Positions 1-64,000 of a DNA stretch of 64,000 nucleotides are shown piece by piece. The position numbers and the translations under genes are program-made. The first letter of the stretch is position 1; the number at the start of each line of letters is the position of its first letter. This stretch comes from Rhodospirillales bacterium (GTDB lineage Bacteria > Pseudomonadota > Alphaproteobacteria > Kiloniellales > JACOMY01), in contig OZ245764.1 of assembly GCA_965227565.1 (NCBI GenBank), forward strand, positions 5,623,834 to 5,687,833, written 5' to 3'. The notes beneath the pieces are model-generated. The model did not search any database. It worked only from the letters and a program-made list of their open reading frames with translations, and had not been told where the DNA came from.

Positions 1-84
1 GACCCGGTGCTGGCGGACCGCCTGCTGGCCTGGCGCAAGGCGCAGAGCGAGGCCGTCGCGCTCGAACCCAGCGACGAGGCCTGA
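1..84 (+). CDS. purE: 3' end of N5-carboxyaminoimidazole ribonucleotide mutase (partial; start lies outside the window)
   Basis: Frame 1 reads DPVLADRLLAWRKAQSEAVALEPSDEA-stop (TGA 82-84), 5 nt before purK. purE-purK adjacency is the conserved arrangement. Only 27 aa are visible. Confidence 0.5.
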   Translation, partial: DPVLADRLLAWRKAQSEAVALEPSDEA

Positions 85-89
85 GCGGG

Positions 90-1172
90 ATGGAGCGCCT
101 TCCGCCCGGCGGGACGATCGGGATCCTGGGCAGCGGCCAGCTCGGCCGCATGATGGCGCTGGATGCGGCCAAGCTCGGCTATCGCTGCCATATCTTCTCG
201 CCCGACGCGCTCTCGCCGGCCGGCGAGGTCTCGGCGGCTGCGACCGTGGCCGCCTACGACGACGAGGCGGCCCTCGAACGCTTCGCCGAGGCCGTCGACC
301 TGGTGACCTACGAGTTCGAGAACGTGCCGGCGGCGACCGCCGCCTTGCTGGCCAAACGCCGGCCGGTGCGCCCCGGCCCCAGGGTCCTGGAGGTCTGCCA
401 GAACCGCGGCCGCGAGAAGCGCTTCCTGGGCGGGCTGGGGATTGCCACCGCCCCCTTCGCCGTCGTCCGGACCCTGGAGGAGCTGCGCCGCGCGCTGGCG
501 GAGATCGGACTTCCGGGTGTGCTCAAGACCACCGAGATGGGCTACGACGGCAAGGGCCAGCGGATGGTGAAGAGTGACGGCGATGCCGAGGCCGCCTTCG
601 CCGAACTCGGCGGCACCGCCGGGCGCGAGCTGATCCTGGAGGGCTTCGTCGACTTCGCCTACGAGGCCTCCGTCCTGGTCGCGCGCAACCCGGCCGGCGA
701 GAGCGCCTGCTATCCGCTGGTCGAGAACCGCCACCGCGACCACATCCTGAAAGAGACAATCGTCCCCGCACCGGCCGGCGCCGAGACGGCCGAATCGGCA
801 AGGAAGATCGCCCTGGCAATCGCCGAGGGCCTCAGTCTGGAGGGGCTGATCGGAATCGAGCTCTTCGTGACGCCCGACGGGTCGCTCCTGGTCAACGAGA
901 TGGCGCCCCGGCCGCACAATTCAGGTCACTGGACCATGGATGCGGCGGTCACGCCCCAGTTCGAGCAGTGCATCCGGGCGATCTGCAACCTGCCGCTTGG
1001 CAGCACCGAGGCCCTGGGCTCCGCCGTCATGACCAACCTGCTGGGCGGCGAGGCCGACGCCTGGCTGGAGATCCTGACCGACCCCCGCGCCAAGCTTCAC
1101 CTCTACGGCAAGACCGAGGCTCGCCCCGGCCGCAAGATGGGCCATGTGAACAGGCTGTTGGAGCGGGAGTAG
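90..1172 (+). CDS. purK: N5-carboxyaminoimidazole ribonucleotide synthase (ATP-grasp)
   Basis: 360-aa ORF. N-terminal GILGSGQLGRMM, ATP-grasp core (VLKT..GYDGKGQ) and C-terminal GRKMGHV are typical of PurK. Confidence 0.9.
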   Translation: MERLPPGGTIGILGSGQLGRMMALDAAKLGYRCHIFSPDALSPAGEVSAAATVAAYDDEAALERFAEAVDLVTYEFENVPAATAALLAKRRPVRPGPRVLEVCQNRGREKRFLGGLGIATAPFAVVRTLEELRRALAEIGLPGVLKTTEMGYDGKGQRMVKSDGDAEAAFAELGGTAGRELILEGFVDFAYEASVLVARNPAGESACYPLVENRHRDHILKETIVPAPAGAETAESARKIALAIAEGLSLEGLIGIELFVTPDGSLLVNEMAPRPHNSGHWTMDAAVTPQFEQCIRAICNLPLGSTEALGSAVMTNLLGGEADAWLEILTDPRAKLHLYGKTEARPGRKMGHVNRLLERE

Positions 1173-1207
1173 CGTACAACGCCGGCGCCGTGCCGGTTCG
1201 AAACGCC

Positions 1208-1858
1208 CTAATGCGCGCGCCGGCCCCACTCGCGACGGGCCTGCATGCGGCGCACCAGGCGGTCGGGCAGGGCCAGCGCGCGGCTCGCGACCTTGCCGAG
1301 CCGGCCGCCGACGCGCACGACGTCGCGCAGGCGGCGGTCGATGAAGGCCCAGGTGCGCTCCTTGCCCTCCGAGCCGTCCTGCAGCCAGTAGAGCGTGGAG
1401 GAGGAGATCACGCCGCCCAGCAACATGCGCTTGGTGTACCAGTTGTGGTCGACCGACTGGTCGCCCAGCGCGTTCCAGATCGCGTCCGCGGTGCGATGCA
1501 GCAGGGTCATGCCGCTCAGCGCGCCGGTCGGGCGGGAGAGCACGGAAAGGCTGCGCCTGACCGCCTCCTGGTAGGGCTCCAGGGCCTCGAAGCGCAGGCG
1601 CAGCGCCAGGGCCACCTTGGCCGTCGTGCCGAGCCCGGAGAGATCCTCCTTCGCCAGGGCCTCCAGCATGGACCGGTCCGCCCAGTCGGAGAAGGCCGCC
1701 ACCAGGGCCCGCGGCTCGGCCGGCAGCAGCTCTTCTGCCTGGTCGGGGTCGAGACCCAGATCCTCCGCGCCGCGGCGGAAGGCCTCCTCGGTCCAGCCGT
1801 CGAAGGCGACGTTGTTGACCCCGGCCAGGAGCAGCCGGTCGCGCTGGTCCTCGGTCAT
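1208..1858 (-). CDS. COQ9-like / RpsU-divergently-transcribed family protein
   Basis: 216-aa ORF with high GC3. Family resemblance plus the classic position divergent from rpsU. Its ATG overlaps the def stop (ATGA at 1855-1858). Confidence 0.7.
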   Translation of the reverse strand: MTEDQRDRLLLAGVNNVAFDGWTEEAFRRGAEDLGLDPDQAEELLPAEPRALVAAFSDWADRSMLEALAKEDLSGLGTTAKVALALRLRFEALEPYQEAVRRSLSVLSRPTGALSGMTLLHRTADAIWNALGDQSVDHNWYTKRMLLGGVISSSTLYWLQDGSEGKERTWAFIDRRLRDVVRVGGRLGKVASRALALPDRLVRRMQARREWGRRAH

Positions 1859-2391
1859 TCGCTCGGCCCCTCCTGCGCTCGCATCTGATGGCGCATCTCG
1901 CTGGCGAAGATCAGCCGGCCCATGTCTTCCATCCGGAGCGGATAGAGCAGGCCGTCCAGGTGGTCGACCTCATGCTGGACGACGCGGGCGTGGTAGTCCT
2001 CCGCCTCGCGCTCGATGACCTCGCCCTTCAGGCCGTAGCCGCGATAGCGGATGCGCGTGTAGCGGGGCACCTCGCCGGCCAATTCCGGCACCGAGAGGCA
2101 GCCCTCCCAGCCCAGCGCCTTCTCCTCGCCCAGCGGCGTGATCTCGGGGTTGATCAGGACGGTCAGCGGTATGCCCTCGGGCAGCATGGGATTGGGCGAG
2201 ATGAAGAAGACGACGACGCGCCAGGGGACATGGACCTGGGGGGCGGCAAGGCCGGTGCCGCCGGCGTCTTCCATGGTCTCGACCATGTCGCGGACCAGGC
2301 GCAGAACCTCCGGCGCGGTGGGATCTTCGACCGGTTCGGCAATCTCGCGCAAGACCGGATGACCCATGCGGGCGATCTTCAAAAGCGTCAT
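1855..2391 (-). CDS. def: Peptide deformylase
   Basis: All three PDF motifs are present: GTGLAAPQV, EGCLSVP, HEVDHLDG. Confidence 0.92.
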   Translation of the reverse strand: MTLLKIARMGHPVLREIAEPVEDPTAPEVLRLVRDMVETMEDAGGTGLAAPQVHVPWRVVVFFISPNPMLPEGIPLTVLINPEITPLGEEKALGWEGCLSVPELAGEVPRYTRIRYRGYGLKGEVIEREAEDYHARVVQHEVDHLDGLLYPLRMEDMGRLIFASEMRHQMRAQEGPSE

Positions 2392-2563
2392 GCTTCAAGA
2401 TATGGGTGTTCCGCCTTGCAGGGAAAGCACCGCTTGGTCGCGCCTTTGGGGCTTCACAGCGCGCCGGGAATGGTCTATCTCTCACCCAACGTCGCGCGTG
2501 AGTCCGTCCCGCGGCGCTGTTTCGTTTGACCGTCCGGCATAGGGTGAAGGAGCCTGCCAGAAC

Positions 2564-2767
2564 GTGCAAGTAACCGTCCGCGACAACAACGTCGACCAGG
2601 CCCTGCGCGCGCTCAAGAAAAAGCTGCAGCGCGAGGGTGTCTTCCGTGAGATGAAACTCCGCCGGCATTTCGAGAAGCCGAGCGAGAAGCGCAAGCGCGA
2701 GCGTGCCGAGGCGGTGCGCCGGCACCGGAAGGTGCTGCGCAAGCGCATGGAGCGCGAAGGCTTCTGA
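2564..2767 (+). CDS. rpsU: 30S ribosomal protein S21
   Basis: 67 aa, GTG start. [27 protein letters not shown]...KRKRE matches the S21 consensus. Confidence 0.95.
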
Positions 2768-2915
2768 CCGAGTCGCCTGAGCGGGCGCCGGCCTGGGGCT
2801 TGCGCTTGCTTGGGTGAGAGGCTTTGTCGGGCCTGGAAGACCGTAGCCGCGGGACTGCATCCTGGGGCCGCTCTTCGGGCCGTATGGCCTAAGCCGAAAG
2901 TCGTCTGACGAGAAC

Positions 2916-2955
2916 GGCGCAAGCCTCCGGGCCTGCGCCGCTTTCCGTCTTTGTG
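2916..2955 (+). terminator. Probable intrinsic terminator after rpsU
   Basis: GGCGCA(2916-2921)/TGCGCC(2934-2939) stem with an inner GCC/GGC, followed by the T-rich GCTTTCCGTCTTTGTG. Confidence 0.4.
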
Positions 2956-2990
2956 AGGTCGGCGGCAGGGCTGCGGCCGACCGCGCGCCC

Positions 2991-4085
2991 TCAGCTCACG
3001 AGGCTGCCGACCGCCTCGATGCTCTGCGGCAGGGGGCGCTTGTAGGCCTCCAGGAAGGGGGCGATCAGGCGCTCGACCTCGACGCGGCCCAGGGAATCCA
3101 TCTGCGCGCAGGGGCCGGAGAACCGCAGGGCGAGCTGGGCGCCCATGTCGATGTCCCTGGCGCCGGCGATCTCTTCAGCGAGGGCCTCCAGGACCGGGAG
3201 GAAGGTCGCGCCGAGCATGCGGTCGCGGACCAGGCCGTCGTTCTGGGTGAAGCCGCTGTCGTCGTCTGCGATCTCGAAGGGCTGCTCTGATTCGCCGACC
3301 TGGATCAGGTAGGGGGCGGGCGCGTAGAAGGCGCCCAGCGGCGCCAGGTTGCGGATGGCGTGCAGGTTGATCCGCGGCTTGATGATGTTCTGGACGAAAA
3401 AGGGCCCGGCAGGAACGCCGACCGCCTGCTTCGCGATACGGTCGACCTGCGCGGTGGTCGCCAGGCCCTCGCCGACCAGCCGTGCCGCCTCGTTCGTGTA
3501 GGGGCAGAAGAAGCGATTGACGGCGAAGCCGTAGGAATCCTTGCAGGCCAGCGGCTTCTTGCCGGTGTTCCGGACGAAGTCGAGAGCGGCCTCGTAGGTC
3601 TCGGCGCCGGTCGCCTCGCCGCGGACCACCTCAACCAGCGGGTTGATCTGCGCCGGGCTAAAGTAGTGCAGGCCGAGAAAGCGCTCCTGGCCCTTCAGGT
3701 GCCGGGCCAGGTCGGAGACGCGGAGGCAGGAGGTGTTGGTCGCGACCAGGGTGTCCGAGGGCAGGACCTCCGAGAGCGCCTCCAGCAGCCGCGCCTTCAG
3801 ATCGAAATCCTCGAAGACCGCCTCGACGACCAGCTCGCTGCCGGCGAGCGCCTCCAGCTCGCCGCTCGCGCTGAGGCGGCCCAGCGCGGCCTCGGCGGCG
3901 TCGGCCTCCATCCGGCCCTTCTCGACGGCGCGCGCGTAGAAACGCTTCGCCTCCTCCAGTGCCTTGTCCACCTGGTCCTGGTTGTTGTCGACCAGCAGGA
4001 CCTCGAGGCCGGCCGCGGCGCTTGCGATGGCGATGCCGCCACCCATGGTGCCGGCCCCCAGAATGCCCAGGGATGAGATGCTCAT
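2991..4085 (-). CDS. 3-hydroxyacyl-CoA dehydrogenase family protein
   Basis: 364 aa. N-terminal Rossmann GILGAGTMGGGIA and an HCDH-like core (NTSCL..., FLGLHYFSPA). Confidence 0.8.
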   Translation of the reverse strand: MSISSLGILGAGTMGGGIAIASAAAGLEVLLVDNNQDQVDKALEEAKRFYARAVEKGRMEADAAEAALGRLSASGELEALAGSELVVEAVFEDFDLKARLLEALSEVLPSDTLVATNTSCLRVSDLARHLKGQERFLGLHYFSPAQINPLVEVVRGEATGAETYEAALDFVRNTGKKPLACKDSYGFAVNRFFCPYTNEAARLVGEGLATTAQVDRIAKQAVGVPAGPFFVQNIIKPRINLHAIRNLAPLGAFYAPAPYLIQVGESEQPFEIADDDSGFTQNDGLVRDRMLGATFLPVLEALAEEIAGARDIDMGAQLALRFSGPCAQMDSLGRVEVERLIAPFLEAYKRPLPQSIEAVGSLVS

Positions 4086-4166
4086 GTGTCTCTCTCTTCT
4101 CTCAAGGGGTGCGCCCGGAGAACCGCGCTGGCAGGGCAGCGCAAGGGCGCAGTTCGGGTAGGATCG

Positions 4167-4997
4167 TCAGGGTTTGTGGGCGCGTAGGGAGAAGCTGACT
4201 GGAAGCCAGGGCGCGCCCTGGGGCAGGCGCCAGTAGCCCGCCTCGTCCTCGACCATGCAGTCGAGCTGCTGCCAGGCCAGCTTGTCGTGCTCGTGCAGGA
4301 ACTCGACGATCAGCCCCGCCTTGGCGAAGGCGGTCACGATCCGTCCCAGCCCGTGCACCCAGTCGAAGGCACGGCGATCCTCGAAGGCCTCGGTCGAGCC
4401 GGCATAGCCCTGGAAGGTGTAGGTCAGGGTCTGGTCGCTGGGCAGCTCGTAGTCGTAGCCGAAGGCGGGACCCGTCCCCTCGGGCGTCCACTCCTCGCTC
4501 AGCGCGTTGACCAGGGGGTGTCCCTCGATGATGTAGAAGATGCCGCCCTGGTCCAGCAGGTCGTGGATGTCCCTCGCCAGGCGGTCCAGGTCGGCGATCC
4601 AGCCCAGCACGCCCCAGGACATGTAGACGATATCGAAGGGGCCGGTGAGAAGCTCCGAGACCTCTGAGATCTCGCCCTCGACGAAGCGCGCCTCCAGCCC
4701 GCAGTCCGCGGCCAGCTTGCGCGCCGCGGTCAGGGCCTGATCGGAGATGTCGAAGCCGGTGACCTTCGCCCCCAGCCGGGCGAAGGAGAGCGTGTCGATG
4801 CCGAAGTGGCAGAGCAGGTGGCAGAGCCGCTTGCCCTCGACGGGGCCGAGCTCCTCTTGCTCCAGCGTGCCCAGGGGGATCTTCCCGGCCTTGAAGCCGG
4901 CCACGTCGTAGAGCTCCGATTCGAGGTGCATCGGCACCAGCTTGTTCCAGAGCTCCTTGTTGTGCAGGACCGCCGGGTCGCGCGACTTCTCGCTCAT
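4167..4997 (-). CDS. Class I SAM-dependent methyltransferase
   Basis: 276 aa. SAM-binding region LCHLLCHFGIDTLSFARLGAKVTGFDIS. AGGAGG RBS lies 5-10 nt upstream, inside the end of the preceding ORF. Confidence 0.7.
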   Translation of the reverse strand: MSEKSRDPAVLHNKELWNKLVPMHLESELYDVAGFKAGKIPLGTLEQEELGPVEGKRLCHLLCHFGIDTLSFARLGAKVTGFDISDQALTAARKLAADCGLEARFVEGEISEVSELLTGPFDIVYMSWGVLGWIADLDRLARDIHDLLDQGGIFYIIEGHPLVNALSEEWTPEGTGPAFGYDYELPSDQTLTYTFQGYAGSTEAFEDRRAFDWVHGLGRIVTAFAKAGLIVEFLHEHDKLAWQQLDCMVEDEAGYWRLPQGAPWLPVSFSLRAHKP

Positions 4998-5002
4998 GGG
5001 GT

Positions 5003-5314
5003 TCAGTTCCTCCTGCCGCGTCGTCCGCCGCGGCGGCGTGCAGCCTTCTCGTCAGGTTCGACGGCAGCCTGGCGCAGGAGCGCGACCAGGCGTCCGCAGG
5101 CGCCCTCCGGCAGGGGGCCGTCGCTCAGGTCCAGGCGCTCCAGAAGCCGGCTTGCGGCCCTCGCCGGCGGCAGGTCCTCGTCGAGGCGCAGGCTCCAGGA
5201 TACCAGGACATCCTCGGCGGGGCCGGGAAAGGCGCTCCCCATGGCCAGGGTCTCCTGCACCAGCCCGCCCGGATCCTCCGGACAGTGAAAGCGAGAGGTG
5301 TAGGTGACCGCCAC
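5003..5314 (-). CDS. Hypothetical protein (103 aa, Arg-rich C-terminal tail)
   Basis: GTG start. Strong G/C third-position bias in this frame. Sandwiched 3-5 nt from methyltransferase genes on both sides. No family recognised. Confidence 0.5.
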   Translation of the reverse strand: MAVTYTSRFHCPEDPGGLVQETLAMGSAFPGPAEDVLVSWSLRLDEDLPPARAASRLLERLDLSDGPLPEGACGRLVALLRQAAVEPDEKAARRRGGRRGRRN

Positions 5315-5317
5315 CGA

Positions 5318-6016
5318 CTAGACGACCTTGGCGAAGAGGTTGAGGCGCGTCGGCTGGCGGAAGAGATAGCGGCCGTCCTCGTCACGCCCTGCCGAGTCCT
5401 CGAAGGCCCTTTGCATCTCTTCGCGCCGTTCCGCCAGACGCGGCGCGCGGCCGGGGTCGACCGACAGCATGGCGGCCTCCCACTCCTCGAAGCTCGCGTA
5501 GCGGACCGGCGAGGCGTAGGTGACCTCCTCGAGCGCACGCACCGCGGGATTGGTCGAGAAGGCGTCGAGTGCCTCGATGGCTTGCTGGCGAACCTCGGTC
5601 TCGTCGTCGATCGGCCGCACCATCTCGAAAAAGGGCCCGCGGGCGATTGGCTCCAGCACATAGATCAGGCCTTCGCTCTGGGTCACCCTGAGGGCCTCAA
5701 GGAGGGCTGCGGCCATCGCGGCTTCGGGGATGTGGTGCAGCGAGTTGAAGAAGCAGACGACGTCGAAGTCGTTGTCCGGGAAGGGCAGGCTCTCGCCGCC
5801 GCCCAGGAGGAAACTCGCGCCCGGCGGGTTCTCGGCCACCTTGGCACGCTCGATCGCCTGCGGCAGGGGGTCGATACCGATCGCGGTCGCGCCGTTCCTG
5901 GCGAAGTGGCGCACCAGCGCGCCTTCCCCGCAGCCGACATCCAGCACCCGCCGACCCGCCTGCGGAAGGTAGTCGCGCATGACGTCGCTGTGCTTGCGCA
6001 AGGGCAGGTCATTCAT
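5318..6016 (-). CDS. Class I SAM-dependent methyltransferase (Methyltransf_11-like)
   Basis: 232 aa. Motif I VLDVGCGEG and the post-I/II pattern DVVCFFNSLHH. Confidence 0.8.
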   Translation of the reverse strand: MNDLPLRKHSDVMRDYLPQAGRRVLDVGCGEGALVRHFARNGATAIGIDPLPQAIERAKVAENPPGASFLLGGGESLPFPDNDFDVVCFFNSLHHIPEAAMAAALLEALRVTQSEGLIYVLEPIARGPFFEMVRPIDDETEVRQQAIEALDAFSTNPAVRALEEVTYASPVRYASFEEWEAAMLSVDPGRAPRLAERREEMQRAFEDSAGRDEDGRYLFRQPTRLNLFAKVV

Positions 6017-6152
6017 TTCTTCATCTCCCCCAACGAGACCGGCTTATCCGACCGGCTCACTCGACCGGCGCAAGAGCAACGCGCCGGATCGGCAGGAGTA
6101 GTTGCATCCGCCAAGTCTGGCAAGGCGTGGAAGATGGCACGAGGTTCCCGTT

Positions 6153-8000
6153 CTAGGCATTGCTCGCCGTCGGTCGGGCCCAGAGCTGGTAGGCCTGGAG
6201 GAAGATCTGCGGCTGCTCGCTCTCGAAGGCTTCCCAGAGGCCGAGATCCTGGCTGGCGGCCGGGTCGGGGTGCCGCTGTCGGAAGGCCGCGTAGATCCGG
6301 CGGTCGGGCAGCTCGAAGCCCAGGAAGGAAAGGCCCGCAGCCTCCAGCAGCGCCTTCACCTGCGCCAGGGAGAAAGCCCGGGCGTCGGCCTGCGAGAGCA
6401 GGCCCGAGAGGCCGGCAAGGTCGTAGAAATCCAGGCCCTGGACCACGGCCCTTGCGGGATCCCCCTCCGGCAGGTCCAGGAGCTCCTGGCGGGTCTGGCG
6501 CAGGGCCTCCTCGCTCTCCGGGCTGCGGCCCCCGGTCAGGCTGTCGCGCGCGGCCAGCAGGGCCTGCTGCGCGGACTGGCGATAGAAGCCCAGGCGCAGG
6601 AAGCCTTGCGGACCGGCCAGGCCGGCCAGTGCCGCCAGGCCGGCGGCGGGGTCGTCCGTGAACTGCAACCAGCTCGGGCATTCGATAACGTCGAAGGGAC
6701 CGCCCGGCAGGGCCGGCACCTCGGGCCCGGCCAGGGCCTCGAGGCTGGCGAGCGCGAAGCTGATGGTGGTGCAGCCGATCGCCTCGGCCTGGCGGCGCGC
6801 ATAGCAGAGCGCGGCCAGCGACCGGTCGAGGGCGAGCACCTGGGCGTTGGCATAGCGGCTGGCCGCCCTGACCGCGGTGCCGCCGGTGCCGCAGCCGGCG
6901 ACCAGCACCTGCGGCTGGGCGACCTCCGGCCAGTTTCCCGGCGGCAGAAGCGGCAGGCTCTCGGCCAGGATCTGCGGCAGGGGGCGGCCGGGCTGGCGCG
7001 AGATCGAACGCCAGCGCGGGAAGGGCGGGGGCTCGGCTGCGGGGGAGTCCTGGCCGGCGAGCCGCGGGATGGTGGAGGCGAGGCGCGCCTCGTGTGCCGG
7101 CTCGACGTGGTGGCGCAGGTGCAGCAGGGTCAGCGGTCCGGAATCGGGACCGCCGGAGAGAGGCTCCTCCGGGAGCGGCTCGCCGGGGTCGGGGCGCCGG
7201 TAGAGGGCGCGCACCAGGCGGGCCGCATCCCAGTCCTTGCCGGGCGTCAGCGCCTCGACGGCGGCCTGCTCCTCCGCCGCCACCGGCCAGGCATAGCTGC
7301 CCATGTCGGCCTGCAGCGCCAGCGAGGCGACGCTGCCGGCCGAGAGCGGCAGCGGCTTGCCCTCGAGGACCCGGTCCAGCAGGACCCGGCGCAGGCAAGT
7401 GAAGAGGCGCTCGAACTCGGCATCCGGCACCAGGGCGCGGCCCAGCAGCGCGCGTGCCAGCGGATCGGCGAAGAGCGTCTCGACCGCCTTGCGCTGCTCC
7501 TCCTCGGCCAGGAAGGCGGCGAGCGCGGCGGCGTCGCCCTTGCAGGCCAGCAGCTCGGTCATGGTCTGGTTGGCGCGCATCAGCGAGAGGCTGGGATTGG
7601 TCAGCTCCTGCGCGGAGACGTCGGGCGCGACGAAGAGCGCGAGGAGCGCCTGCACCACGGCCGGGGAGGCCTGCTGGAAGCGCGCACCGCGGAAGCCCGC
7701 CGCCAGCGCGAGCCGGGCGGAGGGGTCCTGCGGCGCCATCCGCCAGGCCTTCAGCGAGAGGCTGAGGGCCGGCATGGGCTGGCCCGACTGGCGCAACAGC
7801 CCGGCCATCACATAGGGCACGGTCGGATCGTCGGGCGCGGCGGCCAGCGCGCGGCGGTAGGCAGCCTGGGCCTGCTCGTTCTCGCCCCTGGCAAGCGCCT
7901 TGTGCGCCTCCGACAGGGCGGCATGGACGGTCTGGTCCAGCCTGCGCACGTCCACGAATTTGGGCTCGCCCCTGGATTCACCGGGAGATGGTTCGGTCAT
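6153..8000 (-). CDS. TPR-repeat protein fused to a SAM-dependent methyltransferase domain
   Basis: The track ORF 6153-8732 overlaps the MATE gene. The plausible start is MTEPSPGE at 8000, forming ATGA with the MATE stop. N-terminal TPR-like repeats; C-terminal VLVAGCGTGG motif I. Confidence 0.75.
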   Translation of the reverse strand: MTEPSPGESRGEPKFVDVRRLDQTVHAALSEAHKALARGENEQAQAAYRRALAAAPDDPTVPYVMAGLLRQSGQPMPALSLSLKAWRMAPQDPSARLALAAGFRGARFQQASPAVVQALLALFVAPDVSAQELTNPSLSLMRANQTMTELLACKGDAAALAAFLAEEEQRKAVETLFADPLARALLGRALVPDAEFERLFTCLRRVLLDRVLEGKPLPLSAGSVASLALQADMGSYAWPVAAEEQAAVEALTPGKDWDAARLVRALYRRPDPGEPLPEEPLSGGPDSGPLTLLHLRHHVEPAHEARLASTIPRLAGQDSPAAEPPPFPRWRSISRQPGRPLPQILAESLPLLPPGNWPEVAQPQVLVAGCGTGGTAVRAASRYANAQVLALDRSLAALCYARRQAEAIGCTTISFALASLEALAGPEVPALPGGPFDVIECPSWLQFTDDPAAGLAALAGLAGPQGFLRLGFYRQSAQQALLAARDSLTGGRSPESEEALRQTRQELLDLPEGDPARAVVQGLDFYDLAGLSGLLSQADARAFSLAQVKALLEAAGLSFLGFELPDRRIYAAFRQRHPDPAASQDLGLWEAFESEQPQIFLQAYQLWARPTASNA

Positions 8001-9367
8001 AGCGGTCGGACCTCGCGCTTGCTCGTGGCACGGAAGCTGAGGCCCATGGCGACCGCGGCGACGGCATAGCCGAGCAGCAGAGCGACCAGGAGCCCTTCGA
8101 CACCCCAGCCCCAGCGGTTGGCCAGCAGATAGCCCAAAGGCACCATCAATAGCCAGCAGCAAGCGAAGTAGATGACCAGGGGCCCCCAGACCAGCCCCAT
8201 GGCGCGCAGGGCGCCCTGCAGGACCGACTGGCTGCCGTCGGCCACGATGACGAAGCCGACCCAGAACATGATGGGCGTGACCAGCGCCAGGACCGCAGGC
8301 TCGCCGGTATAGGCGCTGACCAGGGTCTCGGGAAAGGTCTCCAGCAGGCAGGCGACCAGGACCTGCAGGCAGAGGATGAGCCCCAGCCCGGTCAGGCCCG
8401 CCACCACCCGCCCACGCTGGTCGCCGCGCCCCACCGCGTTGGCGACCCGGACCGAGGTGGCGTTGGCCATGCCGATCGACACCATGAAGAGGAAGGCCAC
8501 CACGTTGTTGGCGATCTGGAAGGCGGCCAGCGGGTTGTTCCCCAGCCAGCCGGCGAAGGTCGCCAGTGCGGCGAGCGCCGCGGTCTGCAGCCCCACCGAG
8601 AGCGCCAGCGGCAGGCCCAGGCGCAGGTGCTTGAGGGCCACCGTGAGCGAGAGGCGGCTGCCGAGGATCCCGTAGCGGGCCCGGTCGGGCATCAGGACGA
8701 AGATGTAGAAGAGGGCCGCCAGGAACATGCACCAGCGCGTGACCGAGGTGCTCATGGCGGCCCCGGCGGCGCCCATCGCCGGGAAGCCCCAGTGGCCTTC
8801 GATCAGCAGCCAGTTGACCCCGGCGTTGACGAGGTTGGCGCTCAAGGTGATGACCATGCCGACCTGGGGCCGGCGGATGCCCTCCAGCATGAAGGCGCAG
8901 GCCAGGAAGAGGTAGAGCCCCGGCATGCCCACCGCGAAGGCCCTGACCGCGGCCCCGCCGTTGACCGCGAGCTCGTTGCTCTGCCCCAGCAGCAGCAGGA
9001 TCTCCTCGCCCCTGGAGAGCAGTGCCGCGGCGAGCAGGCCCAGCCCCAGCGCGATCACCAGGGCATTGCGCCAGATCGCGCCGATCTCCTGCTCGCGCCT
9101 TGCGCCGGCGGCCTGGGCGCTGAGGATGGAGGTCGCCGCCATCAGCCCGATCCCGACCACCAGCACGGTGATGTGCGGCGCCATGGAGATCCCGTAGTGG
9201 GCGAGGATCTCGGCGGAGACCTGGCCGGTCATGATGGTGTCGACCGTGACCATGATGATGAAGCCGCAGCGGGCCAGCATCACCGGGATGGCGAGCTGCA
9301 CCGTCTGGCGCACATGGTCCAGGGTGGTGACCGCGATCTGCTCCGGGCCGGAGCGGCTGGCCCTCAT
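7997..9367 (-). CDS. MATE/MOP-superfamily transporter
   Basis: About 12 predicted TM segments with MATE-like sequence. Start chosen at 9367 (ATGA overlap with the GT25 stop). An alternative ATG lies at 9397. Confidence 0.85.
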   Translation of the reverse strand: MRASRSGPEQIAVTTLDHVRQTVQLAIPVMLARCGFIIMVTVDTIMTGQVSAEILAHYGISMAPHITVLVVGIGLMAATSILSAQAAGARREQEIGAIWRNALVIALGLGLLAAALLSRGEEILLLLGQSNELAVNGGAAVRAFAVGMPGLYLFLACAFMLEGIRRPQVGMVITLSANLVNAGVNWLLIEGHWGFPAMGAAGAAMSTSVTRWCMFLAALFYIFVLMPDRARYGILGSRLSLTVALKHLRLGLPLALSVGLQTAALAALATFAGWLGNNPLAAFQIANNVVAFLFMVSIGMANATSVRVANAVGRGDQRGRVVAGLTGLGLILCLQVLVACLLETFPETLVSAYTGEPAVLALVTPIMFWVGFVIVADGSQSVLQGALRAMGLVWGPLVIYFACCWLLMVPLGYLLANRWGWGVEGLLVALLLGYAVAAVAMGLSFRATSKREVRPL

Positions 9368-10125
9368 CGCGTCCCGGGCGGGTGCTTGGCCAGCCACCAG
9401 TAGGCCCGCAGCCGGTCCAGCCGCCGCGCCAGCTTGCGGCGTAGCCAGCCCAGCGGCGCGCGTCCGGGCGGCTTGGCGGGATGGATGTAGGACTGGCCCT
9501 CGTCGTCGTGGCTGACCCGGTAGGGCTCGATGGCGAGTGCGGCCACGCCGTGGCGCCAGTAGGCGTCCATGTGGTCGTCCACCGGCTCGAACCAGACCCT
9601 GGCGTCCTCGAGGTAACGCTCGGCGCCGGCGGGGGTAAGGAAGTAGGCCTGAGTGCCGCCCGGGCCCTTGTTGTGGCGCACCAGGCGGTAGCCCTCGCCC
9701 AGGTCGGCGATGAGCCGCGGCTGGCGGCCGCGCTGCAGGGCGCAGAGGCGGATCATGGGGTAGCGCCCGGCCAGCGAGCGCGCCAGGCCGACGGCCCTGG
9801 CGAAGCCCGCGTCGATCCTGACGTCGTCCTCCATGACGACGGCCGGCTTTCCGCTCTTCAGGATCCGCTGCCAGAGCAGGTAGTGGCTGGCGAAGCAGCC
9901 GAGCTCTGCGGGTACCAGCGGCAGGCCGCGCCGGGCGAGCGTCCTGGCCTCGTCATAGCGGCTGTGGGGCAGGTGCTCTCCCGCCCTGGCGTCGATCGCG
10001 GAAAAGCGCTCCGGCTGTAGGCCCTCGCGGGCGAGACCGGCAGAGACCTTGGTCCAGCGCTCCGGGGCGCGGTCCAGGTTGACGACGTAGATCGGCGGGT
10101 CTTGCCTTTTCGGGGGGGCGGGCAT
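9364..10125 (-). CDS. Glycosyltransferase family 25 (LPS/LOS biosynthesis type)
   Basis: YVVNLDRAPERW...FSAIDA...GCFASHYLLWQ...VMEDDV is the GT25 signature. Start taken at MPAPPKRQ (10125); the track ORF extends to 10185. Confidence 0.8.
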   Translation of the reverse strand: MPAPPKRQDPPIYVVNLDRAPERWTKVSAGLAREGLQPERFSAIDARAGEHLPHSRYDEARTLARRGLPLVPAELGCFASHYLLWQRILKSGKPAVVMEDDVRIDAGFARAVGLARSLAGRYPMIRLCALQRGRQPRLIADLGEGYRLVRHNKGPGGTQAYFLTPAGAERYLEDARVWFEPVDDHMDAYWRHGVAALAIEPYRVSHDDEGQSYIHPAKPPGRAPLGWLRRKLARRLDRLRAYWWLAKHPPGTR

Positions 10126-10342
10126 ACATGCAGGTCCGTGACGGGGTGGCGCGCCTAACCTTGCTTCCTTCGCCGCCGATCGCAACAGCCGGATGGGCGC
10201 TGCTGCGCGGCGCGGCGTCGGGCTTGACCTGGAAGGCGGCCTGGCTATACTCCCGCGCTCTGTTCAAGGGCGGTCGTGGTGCCGCTCCCCTCCTGACGGA
10301 CGGGCGCGCCCGACCGCGTTTTGCTGTTTCGGACCGAGAGAC

Positions 10343-10468
10343 ATGAAGATCAAGAACTCGCTGCGCACCGCCAAGCTGCGCGACAAGAACTGCCGCGTCG
10401 TCCGCCGCCGCGGCCGGGTCTACGTGATCAACAAGAAGGACCCGCGCTACAAGGCCCGCCAGGGCTGA
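10343..10468 (+). CDS. rpmJ: 50S ribosomal protein L36 (41-aa type)
   Basis: [44 protein letters not shown] at 10343, inside track ORF 10193-10468. Confidence 0.9.
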
Positions 10469-10535
10469 GGCGCGGCCCCGGCAGGCGAATCGACCGGGAT
10501 TCGCTGCAGGGCCTGACGGGATCGCCGACAGAAGG

Positions 10536-10569
10536 CCACGCAGGCGCTCCTCGCGCCCGCGTGGTTTTT
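10536..10569 (+). terminator. Intrinsic terminator of rpmJ
   Basis: 12-bp stem CCACGCAGGCGC(10536-10547)/GCGCCCGCGTGG(10553-10564) with one mismatch and a 5-nt loop, followed by TTTTT. A second small hairpin plus T-run follows at about 10582-10600. Confidence 0.6.
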
Positions 10570-10651
10570 GGCGTTTTCGCCGCGGCATGCCGCTTTTTCT
10601 TGGACGGACTCCGATCCTGTGCTTAGCCTCGGACTCGTGGTTCCAACAGAG

Positions 10652-10667
10652 AGAAAGGAGGTGATCC
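10652..10667 (+). promoter_or_regulatory. Extended Shine-Dalgarno: 16-nt perfect complement of the 16S rRNA 3' end
   Basis: AGAAAGGAGGTGATCC is the reverse complement of ...GGAUCACCUCCUUUCU-3'. The GGAGG core lies 7 nt before ATG 10669. Confidence 0.5.
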
Positions 10668-10668
10668 T

Positions 10669-10746
10669 ATGTCGAGTGATCTGCGGAGTTCGGACACCCT
10701 GGGTTTGCAGTGCCGGCAAGGGAGCAGCCTCCTCGGCCGGTGCTGA
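10669..10746 (+). CDS. Candidate small ORF, 25 aa (MSSDLRSSDTLGLQCRQGSSLLGRC)
   Basis: ATG placed optimally behind the extended SD, with a TGA stop. Too short for the ORF track. The 3' half folds as CCGGC..GGAG-CAGC-CTCC..GCCGG. Confidence 0.3.
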   Translation: MSSDLRSSDTLGLQCRQGSSLLGRC

Positions 10747-10812
10747 CCTCCAATCTCTTCCCAGAGATGGGATGATCAGGGCTGAACCGAGCGGCCCAGT
10801 CACGTAAAGCGG

Positions 10813-10842
10813 GGGCGGTCCTTCCGAAAGGAGGGGCCGCCC
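10813..10842 (-). terminator. Hairpin downstream of the patatin gene
   Basis: 13-bp stem (GGGCGGTCCTTCC / GGAGGGGCCGCCC, including G-U pairs) closing a GAAA tetraloop. The minus strand continues CCGCTTTACG. Confidence 0.45.
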
Positions 10843-10850
10843 TCGGCTCG

Positions 10851-12119
10851 TCAGGGCCAGACAGCGTAGCCCGGCGGGTTTGGCTGCCAGCGATCGCCGG
10901 CCAGTCCATGCTCGTAGCCAAGGTCGTAGAGCGCTTTCATGTAGACGGGATCGAAAACCTCATTCGATTCGCCATCGAACTCTTCTGGAATCCAGATGAT
11001 GTTAAGGTCGATGCCGTCGCGCTGTGCGATCGCGAAGATCTTGTAGATGTCGCCGGTTCCCGCACCGCTCAGCAGGCTGCTGGCTGAGGAGCCTGCGATT
11101 GAAAAAAGGCGGGGACGGACTGGGGCGTAAGGCTTCGAAAGCTTGTTGTTGATGATGACGAAGACCTCACGCTCCATCTTGATGCCCATCGCTTCGTCCA
11201 ACTCCCTCAAGGGAAGATCCGCACTGAAGAGCATCACCTGCTGGGTGGCGCCGCCATCGACATGCATCTCGTCGTAGTGGAGACCGGCTTGGGTTTCGAC
11301 GGGAATCAAGACCGGTGGGAAGACTGCCGGCACTGCTGATGAGGCTTGGATGACGTCGTGAATCAGAACCTTGGCTTTGGGGTGCCCGCTCGCAGCGATC
11401 GCGCTGACGTTCCAGATAACGGGCCGCGCGGCATCGAGGTTGGTGGTTCCGATGAGCAGCGTTCGGCCTTCGTCGTGGGCCTTGGCGAGCTTCTGAACCA
11501 GTTCGTCATCGACATATTTCTCGATCAGCTTGCGGTAACCGCGCGCATCGGTAAGGGCAGTGCCGCCGGTCAGGCCGGCGAAGATGGTGCGGGTGAAGAG
11601 CTGATCGCTCGTGTAGGTCGTATAGGCCTCGGTTAGCTGGTCATCGTAGACCGGACCTAGAAAGGCAAAGACCGCGACGATGGCGCCGGTGCTGATGCCG
11701 GTGACAACGTCGAAAGTCGGCCGGTCGCCGCGTGCCGTCCAACCATTCAAATAGCCGGCACCGTAGGCTCCATCGGCGGCGCCGCCGGAGAGGGCTAGAG
11801 AGACCTCCGGAATGGGCTGCCCGGCTTCGACCAGTGCTGCTTTGGCCGTTCGGATTCGCTCGGCCCTCTTCTCGACCAAGGCTTTCATCTGCAATGCATT
11901 CAGTTCCAGCTGATCACCCCAGGCCCGGACGAGGCCGTCGTCAACATGGATACCGTAGGGTGCCGCCGTGGCGATCTGATTCTCCGGGATCGCGTTCCGG
12001 GTCAACACCGTCGTGCAGGCAGAAAGTAAGACTAACGAAAGAACCGCTAGGGCCGGAAGGAGTCCCGTCACCTCTGTTGGTCGGTTCGGACCGGATCCAG
12101 GTGCAACAAATTCAGCCAC
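10851..12119 (-). CDS. Patatin-like phospholipase, predicted lipoprotein
   Basis: Oxyanion SGGAADGAYG, nucleophile GISTG, catalytic VDGG, and lipobox LLSAC near the N-terminus. Visibly lower GC than its neighbours. Confidence 0.85.
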   Translation of the reverse strand: MAEFVAPGSGPNRPTEVTGLLPALAVLSLVLLSACTTVLTRNAIPENQIATAAPYGIHVDDGLVRAWGDQLELNALQMKALVEKRAERIRTAKAALVEAGQPIPEVSLALSGGAADGAYGAGYLNGWTARGDRPTFDVVTGISTGAIVAVFAFLGPVYDDQLTEAYTTYTSDQLFTRTIFAGLTGGTALTDARGYRKLIEKYVDDELVQKLAKAHDEGRTLLIGTTNLDAARPVIWNVSAIAASGHPKAKVLIHDVIQASSAVPAVFPPVLIPVETQAGLHYDEMHVDGGATQQVMLFSADLPLRELDEAMGIKMEREVFVIINNKLSKPYAPVRPRLFSIAGSSASSLLSGAGTGDIYKIFAIAQRDGIDLNIIWIPEEFDGESNEVFDPVYMKALYDLGYEHGLAGDRWQPNPPGYAVWP

Positions 12120-12253
12120 CGTCTCGTTTCCTCTTATTGGCCCTTAATCTCTCGATGTTAGTGCAAGAGCTTGGAAGAAGCACCCTCGCTTAAGCGCATC
12201 TGGGTGGTGGGGGAGGGGCGATCAGGAAGACCCATTCACCATGCACCGTCTGG

Positions 12254-12733
12254 TCATCGGTTGCAGAGCCGTTCGAGAGCCAGCGCCGACGTGCCGATCG
12301 CCAGGGACTGGGTCGCATTGCTGGCGACCGCGATTGCCACCACCTCATCGCCTTCACTCCCCCGACGCAGCAGAGGTGCACCGGAGTTCCCCGGCGCCAG
12401 GGGGCAGCCGAGCCGTACGCCGCCCTCGGCGCTTGCTTGCCCGACGGGACAGGGTGTCTCGTGTAAGCGATGCACCACCGGGCTGCCGTAGCCTGCAGCG
12501 AGCAGGGTCTCGCCCGGCGCCGGCGGCTCTCGAGCAAGCGCCAGCGGTGCCGTTCGGGCAGGCTCTCCGAGGCACAGGGCTGCCAGATCTTGCCCGAGGT
12601 CGACCAGCGACACCGGCTGCAGGTGTTCCGACCATTGCCCGCGGTCGTAGCCCAGCAGCAGGTGGCTCTCGGCCGGATCGAGGCCCGTCAGGCAGTGGGC
12701 TGCGGTCAAGGCTAGGTGTGGCGCGACCAGCAC
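12254..12733 (-). CDS. Trypsin-like (S1) serine protease; 5' end problematic
   Basis: TAAHC (His) and GNSGAP (Ser) motifs. The track start is GTG 12733. The same frame stays open upstream to 12892 and encodes an [30 protein letters not shown] signal peptide without any ATG/GTG/TTG. Confidence 0.6.
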   Translation of the reverse strand: MLVAPHLALTAAHCLTGLDPAESHLLLGYDRGQWSEHLQPVSLVDLGQDLAALCLGEPARTAPLALAREPPAPGETLLAAGYGSPVVHRLHETPCPVGQASAEGGVRLGCPLAPGNSGAPLLRRGSEGDEVVAIAVASNATQSLAIGTSALALERLCNR

Positions 12734-12888
12734 GGCCGTGCAGTGGCGCTTCTGCCGGTAGCCGGCGTGGTTGAGGCGGCCGATCGCCGACTGGGCAGCG
12801 GCATCGAAGGCGAGGAGAATGACCAGCAGAAAGCAAAGAAGCGCCGGGCCCGCAATCGCGAGCGACCGGCGCTTCCTCGGTCCTGATT

Positions 12889-12965
12889 TGGTCGGGGAGA
12901 GAGGATTCGAACCTCCGGCCCCTGCGTCCCGAACACAGTGCTCTACCAGGCTGAGCTACTCCCCG
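12889..12965 (-). tRNA. tRNA-Pro (anticodon CGG)
   Basis: The minus strand reads CGGGGAGTAGCTCAGCCTGGTAGAGCACTGTGTTCGGGACGCAGGGGCCGGAGGTTCGAATCCTCTCTCCCCGACCA. It forms a 7-bp acceptor stem, D arm, anticodon loop TTCGGGA, T arm GGAGG/CCTCT with TTCGAAT, and an encoded CCA. Length 77 nt. Confidence 0.92.
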
Positions 12966-13027
12966 GTGGGCCGCCGCCGTCCGCCCGCGAAGGGTGATCC
13001 GCATCGCTTGCGAACGGAGAGGCGCGG

Positions 13028-13056
13028 TGTATAGCCTCTGGCGTTTGCGCTGGCAA
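13028..13056 (-). promoter_or_regulatory. Possible sigma70-type promoter for tRNA-Pro
   Basis: The minus strand reads TTGCCA (13056-13051), a 17-nt spacer, then TATACA (13033-13028), about 55-60 nt upstream of the tRNA 5' end. It sits just after a GC hairpin plus TTTTTG that could terminate the EF-hand gene. Confidence 0.3.
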
Positions 13057-13139
13057 CAAAAAGGCGCCGCCGCCAACGCGCCGACAGGGCAGGCATTCGC
13101 CAAGAGCAGATGTGGAGGCGCCGGCCCCCGCTACCGGGC

Positions 13140-13451
13140 CTAGTCGCTCTGCTGCAGCTTCTTGATCTCGTCCACGGAGGTGGTGCCGTCGCCGTCCGGG
13201 TCGAGGAAGTTGAAGAGGTTGCCGAAGTGGAGGTCCCACTCGCCCTTGTCCACCACCCCGTCGCCGTTGGCATCGGCTGCCTGCCAGCACATGTCGGACA
13301 GCTTGGACCAGCCCTGCCGGGTCGTGGCCAGCCCGTCTGCCTTGTAGAAGTGCATGACGGCAGGGTCGCAGCCGTCGTCGGCCGCGGCCGGGGCTGCAAG
13401 GAAGCCCGTTCCGGCGGCCAGCAGGGCGGCGGGAAGAAGAAGGTGACGCAT
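13140..13451 (-). CDS. Secreted EF-hand calcium-binding protein (103 aa)
   Basis: Start at MRHLLLPAALLAAGTGFLAAPAAA (signal peptide), inside track ORF 13140-13637. Two canonical 12-residue loops: DANGDGVVDKGE and DPDGDGTTSVDE. Confidence 0.75.
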   Translation of the reverse strand: MRHLLLPAALLAAGTGFLAAPAAADDGCDPAVMHFYKADGLATTRQGWSKLSDMCWQAADANGDGVVDKGEWDLHFGNLFNFLDPDGDGTTSVDEIKKLQQSD

Positions 13452-13748
13452 GACGGCTGCTCCTCTGATCGATCGATTTCCGGCGAGCCTAAGCGGCGGC
13501 AAGAGAGGTGGCAAGACAGGGCTTCCTCGGTTCGGCGAAGAGCTTTGCAAAGCCGGTAAAAAGGCGAGAAAAACGCCAGCTTTGCTGCCTTTTTTGGCCT
13601 TGTGGCATTCCCTGGGCCTCGTTACAGTCTGCGCCAATCAGCGGGGAGCAATGAGAATTCTCCGGTGAGGAGGCTTGTTGAATCGCGTCGCCCATCGGTA
13701 AGGCGACAAGATCCGCATCACTTCGGGTGATTTCTGGGAGGAGAGAGC

Positions 13749-14804
13749 ATGACTTTTGCAAAACGTATCGCTGCAGCGGCGAGTGCTGTGGCCCTGACCG
13801 CGACGCTGGGCGTCGCCGTCGACGGGTCGGCAGATGCCCGTCCGGTCCGCTGGGACATGCAGAGCACCTATCCGGGCTCGCTGACCCAGCTCGGAACCCT
13901 GGGCAAGCGCATCGACCAGCAGATCGGCCTGGTGTCCGACGGCGAGATCCGGATCACCTTCCAGGAGCCCGGCGCCATCGTCCCGGCCCTGGAGGTCTTC
14001 GACGCGGTCGCCAGCGGCGCCGTCGATGCCGGCTGGTCGACGCCGGGCTACTGGGCCGGCAAGGTGCCGGCGCTGCAGCTCTTTGCCGCCGTGCCCTTCG
14101 GCCCGGCTGCTCCGGAGTACCTCGCCTGGTTCTACTTCGGCGGCGGGCGCCCGATCTTCGAAGAGATCTATGCCAAGCACGGCATCTACTCCGAGATGTG
14201 CGGCGTCATCGCGCCGGAGGCCTCCGGCTGGTTCCGCAAGGAGATCAAGTCGCCGGAGGATCTGAAGGGCCTGAAGATGCGCTTCTTCGGCCTGGGCGCC
14301 AAGGTGATGGAGAAGATGGGCGTCTCGACCCAGCTCCTTGCCGGCGGCGACATCTATCCGGCACTCGAGCTCGGCACCATCGATGCGACGGAATTCTCCA
14401 TGCCCGCCATCGACCTGAAGCTGGGCTTCTACCAGGTGGCCGGCCACTACTACTTCCCGGGCTGGCACCAGCAGTCGACCATGTTCGACCTGATGATGAA
14501 CAAGGCGGCCTATGATGAGCTGACCGACGTCCAGAAGGCGCAGATCGCCGCCGTGTGCGGCGACAGCGTGCGTTTCGGTCTGGTGGAGGGCGAGGCCATC
14601 CAGTTCGCAGCCCTGAAGGAGCTGCAGGAGAAGGGCGTCCAGATCCACAAGTGGCCGCCCGAGATGCTGGCTGCCTTCGAGAAGGCCTGGGACGAGGTCG
14701 CCCAGGAGCTGCAGAGCGATCCCGAGTTCAAGAAGGCCTGGGACAGCCTGCAGGCCTTCCGCGACAACTACGGGGTTTGGCGGGACCTCGGCTATCTGAA
14801 CTAG
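13749..14804 (+). CDS. TRAP transporter substrate-binding protein (COG4663-like)
   Basis: 351 aa with a signal peptide and DctP-superfamily similarity. Followed by Q and M subunits. Confidence 0.85.
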   Translation: MTFAKRIAAAASAVALTATLGVAVDGSADARPVRWDMQSTYPGSLTQLGTLGKRIDQQIGLVSDGEIRITFQEPGAIVPALEVFDAVASGAVDAGWSTPGYWAGKVPALQLFAAVPFGPAAPEYLAWFYFGGGRPIFEEIYAKHGIYSEMCGVIAPEASGWFRKEIKSPEDLKGLKMRFFGLGAKVMEKMGVSTQLLAGGDIYPALELGTIDATEFSMPAIDLKLGFYQVAGHYYFPGWHQQSTMFDLMMNKAAYDELTDVQKAQIAAVCGDSVRFGLVEGEAIQFAALKELQEKGVQIHKWPPEMLAAFEKAWDEVAQELQSDPEFKKAWDSLQAFRDNYGVWRDLGYLN

Positions 14805-14929
14805 GTCGCCTGAGGGCAGGGGCGTCGGCGGCGGCCTGCCGGCGACGCTCACGTCCGGCGAACCTCTCGATAGCAGTCCGACCGCGGGTGCCTGCCGGGC
14901 TCTCGCGGTTCGGGCTCTTTGGCCGGGGA

Positions 14930-14957
14930 GGGGGGAGACCTCCCCCCGCGCTTTTTT
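14930..14957 (+). terminator. Intercistronic hairpin plus T-run between the TRAP P and Q genes (attenuator/terminator)
   Basis: GGGGGGA(14930-14936), loop GACC, TCCCCCC(14941-14947), then GCGCTTTTTT. Confidence 0.5.
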
Positions 14958-14971
14958 GAGGTCCCCTGTTG

Positions 14972-15670
14972 ATGCGCGCACTCCTATCGATCAGCGATGG
15001 GCTATCCGCAGTCACCGACTTCGTCGGTCGAATGGCAGCCTGGCTCTTCATTCCCATGGCGCTGGTCATTCTCTACGACGTCATCCAGCGCAAGCTGCTG
15101 AACGTCTTTCCCGATTTCCAGCAGACCCTGCTCTACGACATCCTGCCCTCGACCAAGGCGCAGGAGCTGGAGTGGCATCTGCACGGCTTCCTCTTCATGC
15201 TCTGTCTGGGCTTCGCCTACGTGCGCAACGGCCATGTGCGGGTCGAGTTGCTGCGCGACCGCTTCTCGCAGCGCACGCGCGCCTGGATCGAGCTCCTGGG
15301 CTGCCTGCTCTTCGTCCTGCCCTATGCGCTGCTGGTGGTCGACCTCTCGGCAACGCTGCTGGTCGCCAGTTCCTATTCCATGAACGAGGGCTCTTCCGCC
15401 ACGACGGGGCTGCCGATGCGCTGGATCATCAAGTCCAGCCTGGTGATCGGTTTCGGTTTCCTGGCGATCGCCGCGCTCTCGATCATGCTGCGCCACATCG
15501 TCTTTCTCTTCGGGCCCGAAGAGCTGCGCCTGCGCGCCAACCGCTACGTCGTGGGCGAGGGCATCGAAGACCTGAAGCACGAGGTGGAGGAGGAACTGGA
15601 GCGCGATGCCATGGTGCATCCAGAACACCATTTCCGCGATTCCGGTTCCTCTAACGGGCGGCAGGGATAG
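14972..15670 (+). CDS. TRAP transporter small permease (DctQ-like)
   Basis: 4-TM protein. ATG at 14972, one codon after the TTG used by the track. Confidence 0.8.
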   Translation: MRALLSISDGLSAVTDFVGRMAAWLFIPMALVILYDVIQRKLLNVFPDFQQTLLYDILPSTKAQELEWHLHGFLFMLCLGFAYVRNGHVRVELLRDRFSQRTRAWIELLGCLLFVLPYALLVVDLSATLLVASSYSMNEGSSATTGLPMRWIIKSSLVIGFGFLAIAALSIMLRHIVFLFGPEELRLRANRYVVGEGIEDLKHEVEEELERDAMVHPEHHFRDSGSSNGRQG

Positions 15671-15675
15671 CGGCC

Positions 15676-17037
15676 ATGCCTTGGTATGAGATCCTGCCGA
15701 CCGCCATGCTGCTGTTCATGGCGATCTTGATCTTCACCGGTTTTCCCGTTGCCCTGGTCCTGGGCGGCCTGGGCCTGGCCTTCGGCCTGATCGGGATTGC
15801 GGTCGGCGAGTTCCGCCTGGTCCACTTCAATGCCCTGCCGCTGCGCATCTATGCAGGCTCGGTGGAGAACATCATCCTGGTGGCCATACCCATGTTCATC
15901 TTCATGGGGACCATGCTGGAGAAATCCGGCATTGCCGAGGATCTGCTCTTCACCTTGCAGCTTCTGACCAGGCGCCTTCCCGGCGGCCTGGCACTTTCGG
16001 TCACCCTGCTGGGAACCATCCTAGCGGCGACCACCGGGATCATCGGCGCCTCCGTCGTGCTGCTGACCCTCATGGCTCTGCCGGAGATGCTGAGGCGTGG
16101 CTACTCCGAGGAGCTGGCGACCGGTACCATCGCCTCCTCGGGCACCTTGGGAATCCTCATTCCGCCCTCGATCATGCTGGTCCTGATGGCCGATCAGCTC
16201 AGTGTCCCGGTGGGCGTTCTCTTCATCGGTGCCCTCTTCCCGGGCCTGCTGCTCGCCGGTCTCTACGTCGTCTACATCGTCACCAAGGCGAGCCTGCAGC
16301 CGCATCTGGCACCGCCGATGGTGGGCGACGAGGATCACAGCAACACGGCCCTTGCGGGCATGGTAATCAAGACCTTCATCCCGCCGGTCTTCCTGATCGT
16401 CCTGGTGCTGGGCTCCATCTTTGCCGGCTGGGCCACGCCGACCGAGGCCTCGGGCATCGGCGCGCTGGGGGCGACCCTGCTCGCCATCTTCAAGCGGCGG
16501 CTGTCCTATGCCGTGCTGAAGGACGTCTGCTATCGCGCCGCCGTGACCAACGCCATGATCTTCGGCATCTTCGTCGGCGCCACCTGCTTCTCGCTGGTTT
16601 TCAAGCGCCTGGGCGGCGACTTCCTGATCGAGGAGCTGATCAACAGCCTGGGGGTGGGACCCTGGGGCATCCTCGGCATGATCATGGTGGTGGTGTTCCT
16701 GCTGGGCTTCTTCCTGGACTGGATCGAGATCACCCTGATCGTGCTGCCGATCTTCGCCCCGATCATCGCCGCGCTCGATTTCGGCGGCCACGTCGGCAAC
16801 CCGGCGATGATGCTGCCCTGGTTTGCGATCCTGCTTGCCGTGAACCTGCAGACCTCCTTCCTGACACCGCCCTTCGGCTTCGCCCTCTTCTACATGAAGG
16901 GGGCGGCGAAGGGCGTCAGGATCCAGGCGATCTATCGCGGGATCGTCCCCTTCGTCGTGCTTCAGCTCATCGGGCTCGGCTTCTGCATCGTCTTTCCGGA
17001 GATCGTGACATGGCTACCGCTCGCGGTTCTGGAGTAA
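15676..17037 (+). CDS. TRAP transporter large permease (DctM-like)
   Basis: 453 aa, polytopic, DctM-family sequence. Confidence 0.9.
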   Translation: MPWYEILPTAMLLFMAILIFTGFPVALVLGGLGLAFGLIGIAVGEFRLVHFNALPLRIYAGSVENIILVAIPMFIFMGTMLEKSGIAEDLLFTLQLLTRRLPGGLALSVTLLGTILAATTGIIGASVVLLTLMALPEMLRRGYSEELATGTIASSGTLGILIPPSIMLVLMADQLSVPVGVLFIGALFPGLLLAGLYVVYIVTKASLQPHLAPPMVGDEDHSNTALAGMVIKTFIPPVFLIVLVLGSIFAGWATPTEASGIGALGATLLAIFKRRLSYAVLKDVCYRAAVTNAMIFGIFVGATCFSLVFKRLGGDFLIEELINSLGVGPWGILGMIMVVVFLLGFFLDWIEITLIVLPIFAPIIAALDFGGHVGNPAMMLPWFAILLAVNLQTSFLTPPFGFALFYMKGAAKGVRIQAIYRGIVPFVVLQLIGLGFCIVFPEIVTWLPLAVLE

Positions 17038-17048
17038 GCCGGCGCGCG

Positions 17049-17204
17049 ATGCTGGGCTTCACCGGCGTCATCCTGCCCCTGACCAGCGGCTGCGTCGTGC
17101 GCGAAGGCTCCGACCCACAGCCCGAGGTCTCCGAGCCGGAAGCGGCCGACGCGCAGCAGGAGGAGAGCAAGCTACCGCAAGACCGCAAGAGGGCGGCGGG
17201 ATGA
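17049..17204 (+). CDS. Small predicted lipoprotein (about 51 aa)
   Basis: MLGFTGVILPLTSGC lipobox followed by an acidic tail. Its stop overlaps the next ATG (ATGA at 17201-17204). The track start at 17010 would overlap dctM. Confidence 0.4.
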   Translation: MLGFTGVILPLTSGCVVREGSDPQPEVSEPEAADAQQEESKLPQDRKRAAG

Positions 17205-18124
17205 CACCTCTTCCATCGGTGACAGGCGGGCTGCGCTTCTGCCTAATCCTGGTCGCGCTGGTGGCGGCCGCGGGCTGCATGAAGCCGCGCGGGGGCGCGC
17301 AACCTGCCGACAACAGCGGCCCGATCCAGGACATACCCTGGAACGCCATGACGCCCCTGCCGGCGCTCACCTTCGACGAGGGGCCCAGCCCGACCGGCTT
17401 CTGGGCGCGTTTCGTCGAGCAGGGGCCGCGGCTGGAGGTCGGCAGGGCCGGCCAGCGGCAGCCCACGGTGACCCTGCAGATGAACTCGACGGCCGACAGC
17501 TTCCTGCGCGACGGCGTGACCGAGAGCTACCGCCTGTCCCACACCGGGCCGCTGGGTGAGGGCTACAGCGTCTTCAACGGCCTGACGCCCGGCAACCGGC
17601 AGCGCGAGCCCTATGCGCTGGTGGCCTTCACCAATGCCGACGGCACCAACGCCCTCTACGGTCTGCTCGGGGAGGCCGATCCCGCCCCGGCCGCGGGAGT
17701 GCAGCACTTCAACGGCGGTGCCGTGCTCTCGCGGCGCCAGGGTGACAACGAGGTTCCCGTCTTCACCGCGCAGGCGCAGGCAAGGGTGGACGCCGAGAAC
17801 GGGCCGCAACGCCTGGCGCTGCTCCTGACCGTGCCGCCGGAGCTGCCGCGCCTCTTCGGGCAGCGGGTCGGCGCGGTCCAGATCGTCGCCGGCTACGATC
17901 CCGCCACGCAGTCCTTCAGCGCCGACCGGCGCGAGGTATCCGCAGTCGGAACCGGCGGGCGGCTGCGCGTGCCGACCTTCTCGCTGTTCGGGCAGGTGAT
18001 GAACGGCGGCCGGTCGCTGGCCGGCCTCTTCCGCCTCTACGGCAGCGACGGCGAACCGCTGGTCGTCGGCGCCTTCACCCTGCAGACGACCACCAGGCCG
18101 GAGCCGCAGGTGAGCCGCCGCTAA
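17201..18124 (+). CDS. Predicted lipoprotein, possible TbpB/fHbp-like C-terminal beta-barrel
   Basis: Lipobox LVAAAGC. The C-terminus SLFGQVMNGGRSLAGLFRLYGSDGEPLVVGAFTLQ resembles the last strands of surface-lipoprotein 8-strand barrels. This is recollection and is not verified. Confidence 0.55.
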   Translation: MTPLPSVTGGLRFCLILVALVAAAGCMKPRGGAQPADNSGPIQDIPWNAMTPLPALTFDEGPSPTGFWARFVEQGPRLEVGRAGQRQPTVTLQMNSTADSFLRDGVTESYRLSHTGPLGEGYSVFNGLTPGNRQREPYALVAFTNADGTNALYGLLGEADPAPAAGVQHFNGGAVLSRRQGDNEVPVFTAQAQARVDAENGPQRLALLLTVPPELPRLFGQRVGAVQIVAGYDPATQSFSADRREVSAVGTGGRLRVPTFSLFGQVMNGGRSLAGLFRLYGSDGEPLVVGAFTLQTTTRPEPQVSRR

Positions 18125-18199
18125 GACCAAGTGCCCTGGGGCGGACGCAACAAAACCGTGCTATCGCTTTCCGCAGTAGGCATTTTCGGGAGATCTGCA

Positions 18200-18571
18200 A
18201 TGTTGCGTCCTGGCTTCACTCTCTTGGCTGCCGCCCTTCTGTGGGCGGGGACTGCGGGCGCCGACGAGCCCCTGGACTGCGTCGATCAGCCCTCGCAGAT
18301 TGCGATCGGCTTCACCACGATCTGCGCCGGGCAGGAGAGCTTCTCGGCCGAGCAACTGCAGGGCTGGTCCTGCGAGAACCTCTGGGACCTGCGCAGCAAC
18401 ATCCTCTACACCGCCGGCTACTGTTTCGAGAGCGCGCGCGGCAAGGCGGCCTTCGACAACACCGGCTGCCACGCCAAGACGGTCGCAGCCCTGGACCTGA
18501 ACGAGCACCAGAAGGCGAACGTCGATCTCATCACCAGGCTGGAGACGGAGCAGTCCTGTCCGGCGGAGTAA
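18200..18571 (+). CDS. Secreted Cys-rich protein, YARHG-like segment
   Basis: Start at MLRPGFTLLAAALLWAGTAGA (signal peptide). The segment LWDLRSNILYTAGYCFES loosely resembles the YARHG motif. Six Cys in the predicted mature part. Confidence 0.5.
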   Translation: MLRPGFTLLAAALLWAGTAGADEPLDCVDQPSQIAIGFTTICAGQESFSAEQLQGWSCENLWDLRSNILYTAGYCFESARGKAAFDNTGCHAKTVAALDLNEHQKANVDLITRLETEQSCPAE

Positions 18572-18583
18572 CCGTCGGCTCCT

Positions 18584-19039
18584 TCATGTTGCGGTGGGAC
18601 CGTCGTCGTCCTCCTCCTCCGCTACCTCCGCCTGGTAGCGCTCGGAGATGTCGCCGTGGGCATAGCCGGAGAGGAGGGCGAGCGAGATGATGCGCGCGTC
18701 CAGCGACTCCGGCGCCTCGGCGGCCAGTTCCAGCCTGGCGAGCATCTTCCGGGCCTCGGCCTCGCCCAGCCGCTCGGCTGCATCCTCGATTCCCTGGTAG
18801 CAGAAGGCGAAGAGCCCGCCGCTGTCGTGCAGGGCCTCGATCAGGGGGCGGGCGGCCGCACCCTTGGGCTCGCCCCGCTGCGGCAGGCCCATGGCGTCCT
18901 TGGTCAGCCGCACCAGGGCCAGGCGCAGGCTCTCCGGGAAACCGCCGGGGGAGAGGCCGGCGGCCTCCAGGCCCTGATCCAGCCACTCCAGGCTGACCGT
19001 GCCGCCGAAGAAGAGCTTGCCCAGGATGTTCATCGCCAT
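18584..19039 (-). CDS. Hypothetical protein with acidic C-terminal tail
   Basis: 151 aa with high GC3. Its ATG overlaps the stop of the upstream FAD oxidoreductase (ATGA at 19038-19041 region). Confidence 0.55.
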   Translation of the reverse strand: MAMNILGKLFFGGTVSLEWLDQGLEAAGLSPGGFPESLRLALVRLTKDAMGLPQRGEPKGAAARPLIEALHDSGGLFAFCYQGIEDAAERLGEAEARKMLARLELAAEAPESLDARIISLALLSGYAHGDISERYQAEVAEEEDDDGPTAT

Positions 19040-20163
19040 CAGGCCTGCGCCCGCAAGCGCTGCGGCGCCAGATCGTCCGCTGTCAGCCCCTCGGCCGCCA
19101 CCGCTTCCGGCAGGCCCTCTCCGCGGATGAGGGCGGCCGCGCTCTCAGCCAGGCCGGGCGAGGACTGGATGCCGTAGCCGCCCTGGCCGGCCAGCCAAAA
19201 AAAGCCCTCGCAACTGGCATCCCAGCCGGCGACGGGGGACTTGTCGGCCACGAAGCTGCGCAGCCCTGCCCACCTGCGCTCGATCTGGCGGATCGAGAGG
19301 TCGAAGGCGCGCTCGATGCGGTCGACACAGATGGCGATGTCCAGCTCTTCCGGCTGCGCGTCGCAGGGCGGCGAGGGGGTCTCGTCGGCCGGCGAGATCA
19401 GCAGCTTGCCGGCATCGGGCTTCAGGTAGAACTCCTCCTCGATGCAGGCCGCGAGCGGGAAGGGGGAGGGGTCGCAGCCCTCGGGTGCGGCGACGATCAT
19501 GGCGGTGCGCCGCTTGGGTACCAGGCCGATCGGCTCGGCACCGGCCAGCGCGCCGATCTCGTCGGCCCAGGCGCCGGCTGCGTTCACCAGGATGCCTGCG
19601 CTGACCTCGCCGGCCTTGGTCTCGAGCCGCCAAGCCCCGTCCCTGCGCGCGAGGCCGCGGACCTCCGCATTGCCGATCAGGCTGCCGCCCCGCGTCTTCA
19701 TCAGCCTGAGGTAGCCCTGATGCAGGCCATGTACGTCGATGTCGTGGCAGTCCGGGTCCCAGACCGCGTCCGCGAGGTAGTCGGCTCGCAGCAGGGGGCA
19801 GAGCGCCAGCGCCTGCTCCCGGCCGATGCGCGTGACCTGGGTCCCGGCCAGCTCGGCCATGGTCTCCGCCGCCTGGCGCTCCTGGTCGGGCCGTGCGATC
19901 AGCAGCACCCCGCGGGGCGTGAGCAGCGGATGGGCGGCGAAGCCCTCCGGCGGGTTCCTGAAGAAGGCCTCCGAGGCGCGCGCCAGCGCCCGGATCGCGG
20001 CGGGTCCGTAGGTCTTGGAATAGAGCGCCGCCGAGCGCCCGGTCGTGTGATAGCCGGGCTGCGATTCCTGCTCCAGCAGGAGGACCTTGTGGTCCGCGGC
20101 CAGCTCCGCGGCGAGCGAGGCGCCGGCGATCCCGGCACCGATGACGGCGACGTCCGCCTGCAT
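19039..20163 (-). CDS. FAD-dependent oxidoreductase (DAO family)
   Basis: N-terminal dinucleotide fold VAVIGAGIAGASLA and DAO-like length (374 aa). Confidence 0.85.
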   Translation of the reverse strand: MQADVAVIGAGIAGASLAAELAADHKVLLLEQESQPGYHTTGRSAALYSKTYGPAAIRALARASEAFFRNPPEGFAAHPLLTPRGVLLIARPDQERQAAETMAELAGTQVTRIGREQALALCPLLRADYLADAVWDPDCHDIDVHGLHQGYLRLMKTRGGSLIGNAEVRGLARRDGAWRLETKAGEVSAGILVNAAGAWADEIGALAGAEPIGLVPKRRTAMIVAAPEGCDPSPFPLAACIEEEFYLKPDAGKLLISPADETPSPPCDAQPEELDIAICVDRIERAFDLSIRQIERRWAGLRSFVADKSPVAGWDASCEGFFWLAGQGGYGIQSSPGLAESAAALIRGEGLPEAVAAEGLTADDLAPQRLRAQA

Positions 20164-20259
20164 GGCTCTCTCTCCTTGTCACGTTCGGGACGTGGTCAGG
20201 CCTCGCGGCGCTGGGCCGGGCTCATAGCATTCTTCGGCGCGTGCGCGAAGAGAGCCAAC

Positions 20260-20652
20260 TCAGTACCAGATATCCGCGACGCAGCGGCTGTCGCGCTCCC
20301 GGTACTCCCAGCTCTCCAGCCCGTCGAGGTGGCGTAGCGGGACCTGGCCAACGGCGGCCGGCTCGGCCAGCCGCAGGTTGACGGCGATGCGGCGGCGGCC
20401 GTCTGGTTTGGGCTCCCGCGCGCGCCAGGAGGCGATGCAGCCGCAGTCTCGGCAGAAGAGGAACTCCAGATCGCAATCGCCCCAGGCGTAGGCCTGGGTC
20501 GGGCCGGCAAGGGCGATCTCCTCGCCCTCGTGGCCGTAGGCCCAGACGACGCCGTAGCGCCGGCAGAGCGTGCAGTTGCAGGCGGTGGCCGACTCCGGTT
20601 CGCCCTCGAAGCGCCAGCGGACCGCGCCGCAGTGACAGGAACCCTCGATCAT
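20260..20652 (-). CDS. GFA/CENP-V family protein (glutathione-dependent formaldehyde-activating-like)
   Basis: CHCGAV...CNCTLCRR...FCRDCG Zn-binding Cys pattern. Confidence 0.8.
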   Translation of the reverse strand: MIEGSCHCGAVRWRFEGEPESATACNCTLCRRYGVVWAYGHEGEEIALAGPTQAYAWGDCDLEFLFCRDCGCIASWRAREPKPDGRRRIAVNLRLAEPAAVGQVPLRHLDGLESWEYRERDSRCVADIWY

Positions 20653-20735
20653 CGCCTTGCCCTCCGTGACGCCGGCCGTTTCCCGCCCTCGACTCTAGCC
20701 GATTGCCGCCGGTCTCATCCACCGTCGGCACTTTC

Positions 20736-20794
20736 ATTCAACAAACTGGTTGACTCATCTGCTGGGCGCTCGTACATTCAACCTTATGGTTGAA
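20736..20794. promoter_or_regulatory. Two ArsR-type operator palindromes
   Basis: TCAAC-N6-GTTGA (20738-20753) and a perfect ATTCAACC-TTAT-GGTTGAAT (20775-20794). The second contains the candidate ATG at 20786. Confidence 0.4.
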
Positions 20795-21154
20795 TTAGAG
20801 ACACCCGAGCTGAACGCCGTCTTCCATGCCCTCGGCGACGCCACGCGGCGCGGGATGCTCCACGCCCTGGCCGAGCAGGAGCGGAGCGTGGGGGAACTGG
20901 CGGAACCCTTCGACATGTCGCTCGCCGCGGCCTCCAAGCACGTCAAGGTGCTGGAGAAGGCCGGCCTCATCAGGCGCGAGGTGCGCTGGCGCACGCATGT
21001 CTGCCGCCTGGACCCAGGACCGCTGGCCACGGCGCATGCCTGGCTCGGCGCCTACCAGCGCTTCTGGACGGAGCGGCTGGATGTCCTCGAAAGCCTCCTC
21101 CGCGAGGAGGACCGGAAACCTTCCCCCGCTTCCGACAAAGGAGAGAAGCCATGA
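20786..21154 (+). CDS. ArsR/SmtB family transcriptional regulator
   Basis: wHTH segment LGDATRRGMLHALAEQERSVGELAEPFDMSLAAASKHVKVLEKAGLI. An alternative TTG start lies at 20750. Confidence 0.8.
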   Translation: MVELETPELNAVFHALGDATRRGMLHALAEQERSVGELAEPFDMSLAAASKHVKVLEKAGLIRREVRWRTHVCRLDPGPLATAHAWLGAYQRFWTERLDVLESLLREEDRKPSPASDKGEKP

Positions 21155-21678
21155 CCAAGACCCTCGATGCCTATGGCGTGCTGAGCGAGCCCGCCACCCT
21201 GACGATCCAGCGCCTCCTGCCCGGTCCGATAGAGCGCGTCTGGGCCTACCTCACCGAGAGCGACCTGCGCCGCAAGTGGCTGGCCTCGGGCGAGATGGAG
21301 ATGAAGGTGGGCGCACCCTTCGAGCTGGTCTGGCGCAACAGCGAGCTCACCGACCCGCCCGGCGCGCGCCCGGAGGGCTTCGGCGAGGAGCACAGCATGA
21401 AGAGCCGGATCGTCGCGCTCGAGGCGCCCCGAACCCTGACCTTCACCTGGGGCGAGAACGGCGAGGTGACCTTCGCCCTGGAGGAGCAGGGCAAGGAGGT
21501 GCTGCTGACCGTGATCCATCGCCGCCTGGCCGACCGCAACATGACCCTGATGGTCGGTGCCGGCTGGCATGCGCACCTGGACGTCCTCGTCGCCCGCCTG
21601 AGCGGCGTGGAGCCGGCACCCTTCTGGGACGGCTGGACCCGCCTCAGGGCCGAGTACGAGGGCCGGGTTCCAGCCTGA
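21151..21678 (+). CDS. SRPBCC/AHSA1 domain protein
   Basis: 175 aa. ATGA overlap with the arsR stop. ArsR-SRPBCC pairs are a common arrangement. Confidence 0.8.
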   Translation: MTKTLDAYGVLSEPATLTIQRLLPGPIERVWAYLTESDLRRKWLASGEMEMKVGAPFELVWRNSELTDPPGARPEGFGEEHSMKSRIVALEAPRTLTFTWGENGEVTFALEEQGKEVLLTVIHRRLADRNMTLMVGAGWHAHLDVLVARLSGVEPAPFWDGWTRLRAEYEGRVPA

Positions 21679-21724
21679 CCTGGCGCTTGTGAGGCCCGCA
21701 ACGGCCTCGCGATTTCCGGAGGAG

Positions 21725-21772
21725 GGGGCCAGGGCACTCTTCTGGCCCCTTCTCGCTTTCCGTTCTCCTTCT
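21725..21772 (+). terminator. Intrinsic terminator after the SRPBCC gene
   Basis: GGGGCCAG(21725-21732)/CTGGCCCC(21742-21749) followed by a T-rich tail TTCTCGCTTTCCGTTCTCCTTCTT. Confidence 0.55.
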
Positions 21773-21806
21773 TACATTGAATCTTCCGGCCAATGGCCGT
21801 ACATTG
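21773..21806. promoter_or_regulatory. Candidate TacA operator/promoter
   Basis: Direct repeats TACATTG (21773-21779, 21800-21806) flank the palindrome CGGCCA-A-TGGCCG (21787-21799), 24 nt upstream of the antitoxin ATG. Local GC dip. Confidence 0.35.
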
Positions 21807-21829
21807 CAGGCAAGAAGGAGAAGTAGTCG

Positions 21830-22132
21830 ATGACCGAGACAGTGAAGGAAGCCTCGAAGGCGCGCGTCCGTGGGGAGCGGCTCGAGACACGCGTGACTGC
21901 CGAACAGAAGCGCCTGATTGAGACGGCGGCCGCCTTGCAGGGCCGGACGGTGACGGACTTCGTTCTGACCAGCCTGCAGGAGGCGGCGAGCCGCGCCGTC
22001 GAGGAGCATCGGCAGCTCTCGCTCTCCCTACGCGACGGCCAGGCTTTCGTCCGCGCCCTGCTCGAACCGCAGCCGGTGAACGACCGCCTGCAAGACACCG
22101 TTCGCCGCTACCGAGAGCGCGGCGGCAGCTGA
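21830..22132 (+). CDS. DUF1778 (TacA-like) antitoxin
   Basis: 100 aa. RLETRVTAEQKRLIETAAALQGRTVTDFVL is the RHH-type DUF1778 signature. Confidence 0.85.
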   Translation: MTETVKEASKARVRGERLETRVTAEQKRLIETAAALQGRTVTDFVLTSLQEAASRAVEEHRQLSLSLRDGQAFVRALLEPQPVNDRLQDTVRRYRERGGS

Positions 22133-22138
22133 CGGGCC

Positions 22139-22648
22139 GTGGCCGAGGCGGGCGGCAGGCTGTGGGTCGAGGCCCTGGCCTCTCATCACGATCGCTCCGG
22201 CTTCGAGAGCGGCGTGGAGGCGCTCGACCGCTACCTGCGCAAGCAGGCCGGCCAGGATGCCAGGAAGAACCTGGCTGCTCCTTTCCTGCTGGTGCTGTCC
22301 GACGGGACGGTTGCGGGCTACTACACCCTCTCCTCCACTGCCGTGCGGCTGCCGGAGCTGCCGGAGACGATCGTGCGCAGGCTGCCCCGCTACCCCCTCG
22401 TGCCGGCGACGCTCCTCGGCCGGCTGGCGGTAGACCGGAGACAGCAGGGCAGGGGCTTTGGCCGCTTTCTCCTCGCCGACGCCCTCCATCGGGCCCTCCG
22501 CAGCGAGATCGCGTCCTTCGCGGTGATCGTCGATGCCGAGGACGAGAGCGCCAGGCGCTTCTACGAGCGCGAGAGCTTCCTGCCCTTTCCAGACCAGCCA
22601 ATGAAGCTCTTCCTGCCAATGGCGGCCATCGCGAAGCTGTTCGACTAG
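22139..22648 (+). CDS. GNAT-family acetyltransferase toxin (TacT/KacT-like)
   Basis: 169 aa, GTG start 6 nt after the antitoxin stop. Acetyl-CoA motif RRQQGRGFGRFLL. Typical FESG..ALD..L N-terminal region. Confidence 0.85.
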   Translation: MAEAGGRLWVEALASHHDRSGFESGVEALDRYLRKQAGQDARKNLAAPFLLVLSDGTVAGYYTLSSTAVRLPELPETIVRRLPRYPLVPATLLGRLAVDRRQQGRGFGRFLLADALHRALRSEIASFAVIVDAEDESARRFYERESFLPFPDQPMKLFLPMAAIAKLFD

Positions 22649-22864
22649 CCTTCTGGCGTACCGCCACAAGAGCAGTGTGCCGGCCGCCCTTTCCCCGCGG
22701 CGTTGACCTGGCGCTCGCAAGGGCGGGATACTTGCGCGGTGAAGGGGGCCTGCGCCGGGGGCTGAGAGTCCGATCCCCGGCAAGGCGGCAAGCCCGAGGC
22801 TTCGATCCATCGAGGCCCCGGTTCCGGGGGCGTCGCGGGACCGCAGGGAGAAGGAAACGACGGC

Positions 22865-24439
<1,575 letters not shown>

Positions 24440-24640
24440 GGGTGAGGCCCGAGGAGAAAGCACCACAGGTCATCGTCGCATAGCTCTGGTCAGGCTGCTA
24501 TCTCATAGGTTGGATGCCGCTGGGTCGGATCTTGCGCCCTTCCCTCAGACTGTGGTCCTCTCACCATCACCTTCTGAAGGATGGAAGTTTTGTAATCTTC
24601 GTGCTACATAATCGTTGGATCTGTAGTGCGATGGTGCCAA

Positions 24641-24976
24641 ATGCCGACACCCCATAATCCATCCCTCGCGGTAAGGCGCGTGCTGCGCAAGCTTGGTGCG
24701 GACATCCGAGATGCCCGTCGGCGTCGACGCTTGCCAATGGCCGTCGTGGCTGAGCGCGCTTTCACATCCCGCTCGACCCTTCAGAAGGTCGAAGCCGGGA
24801 ACACCAATGTCAGCATCGGCATTTATGCCGGCGTCCTGCAGGCGCTCGGCCTGCTCGAGGGTCTGAGCCAGATTGCCGACATCGGTAACGACTCGGTTGG
24901 TCAAGCGCTGGCCAGCGCCGAACTGCCCAAGCACGCCCACCTCAAGCGGACACGCGGGTCGTCTCGCGATGACTGA
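24641..24976 (+). CDS. hipB: XRE-family HTH antitoxin (HipB-like)
   Basis: HTH RLPMAVVAERAFTSRSTLQKVEAG. Its stop overlaps the hipA ATG (ATGACTGA). Confidence 0.7.
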   Translation: MPTPHNPSLAVRRVLRKLGADIRDARRRRRLPMAVVAERAFTSRSTLQKVEAGNTNVSIGIYAGVLQALGLLEGLSQIADIGNDSVGQALASAELPKHAHLKRTRGSSRDD

Positions 24977-26216
24977 TTTCGAGGTGCATATAGACCTGGC
25001 CGGCCGCACGCACCCCATCGGACTGGCGAGGAGCAACCGCGTTCGAGGCAGGGAGGCCATCCTCTTCGAATACGATGGGGCGTGGCTCGCCGATCCGGAC
25101 CGCTTCTCACTCGAGCCTTCCCTTGCCCTGACCCGCGGTCTGTTCGCGCCCCCTGCCGGATCGTCGATTTTCGGGTCCATTGGAGATTCTGCGCCCGACA
25201 CATGGGGGCGCCGACTGATGCAGCGCGCCGAACGCCGACAAGCCGAACGCGAAGGCCGTGCCGTTCGCACGCTCGCGGAAAGCGACTACTTGCTTGGCGT
25301 CGCCGACGAGACCCGCCTGGGTGCCCTTCGATTTCGCTTGCCGGGCCAAGAGGCCTTCCAAGCACCGATGCGCGACGGCGTTCCCGCCCGGATCGAACTC
25401 GGGCGGCTTCTCGGGATCACTGAGCGGATTTTCCGCGACGAGGAAACGGACGAGGACCTTCAACTCATCTTCGCTCCCGGCTCCTCCCTTGGCGGTGCGC
25501 GGCCCAAAGCATCGGTCATCGATCAGCACGGATACCTCTCCATCGCGAAGTTCCCGAAGGAGACCGACGACTACAGCATGGAGACTTGGGAGGAGATTGC
25601 GCTACGCCTGGCTGCCCAGGCCGGCATCACCACCCCGCATCATGAACTGGTGGAGGTCGCCGGCAAGGCAGTGATGCTGTCGCGGCGCTTCGATCGCGCC
25701 GGCTCTATCCGCATTCCCTTCCTCTCTGCGATGGCGATGCTGGGCGCCAAGGACGGTGAACGCGGCAGCTATCCGGAGATCGTGGACGCCCTGGCGCAAC
25801 ATGGCGCGAAGGGGAAGACCGACGCACAAGCCCTCTACAGGCGCGTCGTGTTCAACGTGCTGATTTCCAATGTCGACGATCACCTGCGCAACCATGGTTT
25901 CCTTTGGTTCGGTAAGGCCGGATGGTCCCTTTCTCCTGCCTATGACCTCAATCCTGTGCCAACCGACCTCAAGGCGCGTGTGCTGACAACCAACATCGAC
26001 CTCGACGAGGGCACCTGCTCGATCGACCTGCTGGAGAGCGCGGCGGAACTCTTCGCACTCACCCTGGCGCAGGCTCGCGCGATCATCAGGGAGGTCGGGA
26101 CCACCACCGCGACTTGGCGCGATATGGCCAAGTCGGTCGGTGCCCGAACGGCCGAGATTACCCGAATGGCCAGTGCGTTCGAGCATAGCGATCTCACACG
26201 TGCGCTGGCCCTCTGA
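24969..26216 (+). CDS. hipA: HipA-family serine/threonine kinase toxin
   Basis: Start at MTDFEVHIDLAG, inside track ORF 24873-26216. Contains GSSLGGARPK (P-loop-like) and the catalytic NVDDHLRNHGF motif. Confidence 0.85.
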   Translation: MTDFEVHIDLAGRTHPIGLARSNRVRGREAILFEYDGAWLADPDRFSLEPSLALTRGLFAPPAGSSIFGSIGDSAPDTWGRRLMQRAERRQAEREGRAVRTLAESDYLLGVADETRLGALRFRLPGQEAFQAPMRDGVPARIELGRLLGITERIFRDEETDEDLQLIFAPGSSLGGARPKASVIDQHGYLSIAKFPKETDDYSMETWEEIALRLAAQAGITTPHHELVEVAGKAVMLSRRFDRAGSIRIPFLSAMAMLGAKDGERGSYPEIVDALAQHGAKGKTDAQALYRRVVFNVLISNVDDHLRNHGFLWFGKAGWSLSPAYDLNPVPTDLKARVLTTNIDLDEGTCSIDLLESAAELFALTLAQARAIIREVGTTTATWRDMAKSVGARTAEITRMASAFEHSDLTRALAL

Positions 26217-26309
26217 AGGGAGCTTCCGGCCTCGATCAGGACGATGGACCGGCCTCGCTGTGGAACCGCTCCGGGCTCAGGCACTCGTTCTGGAAGGTGC
26301 CGTCAAACA

Positions 26310-27857
26310 TCACTCCCACTCGATCGTCCCCGGCGGCTTCGAGGTCACGTCGTAGACCACCCGGTTGACCCCGCGCACCTCGTTCACGATGCGCGTCGCC
26401 ACCTCGGCGATGAAGCTGTGGTCGAAGGGGTAGCTTTCGGCCGTCATGCCGTCGGCCGAGGTGACCGCGCGCAGCGCCAGCACGTGGTCGTAGGTGCGCT
26501 GGTCGCCCATGACGCCGACCGTGCGCACCGGCAGCAGGACCGCGAAGGCCTGCCAGATGGCATCGTAGAGGCCGGCGGTGCGCAGGGCCTCGATGTAGAT
26601 GGCATCGGCCTTGCGCAGGATCCCGGCCTTCTCGGCGTCGACCGGGCCCGGAATGCGGATCGCCAGGCCCGGGCCGGGGAAGGGGTGGCGGCCGATCAGG
26701 GCCTCGGGCAGGCCGAGCTCGCGGCCGAGCGCGCGGACCTCGTCCTTGAAGAGCTCGCGCAAGGGCTCGACCAGCGCCATCTTCATGCGCTCGGGCAGGC
26801 CGCCGACGTTGTGGTGGGTCTTGATGGTGACCGACGGGCCGCCGCGTGGCGAGACGCTCTCGATCACGTCGGGATAGAGGGTGCCCTGGGCCAGGAAGTC
26901 GGCGCCGCCGATCTTCTTCGCCTCCTCCTCGAAGACCTCGACGAAGCTGCGGCCGATGATGCGGCGCTTCTCCTCCGGGTCGGCCACGCCCGCTAGCCGC
27001 CCGAGGAAGAGCGCGGAGGCGTCGCGGTCGACCAGCGGGATGTTGTAGTGGTCGCGGAAGAGGGCGACCACCTCGGTCGCCTCGTTCAGCCGCATCAGGC
27101 CGTGGTCGACCAGGATGCAGGTGAGCTGGTCGCCGATCGCCTCGTGGATCAGCACCGCGGCGACCGAGGAATCGACCCCGCCGGAGAGGCCGCAGATCAC
27201 TCGCTTGCTCCCGACCTGCGCGCGGATCGCCTCGACGGCGGACTGGCGGAAGGCGGCCATGGTCCAGTCGCCCGCACAGCCGCAGATCTCGTGCGCGAAG
27301 CGGGCGATCAGCTTGGCGCCGTCGGGGGTGTGGATCACCTCGGGATGGAACTGCACGCCGAAGAAGCGGCGGCTCTCGTCGGCGGTGATCGCGAAGGGCG
27401 CGCCCTCGGAGCGGCCGATCGAGGTGAAGCCGGGCGGCAGGGCGACCACCCGGTCGCCGTGGCTCATCCAGACCTGGTGGCGCTCGCCCGGCTGCCAGAC
27501 CCCGGCGGTCAGCGCCGTGCGGTCGGTCACCTCGACGAAGGCCTTGCCGAACTCCTGGTGGTCGCCGGCCTCCACCACGCCGCCGAGCTGGTGCACCATG
27601 AGCTGCTGGCCGTAGCAGATGCCGAGGATCGGCAGGCCCTGCTCGAAGAGGGCGGCGGGCGCCTGCGGGCTGTCGGCGGCAATCGCCGAGGCTGGGCCGC
27701 CGGAGAGGATGATGCCCCTGGGCTGCACCGCCTCGATGCGGTCCATCCCGGCATTGAAGGGCAGGATCTCGCTGTAGACGCCGGCCTCGCGCAGGCGTCG
27801 CGCGATGAGCTGGGTCACCTGGGAGCCGAAGTCCAGGACCAGAATCGTATCCGTCAT
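26310..27857 (-). CDS. guaA: GMP synthase (glutamine-hydrolysing)
   Basis: 515 aa. GATase domain (GICYGQQ), PP-loop SGGVDSSV, and C-terminal PPGTIEWE. Confidence 0.95.
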
Positions 27858-28095
27858 GATCAGGAAAGAGCATAAGGACCGAGTCCTGTCCAGACCAGGC
27901 GCCGGCGCCCAGCCCGCAAGCCTGCCGTGCGCCCTCGACCCCGCCCGCAGGCTTGACGGGAGGGCCTTGCGACGGCGAGGTTACCGCCGTTTGGGCCGGT
28001 CGATCCCCCCGATTCGCGGTGCCGGTTTTCCGCGTCTCTTGTGGCCTTGCGTGACCGCTGCGTCTGCGGGCCCTCCCCGGCACCGCAAGCCCCCT

Positions 28096-29010
28096 TCAGT
28101 CGGCAGACAGCAGTTCGGAGGCTTCGCTCTCGATGGCCGTCAGGCCCTGGCGGCGGCCCAGGTCGGCGGCCGCCTGGAGCCACGACCGGCTCGCGTCCGT
28201 GAGCTCACCGTCGATCATGCCGGCCCGCCCGGCGCGCAGGTAGAGATCGGCGGCGACCGCCGGCTGGCCGCGGGCAAGGGCGGCAGTGCCGGCGGCACCC
28301 AGTGCGCGCGCAAGCCCGTTCAGGTCCTGGTCCATGCGGCGCAGCCTGGCGATCTCCAGCAGGCTGGCCTCCGCGCCGGCGACGTCGCCCGAAAGCCAGG
28401 CCGCATGCGCGCGCAGCTCCAGCAAGTCGGCCGAGTCGTCGGGGACACCGTCGGCAGCCATCCGGGCGATCGCCTGGTCCAGCAACGCCCTGTCGCGCGC
28501 GTCGGCGGCGATCAGGCCCAGAAGCAGGGCGGCCCTCGCCTGCAGGGCGGGATCGGCGCCGGCGGGTGCCAGGGCAATGTCCTGGACCAGCCGGCGGGCG
28601 ATCTGGTTCTGCCCCATGAGGTAGTGGCCCCAGCCGGCCAGGACGATCCAGCGCGGGCCCGCGGCCGCCCCGCGCCGCTCGAGCTCGGCGCCGGTCCGCT
28701 CCGCCAACAGGACGGCCTCTGCGCCGTCGCCGAGCCGCAGGGCCGTCAGCCCCCGCTCGAAGGCGGCGTCGGATATGGCGTCGATGGCGTCGGCACGCTT
28801 GGCCTGTTCGAGGGCGCGGTCATAGAGCAGTGCTGCTTGCGAATAGCGGCCATCGGCGAAGGCGATGCGGGCGAGACGCAGGTCGTTCCGGTACTCCCGG
28901 TCGATGCCGTGCGGCTTCTCGGCGACCGGTTCGCTACCGCCGCAGCCGGCCAGGCCGAGGGAGAGGAGGAGCGAGACCAGCAAGGCGGCCGCCGGGAGAG
29001 CTCCTGTCAT
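28096..29010 (-). CDS. TPR-like helical-repeat lipoprotein
   Basis: Lipobox LGLAGCGG. Ala/Leu-rich helical repeats. Its ATG overlaps the MlaD-like stop (ATGA 29007-29010). Confidence 0.6.
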   Translation of the reverse strand: MTGALPAAALLVSLLLSLGLAGCGGSEPVAEKPHGIDREYRNDLRLARIAFADGRYSQAALLYDRALEQAKRADAIDAISDAAFERGLTALRLGDGAEAVLLAERTGAELERRGAAAGPRWIVLAGWGHYLMGQNQIARRLVQDIALAPAGADPALQARAALLLGLIAADARDRALLDQAIARMAADGVPDDSADLLELRAHAAWLSGDVAGAEASLLEIARLRRMDQDLNGLARALGAAGTAALARGQPAVAADLYLRAGRAGMIDGELTDASRSWLQAAADLGRRQGLTAIESEASELLSAD

Positions 29011-30020
29011 GGACGGATCTCCTGCACGGACAGCGGACCCTGGGACGGCGGCGGAGGGGTCCCGCCGACAAGCCAGTTCCGCTGCATCGTCAGCAGGAGG
29101 TTCTCCAGCTCCTGCAGGGTCACCTGAAGCTGTGCGATCAGAAGCTGCACGTCGCCGGAGGCCCGTCCGGCATTGCGCGAGAGTTTGACGATACCGGGAA
29201 CCGCCTTGCGGACCTCGTCGATCGTGCCGCGGGTGCTGCGGACGATGGCAGGTACTCCCGACTGCGTGTTGCTAAGGGCTCTGGCCAGCACACCGAACTC
29301 GCCGCTCGCGGCGGCGAGCGTGTCGACCAGGATACCGACGCCAGCCAGTTGCTGGCGCAGGTCTTCCAGGGTCAGCAGCATCTCCTGGACCAGGCTGTCG
29401 TCGGTCAGAAGCCGGCCGGCCGCTCCCTTCCCCTGCAGGGTTGCGGTCGTTATCGCCGCGACGTCGCTGAGCGTCGTCTGCAGGTGTCCGTCGGCGCTGT
29501 TGAGGGACTCGATGAGGTCCGCCAGGCCGGTGATGGCACGGTGAGTCTCCTCGACCACCGGGATGACCCGATCGCGAACCTCACTCAGGAGATCGCTGAC
29601 GCTTTCCGACGAGACGGTCTTGGGATCGACGGCGAGGACGGCGAAGTCCCAGTCGAGCGGCAGGCCCTTTCCGCGGGTGATCTCCAGATAGGCCGCGCCG
29701 GCGATACCGAACTGTCGCTGGATCAGCACCCGGGAATCGCGCCGGATGAAGGGGGTCCAGCGTTCGTCGATCCTGACCAGGGCATAGAAGCTCTCGTCGG
29801 GCCTGATGACGATCTCGTCCACCGTGCCCGCCGGCGTTCCCAGCACGTCCACGGTGGCACCGGTGGCAAGCCCGGCCACCCCGCTTTCCGGGAGCAAGAC
29901 GCGCAAGCTGCGCTGGCTGCGCAGCAGCTCGTCCAGGACCCGGCTCTCCAGCAGCGCGCCCAGGACGATGACCAGCGCGACGACGACGAAGACCGCAACG
30001 CGGCGGCGCGGCCGGTGCAT
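29007..30020 (-). CDS. MlaD/MCE family protein
   Basis: N-terminal TM VAVFVVVALVIVLGALL, then an MCE beta-barrel region (GLATGATVDVLGTPAGTVDEI) and a long helical C-terminus. An alternative TTG at 30041 would overlap the upstream stop. Confidence 0.8.
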   Translation of the reverse strand: MHRPRRRVAVFVVVALVIVLGALLESRVLDELLRSQRSLRVLLPESGVAGLATGATVDVLGTPAGTVDEIVIRPDESFYALVRIDERWTPFIRRDSRVLIQRQFGIAGAAYLEITRGKGLPLDWDFAVLAVDPKTVSSESVSDLLSEVRDRVIPVVEETHRAITGLADLIESLNSADGHLQTTLSDVAAITTATLQGKGAAGRLLTDDSLVQEMLLTLEDLRQQLAGVGILVDTLAAASGEFGVLARALSNTQSGVPAIVRSTRGTIDEVRKAVPGIVKLSRNAGRASGDVQLLIAQLQVTLQELENLLLTMQRNWLVGGTPPPPSQGPLSVQEIRP

Positions 30021-30037
30021 TTCCCGTGTGAGATAGG

Positions 30038-30760
30038 TCAAGGCCTGCCCTCCACCGCGCGCAGAGCCAGACCCCGGAAGCGGAGCCGACGGTCGACCGG
30101 TAGGGTCCGGAATTCCGCGGCGGTCGTGCCGCGAACGCAAGCCAGGGCGGCCGCCCCGCGATCGGTCGCCTGCCGGCAGAGGTTCAATATGGGGCCCGGA
30201 GGCAGGGCCGTTGACGCAACGGCGGCGGCCTCGAGCAGCACCAGGCCCGGCTCGCCCAGGAATGCGCGGGCCAGAGCCGCCCGCGCGAGGTCTGACGGCG
30301 AGGTATCCTCGATCTCGCCGACCGGCAGGCCCGGCAGGTCGAGCAGACGGCAGAGGTCGTCGGCCTCCGCCAGGATGGCCTCCCGGGACCGGCGGGTGTG
30401 GTAGCGCTCCACCAGCGCCAGGTTCTCCGGGACCGTCAGGGTCTCGATCCAGCTACCCGCGCCAAAGGCGTGGCCGATGCTGCCGCGGCGCGCGCGCAGG
30501 AACGATGTGTCGCGGCCGCGGAAGTCGGACCAGCGTCGGTTCAGGACGATCAGATCCCCGGCACGCGGCCTGTCGATGCCGACGAGCGCATCGAGAAGCC
30601 AGCGCTCGTAGCCCGGCTCGTCGATCTCGGCCAGCGCCAGCTCCCCGGGGAAGAGATCGAAGCTGCAGGCGATCACGGGATCCTCCGGGCCCCCGCCGCA
30701 AAGGCGCAGACCGGACGCATGGACGACGGCATCGACAGCTGCAGGGGTGGGCGCGCGCAT
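30038..30760 (-). CDS. ABC-ATPase (MlaF-like) homologue with all catalytic motifs degenerate
   Basis: 240 aa and alignable by eye to MlaF. The Walker A position reads IDEPGYER, the Q-loop region HAFGAGSW, the signature TSPSDL, the Walker B LVLLEAAA, and the H-loop ACVRGT. Confidence 0.65.
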   Translation of the reverse strand: MRAPTPAAVDAVVHASGLRLCGGGPEDPVIACSFDLFPGELALAEIDEPGYERWLLDALVGIDRPRAGDLIVLNRRWSDFRGRDTSFLRARRGSIGHAFGAGSWIETLTVPENLALVERYHTRRSREAILAEADDLCRLLDLPGLPVGEIEDTSPSDLARAALARAFLGEPGLVLLEAAAVASTALPPGPILNLCRQATDRGAAALACVRGTTAAEFRTLPVDRRLRFRGLALRAVEGRP

Positions 30761-30770
30761 CGGGGCTGTC

Positions 30771-31613
30771 CTAGCGCCAGATGCTGAAGGCGAGCGCGAT
30801 CAACCCGGCGAAGACGACCGCCCGGAAGAACCCGCGTGCCAGCGCCCGGTCCGTCCGGTACCTGCGCATCGGCTCGATCGCCGTATCGCACATCGCAACC
30901 AGGGCAAACCAGGTCATGGTCGCAGCCTGAGCAAGCGCGATCGGCAGTTCCGCCCGTCCGATCTCGGAGAGGACCTGCAAGGGCAAGAGGCCGGAATCGA
31001 AAGTCATGACACCGGTCAGGGCCGCCATCACGAGACCGGCAGCCACAGCCAGGACGCCGAAGAGCAGGGTCAGAACGATTGCGGAGATTGTCCCGGCAAG
31101 GACGCCCGGCAGGATGACGAGAGCCAAAGGATCGATTCCTACGGCGATCAGCGCGCGCATCTGACCGCCTCTTCGGAGCGACACCAGCGCCCCCGACAAC
31201 AGGAAACCGCCGCGCCCCAGTAGAACGAGCATCACCACGATCGGGGCGAACAGGGTCGTGAGGAGATTGCCCAGGGCGCGCCTGATGAAGTCCAGATCGC
31301 CGAACTCGCGCAGCCAGTAGGAGCCCTGCCCGACGATCACGATTCCCGATAGAACCGCGATCACCGTGACGATGGGCAGGGCCTGCACGCCGATGCGATC
31401 GAGCGCCAGCACGAACTGGTCGCGCACGGGCGCACGCCAGGTGCCCGGCGAAACCGCCAGCCAGGCCAGGCTGACCGAGAGCGACAGGCTGTCGAGCAGC
31501 CAGAGCAGCGGCGGACGGCCGAGACTCTGTCTCGCCCGGCCCGCAGTCCTTGCGCGCCGGCCGCCCGGCCCTCCATCACGCGCCCGGTCGGACATGGTGG
31601 CTTTCGTCCGCAT
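30771..31613 (-). CDS. MlaE-like ABC permease
   Basis: Polytopic. VQALPIVTVIAVLSGIVIVGQG and LLGRGGFLLSGALVSLR..MRALIAVGIDP parallel MlaE conserved blocks. Alternative start at 31595. Confidence 0.75.
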   Translation of the reverse strand: MRTKATMSDRARDGGPGGRRARTAGRARQSLGRPPLLWLLDSLSLSVSLAWLAVSPGTWRAPVRDQFVLALDRIGVQALPIVTVIAVLSGIVIVGQGSYWLREFGDLDFIRRALGNLLTTLFAPIVVMLVLLGRGGFLLSGALVSLRRGGQMRALIAVGIDPLALVILPGVLAGTISAIVLTLLFGVLAVAAGLVMAALTGVMTFDSGLLPLQVLSEIGRAELPIALAQAATMTWFALVAMCDTAIEPMRRYRTDRALARGFFRAVVFAGLIALAFSIWR

Positions 31614-31616
31614 CCG

Positions 31617-34058
31617 TCAGGCCGCGCGACCGACGACGAGGGAGACGTCGATGCATTCGCCGGCTTCGAGGTGATACCGCCCGCGGCGTCGGAAGACGAA
31701 ATGGTCGGAGAGCAGCTCGACGGTTCGGCCGCCCACCTGGATGGCTCCACCCGGTGCGGAGGCGGCCAGGCGTTCGGCCAGCCGGGCGGGTCCTCCCCAG
31801 AGGTTGATCATCTCGGGCTCGCTCAGCGACCAGCCAAGGGCCGTGCCGGTATCGATGCCGATGGCAAAGGCCGGTTCCATGGCGTGCGAGCGGAAGAGGG
31901 CACGGAGGTCGTACTGGATCTCGAGGCCGGCATCCAGGAGCCTGTCCGCGCCATCCCGCTCGCTCTCGGCCAGGCCTGACGCCAGCTGAAACCGGCTGCC
32001 GAGCAGCTTGACGTAGGGGATGTCGTGACGCTCGGCCACCTCCCTGACGATCTCGACGATCCGGTCGAACAGGGGGCGATCCCCATCGACTGCCTGGCCC
32101 AGGCCGTGGTCGTCGCGGCAGGTCAGTTCCAGAACCGAAAGCCCGGGAACCGCCGTGGGAGGCCCAGCGCGTTCGCGCCCAGCGAACCAGCCGGTTCTCG
32201 CCGGTTCGCGCAGGCTCACCACTGAGGGGTCGCCGACAAGCAGGGCGGCGGCAGGCGCCGTCTCCTTCCGGCCTGTGCCCGGCCGCGCCGCGCGCAGGTC
32301 CGAATCGAACTCCTCGACTTCGAGCGCCAGCAGTGCAACGGCGGCCGCATAGTGCGCTGCGAGCCTTGCTCCCACCTCCGAGCGGCGCATCAGGTCCGGC
32401 GTTTCCAGGACCACCAGCCCGAAACCCTTGCCGCGCGCCAGGATCGGCGCAACGAAGACCGGGATATCGGGCGAAGTCTCTTCACGCGAACGAGGCGATG
32501 CCACGAAGGGCCGTTCCGCCTCGGCTCCTCTCAGGGTGACGTCCTCGTCGCGGCTCATGGCATCGAACACCTCTGGCGCCTGCCAGCGTTCGACAGGCAT
32601 CAGCAGGGTCTGCCCCCTGTTCTCGGCATCGTAGCAGGCAAGACAGCGGAGCTCGTCGCCGTAACGTCGCCAGATGCTGGCGCTGCGGGCATCCGTGTTC
32701 CGCGCAAGCGACCCGACCAGTTGCGCCAGGGCGTGGCCGGGATCGCCCTGCGCCTCGCGCACGGTGCCCCGGATACCCTCGAAGATGCCCTCCAGTCCCG
32801 CCAGCCACCTCCGCTGTTCCTGGATCACCCGCGCTCGCCGATCGATCCGCCGGTTCTGAAGGAACAGCCAGACCGCCAGGCAGAGCGCGCAAAAGATCAG
32901 CACCCCTGAGATGATCATGCCGATCAGGCTGTTCCGCACGAGAAAGTAGGTAAAATCACTCTCTGGTGCTATCAGCACCATCCATAGATTTGCTTCTGTT
33001 GTTTCTTGCAAAGAAGAAACCAGGATGAAGACTTTCTTGCCGTCAACCTGGGTGAATTCCATCCGGTCCCCATGGACCCGGATGATGTCATAGGCGCGGA
33101 CCAGCGCCGGATCGCCCAGGTCTTCGACGGTGGGCAAGCGCTCTGCGCGGAGGAGGGGGGCGGAGCTGTCGAGAAGCGAGGGGGCCGCGACGACATCGCC
33201 GTTCCCGGCCAGGAGAACGGCATGCCCGTTCTCGACGACGTCCAGATCCATCAGATAGCGGCTGAGTGTGTCGACCCTGACATCGGCGCCGACCACGGCT
33301 TCGACCCTTCCATCGGGACTTCGGACCGCCAGTGACACCGTCGCACCCGGTGCGCCGGATGTGAAGAACTGGTAGACATCGGTCCAAGAGACCTTGTCTC
33401 CGCCCCGCTCTGCCAGCTTGTACCAGGGGCGGCTGCGTGGGTCGAAGGTGTCATCGGGAAGGTCCAGGCGCTCGATCAGGGTACCGTCCAAACTGCGCTT
33501 AGTCAGCGTAACGTGGCGCCCGCCTGCTGCGAAGACGATCCGCTTCGTATCGAAGCCGCCCTCGTCGTTCTTCCTGATCATCAGGAAATCGCCGTTGCTG
33601 CGGGCCACGTAAACGGCGGAGATCAGCCCGAGCTTCCTCAGGGCGGAAAGAGCCAGACCTTCGAAGCCGATGTTCCCGGGATTGTTGCTCACGATCTCCG
33701 CACCGAACTCGACGACCCTCTTGGCCTGTGAGAGCGCCCCGTCTGTCTGGGCGCGGATGCGGTTCTCCAGCACGCCGAGAAAGTTCTCCGCGAGGACGAG
33801 CACATCTTTCTTGTTACTCTGATAGTTCAAGAACGTCACCACGAACATTCCGCTAAAAATCAAGATGACCACCATAATAGGCAGCGTCTGGGCGAACAGG
33901 CGCCGCCGCTTGTGCCTTCTGAATTTTGCAGGATCAGTCGCTATGTCTATGATGCTGTGACTGGCCATCGTCGCGCCTACCCGAGCTTTGGTCGCCTCCC
34001 AAGGAAGGTCACGGCAGTATCGCCGAACCTCATGCTGTTTCACAGTAGGCATATCCAT
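31617..34058 (-). CDS. Membrane sensor: dCache-like periplasmic domain, TM, GAF-like domain, degenerate class III cyclase-homology domain
   Basis: 813-aa ORF (alternative start at 33968). Two TM segments bracket a Cache-like region. The C-terminus aligns by eye to nucleotidyl cyclases but lacks both metal-binding Asp and the transition-state Asn. Confidence 0.7.
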   Translation of the reverse strand: MDMPTVKQHEVRRYCRDLPWEATKARVGATMASHSIIDIATDPAKFRRHKRRRLFAQTLPIMVVILIFSGMFVVTFLNYQSNKKDVLVLAENFLGVLENRIRAQTDGALSQAKRVVEFGAEIVSNNPGNIGFEGLALSALRKLGLISAVYVARSNGDFLMIRKNDEGGFDTKRIVFAAGGRHVTLTKRSLDGTLIERLDLPDDTFDPRSRPWYKLAERGGDKVSWTDVYQFFTSGAPGATVSLAVRSPDGRVEAVVGADVRVDTLSRYLMDLDVVENGHAVLLAGNGDVVAAPSLLDSSAPLLRAERLPTVEDLGDPALVRAYDIIRVHGDRMEFTQVDGKKVFILVSSLQETTEANLWMVLIAPESDFTYFLVRNSLIGMIISGVLIFCALCLAVWLFLQNRRIDRRARVIQEQRRWLAGLEGIFEGIRGTVREAQGDPGHALAQLVGSLARNTDARSASIWRRYGDELRCLACYDAENRGQTLLMPVERWQAPEVFDAMSRDEDVTLRGAEAERPFVASPRSREETSPDIPVFVAPILARGKGFGLVVLETPDLMRRSEVGARLAAHYAAAVALLALEVEEFDSDLRAARPGTGRKETAPAAALLVGDPSVVSLREPARTGWFAGRERAGPPTAVPGLSVLELTCRDDHGLGQAVDGDRPLFDRIVEIVREVAERHDIPYVKLLGSRFQLASGLAESERDGADRLLDAGLEIQYDLRALFRSHAMEPAFAIGIDTGTALGWSLSEPEMINLWGGPARLAERLAASAPGGAIQVGGRTVELLSDHFVFRRRGRYHLEAGECIDVSLVVGRAA

Positions 34059-34226
34059 CCAACGGGCCGGCGCCCAAGAGGCGTGTCACTTCGTCCTCGC
34101 CCGGTCGCGGTATCGTTGTGGGAAAAGACGGCAAGCGACCTGCGCCCCCAAACGGCGGCCTCTTCACGGCAGCGGGTGGGGAGGTCAGTGCGGATGCCGC
34201 CGGTTGGGATCCGCCGGGAAGAGGAG

Positions 34227-35174
34227 ATGCGAGCCCCCGTGAGCGCCGTCGTCATCACCGAGTTCATCGAGGAGGGCGCGCTGGAGGCCTTCCCGCCCGG
34301 CATCGACCTGCTCTACGACCCGGCGCTGGTGGACCAGCGCCATCGCCTGCTGGCCGCGCTCGGCGGGGCGGAGGCGCTGATCGTGCGGAACCGCACGCGG
34401 GTCGACGCGGAGCTCCTGGAGGCGGGCCCGCAGCTCAAGGTGGTCGGCCGGCTGGGCGTGGGGCTGGACAACATCGACCTTTCCGCCTGCCGCCAGCGCG
34501 GCATCGCCGTCTATCCGGCGGTCGGCGCCAACAGCGTCTCGGTGGCGGAATACGTGATCGCGGCGGCGCTCCTCCTGCTGCGCGGCGCCTTCTTCATGGC
34601 CCCCGAGGTGCTGGCCGGCGCCTGGCCCAGGCAGAAGGCCCGCGGGCTGGAGCTCGCCGGGCGCAGCCTGGGGCTGGTCGGCTACGGCAGCATCGCCCAG
34701 GTCGTGGCACAGCGCGCCAGGGCGCTGGGGATGAGCGTGCTGGCGAGCGATCCCTACCTACCGAGCGATCATCCGGCCTGGCTCGCGGCCGAACGGCTGT
34801 CGCTCCGGGACCTGCTGGCGCGCGCCGACGTTGTCAGCCTGCACGTGCCCCTGCAGGCCGAGACGCGGGGGCTGATCGACGCCGCGGCCATCGCCTCGAT
34901 GAAGCCCGGCGCGATCCTGATCAACACCGCGCGCGGCGGCGTGGTCGACGAGGCGGCCCTGGTGGCAGCACTGGAGACCGGTACCCTGGGAGGCGCGGCG
35001 CTGGACGTCTACGAGGAGGAGCCGCTCACCGCCGCGGCCGCCCGTCGCTTCCGCGGCGTCGAGCGCCTGCTGCTGACGCCGCACGTCGCCGGGCTGACGG
35101 AGGAGTCCGACCGCCGGGTCTCGCGCCTGACCGTCGAGAACGTGATCCGCGGGCTGGGTCTGCTGGATGGCTGA
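34227..35174 (+). CDS. D-isomer-specific 2-hydroxyacid dehydrogenase (PGDH-like)
   Basis: Start at MRAPVSAVV behind a GAGGAG RBS. NAD motif GLVGYGSIAQ and catalytic TARGGVVDE...TPHVAG. Confidence 0.85.
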   Translation: MRAPVSAVVITEFIEEGALEAFPPGIDLLYDPALVDQRHRLLAALGGAEALIVRNRTRVDAELLEAGPQLKVVGRLGVGLDNIDLSACRQRGIAVYPAVGANSVSVAEYVIAAALLLLRGAFFMAPEVLAGAWPRQKARGLELAGRSLGLVGYGSIAQVVAQRARALGMSVLASDPYLPSDHPAWLAAERLSLRDLLARADVVSLHVPLQAETRGLIDAAAIASMKPGAILINTARGGVVDEAALVAALETGTLGGAALDVYEEEPLTAAAARRFRGVERLLLTPHVAGLTEESDRRVSRLTVENVIRGLGLLDG

Positions 35175-36177
35175 GCTGGAACAGATCGAGCCCGGGGCTG
35201 CACGGGCCCTGGTCGTGCGGGCTCTGACAGCGGCCGGCTGCGCCGAGGCCAACGCCGCCTCGGTCGCCGAGGCCCTGGTGGCGGCCGAGATCGACGGGCA
35301 GGCCGGACACGGGCTCTCGCGGGTTGCGACCTACTGCGAGCAGCTCCGCGTCGGCAAGGTCGTGGGCGACGCCGTGCCTTCGCTCGCGAGTCCGGCGCCT
35401 GCCTTCCTTTCGGTCGACGCCGCCCAGGGCTTCGCTTTCCCGGCCTTCGATCTGGCGATCCCGGCGTTGGTCGAGACCGCGGCGGAAACCGGTGTCGCCG
35501 CCGCCGCGCTCCACCGCTCGCACCACTGCGGCCAGGCCGGCCGCCACGTCGAGCGCCTCGCCGAGGCCGGTGTCATGGCGCTGCTCTTCGCCAACACGCC
35601 CAGGGCCATGGCCCCCTGGGGCGGGCAGCAGCCGGTCTTCGGCACCAATCCCATCGCCTTTGCCGCACCGCAGGCAAACGCTCCGCCGCTGGTGGTCGAC
35701 CTCTCGCTCTCCAAGGTGGCGCGCGGCAAGGTGGTGGCAGCGGGAAAGCGCGGCGAGGAGATCCCCGAAGGCTGGGCGCTGGACAGCGCCGGGCGTCCGA
35801 CCACCGACCCCAGCGAGGCGCTCGCCGGCTCGATGATCCCGCTGGGCGATGCCAAGGGGGCGGCGCTCGCCTGGATGGTGGAGATCCTGGCGGTCTGCCT
35901 GACCGGCGCCTGCTTCAGCTTCGAGGCGACCTCCTTCCTGGGTCCCGAGGGCGGCCCGCCCTCCGTCGGCCAGCTCCTGATCGCCTTCGACGTCGAGCGC
36001 CTCTCCGGCGGCGCCTTCCGCCAGCACCTGGCCCGCCTCACCGACCAGGTGGCCCTGCAGGAGGGCGCACGCCTGCCGGGCAGCCGCCGCCTCGCCAGGC
36101 GCGCCGCCGTCGCGCGCGATGGCCTGGCGGTGCCGCGGGTGATCCTGGAGGAGGTGCGGGGGCTGGCGGGTCGGTAG
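35167..36177 (+). CDS. Ldh_2 family (malate/L-lactate/sulfolactate dehydrogenase-like) oxidoreductase
   Basis: 336 aa. Contains GQAGHGLSR, typical of the Ldh_2 family. 8-nt overlap with the upstream gene. Confidence 0.8.
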   Translation: MAELEQIEPGAARALVVRALTAAGCAEANAASVAEALVAAEIDGQAGHGLSRVATYCEQLRVGKVVGDAVPSLASPAPAFLSVDAAQGFAFPAFDLAIPALVETAAETGVAAAALHRSHHCGQAGRHVERLAEAGVMALLFANTPRAMAPWGGQQPVFGTNPIAFAAPQANAPPLVVDLSLSKVARGKVVAAGKRGEEIPEGWALDSAGRPTTDPSEALAGSMIPLGDAKGAALAWMVEILAVCLTGACFSFEATSFLGPEGGPPSVGQLLIAFDVERLSGGAFRQHLARLTDQVALQEGARLPGSRRLARRAAVARDGLAVPRVILEEVRGLAGR

Positions 36178-36205
36178 GGGGTCAGGCACCGGCCGAGCGT
36201 CGGCG

Positions 36206-36324
36206 GATCCTCCGGTCAAGCCGGAGGATGACACTGTTTTTGACTGGGTGAAGTGGGATCTGGGGTGGAAAATATGTTTTTCTCAACCTTCTACCCCGTC
36301 ATCCTCCGGCTTGACCGGAGGATC
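36206..36324. repeat. Nested-palindrome (MITE/REP-like) element: perfect 27-bp inverted repeats around a 65-bp AT-richer core
   Basis: GATCCTCCGGTCAAGCCGGAGGATGAC (36206-36232) is the exact reverse complement of 36298-36324. Each arm is itself a hairpin (CCTCCGG-N5-CCGGAGG). Confidence 0.75.
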
Positions 36325-36404
36325 TTGCACGCCGGTCCCGCTCGCGTGAACAAGAGCCCCGCGGCTGGGGCGTGCGCTCGGCCATGGAACGGAGGGAGCG
36401 GAAA

Positions 36405-36641
36405 ATGCGGCGCTTCATGGTGATCGAGCGCTTCAAGGCGGGCTGCTGGGAGGCGGTCTATGCCCGCTTCGAGGCCGAGGGGCGGATGCTGCCCGAGGGG
36501 CTCCACTACCTGAACTCCTGGGCCAGCCGGGAGAAGCAGGTCTGCTACCAGTTGATGGAGACCCGCGAACCGGCGCTCTTCCAGGCCTGGTTCGCGCGCT
36601 GGGAGGACCTGGTCGACTTCGAGCTGGTGGAGATCGACTGA
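36405..36641 (+). CDS. DUF3303-like small protein
   Basis: MRRFMVIERFKAG..YARF...GRMLPEGL.Y..SW. ATG at 36405 behind GGAGGGAG. Confidence 0.6.
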   Translation: MRRFMVIERFKAGCWEAVYARFEAEGRMLPEGLHYLNSWASREKQVCYQLMETREPALFQAWFARWEDLVDFELVEID

Positions 36642-36653
36642 CGCGCCCCGCGG

Positions 36654-36761
36654 GCTAGAGCAAATCCCGAGCAGATGGAGTCATCTTCGACGACGATTTT
36701 CTTTTAAAGCAATATGCTAGAGTAGGATTCGTGAACGTAAGCGAACGCATCCTGCTCTAGC
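36654..36761. repeat. CTAGAG-containing repeats / imperfect hairpin in an AT-rich convergent intergenic region
   Basis: GCTAGAGCAAATCC (36654-36667), GCTAGAGTAGGATTC (36716-36730) and the inverted ATCCTGCTCTAGC (36749-36761). The last two form a 12-bp stem with one mismatch that spans the MATE stop codon. Confidence 0.4.
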
Positions 36762-38148
36762 GCCACCCGGAGAGCCGGATGGCGCCGGCGGTGAAGAGGC
36801 CGTAGGCCGCCATGCCCGCCGCGATCGCGATGAAGACGCCGGCAAGCCCCAGGTCCGTGGCCGCGGCCAGCAGCAGCGCGCCGCCGATGGCGAGCGCCAT
36901 GCGCAGCACGCTGCCCAGCACCGGCCAGACCATCCGCCCGGCGCCCTGGCTGGCGAAGTAGAGCGCCAGCCCCAGCGCGAAGAGGGCGTAGAAGGGCGCC
37001 ACGCTGTGGAAGTAGAGCCGGCCCGCGGCCAGCGCCTGGGTGTCCTCCGGCGCCAGGAAGAGCCCAAGCCAGAGGTCCGGGGCCGCGGCGAAGAAGAGGC
37101 CGATCGACCCGACGATGGCGGCGGCGGCGCAGGATCCGGTCCAGCCGACCCTGAGGGCCCTCGCCCGGTCGCCGGCGCCGATGTTGGCCCCCACCATGGC
37201 GGTCATGGCAGCCCCGATCCCGAAGACGATGGGGATCATCAGGAACTCGAGCCGCGCGCCCAGGCCGTAGCCGGCCAGCGCCGCCTCGCCATAGCGGCCG
37301 ACCAGGGCGGTCATGATGACGATGGTGACCACGGTCTGCAGGGCGTTGAGGGAGGCGATCACGCCGACCCGCAGGATATCGAGGAAATGGTCGCGCAGCA
37401 GGCCGGCGAAGCGCACCGCGATGCCCGTCCGCCCGCCCAGCACGTGGGCCAGCGCGGCCGCCGCGCCGACCGCCTGGGCGATCACCTGGCCCGCGGCCAG
37501 CCCTGCCATGCCCAGCTCCGGCAGGGGACCCCAGCCCAGGCCCAGGCCGCCGGCGAGCGGGATCGAGACCAGCGAGACCAGCACCAGGACGAGGGCCGGC
37601 GTCATCATGTTGCCGGAGCCGCGGATCACCGAGAGGGTGGCGTGGCAGAGCCAGAGGAAGAGGCAGCCCGGGAAGAAGACGAAGGCATAGGCGAGCGCCG
37701 CCTCGACCGCGCCCGCGCCGCCGCCCAGCGCCTCGAAGATGGCCCTGCCGAAGAGGAGGATGACGAGGGCGGAGGCCAGGGCCGCGACCAGGGCGATGAT
37801 CCAGGCGGCCGCCACCAGCCGCCCGGCCCGGTCGGGCGAGCCCGCACCCAGCGCGCGGGCCACCGCCGAGGAGATGGCGCCGCCCACCGCGCCGGCCGAG
37901 AGCATCTGCGAGAGCATCACCAGCGGGAAGACCAGCGCCAGGCCGGCGAGCTCCGAGACCCCCATGAGCCCTGCGAAGGCCGCCTCGGCGATGCTCATCG
38001 CCGTCGCCACCAGCATCGCCAGCACGTTGGGCGCGGCCAGCCGTGCCAGGGTCGGACCGATCGGCCCCTCCAGCAGCCGGCGCGTCCTTGCCGCCCTGGC
38101 GCGTGCAGCGGTGTCGGCCTGATCGGCAGTCGCGGAGATGACGGACAT
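36757..38148 (-). CDS. MATE family efflux transporter
   Basis: 463 aa, 12-TM MATE-like sequence. Divergent from an HxlR regulator. Confidence 0.85.
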   Translation of the reverse strand: MSVISATADQADTAARARAARTRRLLEGPIGPTLARLAAPNVLAMLVATAMSIAEAAFAGLMGVSELAGLALVFPLVMLSQMLSAGAVGGAISSAVARALGAGSPDRAGRLVAAAWIIALVAALASALVILLFGRAIFEALGGGAGAVEAALAYAFVFFPGCLFLWLCHATLSVIRGSGNMMTPALVLVLVSLVSIPLAGGLGLGWGPLPELGMAGLAAGQVIAQAVGAAAALAHVLGGRTGIAVRFAGLLRDHFLDILRVGVIASLNALQTVVTIVIMTALVGRYGEAALAGYGLGARLEFLMIPIVFGIGAAMTAMVGANIGAGDRARALRVGWTGSCAAAAIVGSIGLFFAAAPDLWLGLFLAPEDTQALAAGRLYFHSVAPFYALFALGLALYFASQGAGRMVWPVLGSVLRMALAIGGALLLAAATDLGLAGVFIAIAAGMAAYGLFTAGAIRLSGWR

Positions 38149-38160
38149 CGGCTGGCCCTT

Positions 38161-38208
38161 GTAAGTTCTATTTCAGAACGCACTTCCAAGTAAGTTCCTT
38201 TTCAGAAC
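38161..38208. promoter_or_regulatory. Tandem 19-bp operator-like repeats between the MATE and hxlR-family genes
   Basis: GTAAGTTCTATTTCAGAAC (38161-38179) and GTAAGTTCCTTTTCAGAAC (38190-38208), 17/19 identical. Each contains GTTC-N5/6-GAAC dyad symmetry. Confidence 0.4.
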
Positions 38209-38234
38209 CTGTCAAGAGAGGCTATGCTGCCGCC

Positions 38235-38678
38235 ATGCGCTGGAACGACTTGAAGCAGGAGGCCTGCCCGGTCGCCCGCGGGCTCTCGGTGATCGGGGAC
38301 CGCTGGACCATGCTGGTCCTGCGCGACTGCTTCCTCGGCATCCGCCGTTTCGAGGATTTCCAGAAGCGGCTTGGCATCACCCGCCACGTGCTGACCGACC
38401 GCCTGCGCAAGCTGGAGGAGGAGGGCGTGCTGGAGCGCAGGCCCTATCAGGACAATCCCCCGCGTCACGAGTATCGCCTGACCGAGAAGGGCCTGGCGCT
38501 GCACCCGGTCCTGATCACCCTGGTCGACTGGGCCAACGGCTGGGTCCCGCCGGGCGAGGTCAGGGGGTCGCAACTGGTGTCGCGGGAGACCGGCGAACCG
38601 GTGGAGCCGGTGATGATTGACGCGCGAACGGGAACCCCGATCACGCCGCGCTCTGTTCGGGTCGAGACTCCGAAATAG
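38235..38678 (+). CDS. HxlR family transcriptional regulator
   Basis: CPVARGLSVIGDRWTMLVLRD...F..F........T..VLT.RL..LE..G...R is the HxlR signature. Confidence 0.85.
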   Translation: MRWNDLKQEACPVARGLSVIGDRWTMLVLRDCFLGIRRFEDFQKRLGITRHVLTDRLRKLEEEGVLERRPYQDNPPRHEYRLTEKGLALHPVLITLVDWANGWVPPGEVRGSQLVSRETGEPVEPVMIDARTGTPITPRSVRVETPK

Positions 38679-38686
38679 GCTCCGCG

Positions 38687-40003
38687 CTACATCGCCTCGA
38701 CCAGGTAGAGCGAGAACCAGGGGACGGCGATCAGGAGGGCGAGGCGCAGGATGTCGGCGATCCAGAAGGGGGTGACGCCGCGGAAGATGGTGCCGAGCGA
38801 GACCTCGGCGAGCACGCTGCGCAGCACGAAGACGTTGAGGCCGACCGGCGGCGAGATCAGGCTGATCTCGGTCACCACCACCACGATGACGGCGAACCAG
38901 ATGAGCGCCATCTCCGGGTCGGAGAGGATCTCGATCCCGAAATCCAGCTCGTAGAGCAGGGGATAGAAGACCGGGACGGTCAGCAGGATCATCGAGAGGC
39001 TCTCCAGCACGCAGCCCAGCAGCAGGTAGATCGCCACGATGCCGAGGATCACCAGGTAGGGACTGAGCTCCAGGCCGGAGATCCAATAGGCCAGGCCGTC
39101 CGGGAGGCCGGCGAAGTTGACGAAGTTGGAGAAGATCTCCGCCCCGATCACGATGGCGAAGATCATCGCGGTGGTGCGCGCGCTCTCCAGGCAGGCCCGG
39201 AAGATCTGGCCGGCCGTGACGCCCCCCATGGCGATCGCGATCGCGAAGGAGGCGGCGGCACCGATGCCGGCGGCCTCGGTCGGGGTGAAGAAGCCGCCGT
39301 AGATGCCCACCATGATCAGCAGGAAAAGACCGATCACCGCCAGCACGCCCAGGCGGTCGCGGCGGCTGAAGGGCTCCTGCCCCTCTGATCTCGGGGCCAG
39401 TGAGGGCTTCAGGCGGGTCACCACGGCGATCGCGCCGATGTAGAAGAGGAGGCCCAGCAGGCCCGGCAGGATGCCGGCGATGAAGAGCTTGCCGATGTCG
39501 CTCTCGGTGATGAGGCCGTAGATGATCATGACCACGCTGGGCGGGATCAGGATGCCCAAGGTGCCGCCGGCGGCGATCGAGCCGGTGGCCAGGCTGTCGG
39601 CATAGCCGAACTGCCGCATCGAGGGCATGGCGACCTTGGACATGGTGGCGGCGGTCGCCAGCGAGGAGCCGCAGACCGCGCTGAAGCCGCCGCAGGCCAG
39701 CACCGAGGCCATGGCGAGCCCGCCGCGCGCGCCGCCCAGCAGGTGGTTGGCGGCCGCATAGAGCCCGTGGCTGACGCCGGAGATGGTCAGCAGGTTCCCC
39801 ATCAGGATGAAGAGCGGCACGACGGAGAGCGAGTAGGAGAGTCCGGTCTCGTAGGCCACGTTGCCGACCATGGAGAAGCTGGCCGGCCAGTCGCGCAGCA
39901 GGGCGAAGCCGACCGCCCCCACCAGCGCCATGGCAAAGGCGATGGGCACGCGCAGGAAGATCAGCCCCAGCAGGGCCGCGAAGCCGAGGAGCGACTCGAT
40001 CAT
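38687..40003 (-). CDS. TRAP transporter large permease (DctM)
   Basis: 438 aa DctM-family protein. ATGA overlap with dctQ. Confidence 0.9.
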   Translation of the reverse strand: MIESLLGFAALLGLIFLRVPIAFAMALVGAVGFALLRDWPASFSMVGNVAYETGLSYSLSVVPLFILMGNLLTISGVSHGLYAAANHLLGGARGGLAMASVLACGGFSAVCGSSLATAATMSKVAMPSMRQFGYADSLATGSIAAGGTLGILIPPSVVMIIYGLITESDIGKLFIAGILPGLLGLLFYIGAIAVVTRLKPSLAPRSEGQEPFSRRDRLGVLAVIGLFLLIMVGIYGGFFTPTEAAGIGAAASFAIAIAMGGVTAGQIFRACLESARTTAMIFAIVIGAEIFSNFVNFAGLPDGLAYWISGLELSPYLVILGIVAIYLLLGCVLESLSMILLTVPVFYPLLYELDFGIEILSDPEMALIWFAVIVVVVTEISLISPPVGLNVFVLRSVLAEVSLGTIFRGVTPFWIADILRLALLIAVPWFSLYLVEAM

Positions 40004-40494
40004 GGCCGCAGGGCCTGCTTCAGGCGCAGCAGGGCCATCGCGGCGGAAAGGGCGGCCAGCGCTGCCGCGAACCAGGCGACCGGTGCGAGTGGAAGCGAGA
40101 GCGCGTTGGTGACGGCCCCGTCCTCGGCAAGCCTCAGCGCCTGCTCGACCAGCCGCCAGGCGATCACCGCCAGCACGGCGGCGGAGAGCAGGCAGGCGAG
40201 GAGGCCGCTGAGGACGCGCAGCGGACGCGGGAAGTGCGCGTGCAGCAGGTCCACCTCGATGTGCCCGCCGGCCCGCGTGGTCAGCGGCAGGGCCGCGAAG
40301 ATCAGGCTGCAGAGCAGCATCTGGGTGATCTCGAAGGCGCCGGCCAGCGGCGCGTCGAACCAGTAGCGTCCGGCGACATCGACCGCCGTGACCGCGGTCA
40401 GCGCGATCAGCAGCAGGGCGCAGCAGCCCCCCAGCAGCCAGTCGAGCAGGGAGAGGGGGGCGCCGGCGCGCCCCGCCTCGTCGGCGCCGTCCAC
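40000..40494 (-). CDS. TRAP transporter small permease (DctQ)
   Basis: 164 aa, 4 TM segments. Confidence 0.8.
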   Translation of the reverse strand: MDGADEAGRAGAPLSLLDWLLGGCCALLLIALTAVTAVDVAGRYWFDAPLAGAFEITQMLLCSLIFAALPLTTRAGGHIEVDLLHAHFPRPLRVLSGLLACLLSAAVLAVIAWRLVEQALRLAEDGAVTNALSLPLAPVAWFAAALAALSAAMALLRLKQALRP

Positions 40495-40507
40495 GGTCCC
40501 GGAAGGC

Positions 40508-41569
40508 CTACCGGGCCACGCCGGACTGCTTTCGCAGCTCGGCCAGGGCGGCGGCGCCGTCGTAGCCTTGACCGGTCAGCGCCTCGACCCAGGCGGCTTC
40601 GTACTGGGCGGCGGCCGTCCTGACCGCCTCCTGCATTGCGGGCGATGCCTCGTAGATCTCGATCCCCGCGTCCAGCACCTTCTCTTCGGCCCTGGCGTCG
40701 GCCTCGTTCCAGGCCTCGCCGACCATTGCTGCGAAGGCGAGGCCCGAGACCGCCTCGATGGCGGCCTGGTCCTCCGGCGAGATCTCGCTCCACTTGTCCT
40801 CGTTCATGACCAGGAACCAGGTGGTGTTGTAGAGCCCGCCCGGCACCGTCATGGCGTACTTCAGGTGGTCGGTCAGCTTGAAGGCGGTCAGCGCCTCCAT
40901 GGTGAAGGTGACGCCGTCGATCACGCCGCGCGACAGCTTCTCGTAGACCTCCGGCGAGGACATGAAGAGGGTGGTGGCGCCCAGCCTGCCCATCAGGTCG
41001 GCGATGTAGCCGCCGGGGGTGCGGATCTTGAGGCCCTCCAGGTCGGCCGGCGTCTCGATCTTGCGGACGTTGTTGTGGAGGATGCCCGGCCCGTGCACGA
41101 AGAGCCCCAGCAGCTTGACGCCCTCGTGCTCCTTCTGGGCCTCGAGCGGACCGGAATAGACGGTCCAGAAGGCCTCGGAGGCGGAGACGGCATCGTCGCC
41201 GATGAAGGAGAACTGGCCGATGCGCGAGCACTCGAAGCGGTCGTCCTTGGTGAAGGAGTGCAGGCCGTAGGTCACGTCGGCGACCCCGTCGCGGGCCATG
41301 TCGTAGTGCGCCGGCGGCGCGCCCAGGGGCTTTGCCAGCACGCGCACCGTGACCCGGCCGTCGGTCGCCTCCTCGACCTGCTCGGCCCAGGGCTTGATGG
41401 CGTTGACCACGATGGGGTGGCGCGCCGGCAGCCAGGAGGAGAGCACCAGCTCCGTGTCTGCCGCTGCAGGCGTGGCCAGGGCCGAGAGGCTCAAGGGCAG
41501 CGCCAGGCCGAAGGATAGGCCGATCTTTCTCAAGTGACGGGACATGCTTCCTCTCCTGTCTTGCTTCAT
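40508..41569 (-). CDS. TRAP transporter substrate-binding protein (DctP family)
   Basis: 353 aa with a signal peptide ending ATPAAA. Its ATG overlaps the maiA stop (ATGA 41566-41569). Alternative start at 41545. Confidence 0.85.
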   Translation of the reverse strand: MKQDRRGSMSRHLRKIGLSFGLALPLSLSALATPAAADTELVLSSWLPARHPIVVNAIKPWAEQVEEATDGRVTVRVLAKPLGAPPAHYDMARDGVADVTYGLHSFTKDDRFECSRIGQFSFIGDDAVSASEAFWTVYSGPLEAQKEHEGVKLLGLFVHGPGILHNNVRKIETPADLEGLKIRTPGGYIADLMGRLGATTLFMSSPEVYEKLSRGVIDGVTFTMEALTAFKLTDHLKYAMTVPGGLYNTTWFLVMNEDKWSEISPEDQAAIEAVSGLAFAAMVGEAWNEADARAEEKVLDAGIEIYEASPAMQEAVRTAAAQYEAAWVEALTGQGYDGAAALAELRKQSGVAR

Positions 41570-42225
41570 GCGGTTTCGGTTTTTTCGGGTTTCACCCTGT
41601 CGGGGTGGGCGGCACGGAAGGCCTCCAGCGCCTCGCAGGCGGCCACGATCGCGGCGGCCCTTGGCCAGTCCCGGACCTCCAGGCCCCAGCGACGGGCGTT
41701 ATAGAGCTGCGGGACCAGGCAGCAGTCGGCGAGGCCCGGAGCGTCGCCGTGGCAGAAGCGGCCGCTGCCGGGCTTCGCCAGCAGGGCCTCGACGGCGTCG
41801 AGGCCGAGGCGGATATTCTCGCCCATCCAGGCGGTGCGCAGCGCCTCCGTCCCGCCGGCCAGGCTGACGATGCGGTTCACCAGCGAGAGGTTGCAGACCG
41901 CGTGGATCTCCATCGCGATCGCCTGGGCGATGGCGCGGACCCGGGCCCGGCCAGCGGGGTCGGCGGGCAGCAGCGGCGGCTCTGGCCGGGTCTCCTCCAG
42001 GTACTCCAGGATCGAGAGCGACTGGGTCAGGGTCAGACCGTCGATGGCGAGCGCGGGCACGAGACCCTGCGGGTTGCGGGCGGCATGCTCGGCCGCCCTC
42101 TGCTCGCCCGTCAGCAGGTCGACGCTCCGGCGCTCGTAGGCGAGCCCCTTCAACCCCAGCCCGATCCGCACCCGGTAGCTGGCCGAGGAGCGCCAGTAGT
42201 CGTAGAGCAGGGGCGTCCCGCTCAC
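41566..42225 (-). CDS. maiA: Maleylacetoacetate isomerase (zeta-class GST)
   Basis: LYDYWRSSASYRVRIGLGLKG...NPQGLVPAL...LTQSLSILEYLEE matches the zeta-GST pattern. GTG start at 42225 overlaps the upstream stop (GTGA). Confidence 0.8.
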   Translation of the reverse strand: MSGTPLLYDYWRSSASYRVRIGLGLKGLAYERRSVDLLTGEQRAAEHAARNPQGLVPALAIDGLTLTQSLSILEYLEETRPEPPLLPADPAGRARVRAIAQAIAMEIHAVCNLSLVNRIVSLAGGTEALRTAWMGENIRLGLDAVEALLAKPGSGRFCHGDAPGLADCCLVPQLYNARRWGLEVRDWPRAAAIVAACEALEAFRAAHPDRVKPEKTETA

Positions 42226-42764
42226 CGACCGGTGAACTCCTTTTGGTGCATCCAGGCCGCATGTTTCGGTGCGCGCTTGGTGCGTGACCACTCCTCCAGC
42301 ATGTCCCACTTGACCGCGTCCAGCCGAGCCAGCTTCTCCGCCTCCTCGGGGTCGGGGCAGGAGAGCTCCAGGCGGTGGCCGTTGGGGTCGAAGAAATAGA
42401 TGGAATGGAAGAGGGAGTGGTCGACGGGACCCAGGACCTTGATGCCCGCGGCCTCCAGGTCGGCCTTGAAGGTCATGAGGGTCTCGCGGTCGGCGACCTT
42501 GAACGCGATGTGCTGCACCCAGTTGGGCGTGTTGGGATCGCGGCCCATCGCGGGCTTGGTCGGCAGCTCGAAGAAGGCCAGCACGTTGCCCTGGCCGGCG
42601 TCCAGGAAGACGTGCATGTAGGGGTCGGGCTCCTTGGTCGAGGGCACCTGGTCCTCGGCGATGGCCAGCACGAAGTCCATCTTCAGGTGCTTCACGTACC
42701 AGTCCACCGTCTCCTTGGCGTCCTTGCAGCGGTAGGCGACGTGGTGAATGCGGTCGATCTTCAT
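42222..42764 (-). CDS. VOC (glyoxalase/bleomycin-resistance/extradiol dioxygenase) family protein, 180 aa
   Basis: MKIDRIHHVAYRCKD...HIAFKV...GHRLEL shows the metal-ligand pattern typical of VOC. Start is inside track ORF 42222-43106. Confidence 0.75.
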   Translation of the reverse strand: MKIDRIHHVAYRCKDAKETVDWYVKHLKMDFVLAIAEDQVPSTKEPDPYMHVFLDAGQGNVLAFFELPTKPAMGRDPNTPNWVQHIAFKVADRETLMTFKADLEAAGIKVLGPVDHSLFHSIYFFDPNGHRLELSCPDPEEAEKLARLDAVKWDMLEEWSRTKRAPKHAAWMHQKEFTGR

Positions 42765-42973
42765 GTCTCTTGCTCCTCTCTGCCCGTCGCGCGGGCGGCG
42801 GCGAAGGCCTCGGTCAGGACCCGGCGGTCGCCGATGTGGTTGGCCAGGATCAGGATCAGCCTGGCGTTGGCTGCCGCACTCTCCTGGTCGCTGAGCCCCT
42901 CGTGCAGGGCCAGCAGCTCGGCATAGAAGCCGTCGGGATCGGGAATGTTCGGCTGCAGGATCAGATCCGTCAT
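42761..42973 (-). CDS. DUF2783-like small protein (70 aa)
   Basis: MTDLILQPNIPDPDGFYAELLALHEGL... ATGA overlaps at both ends (42970-42973 and 42761-42764). Hidden inside spurious track ORF 42761-44632. Confidence 0.6.
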   Translation of the reverse strand: MTDLILQPNIPDPDGFYAELLALHEGLSDQESAAANARLILILANHIGDRRVLTEAFAAARATGREEQET

Positions 42974-44598
42974 GCCGCTTTCTCCTTGGCGGTGAGAGCG
43001 CGCGCGCGGGCCAGCGCCGCCAGGACCGCGGCCTGATCGTAGCGCTCCCAGCGGGCGACCACGTGCTGATCGGGCCGCAGCAGGTAGACGGCCGAGGGGG
43101 CCGCACCCAGGTAGCGCTCCTTCAGGGCAGGCGAGGGGAGTGCGGCCGTCTCCAGGGCCAGGCAGTCCACCCGGATCCCGCCGCAGTCCAGCCGGTCCGG
43201 CAGGGCGCAGTCGATGGCGAGAAGCTGGAAGCGGCCGCCCAGGCGGTCCAGCAGCCAGCCCCTGTCGGTCGGCGCGTCGGCGGCGGGCGCCCCGGGCCTG
43301 AGGCGGCCCGGCATGCGCGGGTCGTCGGCGCCGTTCAGCGGCGAGCCGTCGTGCGTCGTCGGCAGCGAGAGCCGACCCGAGTTCACCAGCGGCCTGGCGA
43401 AGGGATGCTGCTCGGCGAGATCGAGCACGGCGTCGCGGAAGAGGCGGCTGGTGGCGGACTTGGGCGTGATGAAGTCGGTTGAGCGGGTCGAGTTCAGGAT
43501 GTTCTCGTCGGCGGCCTGCACCCGCTCGCTGTCGTAGCTGTCGAGCAGGCCCTCGGGCGCCAGGCCCTGCATCACCAGCGCCAGCTTCCAGCAGAGGTTG
43601 TCGCTGTCCTGGAAGCCGCTGTTGGCGCCGCGTGCCCCGAAGGGGGAGACCTGGTGGGCCGCGTCGCCGGCGAAGAGGACGCGGCCGTGGCGGAAGCGCT
43701 CCATGCGGCGGCACTGGAAGGTGTAGATCGAGACCCACTCCAGCTCGAAGCGGACCTCCTCGCCCAGCATGGCCTCCAGCCGCCGGGTGACGCGCGCGGG
43801 CTCTTTCTCGCGCTCCCGGTCGATGTTCCAGCCGAGCTGCAGGTCGATCCGCCAGACGCTGTCGGCCTGCTTGTGCAGCAGGGCCGACTGGCCGCGGTTG
43901 AAGGGCGGGTCGAACCAGAACCAGCGCTCGGTCGGAAAGTCGGCCTCCATCACCACGTCGGCGATCAGGAAGCTGTCCTCGAAGGTCCGGCCGTGGAAGC
44001 CCAGCCCCAGCATATCTCTGACCGGAGAGTGGGCGCCGTCGCAGGCGATCACCCAGTCGGCCTCGATCCGGTAGCTGCCCTCGGGCGTCTCCACCTCCAG
44101 CGCCAGCCCGTCCTCCAGGGTCTCCAGCCCCGTGACGCGGTTGCGGCCGCGCAGCTCCACCGGCTTGCCGGCGGCGGCCAGAGCATCCAAGCGTTTCACC
44201 AGTGCATGCTCCAGGTGGTACTGCTGCAGGTTGATGAAGGCCGGCCGCTTGTGGTCCTGCTCCGGCTGCAGGTCGAAGGCATAGACCTGGCGGCGGTCGA
44301 AGAAGACCTTGCCGCGGTTCCAGACCACGCCCCGCTCGACGATCGCGTCGCCGCAGCCCAGCCGGTCCAGGATCTCCAGCGGGCGCTTGGCGAAGCAGAT
44401 GGCGCGCGAGCCCCAGCTCACCCGGTCGTTCTCGTCGAGAACCAGCACGGCCACGCCGTACTGGGCGAGGTCGATCGCCGCCGCCAGGCCGATCGGGCCG
44501 GCGCCGACCACCACCACCGGATGGCGGGCCGGGGCCGCCGCGTCCTGGTCGGCGCTCCTGCGGTAGGGGTAGAGGGGGACCTCGAAGACCTTCGCCAT
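42970..44598 (-). CDS. FAD-dependent aromatic-ring monooxygenase (MhpA/PheA-like)
   Basis: 542 aa. Contains VVVVGAGPIGLAAA, the DG fingerprint (CDGAHSPVR) and GDAAHQVSPFGARG. Confidence 0.85.
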   Translation of the reverse strand: MAKVFEVPLYPYRRSADQDAAAPARHPVVVVGAGPIGLAAAIDLAQYGVAVLVLDENDRVSWGSRAICFAKRPLEILDRLGCGDAIVERGVVWNRGKVFFDRRQVYAFDLQPEQDHKRPAFINLQQYHLEHALVKRLDALAAAGKPVELRGRNRVTGLETLEDGLALEVETPEGSYRIEADWVIACDGAHSPVRDMLGLGFHGRTFEDSFLIADVVMEADFPTERWFWFDPPFNRGQSALLHKQADSVWRIDLQLGWNIDREREKEPARVTRRLEAMLGEEVRFELEWVSIYTFQCRRMERFRHGRVLFAGDAAHQVSPFGARGANSGFQDSDNLCWKLALVMQGLAPEGLLDSYDSERVQAADENILNSTRSTDFITPKSATSRLFRDAVLDLAEQHPFARPLVNSGRLSLPTTHDGSPLNGADDPRMPGRLRPGAPAADAPTDRGWLLDRLGGRFQLLAIDCALPDRLDCGGIRVDCLALETAALPSPALKERYLGAAPSAVYLLRPDQHVVARWERYDQAAVLAALARARALTAKEKAA

Positions 44599-44610
44599 GG
44601 CGGCAGCGTC

Positions 44611-45561
44611 TCAGTCCTGCAGCGCGGCCCACATGGCCTGGTCGCGCTCGGCGGTCCAGATGCGCGGCGTGTCGATGCCCAGCGCCTCGTCATAGGCGCG
44701 CGCGACATTGAAGGGCAGGCAGTGCTCGTAGATCGCGAAGTTGCCGAACTTGGGATCGCAGTGCTCGCGGCAGGCGGCCATGGCCTCCTTCAGGCTGCGC
44801 CCGGCGGCGGCAGCGGCGGCGACGGGACGGTAGGTGCTCTCCACGAAGTCGCGGGTGAGCGCGATGGCCTCGCGCACCTTGTCGGCGATGACCAGCGCAT
44901 CGCCGCGCCCGGGGGCCAGCGCGCGCGGGCCGAAGGCGGCGATGGCGTCCAGGGTCCGGGGCCAGTCCTGCAGGTGGGCATCGCCGCAGTAGCAGGCCGA
45001 GTGGAACTCCACCGTGTCGCCGGAGAACATGACCTCGGCATCAGGGATCCAGGCGACCAGGTCGCCGGCGGTATGCGCGCGGCCCAGGTGCATGAGGTCG
45101 ACCCGGCGCTTGCCCAGGTAGACGGTCATCTTGTTCCTGAAGGTCATCGAGGGCCAGGTGAGGCCGGGGATGGATTCCGCGGCCTGGAAGAGACGGGGAA
45201 AGCGCCCGTACTCGCTGTCCCAGTCCTCCTGGCCGCGCTCGGCGATCATGGCCCGGCAGGTCTCGGACGCGATCACCTGCTCGGCACCGTAGGCCGAGGC
45301 GCCCAGCACCCGGACGGCGTGGTAGTGGCTGAGCACCACGTACTTGATCGGCTTGTCGGTCACCTGGCGGATGTGGCGGATGACCTCCTGGGCCATGGCC
45401 GGGGTGGCCTGGGTGTCGACCACCATCACGCCGTCGTCGCCGATGATGACCCCGGTGTTGGGATCGCCCTCGGCGGTGAAGGCATAGAGGTCGGGGCCGA
45501 CCTCGGTGAAGGAGATGGTCTTGGCCTCCATGTCGCCGGTCGAGGCGAAGGCTTTGGACAT
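44611..45561 (-). CDS. MBL-fold metallo-hydrolase family protein (variant motif)
   Basis: Start at MSKAFAST behind an AAAGGAGGAAA RBS. The motif position reads SHYHAVRVLG rather than the canonical HxHxDH. Confidence 0.75.
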   Translation of the reverse strand: MSKAFASTGDMEAKTISFTEVGPDLYAFTAEGDPNTGVIIGDDGVMVVDTQATPAMAQEVIRHIRQVTDKPIKYVVLSHYHAVRVLGASAYGAEQVIASETCRAMIAERGQEDWDSEYGRFPRLFQAAESIPGLTWPSMTFRNKMTVYLGKRRVDLMHLGRAHTAGDLVAWIPDAEVMFSGDTVEFHSACYCGDAHLQDWPRTLDAIAAFGPRALAPGRGDALVIADKVREAIALTRDFVESTYRPVAAAAAAGRSLKEAMAACREHCDPKFGNFAIYEHCLPFNVARAYDEALGIDTPRIWTAERDQAMWAALQD

Positions 45562-45595
45562 GGGGTTTCCTCCTTTCGGGTGTCTGTTTCTTGTT

Positions 45596-46867
45596 CTAGG
45601 GGGTGGGCGGTGCGGGCAGGATGGTTCCCTCGCAGTCGCCGAAGCCGATGCGGTAGCCCTCACCCTGGGCCCAGCCGGTCAAGGTGACCTTGTCGCCGTC
45701 CTCGAGGAAGCGGCGGGTGGTTCCGCCGGCGAGGCTCAGCGGTTCCTTCCCGCCCCAGGTGAGCTCAAGCAGCGAGCCGAAGCCCTCCTTGTCGGGGCCC
45801 GAGATGGTGCCGGAGCCCAGCAGGTCGCCGCAGTCCATCCTGCAGCCGCCGATGGCGTGGTGGGCAAGCTGCTGGGCCGCGCCGTAGTAGAGATGGCGGG
45901 TGTTGCTGCGGGAGATCCGGGTGGGCGCGGGCGCGCCCTCGGGCTCGATCCAGACCTCCAGCTCGACGTCGTAGAGCAGCGGGCCGGGTTCCTTCAGGTA
46001 GGGCAGAAGCGGCGTCTCGCGCGGCGGAGTGGGCAGGCGGAAGGGCTCGAGGGCCGCCTTGGTCACAACCCAGGGGCTGATCGTGGTGGCGAAGGCCTTG
46101 GACTGGAAGGGCCCCAGCGGCTGGTACTCCCAGGCCTGGATGTCGCGCGCCGACCAGTCGTTCAGCAGCACGTAGCCGAAGATCATCTCGTCGGCCTCGG
46201 CGACGCTCACCGGCCGGCCCATGGCATTGCCGTAGCCGACCACCGCACCGAACTCCAGCTCGATATCGAGCCGCTTGGAGGGGCCGAAGAGCGGCGCCTC
46301 GGCATCGGGCGGCCTGGTCTGGCCGAGCGGCCGGTGGATCTGGGTGCCGCTCACCACCACGGTCGACGCACGGCCGTTGTAGCCGATGGGAATGTGCAGC
46401 CAGTTGGGCGGTAGCGCATTCTCCGGCCCGCGGAAGAGGCTGCCGACGTTGAAGGCGTGCTGGCGCCCGGCATAGAAGTCGGTGTAGCCGCTGACCCGGA
46501 AGGGGAGCTGCAGGCTGGCCTCGGCCCGCGGCACCAGCGCTGTCCGGCAGAGCTCCGCGTCCTTGCGGAGCGCCGGGTCGCCGGCTTCCGACAGCAGCGC
46601 CGTCAGGCGCTCGCGCAGGCTCTGCCAGGCCCTAGGGCCCGCCTGCATGAAGGGGTTGAGGGCCGGTCCGGAGAGCAGGGGTTCCCCATCGGCTGCCCGC
46701 CAGAGCCCTGCGGCCTCGAGCGCCGCGAGGTCCAGGACCGCGTCACCGATCGCCGTCCCGCAGCGGGCCGGCCGGCCCGGCGTGCTGAAGACGCCCAGGG
46801 GGAGGTTTTGCAGCGGAAAGGGCGAAGCGGCCGCATTGGCGCTCTCCACCCAGCTCGCTTCCGGCAT
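45596..46867 (-). CDS. fahA: Fumarylacetoacetase
   Basis: About 423 aa. The N-terminal FPLQNLPLGVFS and the long FAH core are typical of eukaryote-type FahA. Confidence 0.85.
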   Translation of the reverse strand: MPEASWVESANAAASPFPLQNLPLGVFSTPGRPARCGTAIGDAVLDLAALEAAGLWRAADGEPLLSGPALNPFMQAGPRAWQSLRERLTALLSEAGDPALRKDAELCRTALVPRAEASLQLPFRVSGYTDFYAGRQHAFNVGSLFRGPENALPPNWLHIPIGYNGRASTVVVSGTQIHRPLGQTRPPDAEAPLFGPSKRLDIELEFGAVVGYGNAMGRPVSVAEADEMIFGYVLLNDWSARDIQAWEYQPLGPFQSKAFATTISPWVVTKAALEPFRLPTPPRETPLLPYLKEPGPLLYDVELEVWIEPEGAPAPTRISRSNTRHLYYGAAQQLAHHAIGGCRMDCGDLLGSGTISGPDKEGFGSLLELTWGGKEPLSLAGGTTRRFLEDGDKVTLTGWAQGEGYRIGFGDCEGTILPAPPTP

Positions 46868-46907
46868 GCTCGCACTCCCGCTCGCTCCAGCCCACTCCAT
46901 CGGATGG

Positions 46908-47033
46908 TAGTTTCATTTGAAACTATGTCAAGCGAGATTCCACGAGTGACGAAGGAGTGGGCGGAGGAAGGCAGAATCTCCTCCATTGTGCTGACCTGTC
47001 CGTTTGTGCTAATAAATTAATTTCAGATGAAAT
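46908..47033. promoter_or_regulatory. Two MarR-type operator palindromes in the divergent fahA/marR promoter region
   Basis: TAGTTTCA-TT-TGAAACTA (46908-46925) and ATTTCA-GA-TGAAAT (47020-47033) share the TTTCA-NN-TGAAA core. The intergenic region is AT-rich. Confidence 0.4.
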
Positions 47034-47065
47034 GAAAATTGACCAGGAGGGAGGAGAAGCAAGGG

Positions 47066-47593
47066 ATGGCAGAGGATCTCCCTCTCGAGGAGGCGCGCGC
47101 GGCAGAGTCCCTTCGGGCCGAGGAGGCTTTCGACCTGCGGTCCTTCTTTCCCTACCTGGTACGGGTCTACTACCAGGCGGTCAGCAGTTCGGTCACGCGG
47201 ATCTACGGTCCCCTGCACGGCCTCAGCGTCTCGGAGTGGCGCACCATGGCGGTGCTGGGCACCAAGCGCTCGCTGTCGGCGAGCGAGATCGTGGAGCGGT
47301 CCAGCATGGACCGGGTGGCGGTCAGCCGTGCGATCAAAGGCCTGCGCGCGGCCGGGCTGCTGAAGCGAGACATCGACGGCGACGACCGCAGGCGCGCCGT
47401 GCTGCGGTTGACGGCGAAGGGCGTTGCGGTCTTCGAGGACCTCATTCCCAGGGTCAAGGAGCTGGAGCGGCGCCTGCTCGACGGCTTCTCGGAGGAGGAG
47501 CGGACGGCCCTGGAGTCGATGATGCGGCGCGTCCGCGAAAACGCCGGTCGCATCCAGCAAGATGCAAAGAGCCCCGCCTCAAGACCGCGGTGA
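47066..47593 (+). CDS. MarR family transcriptional regulator
   Basis: wHTH segment LSVSEWRTMAVLGTKRSLSASEIVERSSMDRVAVSRAIKGLRAAGLLKRDIDGDDRR. ATG at 47066; the track TTG is at 47039. Confidence 0.8.
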   Translation: MAEDLPLEEARAAESLRAEEAFDLRSFFPYLVRVYYQAVSSSVTRIYGPLHGLSVSEWRTMAVLGTKRSLSASEIVERSSMDRVAVSRAIKGLRAAGLLKRDIDGDDRRRAVLRLTAKGVAVFEDLIPRVKELERRLLDGFSEEERTALESMMRRVRENAGRIQQDAKSPASRPR

Positions 47594-47649
47594 GGCAGCG
47601 AACGCTTGCTCTTTCGCGGCGGAGCCCAGGTTGCAGGAAAGGTCTACGC

Positions 47650-47693
47650 AAAAACAGGGAAGGCCGCGCTGCCGTCGGGCAGGGCGGCCTTCC
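47650..47693 (-). terminator. Intrinsic terminator of the EF-hand gene
   Basis: GGAAGGCCGC(47658-47667)/GCGGCCTTCC(47684-47693) with an inner CTGCC/GGCAG. The minus strand continues TGTTTTTG. Confidence 0.55.
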
Positions 47694-47785
47694 GCTAGGC
47701 AAATTCGCAGCACCGTCTCGGCGGTGCTCCCCGTCCCAGCAGGCCCGAAGGTCGGGATGCCGCGGCGGGGCCGATCGGACTCTGC

Positions 47786-48109
47786 TTAGTTGCTCTGCTG
47801 GGTGTAGTTGCCCGGCTGCAGCCTGTTGATCTCTTCGACCGACAGCTCGCCGTCCTGGTCCTCATCGAGGCCGGTGTGCCAGTTCAGGACCGCATCCATC
47901 CACTCCTGGCGGGAAATGCGTCCGTCCTTGTTGGTGTCGGCATCGCCGGGGCAGAGCACCATCGGGTTGGCCGTGTCCGCGGCAGTCGCGCCTGGGTTCT
48001 GCTGCGTCCGCTTGATGAGCTGAACGGCGTCGCTGCACTCCTGTGCTGCCGCAGGCATCGCGAACAGAAGCCCACAGGCAGCGGCACCGAGGATCAAAGC
48101 TTTGCGCAT
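47786..48109 (-). CDS. Secreted EF-hand calcium-binding protein (107 aa), paralogue of 13140-13451
   Basis: Start at MRKALILGAAACGLLFAMPAAA. EF loops DTNKDGRISRQE and DEDQDGELSVEE. Confidence 0.75.
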   Translation of the reverse strand: MRKALILGAAACGLLFAMPAAAQECSDAVQLIKRTQQNPGATAADTANPMVLCPGDADTNKDGRISRQEWMDAVLNWHTGLDEDQDGELSVEEINRLQPGNYTQQSN

Positions 48110-48365
48110 CGTTACTTCTCCATCTCCGTCGTAAACCACCCTTTGGCACCGCAAAAGGCCGCGGGGCCGCTTGAAGGGCCGGGGGCCCAAGGCGAACATT
48201 GCTCCTGACAGGGCATGTTCCACGGCCCGGACTCTGACGGACTGACCCCTAATACGCAACAACTTAATGGAATTTTCGCTTTTGCTCCGCCCGGATTTTC
48301 GCCTCCGATTGACCCTCGACAGCCTCGCTGCGGCGGGTGGCCGACAAACTCTCTCCATCTTTTGA

Positions 48366-49535
48366 ATGCAAGGGTGTTGTGCAGCGCGCCATTTGCTGTC
48401 GATGTATCAGGCGACACCTCACCGAAGGATGATGATGAGAGCGCAGAGGAAGGACTGGCGAAGGCTGGCCGCGGGGGCTGCTGCCGCGGGGCTGGCTGGC
48501 TGTCTTCTGCTGGGCAGCGCGTCCGCGCAGCAGCAGCCGGTCGAGGTGATCGTCGAGCAGGCCAGGATCGACCGCTTCGAGGACCAGGTGGAGGCGCTGG
48601 GCACGCTCTGGGCCAACGAGAGCGTCGACCTGACCGCCAAGGTCACCGAGCGCATCGTGGCGCTGCATTTCGAGAGCGGCCAGCGCGTGGAAGCAGGCGA
48701 CGTCCTGGCGGAGATGACCTCGGACGAGCAGAGCGCGCTTCTGGAAGAAGCACGCTCTACCATGGCCGAGGCCAAGGACCAGTTCGAGCGGGTGAAACCG
48801 CTGGCCGACCGCGGCTATGCCACCGGCTCGCAGCTCGACGAGCGGCGCCGGGAGTACGAGACCGCGCTGGCCCGCTACCGTGCCGTCCAGTCGCGCCTCG
48901 ACGACCGCCTCGTGATCGCGCCCTTCTCTGGCGTGGTCGGCCTGCGCAACATCTCGCTCGGTGCCCTGGTCGAACCGGGCAGGGTCATCACCACACTCAA
49001 CGACATCAGCCAGGTCAAGCTGGACTTCGCCGTGCCGGAGACCTTTTTGACCAGCGTTCGGGCCGGGCTGCCGATCAGGGCCACATCACCGGCATTCAGG
49101 GACGAGGTCTTCGAGGGGACCGTGACCTCGGTCGACAACGCCATCGATCCGGTGACGCGCTCGATCCTGGTGCGCGCGATGATCCCCAACCCCGACGGCC
49201 TGCTGAAGCCCGGCCTGCTGATGAGCGTGGTCCTGATCCGCGACCCGCGCCAGGCGCTGGTGGTCTCCGAGGAGGCCCTGGTCCGCCGCGCCGCGCAGAG
49301 CTACGTCTTCGTCGTGACCGCGGCCGAGGACGGCGGCGAGATGGTGGAGCAGCGGCCGGTCGTGGTCGGCGGGCGGCGGCCGGGCGAGGTGGAGATCCTG
49401 AGCGGTCTCAGCGAGGGCGAGTTCGTCATCACCCATGGCACCAACAAGGTGCGGCCGGGCCAACGCGTGACCATCGCGGCCGAGAAGCAGCCGGGACAGG
49501 ACGTCAGCGGCATCCTCCGGCAAAAGGGCTCCTAG
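48366..49535 (+). CDS. RND efflux periplasmic adaptor (membrane fusion protein)
   Basis: HlyD/AcrA-like core. LAGC lipobox. Start uncertain (48366, or the ATG cluster at 48429-48435). Confidence 0.8.
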   Translation: MQGCCAARHLLSMYQATPHRRMMMRAQRKDWRRLAAGAAAAGLAGCLLLGSASAQQQPVEVIVEQARIDRFEDQVEALGTLWANESVDLTAKVTERIVALHFESGQRVEAGDVLAEMTSDEQSALLEEARSTMAEAKDQFERVKPLADRGYATGSQLDERRREYETALARYRAVQSRLDDRLVIAPFSGVVGLRNISLGALVEPGRVITTLNDISQVKLDFAVPETFLTSVRAGLPIRATSPAFRDEVFEGTVTSVDNAIDPVTRSILVRAMIPNPDGLLKPGLLMSVVLIRDPRQALVVSEEALVRRAAQSYVFVVTAAEDGGEMVEQRPVVVGGRRPGEVEILSGLSEGEFVITHGTNKVRPGQRVTIAAEKQPGQDVSGILRQKGS

Positions 49536-49554
49536 GGCGGAGCGGCGGCGCGGC

Positions 49555-52500
49555 ATGTGGCTCTCCGACACCTCCGTCACCCGTCCGGTCTTCGCGGCCG
49601 TCCTGGCGCTGCTGCTGATCGCCTTCGGGCTGGTCGCCTACGATCGCCTGCCGCTGCGCGAGTACCCGGATATCGACCCGCCGGTCGTCTCGGTCGAGGT
49701 GCGCTACCCCGGCGCCTCGGCCAGCGTCGTGGAGAGCCGCATCACCGAGCTGGTGGAGAGCCGGATCGCCGGCATCGAGGGGATCAAGTCGATCTCCTCC
49801 TCCTCCTCCGACGGGCGCTCCGACGTGGTGATCGAGTTCACCGTGAACCGCGATATCGACGCGGCCGCCAACGACGTGCGCGACCGCGTGTCGGGGATCC
49901 TCGACAACCTGCCCCCGGAGGCCGATCCGCCGGAGATCCAGAAGGTCGATTCCAACCAAGACGTTATCATGTGGTTGAACCTGACCAGCGATCGGCTGAG
50001 CGTGCCGGAACTCACGGACTATGCCGAGCGCTACCTGCTGGACCGCTTCTCGATCATCGACGGCGTGGCGCGGGCGCGGGTCGGCGGCCGCCAGGCCTAT
50101 GCGATGCGGATCTGGCTCGATCGCCAGGCGCTCGCCGCCCGCGGGCTGACGGCGCTGGACGTGGAAGAGGCGCTGCGCGCGGAGAACGTCGAGCTGCCCG
50201 CCGGATCCATCGAGTCGCGTGCCACCCAGTTCGGGGTGCGGATCGAGCGCTCTTTCCGGACCGCGGAGGATTTCGCCGACCTTGTGCTGGCGCGCAGCAC
50301 GGACGGCTATCTGGTGCGGCTGCGCGATGTCGGGACGGTGGAACTGGGCACGGTCGAGGACCGCACCTTCTTTCGCGGCAACCAGGTTCCCATGGTCGGC
50401 ATCGGCATCGTCAAGCAGTCCACCGCCAACACGGTGGAGGTCGCCCGTCTTGCCAAGCAAGAGGCCGCCAGGCTGAACAAGACCCTGCCGGCCGGGATGT
50501 CGATCGAGCAGAGCTACGACACCTCCGTCTTCATCGAAGGCGCCATCAACGAGGTCTACAAGACCCTCTTCATCGCCATTGCCTTGGTCGTCCTGGTGAT
50601 CTTCCTTTTCCTCGGCAGCTTCCGCGCGATGCTGGTACCCGCAGTGACCGTGCCGGTTTCGTTGATCGCCACCTTCATCGTGCTTCTGGTCTTAGGTTTC
50701 TCCATTAACCTTCTGACATTGCTGGCGATGGTCCTGGCGATCGGGTTGGTGGTCGACGATGCCATCGTGGTCTTGGAGAACATTCACCGGCGGATCATCC
50801 AGTTCGGCGAGACGCCGCTGGTGGCCGCCTTCGAGGGGACGCGGGAGGTGGGCTTCGCCGTCATCGCGACCACCCTGGTCCTGATCGCCGTCTTCGTGCC
50901 CATTGCCTTCCTGCAGGGCAATGTCGGCCGCCTCTTCTCGGAGTTCGCGCTGACCGTGGCGGCGGCGGTGGCCTTCTCCAGCCTGGTGGCACTCAGCCTC
51001 TCGGCCATGCTGGCCTCGCAGCTTTTGAGCAGCTCGGAGGGCGAGGGGCCGCTTGCGAAGGTCGTGGATGCCGTCTTCCGCATGAACCGGCGCCTCTACG
51101 GCTGGAGCCTGGAGTGGGTTCTGCGGCTGCGCTGGCTGGTCTGCGCCGCCTTCGTGGTGCTGCTGGCCGCGACCGCCTGGCTCTACCTGCAGATTTCGGC
51201 CGAGTACGCGCCCAAGGAAGACCGCGGCGCCTTTTTCGTTCTGGTGAACGGGCCCGAGGGCGCGACCTTCGAATACATGGAAGACTACATGAACGAGATC
51301 GAGCGGCGGCTGATGGACTTCGTCGAGGCGGGCGAGGTGACCCGCCTGCTGGTCCGTGCCCCGCGCGCCTTCGGCACGATCGAGACCTTCAACCACGGCA
51401 TCGTCATCGTCGTCATGGCCGACTGGGCGGAGCGGCGCAGCGGCTGGGACATCATGAGCGACATGCGCGCACGCCTCTCCGACCTGCCCGGCGTCTCGGC
51501 CTTTCCGGTCATGCGCCAGGGCTTCGGCCAGCGGGTGCAGAAGCCGATCCAGTTCGTGATCGGCGGCGGTTCGTGGGAGCAGCTTGTCGAGTGGCGGGAC
51601 ATCCTGCTGGCCCGCCTGGACGAGGACAACCCGGGCCTGGTCGGCATCGACTACGACTACAAGGAGACCAAGCCGCAGCTCAAGGTCGATATCGACTACG
51701 ACCGCGCGGCGGAACTGGGGGTCACCGTCACCACCATCGGGCGCACGCTCGAAACCATGCTGGGATCGCGCCAGGCGACGACCTTCATCGACGCCGGTGA
51801 GGAGTACGACGTGATCCTGGAGGGCGAGCGCTCGCGGCAGAGCACGCCCAACGACCTGACCAACATCTACGTCCGCTCCGAGCGCTCGGACTCCCTCATT
51901 CCGCTCTCCAACCTGGTCCAGGTGACGGAGGGCGCGGCCTCCAACTCGCTCGACCGCTACAACCGCGTGCGCGCGATCACCATCGAGGCCAACCTGGAGG
52001 ACGGCCTGGCGCTGGGCGACGCCCTCGCGCACCTGGAGAACCTGGCCAGGACCCACCTGCCCGAAGAGGTCATCATCGACTACAAGGGCCAGTCGCTGGA
52101 GCTGCGGGATTCCAGCGAATCGCTGCTCTTCGTCTTCGTCCTGGGCGTGCTGGTGGTCTTCCTCGTGCTGGCCGCGCAGTTCGAGAGCTGGATCCACCCC
52201 TTCGTCATCATGCTGACCGTGCCGCTGGCGATCGGCGGCGGCCTCCTGGGGCTCTACGTGACCGGCGGCACCCTGAACCTCTACAGCCAGATCGGCCTGA
52301 TCATGCTGGTGGGGCTGGCGGCCAAGAACGGCATCCTGATCGTCGAGTTCGCCAACCAGCTGCGCGACGCCGGGCGCGGCTTCGACGAGGCGCTCTACGA
52401 GGCCTCGCTCACCCGCTTGCGCCCCATCGTCATGACCGGAATCACCACGGCCGCCGGTGCGGTGCCGCTGATCTTCTCCGGCGGGCCCGGTGCCGAGACC

Positions 52501-52671
52501 CGTTTCGTCATCGGCGTCGTCATCCTCGCCGGAGTGCTGGCGTCGACCGTGCTGACGCTCTATATCGTCCCCGTCGCCTACAGCCTCCTGGCGCGGCGGA
52601 CGGGGTCGCCCAACGCCGTTCGCCGGCGCCTGCAGTTCGAGCGTAGGCTGGAGGGCGAAGCGGCGGAGTAG
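49555..52671 (+). CDS. RND efflux permease (AcrB/HAE family)
   Basis: 1038 aa, 12-TM AcrB-like protein with conserved VVDDAIVVLENI. Confidence 0.92.
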   Translation: MWLSDTSVTRPVFAAVLALLLIAFGLVAYDRLPLREYPDIDPPVVSVEVRYPGASASVVESRITELVESRIAGIEGIKSISSSSSDGRSDVVIEFTVNRDIDAAANDVRDRVSGILDNLPPEADPPEIQKVDSNQDVIMWLNLTSDRLSVPELTDYAERYLLDRFSIIDGVARARVGGRQAYAMRIWLDRQALAARGLTALDVEEALRAENVELPAGSIESRATQFGVRIERSFRTAEDFADLVLARSTDGYLVRLRDVGTVELGTVEDRTFFRGNQVPMVGIGIVKQSTANTVEVARLAKQEAARLNKTLPAGMSIEQSYDTSVFIEGAINEVYKTLFIAIALVVLVIFLFLGSFRAMLVPAVTVPVSLIATFIVLLVLGFSINLLTLLAMVLAIGLVVDDAIVVLENIHRRIIQFGETPLVAAFEGTREVGFAVIATTLVLIAVFVPIAFLQGNVGRLFSEFALTVAAAVAFSSLVALSLSAMLASQLLSSSEGEGPLAKVVDAVFRMNRRLYGWSLEWVLRLRWLVCAAFVVLLAATAWLYLQISAEYAPKEDRGAFFVLVNGPEGATFEYMEDYMNEIERRLMDFVEAGEVTRLLVRAPRAFGTIETFNHGIVIVVMADWAERRSGWDIMSDMRARLSDLPGVSAFPVMRQGFGQRVQKPIQFVIGGGSWEQLVEWRDILLARLDEDNPGLVGIDYDYKETKPQLKVDIDYDRAAELGVTVTTIGRTLETMLGSRQATTFIDAGEEYDVILEGERSRQSTPNDLTNIYVRSERSDSLIPLSNLVQVTEGAASNSLDRYNRVRAITIEANLEDGLALGDALAHLENLARTHLPEEVIIDYKGQSLELRDSSESLLFVFVLGVLVVFLVLAAQFESWIHPFVIMLTVPLAIGGGLLGLYVTGGTLNLYSQIGLIMLVGLAAKNGILIVEFANQLRDAGRGFDEALYEASLTRLRPIVMTGITTAAGAVPLIFSGGPGAETRFVIGVVILAGVLASTVLTLYIVPVAYSLLARRTGSPNAVRRRLQFERRLEGEAAE

Positions 52672-52679
52672 GGATCGGC

Positions 52680-54074
52680 ATGACGGCAGAGGTTGCGGCG
52701 CGCATCGGCGAAATCTGGGGGGAGCTCGGCGCCCGGCCGGAGGCCCTGGAGCGCCTGCTGCTGAGCGGCGCCGAGCCGGTCCTTCCTTCCAGCTTCAAGA
52801 TGGGTGTGGCGGCGCAGGCGAGCCTCGCCGCCTCGGCGCTGGCCGCCTCCGAATTGCTGCTGCTGCGCAGCGGCCGGGCGGCCGCGGTCGCGGTCGACAT
52901 GCGCCACGCGGCGGCCGAGTTCCTGAGCGAGCGCTACCTCCGGGTCGACGGCGGCCCGGCGCCGGAGCTGTGGGACAAGACCTCGGGTGCCTACCGCTGC
53001 GGCGACGGCCGCTGGATCCGCCTGCACACCAACTTTCCCCATCACCGCGCCGGCATCCTGGCGCTGCTGGACTGTGCCTACGAGCGCGAGGCCGTAGCCG
53101 AGGCGCTGCAGGGCTGGGAGGCCGAGGCCTTCGAGACCGAGGCCTCGGGGCGCGGGCTCTGCCTGGCGATGATGCGCAGCTTCGAGGAGTGGGATGCCCA
53201 CCCCCAGTCGGCCGCCCTTAGCGCCCAGCCGCTGGTCCGGGTCGAGCGCATCGGCGATGCGGACCCGGCCCCGCTAGCCCCCGCCGGGCGGCCCCTGGCC
53301 GGGGTGAAGGTGCTCGACCTCACGCGGGTCATCGCCGGGCCGGTCGCCGGCCGCTGCCTCGCCGCCCACGGCGCCCAGGTGATGCGGGTGCAGGCAGAGC
53401 ACCTGCCCTCGTTCCCCCCGCTGGTCATGGATACCGGTCGGGGCAAGCTCTCCACCGCCCTCGACCTTGCAGACGAGGCCGGGCGGCAGGCGCTGAGGGA
53501 CCTCCTTGGCGAGGCGCAGGTCTTCGTCCAGGCCTACCGTCCCGGCACCATCGCGGCGCGGGGCTTCGGGCCGGAAGAGGTGGCGGCCCTGCGCCCGGGC
53601 ATCGTCTACGCCTCGCTCTCGGCCTACGGCACGACCGGCCCCTGGGCCGGACGGCGCGGCTTCGATTCCCTGGTGCAGACGGCGACGGGCTTCAACGACG
53701 CCGAGGGCAGGGCGGCCGGCAAGGAGGGTCCGCAGGCCCTGCCCTGCCAGGTGCTGGACCACGGCACGGGCTACCTCCTGGCGCTCGGCATCATGACGGC
53801 GCTGGCGCGCCAGGCTGAGGAGGGGGGCTCCTGGTCGGTTGCGGTCTCGCTGGCACGGACCGGCCACTGGCTGCGCAGCCTGGGGCGTCAGGATGCCCTG
53901 GGGACGGCAACCATGGAACGCGCGGAGATTGCCGACCTGCTGGAGGAGAGCGACACGCCCTTCGGCCGCTTCTCGGCGATCGCCCATGCCGGGCAGATCG
54001 AGGGCGCACCTCCTGCCTGGCAGCTGCCGGCGGTGCCGCTCGGCAGCCACCCGCCGCGATGGCGAAGCGGCTGA
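52680..54074 (+). CDS. Family III CoA-transferase (CaiB/BaiF-like) with atypical domain order
   Basis: The LAGVKVLDLTRVIAGPVAGRCLAAHGAQV motif appears only at about residue 205. The first 200 aa resemble the segment that normally lies C-terminal to it. Confidence 0.7.
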   Translation: MTAEVAARIGEIWGELGARPEALERLLLSGAEPVLPSSFKMGVAAQASLAASALAASELLLLRSGRAAAVAVDMRHAAAEFLSERYLRVDGGPAPELWDKTSGAYRCGDGRWIRLHTNFPHHRAGILALLDCAYEREAVAEALQGWEAEAFETEASGRGLCLAMMRSFEEWDAHPQSAALSAQPLVRVERIGDADPAPLAPAGRPLAGVKVLDLTRVIAGPVAGRCLAAHGAQVMRVQAEHLPSFPPLVMDTGRGKLSTALDLADEAGRQALRDLLGEAQVFVQAYRPGTIAARGFGPEEVAALRPGIVYASLSAYGTTGPWAGRRGFDSLVQTATGFNDAEGRAAGKEGPQALPCQVLDHGTGYLLALGIMTALARQAEEGGSWSVAVSLARTGHWLRSLGRQDALGTATMERAEIADLLEESDTPFGRFSAIAHAGQIEGAPPAWQLPAVPLGSHPPRWRSG

Positions 54075-54197
54075 CCGACACTGCCGCAAACCCGCATTCA
54101 GACAAATGGCGAGCGTGCAGGAGCGAGGGCGTCGGGCTTATTGAACGGCCGCCCGCTCTGGTGCACTCTCCGCCCCCTCAAGAGAGAGACGAGACCC

Positions 54198-55405
<1,208 letters not shown>

Positions 55406-55409
<4 letters not shown>

Positions 55410-56230
55410 GCGGGACCTCGCGCATGGAGCGCCGCTTTCAGGCGCTGAAGGAGGAGGGCCGCGGCGGCCTCGTCACCTTCGTCACGGCCGGCGATCCCGA
55501 CCCCGCGACCTCGCTCGCCCTGGTCAAGGGGCTGCCGGGGGCCGGTGCGGACGTGATCGAGCTGGGCATGCCCTTCTCCGACCCCATGGCGGACGGGCCG
55601 GCGATCCAGGCCTCCTCGCTGAGGGCGCTCAAGGCCGGCATGACGCTGTCCGGCACGCTCGACCTGGCCGAGGCCTTCCGCAAGGATGACCAGGAGACGC
55701 CCCTGGTCCTGATGGGCTACTACAACCCCATCTACCACATGGGCGTGGAGAAGTTCCTCGCGCGGGCGGCCGAGATCGGGATCGACGGCCTCATCATCGT
55801 CGACCTGCCGCCGGAGGAGGACGAGGAGCTCTGCCAGCCGGCGATCGACGCCGGCCTGCACTGGATCAGGCTGGCGACGCCGACGAGCGACGACGCCCGC
55901 CTGCCGGTCGTGCTGAACCGAACCTCGGGCTTCATCTACTATGTCTCGATCATGGGCATCACCGGCACCAAGTCGGCCACCCGCGAGGCGGTGAGCGAGG
56001 CCGTGAGCCGCCTGAAACGCCACAGCGACCTGCCGGTCGCCGTGGGCTTCGGCATCAAGACCGCGGCGAACGTCGCCGACACCGTGGCCGTCGCCGACGC
56101 TGCGGTCGTGGGCTCCGCCCTGGTCGAGTGCATGCGCGCAAACCTGGACGCCGAGGGCAGGGCCAAGGAGAGCCTGGTCCCCGAGGCGCTGGATTTCGTA
56201 CGCTCTCTGGCGAAGGGCACCAGGGGCTAG
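55406..56230 (+). CDS. trpA: Tryptophan synthase alpha chain
   Basis: Contains [21 protein letters not shown] start overlaps the trpB stop (GTGA). Confidence 0.92.
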
Positions 56231-56271
56231 GCCGTCACATGTGAGGGCTGCGGCCCGTCAGGAGTAGGCCG

Positions 56272-57219
56272 ATGAACTGGATCACCAACTATGTCCGCCC
56301 GAAGATCCGGGCCCTGGTCGAGAAGCCGGGCGACCAGGCCGACACCCTGTGGGAAAAGTGCACCGCCTGCGGCAGCATGATCTTCCACCGGGAGCTCACC
56401 GAGAACTACCGGGTCTGCACCAGCTGCCACCACCACATGCGGCTGGACGCGCGCAAGCGGCTGGAGCTGATCTTCGACGAGGGTTCGATCACCTACCATC
56501 CCCTGGAAGACTGTCTGGTTGACCCGCTGAAGTTCCGCGACCAGAAGCGCTACACCGACCGCCTCAAGGACGCCCAGAGCAAGACCGGCGACAAGGACGC
56601 CCTGCTGGTGGCGGACGGAAAGGTCGAGAAGCTGCCGCTGGTGGTCGCCGCCTTCGACTTCGCCTTCATGGGCGGTTCCATGGGGATAGCGGTCGGCAAC
56701 GGGATCCTCCAGGCCGCCGAGCTGGCGATCAAGAAGAAGGCGCCGCTGCTGGCGATCCCGGCGTCGGGCGGCGCGCGCATGCAGGAGGGCATCCTCTCTC
56801 TCATGCAGATGCCCCGCACCACGATCGCGGTGCAGAAGGTGCGCGAGGCGGGGCTGCCTTACCTGGTGCTGCTGACCGATCCGACGACCGGCGGCGTCAC
56901 CGCGTCCTTCGCCATGCTGGGCGACATCACCCTGGCCGAGCCGGGGGCCGTCGTGGGCTTCGCCGGGCAGCGGGTGATCGAGGAGACGATCCGCGAGAAG
57001 CTGCCGGAGGGCTTCCAGCGCGCAGAGTACCTGCAGGAGCACGGCATGGTCGACATGGTCGTCCCGCGCCGCGCGATGAAAGAGACCCTGGGCCGGCTGA
57101 TCTCGCTGCTGACGCAGCCCCTGGTGGTGCCCGAGGTGAAGGCGCTGCCCGGACCGGCCGAGCCGACCGAGGAGACGGTCCCGGCCGAGCCTGCGAAGGA
57201 AGAGGCGAAGGATGACTGA
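56272..57219 (+). CDS. accD: Acetyl-CoA carboxylase carboxyltransferase beta subunit
   Basis: Zn ribbon CTACGSM...CTSCHHH and a carboxyltransferase core. Confidence 0.92.
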   Translation: MNWITNYVRPKIRALVEKPGDQADTLWEKCTACGSMIFHRELTENYRVCTSCHHHMRLDARKRLELIFDEGSITYHPLEDCLVDPLKFRDQKRYTDRLKDAQSKTGDKDALLVADGKVEKLPLVVAAFDFAFMGGSMGIAVGNGILQAAELAIKKKAPLLAIPASGGARMQEGILSLMQMPRTTIAVQKVREAGLPYLVLLTDPTTGGVTASFAMLGDITLAEPGAVVGFAGQRVIEETIREKLPEGFQRAEYLQEHGMVDMVVPRRAMKETLGRLISLLTQPLVVPEVKALPGPAEPTEETVPAEPAKEEAKDD

Positions 57220-58495
57220 TGCGGCGGCGGCCGAGGCCGGCGTCACCAGCGACATCGTACTGGAACGGCTGACCCGCCTGCATCCCAAGGTCATCGACCT
57301 CTCGCTCGACCGGGTCTGGCGGCTGCTGGAGCTGGTGGGCAACCCGCAGGACAGCCTGCCGCCGGTGGTCCATGTGGCCGGGACCAACGGCAAGGGCTCG
57401 GTCGTCGCCGCGCTCCGGGCCATGGCCGAGGCGGCGGGCCTGCGCGTCCACGTCTACACCTCGCCCCACCTGGTCCGCTTCCACGAGCGCATCCGCCTGG
57501 CCGGCAGGCTGATCGCCGAGGAGGAACTGGTCGCCCTGCTGGAGGACTGCGAGCGGGCGAACGGCCCCGATTCCATCACCTTCTTCGAGGTGACGACGGT
57601 GGCGGCGCTGCTGGCCTTCGCCAGGGTTCCGGCCGACCTGCTGCTGCTGGAGGTGGGGCTGGGCGGACGGCTGGATGCCACCAACGTCATCGCCCGCCCC
57701 GCGGTCTCGGTCATCACGCCGGTCTCGCTCGACCACCAGCACTACCTGGGAGACAGCCTGGAGGAGATCGCCTTCGAGAAGGCCGGGATCCTGAAGCCCG
57801 GGGTGCCGGCCGTCGTAGCCCCGCAGGACCCCCGCGCGCTGGCGGTGATCGAAGCGCAGGCCCGTAAGATGGCGGCACCGCTGCTGCGCGCCGGCGTCGA
57901 GTGGCACTTCCGGCGCGAGGGCGACGGGCTGGTCCTGGACGGCGAGCGCTATCCCCTGCCGGCGCTGCGCGGCGCCCATCAGATCGAAAACGCGGCGACG
58001 GCGCTGGCGGTGGCGCGGGCGCTCAAGGCGACGGACCCCGCCCTGGCGCTGCAGGGCGCGGAGGGGCTGCAGCGGATGGAATGGCCGGCGCGCCTGCAGC
58101 GCCTGGGTCCGGGCCGGCACTATGCGAAGGTCCCCGGCGGCTGGGAGATCTGGCTGGACGGCGGGCACAACCCGGCAGCGGGGCTGGCGCTGGCGGCCGA
58201 GCTGGCGACCTGGCACGACCGCCCCACGCACCTGATCTACGGGCTGCTGAACACCAAGGCCGCGGCCGAGTTCCTGGCACCGCTGGTGCCTCACGCCGAG
58301 AGCCTGCAGGCGATCGCCATTCCCGGCGAGGTCAACTCCCTGACGGCGGCCGAGGCGGCCGCGGCGGCACCCGGTGCCGTCGCGCGCGCCAGCCTCGACG
58401 AGGCCCTGGCGTCGCTCCGCGGGGAGGCGGCGGGGGCACGGGTGCTGATCTGCGGTTCGCTCTACCTTGCGGGGCGAGTCCTGGCCGGGCACTGA
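57212..58495 (+). CDS. folC: Bifunctional folylpolyglutamate synthase/dihydrofolate synthase
   Basis: Contains HVAGTNGKGS (P-loop) and Mur-ligase architecture. Part of the conserved trpBA-accD-folC order. Confidence 0.9.
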   Translation: MTDAAAAEAGVTSDIVLERLTRLHPKVIDLSLDRVWRLLELVGNPQDSLPPVVHVAGTNGKGSVVAALRAMAEAAGLRVHVYTSPHLVRFHERIRLAGRLIAEEELVALLEDCERANGPDSITFFEVTTVAALLAFARVPADLLLLEVGLGGRLDATNVIARPAVSVITPVSLDHQHYLGDSLEEIAFEKAGILKPGVPAVVAPQDPRALAVIEAQARKMAAPLLRAGVEWHFRREGDGLVLDGERYPLPALRGAHQIENAATALAVARALKATDPALALQGAEGLQRMEWPARLQRLGPGRHYAKVPGGWEIWLDGGHNPAAGLALAAELATWHDRPTHLIYGLLNTKAAAEFLAPLVPHAESLQAIAIPGEVNSLTAAEAAAAAPGAVARASLDEALASLRGEAAGARVLICGSLYLAGRVLAGH

Positions 58496-58652
58496 GCGGG
58501 CCAGCCGGCTGGATCGACGTACCACTAGACCTGGCGCAGGCTATCGTCATACGATCCAGCTTCCTTTGCGGCAGTGCCCTTATCCTGACGGGCTGGCTTG
58601 CCAAATCACCATGAGAGACCCGGCTGAAAGCCGGGCTAGGGAGGCGATAGAT

Positions 58653-59714
58653 ATGGTTTTTACGAGTAGGGCGAAGGTCGGACTCTGCGCGCTGGCGCTG
58701 GGTCTTTCGGTCGGGTTCGCGGGGCCGGCGGCGGCCGAGCTGAACGAGCGCAGCTTCAAGGTGGTCGGCACCTTCGGCAGCCTGACCAACTGGAAAGGCA
58801 TCGAGAAGCCCTTCTGGGAAGAGGTGGTTCCCAAGGATTCCGGCGGCAAGATCACCGCCGACGCCAAGCCGATGACGGAGCTGGGGCTGAAGGGCTTCGA
58901 GATCATGCGCCTCCTGCGGCTCGGCATCTTCGACTTCGCCCATGCCCTGCCGATCTATGTGGCCGAGGACCCGATCATCGAGGGTGTCGACCTGGCCGGC
59001 GTGGCCCGCGACTTCGAGACCGCGCGCAAGATCGGCGACGCCTACAAGGCCACCTTGGACAAGGCCTTCGGCGAGCTCTACAACGCCAAGCTGCTGAACT
59101 TCTATCCCTTCCCGACCCAGGCCTTCTACTGCCGCGACGCGGTGGCCGGCGTCGAGGACCTGGCCGGTGCCAAGATCCGCGTGCAGGGCGCCTCCCAGGG
59201 CGATTTCGTCGAGGGGCTGGGCGCCACGCCGGTGACCATCACCTTCGCCGAGGTCGTGCCCTCGCTGGAGAAGAAGGTGGTGGACTGCGGCATCACCGGT
59301 ACCATGCCGGCCTACCTGGCCAAGTGGTACGAGGTCGCCAACACGGCCTTCTACCTGCCGGTCGGCTACACCATGACCTTCACCGCGGTGAACCTGGACA
59401 CCTGGAACAGCCTCAACGCCGAGACCCAGGCCTTCATGGAAAAGGAGATGACCGAGTTCGAGGACCGGGCCTGGAAGATCGTCATGGACGAGAACGATGC
59501 CGGCCTGGCCTGCGGCACGTCGGGCCCCTGCGCCCTGGGCGATCCGGGCGGCATGACCCTGGTGAAGCCGGATGAGGCAGACCTGGCCAAGCGCGAGGAG
59601 ATCCTGAAGACCGTGGTCCTGCCCCGCTGGGCAGAGCGCTGCGGGTCGGCCTGCGCGGCCAACTGGAACCAGACCGTCGGCCCCGTGGTCGGCCTGGAAG
59701 CGCCGACCAACTAG
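58653..59714 (+). CDS. TRAP transporter substrate-binding protein (DctP-like)
   Basis: ATG at 58653 behind GGGAGG. Signal peptide ending GPAAA. Followed by Q and M subunits. Confidence 0.8.
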   Translation: MVFTSRAKVGLCALALGLSVGFAGPAAAELNERSFKVVGTFGSLTNWKGIEKPFWEEVVPKDSGGKITADAKPMTELGLKGFEIMRLLRLGIFDFAHALPIYVAEDPIIEGVDLAGVARDFETARKIGDAYKATLDKAFGELYNAKLLNFYPFPTQAFYCRDAVAGVEDLAGAKIRVQGASQGDFVEGLGATPVTITFAEVVPSLEKKVVDCGITGTMPAYLAKWYEVANTAFYLPVGYTMTFTAVNLDTWNSLNAETQAFMEKEMTEFEDRAWKIVMDENDAGLACGTSGPCALGDPGGMTLVKPDEADLAKREEILKTVVLPRWAERCGSACAANWNQTVGPVVGLEAPTN

Positions 59715-59725
59715 GTGCCTGCGCG

Positions 59726-59801
59726 CCCCGCGCACCCGGCGCGGGGAGCGTTCGGCCGAGAGGTCAAGCGGCCCTGCCCTCCACGACCCGGGAGGGCAGG
59801 G
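59726..59801 (+). other. Two strong GC hairpins between the TRAP P and Q genes
   Basis: CCCCGCGC-ACCCG-GCGCGGGG (59726-59746) and the perfect 11-bp CCCTGCCCTCC/GGAGGGCAGGG (59772-59801). No T-run follows. Confidence 0.4.
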
Positions 59802-59838
59802 TCTCGCTTGCAGGGGCTGAACGGGGAGCGAGAGCGGC

Positions 59839-60336
59839 GTGGATAGACTGGCGCGTTTCGGCACGATCTTCGGCGGCTTCCTCATCTTCGCCGCCGCCGT
59901 GATCGTCACCCTCGAGCTGATCCTGAGGAACTTCTTCAACGTCTCGATGGGCGGGGCGGACGAGATCTCCAGCTATCTCTTCGCCGTCGCCGTCGCCTGG
60001 GCCCTGCCGCACGTCATGCTGAGCGACGGCAACGTGCGGATCGAGGCCCTGGTCAACACCATTCCCCTGGTCGTGCGGGCCTGGATCCTGCGCTTGGGCA
60101 CCCTGGTGCTGGTCTTCTTCCTGGGCGTGCTCGCCTGGCGGGCGGTCGAGATGGCGCTGGCCTCGCTCGAGACCAGCGCGCGCGCGGTCACCCCGCTGCA
60201 GACGCCACTGGCCATCCCGCAGAGCCTCTGGGCGCTGGGCCTGGCGGTGGCCACCCTGGCGGGCCTGCTGCAGGTCTTCCGCCGCGTCTCCGACAAGCTG
60301 GAGGAGGGGAGCGATGATCTTGCCGGAGATGTCTAA
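59839..60336 (+). CDS. TRAP transporter small permease (DctQ)
   Basis: 165 aa, GTG start, 4 TM segments. Confidence 0.75.
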   Translation: MDRLARFGTIFGGFLIFAAAVIVTLELILRNFFNVSMGGADEISSYLFAVAVAWALPHVMLSDGNVRIEALVNTIPLVVRAWILRLGTLVLVFFLGVLAWRAVEMALASLETSARAVTPLQTPLAIPQSLWALGLAVATLAGLLQVFRRVSDKLEEGSDDLAGDV

Positions 60337-60465
60337 GGCCCGCGGCTCTGACCAGGTGCATTTCGGTGTCGCCAAGCCCCTTGTCGCCGTGGCTGGGCTT
60401 CAGACATTGCTGTCTGGTCTGGCGAACATGGTCGCTCTCGAGCCGTCGCGCCTCAGCCACCATTC

Positions 60466-60573
60466 GTCACCGCCGGGCGTGACCCGGCGGTCCACGTGTT
60501 CAAGCCGCACCCCGTCGGTGAGTCAGGCTCTGGCGTCGAGACGTGGATCCCCGGGTCCATGCCCGGGGATGAC
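60466..60573. repeat. Nested-palindrome repeat (same family as 36206-36324) inside the dctQ-dctM spacer
   Basis: GTCACCGCCGGGCGTGACCCGGCGGTCCACGT (60466-60497) and the inverted ACGTGGATCCCCGGGTCCATGCCCGGGGATGAC (60541-60573). Each arm is an internal hairpin, and differences between the arms are compensatory. Confidence 0.5.
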
Positions 60574-60717
60574 GAGTAAGGTTGATGACTGGGCGCTGGA
60601 GGGACAGCCAATCCGGGCGATCCGGACCGAGGTGGGATCACGTGTGAAGACGACGCAGAGGGAAGGGACAGGGCAGGCCTCTCCCACCGATGACGGAGCC
60701 AGTGAGGCGGACCCGCG

Positions 60718-62001
60718 ATGATCCCTTTCGCTCTCATCATCCTGCTCGGGCTGCTCGTCATTGGCGTGCCGGTGGCCGGCTCGCTCGGCATGCTGGGGCT
60801 GGCGCTGGGCGAGAGCTACAGCTTCATGCCGATCGACCGGGCGATCGCCGAGGTCATCTGGCAGACCTCCGTCGACTTCCTGCTGGTCGCCATCCCGCTC
60901 TTCGTTCTGATGGGCGAGCTGCTGGTGCGCGCCGGCATCGCCAAGCGGGTCTACGACGCGATCGCGGCCTGGCTCTCCTGGCTGCCGGGCGGGCTGATGC
61001 ACGCCAATATCGGTACCTGCGCGCTCTTCGCCGCCAACTCCGGCTCCAGCGTGGCGACGGCGGCGACCATCGGCACCGTGGCGGTGCCGGAGATCAAGCG
61101 CCGCGGCTATGGGCCCAAGCTCTTCCTGGGCTCGATCGCGGCCGGCGGCACCCTGGGAATCCTGATCCCGCCCTCGATCAACCTCATCATCTTCGGGCTG
61201 CTGACCAACACCTCGGTGCCGCAGCTCTACCTGGCGGGCTTCATTCCGGGCTTCGCGCTGGCGCTGCTCTTCATGGTGATGATCGCCGTCATCTGCCTCA
61301 GGCGCCCGGACCTGGCGGAGACGAAGCAGAAGGTGACCTGGGGCCACCGCTTCGCCGTGCTGCCGGACCTGCTGCCGCCGCTGCTGCTCTTCATGGCGGT
61401 CGTCGGCTCGATCTACGCCGGCTGGGCGACCCCGACCGAGGCCGCCTCGCTGGGCGTCGTGGTCTCCCTCATCCTGGGCTTCTGGCAGGGCGAGCTCACC
61501 TGGTCGCGCTTCAAGGACGCGCTCGAGGGGGCAATGAAGACCACGGCCATGATCATGCTGATCATCCTGGCCGCCTCCTTCCTCAACTTCGTCCTGGGCA
61601 TGGTGGGCCTGACCCGCGCCATCTTCAGCGTGATCCAGGAACTGGGGCTCACGCCCTACGAGACGCTCTTCCTGCTGATCGGGATCTATGTGGTGCTGGG
61701 CTTCTTCATGGAGACCCTCTCCATGCTGGTGATCACCACGCCGATCATCGCGCCCATCGTCGGCGACCTGGGCTTCGACCTGGTCTGGTTCGGGATCCTG
61801 CTGACCATCCTGCTGGAACTGGCCTTGATCACGCCGCCGGTCGGGGTGAATCTCTATGTCGTGCAGTCGGTGCGGCCCGACGGTGACATCAGCGAGGTGA
61901 TCTCGGGCGCTCTGCCCTTCGTCTTCGTCATGCTGGTGATGGTGGTCTTGCTGGTGATCTTCCCGGAGATCGCGCTCTGGCTGCCGCAGGTCTTTGGATA
62001 G
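60718..62001 (+). CDS. TRAP transporter large permease (DctM)
   Basis: 427 aa DctM-family protein with a typical N-terminus [20 protein letters not shown]. Confidence 0.9.
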
Positions 62002-62011
62002 GGAGGTGGCG

Positions 62012-62821
62012 ATGAACCGCTTCGAGCAAGCCGCAGAGGACGGAGGCCGCGTCCGCCTGCAGGCGCGGGCCGGCGAGGGTCCGCCGCACACGGCCGGCCT
62101 GGCGCCGGGCAACCTGCAGGGCAACCTGGTGATCCTGCCGGCCGCCCATGCCGGCGACTTCGAGGCCTACTGCAAGGCGAACCCCGCACCCTGTCCGCTG
62201 GTCGGAAAATCGTTGCCCGGCGACCCCACGCTGCCGGCGCTGGGCCGGGACATCGACATCCGCCGCGACCTGCCGGGCTACCGCGTCTGGCGCGACGGCC
62301 GGCTGGCCGCCGAGGTCGCCGACGTGGCCGACCTCTGGCAGGACGACATGGTCTCCTTCGTGATCGGCTGCTCCTTCTCCTTCGAGGCGGCCCTGATCGC
62401 CGAGGGTATCGGGCTGCGGCACATCGAGGAGGGCCGCAACGTGCCGATGTACGTGACCTCCATCGCGACCCGTCCGGCCGGTCCCTTCTCGGGACCCATG
62501 GTGGTCTCCATGCGGCCGATCCGGGAGGGCGAGGTGGCGCGGGCTAGGCGGATCACGGCGGCTGCCCCCAATGCGCACGGCGCGCCGGTGCATGTCGGCG
62601 ACCCGGCCGGGATCGGCATCGCCGACCTGGCCCGGCCCGACTTCGGCGAGGCGACGCGGATCGAGCCGGGCGAGCTGCCGGTCTTCTGGGCCTGCGGGGT
62701 CACGCCGCAGATGGCCCTGCAGCAAGCCAGGCCGCCGCTGGCCATCACCCACCGGCCGGGCGCCATGCTGGTGACCGACCTGCCGCTGGACGCCGAGGCG
62801 CCGAGCGACGCCGCAGCCTGA
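62012..62821 (+). CDS. DUF1445 family putative hydro-lyase (D-glutamate-cyclase-like)
   Basis: Contains GNLVILP...FE.YC..NP.PCPL...[12 protein letters not shown]...[13 protein letters not shown] at 62012 behind GGGAGG. Confidence 0.8.
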
Positions 62822-62829
62822 GGAGCACC

Positions 62830-63726
62830 ATGGGGAAGATCTCGAAGGCCGCCTTCGTCGGCCTCGGCAACATGGGCGGGCCCATGACGGGGCACTTCGC
62901 CAAGGCGGTGGAGACCCTGGTCCTCTACGACCTGCGGGCCGAGGTGGCCCGGGCGGCGGCGGAGGCCAGCGGCGGCAGGGTCGCCGGCAGCCTGGCCGAG
63001 GCCGCTGAGGGGGCGGAGCTGGTGATCACCATGCTGCCGAACGCCCAGGTGGTCCGCTCCGTGCTCTTCGGCGAGGGCGACAGCCTGGCGCGCAGCCTCT
63101 CCAAGGGGGCGGTGGTGGTGGACATGAGCTCCTCCTATCCGCCGGTGACCCAGCAGAGCGGTGCCGATCTTAAGGCCTACGGCGCGACCCTGCTGGACGC
63201 GCCGGTCTCCGGCGGCGTCAAGCGGGCGGTCGGGGGCGACCTGGCGATCATGCTGGGCGGCGACGAGGCCGCGGCCATGGACCGGGTACAGCCGGCCTTG
63301 GAGAGCATGGGCAAGGTCTACCGCACCGGCCCCCTGGGCTCCGGCCATGCGCTGAAGGCGCTCAACAACTACCTCTCGGCCTCCGGCCTGTCGGCGGCCT
63401 GCGTGGCGCTGCAGGTGGGCCAGCGTTTCGGCCTCGATCCCAACCTGATGATCGACATCATCAACGCCTCGACCGGACGCAACACCTCGACCGAGCGCAA
63501 GTTCCACGGCTCCATCATCCCCCGCAAGTTCGACGCGGGCTTCGCGCTGGAACTGATGGCCAAGGACCTGAGGGCCGCGGCCGACCTGGCCGAGGAGCTG
63601 GGCCTCGCCATGGCGCCGCTCCGGCAGGAGGCGGCACTCTGGGCCGATGCCCAGGCCTTCCTCGAGCCGGGCGCCGACCACACGGAGATCTTCCGCTACC
63701 TCGAGGCCCTGGCGGAGGAGAAGTAG
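62830..63726 (+). CDS. NAD(P)-dependent oxidoreductase, 3-hydroxyisobutyrate/6-phosphogluconate dehydrogenase family
   Basis: Contains AFVGLGNMGGPM, DAPVSGG and the catalytic ALKALNN region. Confidence 0.85.
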   Translation: MGKISKAAFVGLGNMGGPMTGHFAKAVETLVLYDLRAEVARAAAEASGGRVAGSLAEAAEGAELVITMLPNAQVVRSVLFGEGDSLARSLSKGAVVVDMSSSYPPVTQQSGADLKAYGATLLDAPVSGGVKRAVGGDLAIMLGGDEAAAMDRVQPALESMGKVYRTGPLGSGHALKALNNYLSASGLSAACVALQVGQRFGLDPNLMIDIINASTGRNTSTERKFHGSIIPRKFDAGFALELMAKDLRAAADLAEELGLAMAPLRQEAALWADAQAFLEPGADHTEIFRYLEALAEEK

Positions 63727-63742
63727 AGCCCTCCCGCGGGCA

Positions 63743-64000
63743 TCAACGGTCGAGGATCTCCTTGCCGACGCTCTCGCGGCGCACCCCGAGGCCGACGAAG
63801 CGGCCCGGCAGGCGATTGAGGCCCGGCAGGGACAGCATCAGGCGCAGCGGCAGCGGCGGGCGGGTCTCGTGCCCGCCCTCGAGCGCCTCGGCGATCAGCA
63901 GGTTCTGGATCATGACCTGGAGGCGCTGGGTCGTGCGGGTCGGCCCGTAGCGGCGCTTCTGCAGGGCGCGCAGGTGGTCCTCGCCGAGGCTGCCCTCGCG
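63743..64000 (-). CDS. 3' end of a probable FAD-dependent monooxygenase (partial; start lies outside the window)
   Basis: The minus-strand frame is open from the window edge to TGA (63743-63745): ...YGPTRTTQRLQVMIQNLLIAEALEGG... Family assignment is tentative. Confidence 0.35.
   Translation of the reverse strand, partial: REGSLGEDHLRALQKRRYGPTRTTQRLQVMIQNLLIAEALEGGHETRPPLPLRLMLSLPGLNRLPGRFVGLGVRRESVGKEILDR

Follow-up and report, generated by a model that had tools for sequence, protein, structure and literature searches.

Systems built on MCE proteins are central to outer-membrane lipid homeostasis, and both how they are energised and the direction in which they transport are still debated. 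In MlaFEDB of Escherichia coli and Acinetobacter baumannii, the ABC-fold subunit MlaF is a competent ATPase that accompanies a MlaE-family permease and a MlaD/MCE protein. The mycobacterial Mce1-4 systems comprise six different Mce proteins and two YrbE permeases, with a live ATPase encoded elsewhere. ABC modules also serve purposes other than pumping: in BceAB-BceS, FtsEX and MacB they relay conformational changes between the membrane and a sensor or effector, and SUR and CFTR are ABC proteins used for regulation or gating. To our knowledge, all five still bind and hydrolyse ATP. In systems of the Pseudomonas aeruginosa PA3211-PA3214 type, a PqiC-like outer-membrane lipoprotein caps the MCE needle. 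The gene logic of PA3211-PA3214 and of PqiABC-type systems (PMC13631591) is a permease, an ABC subunit, an MCE protein with a long C-terminal extension and a lipoprotein. The introduction of that paper notes that ATP is not used by every trans-envelope lipid transport system, and MCE systems that make no use of an ABC ATPase or are possibly passive are acknowledged in the field (PMC13631591).

The cassette described here lies in a window of 64,000 nucleotides from a Rhodospirillales bacterium, the window being the whole stretch of DNA that was analysed. With MlaFEDB it shares a MlaE-family permease, a MlaD/MCE protein and, encoded between the two, an ABC-fold subunit, but the ABC subunit lacks all of the ATP motifs, the MCE protein is about twice the length of MlaD, and there are two additional components, a TPR lipoprotein and a membrane receptor. 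It follows the gene logic of PA3211-PA3214 and PqiABC, except that the lipoprotein is a TPR superhelix rather than PqiC-like, the ABC subunit is apparently dead, and a dCache-GAF-pseudo-cyclase receptor heads the operon. Its resemblance to Mce1-4 is that the MCE protein aligns best to the Mtu_fam_mce family and that MceG is among the fold matches; the cassette, however, has a single gene each for MCE protein and permease, with a putatively dead ATPase in cis. Unlike BceAB-BceS, FtsEX and MacB, it appears to have lost the nucleotide site, and its permease is of the MlaE type, not the FtsX/MacB type. Finally, the receptor shares its fold, upstream GAF domain, membrane sensor and purine-specifying Lys with class III cyclase receptors (mycobacterial Cya, structure 4p2m; GAF-cyclases such as cyanobacterial CyaB1), yet its catalytic residues are mostly lost and its gene is locked into a transporter operon.

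Literature searches returned no description of such a cassette, and no dedicated Pfam or NCBIfam model fits its proteins, in agreement with a preliminary description of this DNA that did not recognise a described system. Our leading reading, held tentatively, is that of a conserved five-protein envelope module on an MCE/Mla-type transporter that works as a receptor-gated conduit without using ATP.

Gene layout

The cassette consists of five minus-strand ORFs spanning 28096-33968/34058, established from the ORF listing and direct reading of the junctions. The features are as follows.

33969..34228, no strand: intergenic region separating the sensor gene from a divergently oriented 2-hydroxyacid dehydrogenase gene, the presumed promoter region of the cassette
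31617..33968 (ORF to 34058), minus strand: membrane receptor, 783 aa, TM1-dCache_1-TM2-GAF-cyclase-homology (Pfam; TM segments from the translation)
33132..33644, minus strand: dCache_1 ligand-binding core with amino-acid-type motif (Pfam; motif columns across 50 sensors)
32331..32738, minus strand: GAF domain, weak in the window copy (GAF_3, E 0.025; PF01590 in the family)
31620..32066, minus strand: predicted pseudo-cyclase, class III cyclase-homology domain (alignment to 4p2m; family-wide counts)
30771..31613, minus strand: MlaE-type permease, 280 aa (Pfam MlaE, 69.9 bits)
30038..30760, minus strand: predicted pseudo-ATPase with ABC nucleotide-binding-domain fold, 240 aa (Pfam, motif alignments, AF2, Foldseek)
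29007..30041 (or start at 30020), minus strand: MCE (MlaD-family) protein (Pfam MlaD, 29.4 bits)
28096..29010, minus strand: TPR-superhelix lipoprotein (lipobox, AF2, Foldseek)

The genes are packed exactly as the preliminary description had said. The sensor and MlaE genes are separated by 3 nt (TGA-cgg-ATG, 31614-31616) and the MlaE and ABC-like genes by 10 nt (TAG-gacagccccg-ATG, 30761-30770), while 4-nt overlaps join the ABC-like and MlaD genes (TTGA, 30041-30038) and the MlaD and lipoprotein genes (ATGA, 29010-29007). All four junctions fit translational coupling. The domain order of the five proteins was borne out by Pfam searches in the window and in family members. The proposed extent of 28096-34058 stands as to the five ORFs, with one adjustment: the sensor most likely starts at 33968 (Met31 of the ORF) rather than at 34058, as the database copy has 783 aa and begins at that Met.

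Upstream, the divergent neighbour of the sensor gene is the 2-hydroxyacid dehydrogenase gene (Pfam), and a search of 33969..34228 found no convincing minus-strand sigma-70 match. Downstream, an ORF at 26236-28083 was considered as a sixth operon gene and rejected as a high-GC artefact; the real gene there is guaA (26310-27857), which lies ~238 nt beyond the cassette. MlaB (STAS), MlaC and MlaA domains, sought in the five genes and their immediate neighbours, were absent. Rfam and tRNA scans gave a single match, a tRNA-Pro.

Permease, MCE protein and lipoprotein

Both the permease (69.9 bits) and the MCE protein (29.4 bits) score over their Pfam cut-offs, giving a MlaE and MCE pairing, and the best solved match of the permease is A. 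baumannii MlaE (E 3.5e-12). In the MCE protein, a TM helix at the N-terminus is followed by a single MCE domain and then by ~200 aa of C-terminal sequence; TIGR00996 (Mtu_fam_mce) aligns to residues 50-319, covering the MCE domain and the helical region, and phmmer found no match for the protein in the PDB. In one homologous locus (L069), the MCE gene was called at 344 aa with the same 4-nt overlap. The lipoprotein carries a signal peptide and a lipobox, LAGC, with Gly at +2, and the lipobox is invariant across the family alignment. Its AF2 model (pLDDT 88.5) contains 14 helices and its best Foldseek matches are TPR proteins, although Pfam TPR matches are weak; the PqiC-like domain PF03886 was absent from it in the Pfam search. 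We infer that it is placed at the outer membrane.

An ABC-fold protein without ATP motifs

The 240-aa protein resembles ABC ATPases in fold. Pfam ABC_tran reaches only 16 bits in the window protein against a 25-bit cut-off, and E<=0.01 in only 26 of 47 family members. The AF2 model (pLDDT 85.2, pTM 0.85), however, matched MacB, FtsE, YbbA, LolD, BceA, MlaF and MceG (8fed) in Foldseek at TM 0.68-0.78 and probability 1.00, so the nucleotide-binding-domain fold is predicted to be retained. The family profile has its best solved sequence matches in BceA, LolD, FtsE and MacB.

What the fold appears to have lost is its chemistry. In place of a P-loop (GxxGxGK[ST]; GASGSGKTTLL in BceA), the window protein has AEIDEPGYERW; the LSGGQ signature has become TSPSD (family pattern L[SA]xxDLARAACVRA), the Q-loop Gln is Gly, Walker B reads LLLEAA with no Asp-Glu, and the H-loop His is absent. 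All five elements are likewise lost in the 66 genomic homologues, and Walker A is missing from every one of the 148 top database representatives. Since Walker A, signature, catalytic Glu and H-loop His are missing, the protein should be unable to bind or hydrolyse ATP canonically, and it does not qualify as the competent ATPase of ABC-type MCE systems. The most conserved family-specific stretch lies just after the Q-loop position, a region of the ABC domain that normally contacts the permease. The family is sizeable, comprising some 445 clusters or more at 50% identity (E<=1e-30).

An inert subunit does not by itself mean an ATP-free transporter. A canonical MlaF- or MceG-type ATPase encoded elsewhere could take the place of the dead subunit or form a pair with it, leaving the dead subunit a structural or regulatory role. 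This would suit the normal MlaE permease, and the window covers 64 kb of a 6.47-Mb replicon, so a live MlaF-like ATPase elsewhere could energise MlaE. Mycobacteria offer a precedent: MceG serves several Mce systems although its gene lies outside the mce operons that it energises (background in PMC9947336). Yet the dead subunit occupies precisely the MlaF slot, tight against its two neighbours (10-nt gap, 4-nt overlap), and is kept under purifying selection and at more than 100 loci. The single MlaE gene, moreover, implies a symmetric dimer whose two docking sites are identical. No live MlaF is encoded in the cassette, and clustering of 1875 flank ORFs revealed neither a sixth conserved gene nor a co-encoded live ATPase across clades; no clade has a live ATPase conserved nearby. 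Setting aside lipoprotein homologues that had been missed, one flank cluster spanned several clades; it combined unrelated ABC ATPases and was rejected. We regard an ATP-driven transporter as rather unlikely.

A receptor with a pseudo-cyclase domain

In the window sensor, Pfam identified dCache_1 (63.6 bits), a weak GAF_3 (E 0.025) and Guanylate_cyc, the last at 40.6 bits, above its 21.9-bit cut-off, although the match starts only at profile position 36. Across the receptor family, dCache_1 was found in 41/41 members, GAF (PF01590) in 38/41 (best match E 4e-16) and Guanylate_cyc in 40/41.

The dCache domain resembles amino-acid sensors. The AA_motif of dCache_1AA sensors comprises Y121, R126, W128, Y129, Y144 and D173 in PctA (PMC10589655). 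The window has its equivalent (FDPRSRPWY ... Y ... D), with Phe in place of the first Tyr and spacings that exceed those of PctA by one residue. Most of the 50 sensors aligned keep the motif, with His/Asn in the Komagataeibacter clade, and the nearest solved relatives (PctA/B/C, Mlp24/37 and 7k5n) are amino-acid binders. We therefore predict an amino-acid-type periplasmic pocket.

The cyclase domain seems to have followed the same path as the ABC subunit. Aligned to 4p2m, the window copy shows GD changed to GS, WGD to WGG and VN to AR. The transition-state Asn is found in 0 of 135 family members, with Arg at that position in the window. The transition-state Arg, which the window copy retains, occurs in only nine of the 135, and the second metal Asp, a Ser in the window, in 19 of the 135. 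No member has Asp at the aligned first metal position, a column that is ambiguous owing to a shifted Asp: three residues downstream of the canonical site, an Asp is nearly invariant (xFxDP). With the metal Asp pair, the Asn and mostly the Arg lost across the family, no cyclic nucleotide output is expected, and the receptor probably cannot make cAMP or cGMP. The purine-specifying Lys (115/135) and Asp/Glu (125/135) are mostly kept, so the domain may still bind nucleotide. Both nucleotide-handling modules, which to the preliminary description had looked catalytically dead at this one locus, thus lack their catalytic residues across their families as well, and the two former enzymes appear to be widely conserved in a non-catalytic state.

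Some residual or non-canonical chemistry could formally persist in these proteins, given that some Desulfobacterales ABC copies read LLEEP in the Walker B region, keeping Glu at the catalytic position, and that a few cyclase domains have the Arg or the second Asp. The fuller version of this idea, in which the cyclase fold performs a different reaction or the two pseudoenzymes share an ATP site and the system remains nucleotide-powered, could draw on the same LLEEP motif, on the retained Lys and Asp/Glu and on the near-invariant Asp of xFxDP. It has to contend with a glycine-rich phosphate-binding loop in 0 of 148 ABC-fold proteins, with loss of the Asn in 135/135 and the Arg in 126/135 cyclase domains, and with the fact that literature searches found no precedent. 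We consider it improbable.

Signalling in the opposite direction deserves somewhat more weight. Here the MlaE-MCE-lipoprotein assembly would report the lipid state of the envelope or outer membrane inward, with the dead ATPase passing the signal to the receptor, much as BceAB-BceS senses flux, and the pseudo-cyclase would have its effect through an unlinked partner or through nucleotide binding. The best solved matches of the ABC-fold protein are mechanotransmission-type ABC proteins, the purine-specifying residues are conserved and a GAF domain is present, all of which fit such a device. On the other hand, output domains (kinase, GGDEF, HTH or live cyclase) are absent from the cassette and are not conserved next to it, while the receptor's own periplasmic ligand-binding domain suggests that input comes through dCache. 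We think it unlikely that signalling is the primary function.

Synteny and selection

The preliminary description had staked its interpretation on the sensor being syntenic with Mla-like genes in related genomes. This association was kept in dozens of genomes and metagenomes, whichever of the two pseudoenzymes was used as the anchor. Starting from the dead ATPase, the receptor lies upstream in 52 of 60 loci (54 with L012 and L013) and MlaD is next in 63 of 64. Starting from the dead cyclase, MlaE is next in 66 of 68 metagenome loci (67 with L135), and MlaE, dead ATPase and MlaD all follow in 36 of the 36 loci with enough downstream sequence. With more than 100 independent loci sharing this order, the arrangement is far beyond chance.

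Hosts include Acetobacteraceae, Rhodospirillales, Desulfobacterales and Acidobacteriota, among others, with ORFs intact and order kept in several phyla. All five genes are under purifying selection, with dN/dS of 0.21-0.37 between the window genome and one 70%-identical relative; the closest relative is assembly GCA_046233115.1. Sub-threshold Pfam scores of the window copy for ABC_tran, GAF and TPR might suggest decaying pseudogenes or unrelated neighbours with no common function. Such a reading is already refuted by the conservation data just given, together with the invariant family-specific motifs of the cassette proteins and the confident AF2 folds of both the ABC-fold protein and the lipoprotein, and we assign it a negligible chance.

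A minority of cassettes lack the receptor (L053, L061 and L068), so the core machine cannot depend on receptor gating. In L061, a 523-aa upstream ORF proved to be a spurious Arg/Gly/Pro-rich frame, and in L068 the upstream gene is mfd. Two further loci (L002 and L043) have a different cyclase-domain protein near the cassette, in two other architectures. An anti-phage role was considered because HipA neighbours the cassette and TIR genes occur in L069; it was rejected, as there were no PADLOC matches and the flanks vary between loci.

Proposed mechanism

As neither a catalytic nor a DNA-binding output is encoded in the cassette, the MlaE-MCE conduit is left as the only available effector, and it is for this reason that we couple the receptor to the transporter. 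A ligand-gated or regulatory MCE machine, as the preliminary description had suggested, is the interpretation we prefer, and nothing in the analysis contradicts it. The pseudo-ATPase would sit as a dimer in the MlaF position beneath MlaE, and a dimeric receptor would couple to it through its pseudo-cyclase dimer. Ligand would be sensed in the periplasm at dCache, and possibly in the cytoplasm at the GAF domain or the cyclase-domain pocket, and its binding would switch open or shut a passive path by which a hydrophobic substrate could pass between the inner membrane and the TPR lipoprotein. We infer the contact between cyclase domain and ABC fold, the direction of signalling, the passive nature of transport and the substrate. 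In its strictest form, an ATP-free trans-envelope MCE conduit with the ABC subunit as a mechanical adaptor, gated directly by a docked dCache receptor, the model is a doubtful though still reasonable candidate.

If correct, this would be a previously unrecognised class of envelope machine, in which a chemoreceptor-type sensor built with two co-opted pseudoenzymes has a transporter gate as its output instead of an enzyme, kinase or second messenger. The near-fixed pairing with a dead-cyclase receptor suggests just such a new signal output, direct control of a transporter.

The finding would also add two well-populated bacterial pseudoenzyme families. The pseudo-ATPase genes are routinely labelled phospholipid/cholesterol/gamma-HCH transport ATP-binding proteins, and the Pfam cyclase match invites annotation of the receptor as an adenylate/guanylate cyclase; neither label is likely to be true, and the annotations should be corrected. 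A large natural clade that has kept MlaE-MCE and apparently lost the ATP site is a ready-made experiment on what MlaE-MCE does without ATP hydrolysis, and culturable carriers of the cassette include Komagataeibacter, Gluconacetobacter and Skermanella.

Gene organization of the cassette

The cassette was found to be a five-protein unit that is conserved over several phyla and under purifying selection, with both nucleotide-handling modules shown by alignment to be without catalytic residues. Five ORFs make up the unit, all on the minus strand, in the ORF listing of the window (28096-34058):

31617-34058, minus strand, sensor (receptor)
30771-31613, minus strand, MlaE-type permease
30038-30760, minus strand, ABC-like protein
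29007-30041, minus strand, MlaD/MCE protein
28096-29010, minus strand, lipoprotein

Direct reading of the junctions gave a 3-nt gap between sensor and MlaE (TGA-cgg-ATG), a 10-nt gap between MlaE and the ABC-like gene (TAG-gacagccccg-ATG), TTGA at 30041-30038 between the ABC-like and MlaD genes, and ATGA at 29010-29007 between MlaD and the lipoprotein. The MlaD gene has an alternative start, ATG at 30020; the MlaD gene call in L069 (GCA_046233115.1), the closest relative at 70% identity, has the same 4-nt overlap with the ABC-like gene. In the database, the sensor is a 783-aa protein that begins at Met31 (position 33968).

Pfam and NCBIfam matched the sensor to dCache_1 (63.6 bits), weakly to GAF_3, and to Guanylate_cyc (40.6 bits, from profile position 36 only), while dCache_1 was present in 41/41 sensor homologues, Guanylate_cyc in 40/41, and GAF in 38/41. 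The permease matched MlaE (Pfam, 69.9 bits), and the MCE protein matched MlaD (Pfam, 29.4 bits); the NCBIfam model of mycobacterial Mce proteins spans its residues 50-319. The lipoprotein, whose lipobox LAGC is invariant among homologues, had weak Pfam TPR matches, and its model (pLDDT 88.5) is a 14-helix TPR superhelix. The preliminary description had proposed tightly packed same-strand genes in the order dCache-GAF-cyclase sensor, MlaE, ABC homologue, MlaD, and TPR lipoprotein; the junctions bear out the packing and the domain models agree with the order, the GAF_3, ABC_tran, and TPR matches being weak in the window.

The two nucleotide-handling modules

The ABC-like protein reached just 16 bits on Pfam ABC_tran against a cut-off of 25 bits. 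Its family profile was aligned motif by motif to BceA, and the same replacements were observed in 66/66 genomic homologues.

Table. Motifs of BceA and of the ABC-like family profile
Walker A: BceA GASGSGKTTLL; family eaddparerelaD
Q-loop: BceA FQ; family fg
Signature: BceA ISGGQKQR; family lapedLara
Walker B: BceA FADEP; family llEsa
H-loop: BceA His-containing strand; family larsd

These homologues instead have L[SA]xxDLARAACVRAFLGxP, NILLPQLHHTRR, and GLPGLP in common. An HMM search of 1.84 billion representatives recovered 445 family proteins at E<=1e-30, and none of the top 148 representatives contained G....GK[ST]. The nucleotide-binding-domain fold is kept in the AF2 model (pLDDT 85.2, pTM 0.85), which Foldseek matched to the nucleotide-binding domains of MacB, FtsE, YbbA, LolD, BceA, MceG, and MlaF at TM 0.68-0.78 and 16-22% identity. 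Four database members (P0004, P0006-P0008) carry the JGI label 'phospholipid/cholesterol/gamma-HCH transport system ATP-binding protein' though they are without ATP-binding motifs; for this family the label is a systematic annotation error.

The cyclase domain of the sensor was compared by alignment with mycobacterial Cya (structure 4p2m). KLLGS in the window occupies the position of Cya KVSGD, and NLWGGPARLAER that of YDVWGDAVNVASR; these replacements remove the second metal Asp, substrate Asp, and transition-state Asn, and the strand bearing the first metal Asp does not align. Residues were then counted over 135 sensors (genomic, metagenomic, window, and L069).

Table. Cyclase residues kept among the 135 sensors
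Transition-state Asn: 0/135
Transition-state Arg: 9/135
Second metal Asp: 19/135
Purine-specifying Lys: 115/135
Purine-specifying Asp or Glu: 125/135

The loss of catalytic residues from ATPase and cyclase, suggested earlier for the window, thus extends to their homologues. The pseudo-cyclase may still bind nucleotide non-catalytically, given its purine-specifying residues; non-canonical nucleotide use is a possible rival explanation.

Synteny, spread, and selection

Scanning the dead-ATPase alignment over one genome per species gave 65 loci. Komagataeibacter xylinus NBRC 15237 (L047) and Skermanella aerolata KACC 11604 (L027) are among them. The loci were found in Acetobacteraceae (Komagataeibacter, Gluconacetobacter, Novacetimonas, Asaia, and Commensalibacter), Rhodospirillales (Skermanella), Stellaceae, Desulfobacterales, Acidobacteriota, Binatia, Gammaproteobacteria (including a Thiomargarita MAG), and Phycisphaerales. 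The patchy spread over phyla suggests that the cassette was transferred as a unit. Neighbouring genes were scored with the window's proteins as tblastn queries. Of 60 loci with room, 52 have the receptor immediately upstream; L012 and L013 have it too, with a cyclase domain so diverged that it did not score. MlaD is the next gene after the dead ATPase in 63/64 loci and the lipoprotein comes next in nearly all, those missed by tblastn being recovered by clustering flank ORFs.

The pseudo-cyclase alignment, scanned over metagenomes, gave 80 loci, with MlaE next in 66/68 with room; one of the two others (L135) is an artefact of scoring, the other (L095, with a short ORF) a genuine exception. Wherever at least 3.6 kb of downstream sequence was available, MlaE, dead ATPase, and MlaD were all present (36/36). 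Synteny of the sensor with Mla-like genes therefore holds from either end of the search. One possible rival explanation is that a live ATPase is supplied in trans; when 1875 flank ORFs were clustered, neither a live MlaF nor any further gene common to clades emerged. Compared with L069, dN/dS was 0.21-0.37 for the five cassette genes and 0.17 for guaA. After L069, the next-closest full cassette (L004, CAZTHL010000016.1; 41-58% identity over five proteins) comes from a MAG labelled 'uncultured Mycobacteriaceae' and may reflect a mis-binned contig or horizontal transfer.

Receptor input and receptor-less variants

The dCache core reads [YF]DPRxRxW[YF] ... Y ... D, and its positions match the amino-acid motif of PctA, Y121, R126, W128, Y129, Y144, and D173 (PMC10589655). 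The closest solved sequences are likewise amino-acid-binding dCache domains (PctA/B/C, Mlp24/37, and 7k5n). In the Komagataeibacter/Novacetimonas sensors (L038, L044, L047-L058, L062), the carboxylate-binding Arg of the pocket is His and the amine-binding Asp is Asn, which suggests that they bind a different ligand from other family members. The Asp to Asn change also occurs in Gluconacetobacter, Commensalibacter (L040), and Asaia sensors, which keep the Arg; the FFT motif after the pocket positions is altered in all these Acetobacteraceae copies.

The receptor is absent from the four-gene cores of L061 and L068 (Falsiroseomonas and Roseomonas) and L053. In L043, a Phycisphaerales MAG (entries L043:10705-11940 and L043:5384-6751, both minus strand), a soluble GAF-cyclase protein is encoded convergently after a cassette without the sensor. 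This protein scores 207 bits on Guanylate_cyc and keeps both metal Asp and the Lys, and it reads WGQTVSTAAH, with the substrate Asp, transition-state Asn, and Arg replaced, making it a possible intermediate pseudo-cyclase. L043 also has a group II intron reverse transcriptase upstream. In L002 (L002:5570-9106, plus strand), a distant sensor-less cassette is followed by SH3_3, M48 peptidase, and CHASE2-cyclase genes, the cyclase lying three genes downstream and having all six catalytic residues intact. A cyclase-fold protein thus recurs beside the transporter in three architectures, which strengthens their functional link and shows the dCache receptor to be the dominant partner, not the sole one.

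Proposed mechanism and relation to known systems

The pseudo-ATPase probably still docks on MlaE, since its conservation is highest in the fold, in the strand core, and in the stretch that follows the Q-loop position. The receptor would couple to the pseudo-ATPase through a pseudo-cyclase dimer, and ligand occupancy would therefore gate a passive MlaE-MCE route toward the TPR lipoprotein, presumed to sit in the outer membrane because its residue +2 is Gly. Signalling inward from the envelope is a possible rival to such gating; the cassette itself holds no other output domain.

Among known systems, the nearest are MlaFEDB and the Pqi-type systems such as PA3211-PA3214, which span the envelope and include a lipoprotein besides the MCE protein (PMC13631591); mycobacterial Mce systems come next. 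The cassette is without a competent ABC ATPase, and it has an added receptor; it also lacks MlaB, MlaC, and MlaA, and its lipoprotein is TPR-type, not PqiC-like. The preliminary description had not recognised it as a described system, and we found no dedicated Pfam or NCBIfam model for the dead ATPase or lipoprotein and no published description in the full-text literature searched, whose coverage is incomplete. The cassette is of direct relevance to the question of how MCE systems are powered.

Neighbouring genes

The genes flanking the cassette in the window are not part of the unit. Downstream by ~238 nt, on the same strand, is guaA:

26310-27857, minus strand, guaA (GATase and GMP_synt_C)

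A 615-aa ORF (26236-28083, minus strand), 12 nt past the lipoprotein stop, was considered as a sixth operon gene and rejected, since it had zero family matches and the real gene, in a different frame, is guaA; it exemplifies the long spurious ORFs at about 70% GC. Upstream is a divergent pair encoding a 2-hydroxyacid dehydrogenase and Ldh_2 (malate/L-lactate dehydrogenase family; 34229-36177, plus strand), which likewise adjoins the cassette in L069, alongside TctA/TctC genes. The window also holds a MatE efflux gene (36757-38148, minus strand) and tRNA-Pro(CGG) (12889-12965, minus strand). PADLOC returned zero matches. Just past guaA lies a HipA-like kinase toxin gene (24873-26216, plus strand; HipA_C E 1.8e-45, weak N-terminal Couple_hipA), in the place of which L069 has a TIR_2-domain protein (L069:16341-17714, plus strand); this site beside the conserved block appears to be a variable islet.

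Follow-up and report, generated by a model that had tools for sequence, protein, structure and literature searches.

The window analysed here, by which we mean the whole 64-kb stretch of DNA, encodes a 240-aa protein with the layout of an ABC ATPase nucleotide-binding domain (NBD) in which the motifs for ATP binding and hydrolysis have been replaced. The gene for this protein, the pseudo-NBD, belongs to a conserved five-gene module in which a permease of the MlaE family and an MCE protein of the MlaD family are also encoded. We propose, with a probability of roughly 0.6, that the pseudo-NBD is maintained as an NBD scaffold without catalytic function, and that the MCE complex to which it belongs spans the envelope, works independently of ATP and is possibly gated by a receptor. 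The five genes of the module are as follows:

31617..34058, minus strand: membrane receptor of 813 aa with dCache, GAF and cyclase-homology domains (Pfam), its stop codon 3 nt from the start of the MlaE-like gene
30771..31613, minus strand: MlaE-family permease, a 280-aa ORF (Pfam MlaE 69.9 bits vs 22.5), with its stop codon placed 10 nt upstream of where the pseudo-NBD gene starts
30038..30760, minus strand: pseudo-NBD of 240 aa, with a predicted ABC ATPase fold and no ATP-binding or hydrolysis motifs; ORF with an ATG start and a TGA stop
29007..30041, minus strand: MlaD-family MCE protein of about 337-344 aa with a long C-terminal helical region (Pfam MlaD 29.4 bits vs 25.1)
28096..29010, minus strand: predicted TPR-solenoid lipoprotein of 304 aa (lipobox, AF2 and Foldseek), its ATG overlapping the MlaD-like stop by 4 nt

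Successive genes in the window are thus separated by gaps of 3 nt and 10 nt or joined by TTGA and ATGA overlaps. The plus-strand reading of 30038-30760 is full of stops. GC content in the pseudo-NBD gene is 0.85 at third codon positions (GC3) vs 0.56 at second positions (GC2), and the neighbouring genes are alike in this respect. The sequence was checked by comparing the window with contigs of three DNA runs. Positions 28000-34100 are reproduced with 0 differences by a Logan contig of independent origin (run X1, at a depth of 37), and pieces from run X2 are identical too, which rules out an assembly artefact. The reported 'joints' and most of the short pieces proved to be chance matches of 21-40 nt to unrelated GC-rich contigs. 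A search for RNA runs covering the locus returned none. A promoter and terminator scan returned one weak terminator-like site at 27887-27875, located 3' of the lipoprotein gene and just upstream of guaA.

Motif positions in the pseudo-NBD were read in three ways: from residue-level HMMER alignments to solved ABC NBDs, from a MAFFT alignment with canonical ABC ATPases, and from translated coordinates. The positions that correspond to the ATP site are:

30599..30622, minus strand: Walker A-equivalent loop DEPGYERW, residues 47-54 (D47...W54), in place of canonical GxxGxGKS (HMMER, MAFFT, translation)
30461..30463, minus strand: Q-loop position, with Gly100 in place of Gln (HMMER, MAFFT, translation)
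30290..30304, minus strand: signature-equivalent stretch, which reads TSPSD (residues 153-157) where LSGGQ is canonical (HMMER, MAFFT, translation)
30227..30244, minus strand: Walker B-equivalent LVLLEA, residues 173-178, in place of hhhhDE (MAFFT, translation, family alignment)
30131..30133, minus strand: H-loop position, with Arg210 in place of His (HMMER, MAFFT, translation)

In the Walker A-equivalent loop the lysine is replaced by arginine, the Ser/Thr by tryptophan, and two of the three glycines are gone. In the Walker B equivalent the aspartate is replaced by glutamate (E177) and the catalytic glutamate by alanine (A178). The initial annotation had described an ABC-ATPase layout in which every catalytic motif is replaced, and HMMER, MAFFT, translation, the family profile, and AF2 with Foldseek all agree with that description. 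It had also stated that the protein contains no GxxGxGK[ST]; a pattern search for GxxxxGK[ST] across all 240 aa was indeed negative, and the profile alignment revealed no hidden P-loop or signature. The Pfam ABC_tran model (PF00005) scored only 16 bits on the pseudo-NBD, below its cut-off of 25, and among relatives it matched 102 of 140 at E<=0.01 (best 4.7e-11). With these residues replaced, the pseudo-NBD is very probably non-catalytic.

Similarity to ABC NBDs is far greater than chance would give and marks the protein as their homologue. On its own, the pseudo-NBD sequence matched NBDs in the PDB at E 1e-7, and a profile built from its family matched FtsE at 1e-28 (102.9 bits), LolD at 1e-27 (100 bits), MacB at 2.5e-26 and MlaF at 2.6e-22 (82-90 bits). 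An AF2 model (pLDDT 92.7, pTM 0.90) predicts that the complete NBD fold, RecA-like core as well as helical subdomain, is kept. The top Foldseek matches of this model were whole NBDs of MacB, YbbA, BceA, FtsE, LolD and MlaF (E 1e-13 to 1e-11), with TM scores to NBDs of 0.72-0.80 over about 235 columns. The protein had been called MlaF-like, which holds for its position between MlaE-family and MlaD-family genes but not for its sequence, for which FtsE and LolD score slightly above MlaF; the MlaF model is also not among its 23 weak NCBIfam matches. On sequence and fold, descent from MlaF and descent from FtsE/LolD would be hard to tell apart, as their scores are too close to separate them.

The pseudo-NBD belongs to a discrete and widespread protein family; at E<=1e-10 it comprises 263 clusters, formed at 50% identity. 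Members score 215-301 bits on the family profile and real ABC ATPases at most 98 bits, leaving a gap between the two. A dedicated pseudo-ATPase in the MlaF slot, which had been reported as unusual, is confirmed; it is no lone oddity, however, since the discrete family around it is large. A scan of a genome collection with the single protein matched one genome, that of Rhodospirillaceae bacterium N.6G. Existing automatic annotation names genes of the family 'phospholipid/cholesterol/gamma-HCH transport system ATP-binding protein'. The family is apparently undescribed, as the literature that we searched contains neither a motif-less protein in the MlaF slot nor an MCE operon linked to a Cache-cyclase gene.

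Loss of the ATP site is shared across this family. A Walker A motif (GxxxxGK[ST]) was found in 0 of 158 fetched family proteins and in 0 of 73 complete metagenomic copies, and LSGG in only two of the 158 fetched proteins. There is no conserved lysine at any position family-wide. The Q-loop column contains E, G, A or R with no preference for Gln, the H-loop column contains R, T, S or D, and position 178 is variable (R36, E24, S17, D14). Where canonical NBDs have the Walker B Asp an acidic residue is conserved, and 118 of 148 members have Glu there, as the pseudo-NBD does (E177). Conservation, measured as column entropy (family-wide mean 2.38 bits), is inverted: it is lowest in the motifs that contact ATP in canonical NBDs (Walker A 3.44 bits, Q 3.47, LSGG 3.24, catalytic E 3.39, D-loop 3.32, H-loop 2.95), and the scaffold and the face turned towards the membrane subunit are the most conserved (Q-loop/helical subdomain 1.96 bits; post-signature helix, DLxRAAxxRAFLGxP, 1.38 bits; Walker B strand 1.23 bits). 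Several residues that are invariant in the family do not occur in canonical NBDs, namely W77, W104, H120-H121, GLPGLP at 141-146, D57 and W207.

The five genes are inherited together, closely spaced or overlapping, and their order does not change: the gene for the dCache-GAF-cyclase-homology protein comes first, followed by those for the MlaE-like permease, the pseudo-NBD, the MlaD-like MCE protein and the TPR lipoprotein. Among metagenome loci with room to see the neighbour in question, MlaE lies directly upstream of the pseudo-NBD in 62 of 62, the MlaD-like gene downstream of the pseudo-NBD in 71 of 71 and the lipoprotein gene downstream of MlaD in 44 of 44. The receptor gene lies upstream of MlaE in 42 of 42 loci, a sample that was drawn with patterns of one subgroup (A5) and is phylogenetically non-independent. 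The receptor is not strictly obligatory, because two family contexts (L004 and L002) have no Cache-cyclase gene directly upstream. This translationally coupled upstream gene, missed in the initial annotation, is likewise taken in by the conserved module. Both an MlaE-family permease and a membrane-anchored MCE-domain protein are thus encoded together with the pseudo-NBD, and the sole NBD of the module is degenerate. No STAS domain was detected by Pfam in any protein of the operon, nor was one found in related loci.

Strongly conserved positions in the MlaE-like partner include a (Q)xRAL..(L/V)GIDP...LP(R) stretch, which putatively corresponds to the coupling-helix region of MlaE/YrbE sequences. 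The MlaD-like protein probably starts at the TTG at 30041, where start and pseudo-NBD stop share the letters TTGA, or else at the ATG at 30020. Its length, a match to TIGR00996 (Mce family) on residues 50-319 (E 1.8e-6) and faint 'Helical_needle' matches in its homologues are the basis for a putative needle. The lipobox of the TPR lipoprotein (LAGC-GG) is invariant in five homologues; the AF2 model of this protein (pLDDT 88.5) has 14 helices and its Foldseek matches are TPR domains of LGN, CTPR and KLC (E about 1e-5).

In the receptor, dCache_1 scored 63.6 bits and Guanylate_cyc 40.6 bits (cut-off 21.9), with a weak match to GAF_3; read by eye, the dCache domain sits between two hydrophobic segments. 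The cyclase domain matches mycobacterial and mammalian cyclases in the PDB at E about 1e-10 to 2e-10 and has its homology domain in common with class III nucleotidyl cyclases, but it differs from them in its key residues: the second metal-binding Asp and the transition-state Asn are missing, and in most cases the Arg as well. In the copy from the window, the second metal Asp is replaced by Ser (G-S687) and the Asn by R759, and the Arg is kept. The canonical residues were found in few of 23 operon-linked copies (first Asp 8/23, second Asp 0/23, Asn 0/23, Arg 2/23). By comparison, a canonical CHASE2 cyclase on locus L002 retains all of the residues that the receptor has lost. The cyclase domain of the receptor therefore looks catalytically degenerate and may well be dead.

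Synteny and conservation make it likely that the pseudo-NBD is a subunit of the MlaE/MlaD complex. Two copies would dock onto an MlaE-like dimer at its coupling helices, in the manner of MlaF within MlaFEDB. If, as we infer, the pseudo-NBDs can neither bind nor hydrolyse ATP, the complex would not be an ATP-driven pump. The pseudo-NBD would most likely act as a structural clamp or a conformational relay that holds or switches the permease/MCE tunnel, and an MlaD needle would lead lipid or other hydrophobic cargo, moving passively or by another energy source, to the outer membrane and the TPR lipoprotein. The receptor is predicted to have its Cache sensor in the periplasm, with the GAF domain and the seemingly dead cyclase domain at the membrane face on the cytoplasmic side. 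It would be the best candidate to replace ATP as the controlling input, by ligand gating, and may fill the regulatory role that MlaB/STAS has for MlaF. Gating of the complex by the Cache receptor is a more tentative proposal, their association again being suggested by synteny and conservation. More speculative still is the idea that the module represents a new class of envelope-spanning MCE machine whose ABC engine has turned into a nucleotide-free clamp, with a Cache receptor taking the place of ATP in opening or closing the MlaE/MlaD conduit. Two pseudoenzymes would then make up either a lipid bridge gated by a ligand or a device for signalling across the envelope.

One alternative is that the complex is still driven by ATP. 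A canonical ATPase of the MlaF/MceG type, encoded elsewhere in the genome, could dock on the MlaE-like permease either in alternation with the pseudo-NBD or as a heterodimer with it, leaving the pseudo-NBD a regulatory or placeholder role. In favour of this reading, several mce operons of mycobacteria share one ATPase, MceG. Genes for MlaA and MlaC lie 3 kb away on one related contig, suggesting that a canonical Mla pathway may coexist with the module. No canonical ABC ATPase (Walker A plus signature) lies within the 64-kb window, which argues against such a donor but covers only 1% of the 6.47-Mb source genome. However, the module has its own NBD-fold subunit, tightly spaced beside the permease in all 62 loci, and the membrane-facing region of that subunit is the most constrained. 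Together these observations argue that it is the pseudo-NBD, and not a foreign NBD, that occupies the coupling-helix sites. In an ABC heterodimer each composite ATP site is formed by the Walker A of one subunit and the signature of the other. A heterodimer with the pseudo-NBD would have both composite sites defective because the pseudo-NBD supplies neither element. We therefore consider an ATPase supplied in trans unlikely.

A second alternative, to which we give a similarly low weight, is that the complex is first of all a signalling machine. The MlaE/MlaD tunnel would sense the lipid or mechanical state of the envelope and pass a signal via the pseudo-NBD to the receptor, or the reverse, much as FtsEX might without ATP. 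Consistent with this, a receptor with sensor domains is coupled to the module in all 42 loci of the subgroup sample, and both enzymatic domains appear dead, as is typical of conformational or scaffolding proteins. The mechanotransmission NBDs FtsE and LolD are also the top profile and fold matches, but their lead over MlaF is small (103 and 100 vs 82-90 bits). Against a signalling function, there is no evident output domain, as the sole candidate, the cyclase domain, is without catalytic residues. The layout of MCE protein, needle and lipoprotein instead fits known lipid conduits such as Brucella Mpc (PMC12436622).

A remodelled, non-canonical site in the pseudo-NBD might still bind a nucleotide or another small ligand and serve as a ligand-controlled switch. 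The family-specific invariant residues listed above and the acidic residue retained at the Walker B Asp position would be compatible with such a site. In the profile alignment, however, most of the invariant residues replace hydrophobic core or membrane-facing positions and do not line the former ATP pocket. Variability within the family is highest in the loops of that pocket (P-loop, signature, D-loop, H-loop), the opposite of what is expected for a ligand site, making this reading improbable.

That the gene is an old mlaF in decay, on its way to becoming a pseudogene, might be suggested by the loss of every catalytic motif and by a related long-read contig (L006) in which the MlaE-like neighbour is split over three frames, but this reading is refuted by the pairwise dN/dS of the pseudo-NBD gene (0.12-0.40 among four orthologues, similar to the 0.20-0.31 of its operon neighbours), by the equal length of the orthologues (240 codons in 4/4, without stops or frameshifts), by the 73 of 73 complete metagenomic copies that are uninterrupted, by strong conservation of non-catalytic positions across hundreds of clusters, and by the confident AF2 model. 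The initial annotation was thus right to see a frame that is maintained and not decaying.

ABC transporters are defined by ATP-driven dimerisation of their NBDs. A module that keeps the whole ABC/MCE architecture without the ATP-contacting residues is a natural experiment on what an NBD does apart from catalysis, be it scaffolding, relay or gating. It bears on how MCE systems are energised, on the direction of lipid flow, and on whether MlaE and MlaD can conduct without ATP. The pairing with a Cache-GAF receptor that has a seemingly dead cyclase domain points to an unstudied way of regulating how lipids move through the envelope of soil Alphaproteobacteria and related bacteria. At a practical level, the automatic label 'ATP-binding protein' misleads metabolic and transporter inventories.

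Among known systems, MlaF of the MlaFEDB complex (E. coli, A. baumannii and P. aeruginosa; PDB 6xbd, 7d06 and 7ch8) has the same predicted fold as the pseudo-NBD (Foldseek E 1e-11, TM 0.72-0.77) and occupies the same genomic slot, with an MlaE-family permease on one side and an MlaD-family MCE protein on the other. The two differ in that all of the ATP motifs of MlaF are missing from the pseudo-NBD, and in that MlaF has an MlaB/STAS partner and the pseudo-NBD has none. MlaF is also longer by about 30 residues. The profile alignment stops at MlaF residue 193-195 of 269, and the extension at the C-terminus of MlaF therefore has no counterpart in the pseudo-NBD.

The highest profile and fold scores against the pseudo-NBD family come from FtsE, LolD and MacB, which are the NBDs of mechanotransmission (type VII) ABC systems. 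These are active ATPases that work with membrane domains of the FtsX, LolC/E and MacB types, whereas the partner here is an MlaE-family permease. Non-consensus NBDs are also kept for regulation or structure in heterodimeric ABC transporters with degenerate sites, such as TAP1/2, CFTR (NBD1), PatAB and TM287/288. In those transporters one composite site is competent, and an intact Walker A lets the degenerate one go on binding ATP. The pseudo-NBD, by contrast, is presumably homodimeric and has lost the Walker A, Gln, signature, Glu and His, and so no competent site would remain.

A related arrangement is that of Mpc (mpcEFDA) of Brucella abortus, an Mla-Pqi chimeric trans-envelope lipid transport system (PMC12436622). 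Mpc is likewise alphaproteobacterial and shares the order permease, NBD, MCE protein, lipoprotein (PMC12436622). Its MCE protein has 331 aa and a needle-like helical extension, and the system has no MlaC (PMC12436622); the size of the MCE protein and the putative needle are alike in our module. MpcF is an ABC ATPase that its authors describe as homologous to MlaF (PMC12436622), whereas the NBD here is without ATP motifs. MpcE carries an N-terminal STAS domain and the Mpc lipoprotein is PqiC-like (PMC12436622); here, the MlaE-like permease has no STAS domain and the lipoprotein is predicted to be a TPR solenoid. Mpc also has no Cache-GAF-cyclase partner, unlike the present module. The PqiABC and LetAB systems of E. 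coli form MCE tunnels or needles without an ABC ATPase, and Pqi uses an outer-membrane lipoprotein (PMC12436622). PqiA and LetA are unrelated to MlaE and have no NBD-fold subunit beside them, whereas in the module described here the ABC architecture is kept but appears to be disabled.

The ORF at 30038-30760 on the minus strand begins with ATG and comprises 240 codons; read on the plus strand, the same interval contains many stops. GC content at codon positions 1, 2 and 3 is 0.77, 0.56 and 0.85, a pattern shared by the neighbouring genes. The product scored 16 bits against Pfam ABC_tran, below the cut-off of 25, and had 23 weak NCBIfam matches to assorted ABC ATPase models (best 28 bits versus cut-offs >200), the MlaF model being absent among them. 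A phmmer comparison with PDB sequences matched ABC nucleotide-binding domains (NBDs) with E-values down to 1e-7. The initial annotation had described an MlaF-like protein in which the ABC motifs are replaced. Each listed replacement was reproduced in the phmmer alignments, in a MAFFT alignment with canonical database ABC ATPases that gave the same motif contrast, and by translating the coordinates, which verified the substituted residues. All ABC ATPase motifs tested are missing from this protein, hereafter the pseudo-NBD.

Replaced motifs of the pseudo-NBD (all minus strand)
30599-30622: Walker A GxxGxGKS replaced by D47-EPGYER-W54
30461-30463: Q-loop Gln replaced by G100
30290-30304: signature LSGGQ replaced by T153-SPS-D157
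within 30227-30244: Walker B Asp replaced by E177
within 30227-30244: catalytic Glu replaced by A178
30131-30133: H-loop His replaced by R210

Assembly error at this locus is ruled out by a contig from an independent public sequencing run (X1; depth 37), which spans window positions 28000-34100 with 0 differences, and by pieces from a second run (X2) that are identical to the window sequence. A 38-nt stretch at 28926-28963 is also matched, apart from a 3-nt deletion at 28937, by a second X1 contig (21 kb, depth 12.8). GC-rich sequence of another organism in the sample, matching by chance, probably accounts for this, rather than a variant of the locus.

An AlphaFold2 model of the pseudo-NBD, predicted from an alignment of 140 relatives, had a mean pLDDT of 92.7 and a pTM of 0.90. 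Foldseek searches of this model against the PDB returned whole-domain matches (E 1e-13 to 1e-11, TM 0.72-0.80) to MacB, YbbA, BceA, FtsE, LolD, HrtA, ArtP, the Mce1 ATPase chain and MlaF. In a search of PDB sequences, the family profile matched FtsE (1.3e-28), LolD (9e-28), MacB (2.5e-26), Acinetobacter baumannii MlaF (1.2e-24) and Escherichia coli MlaF (2.6e-22), which leaves no doubt that the pseudo-NBD is homologous to ABC NBDs. The profile scores do not point to MlaF rather than to FtsE or LolD; the name "MlaF-like" is justified by gene position, between an MlaE-family and an MlaD-family gene. The profile alignment with MlaF stops near residue 193-195 of 269; the MlaF C-terminal extension therefore has no counterpart in the pseudo-NBD. 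Neither a match to the curated MlaF model nor the STAS partner was found, and no STAS/MlaB domain was detected in the proteins of the surrounding operon.

A phmmer search covering all 1.84 billion cluster representatives placed the pseudo-NBD in a large, discrete family, with 263 clusters at E<=1e-10. Family-profile scores leave a clean gap between members (215-301 bits) and genuine ABC ATPases (<=98 bits). GxxxxGK[ST] occurs in 0/158 fetched family proteins and LSGG in only 2/158. Where the source labels these proteins, it does so automatically, as [quoted passage not shown]; a database look-up of eight members found no curated names or accessions. Column entropies show that conservation in the family is inverted: the formerly ATP-contacting positions are the most variable, while the scaffold is strongly conserved.

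Mean column entropy in the pseudo-NBD family (overall mean 2.38 bits)
Q position: 3.47 bits
Walker A columns: 3.44 bits
Catalytic Glu position: 3.39 bits
D-loop: 3.32 bits
LSGG columns: 3.24 bits
H-loop: 2.95 bits
Q-loop and helical subdomain: 1.96 bits
Helix after the signature (DLxRAAxVRAFLGxP): 1.38 bits
Walker B strand: 1.23 bits

Near-invariant, family-specific residues include D57, W77, W104, H120-H121, GLPGLP at 141-146, E177 and W207, and no conserved Lys was found in any family column. In ABC transporters generally, the coupling helix of the membrane subunit sits in a groove made by the Q-loop and the helical subdomain. Together with the entropy pattern, this suggests that the pseudo-NBD is selected for folding and for docking to a permease, and not for nucleotide binding. 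A cryptic ligand site in the pseudo-NBD is an unlikely alternative. Two NBD-family proteins outside this family have likewise lost part of the motifs: in P0208, auto-annotated as MlaF, Walker A and the signature are gone, as are the Q-loop Gln and the H-loop His, and P0213 keeps Walker A and has lost the other three. Degenerate proteins in the MlaF slot may have more than one origin.

The pseudo-NBD is the third gene of a five-gene module.

The module and its flanking genes, in window coordinates
35167-36177, plus strand: Ldh_2-family malate/L-lactate dehydrogenase, upstream of the module
34058-31617, minus strand: 813-aa protein (dCache_1 63.6 bits, weak GAF, Guanylate_cyc 40.6 bits), followed by a 3-nt gap
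31613-30771, minus strand: MlaE-family permease (69.9 bits), followed by a 10-nt gap
30760-30038, minus strand: pseudo-NBD, joined to the next gene by a TTGA overlap or a 17-nt gap
30041 (TTG) or 30020 (ATG) to 29007, minus strand: MlaD-family MCE protein (Pfam MlaD 29.4 bits), followed by an ATGA overlap
29010-28096, minus strand: 304-aa lipoprotein, last gene of the module
26310-27857, minus strand: guaA (GMP synthase), immediately downstream of the module
24873-26216, plus strand: HipA-family kinase toxin gene (Pfam HipA_C 155.6 bits)

The HipA-family gene lies ~100 nt past the far end of guaA, and the two are convergent. The MlaD-like protein has a long, predicted helical C-terminus and matches TIGR00996 over residues 50-319. 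The MlaE-like proteins are well conserved, including a QxRAL..GIDP...LP(R) stretch that corresponds to the putative coupling-helix region of MlaE/YrbE sequences. The LAGC-GG lipobox of the lipoprotein does not vary among 5 homologues. The lipoprotein model (pLDDT 88.5) is a predicted 14-helix TPR-type solenoid with structural matches to the TPR domains of LGN, consensus-TPR and KLC, and the protein is neither PqiC-like nor MlaA-like.

The closest genome match, the Rhodospirillales alphaproteobacterium Rhodospirillaceae bacterium N.6G, shares the module order and the guaA gene that follows it, and six other public-assembly contexts have the same order; two further contexts have the four-gene core without the upstream cyclase gene. 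We searched 80 metagenome loci with the operon proteins using tblastn, counting only loci with enough flank. In this sample, which was drawn with patterns from one family subgroup and is phylogenetically non-independent, the MlaE-like gene lies directly upstream of the pseudo-NBD (62/62), the Cache-cyclase gene upstream of that (42/42), the MlaD-like gene downstream of the pseudo-NBD (71/71) and the lipoprotein gene downstream of the MlaD-like gene (44/44). Inherited together with the pseudo-NBD are the MlaE-like permease, the probably needle-type MCE protein and the TPR lipoprotein and, nearly always, the Cache-GAF-cyclase receptor. On the related long-read metagenome contig L006, the MlaE-like gene (9213-9994) is spread over three frames with apparent frameshifts near 9445 and 9765, which could be assembly homopolymer error or real decay; its pseudo-NBD and cyclase genes are intact. 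On contig L013, the module is followed after ~3 kb by oppositely oriented MlaC and MlaA genes (12796-14224), and a canonical Mla pathway is probably present in this organism as well.

The pseudo-NBD gene is maintained, as initially proposed. All 73 metagenome copies lying wholly inside a contig are uninterrupted, and Walker A is present in none of the 73. Two metagenomic orthologues were recovered in addition to that of N.6G, and all four, including the window copy, have exactly 240 codons and are free of stops and frameshifts. By the Nei-Gojobori method, the window copy gave dN/dS of 0.37-0.40 against the three others, which gave 0.12-0.26 when compared with one another; the four operon neighbours gave 0.20-0.31 and guaA 0.17. 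Gene decay is therefore excluded; the observation was confirmed as a whole and its interpretation, a dedicated pseudo-ATPase, is supported. This NBD-fold protein has no ATP site and is under purifying selection.

The C-terminal cyclase domain of the receptor is also degenerate, notably at 31995-32012 and 31764-31805 (minus strand), with G-S for G-D and Arg for Asn. In alignments with solved class III cyclases, its VKLLGS aligned with IKVSGD or IKTIGS and its WGGPARLAERL with WGDAVNVASRM. As a residue reference we used a canonical CHASE2 cyclase from contig L002 (KYEGDA, RIGINTG, GDAANLASRLE). This gene (6968-9106) has all canonical catalytic residues and lies three genes downstream of a four-gene core lacking the upstream Cache-cyclase, after an SH3_3 protein and an M48 peptidase. 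In the operon-linked domains the second metal-binding Asp is replaced by H, S, N or Q, the Asn by Arg and, in most, the Arg by Leu; across 23 copies the canonical second Asp and Asn are never kept (0/23 each), the Arg is kept in 2 (including the window copy) and the first Asp in 8. The established class III mechanism bars a competent active site in a homodimer of such domains, and judging from these residues the operon-linked domains could not form one. With the losses in the pseudo-NBD, the module therefore appears to contain two pseudoenzymes; the finding goes beyond one protein and takes in a conserved module of five genes, two of which encode apparently dead enzymes.

By analogy with MlaF in MlaFEDB, two pseudo-NBDs would dock on an MlaE-like dimer. 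The module would not be an ATP-driven pump, because its pseudo-NBDs are predicted to be unable to bind or hydrolyse ATP. Less probably, a canonical ATPase energises it in trans; no ORF in the 64-kb window pairs Walker A with an ABC signature. In the most economical reading, the pseudo-NBD would be a structural clamp or conformational relay, and the MlaE/MlaD needle and lipoprotein would together span the envelope as a conduit like that proposed for Brucella Mpc (PMC12436622). The receptor, its sensor predicted to be periplasmic and its GAF and dead cyclase domains to lie at the cytoplasmic face beside the pseudo-NBD, may provide the control that in Mla comes from ATP and MlaB. A primarily signalling role of the module is a less likely reading.

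No description of a family with such motif loss, or of a Cache-cyclase-linked MCE operon, was found in the literature searched; a phylogenomic survey omitted MlaF from its analysis because of annotation uncertainty. To specialists in envelope lipid transport or ABC transporters, selected, family-wide loss of a whole ATP site would come as a surprise, and the module offers a way into the question of what energises and regulates MCE systems. Its architecture resembles that of Mla/Mpc-type MCE systems, but it lacks the tested features that concern catalysis. In the degenerate sites of heterodimeric ABC transporters, by contrast, Walker A is retained, ATP is still bound and one competent site remains; PqiAB and LetAB are different again, having no ABC architecture at all.
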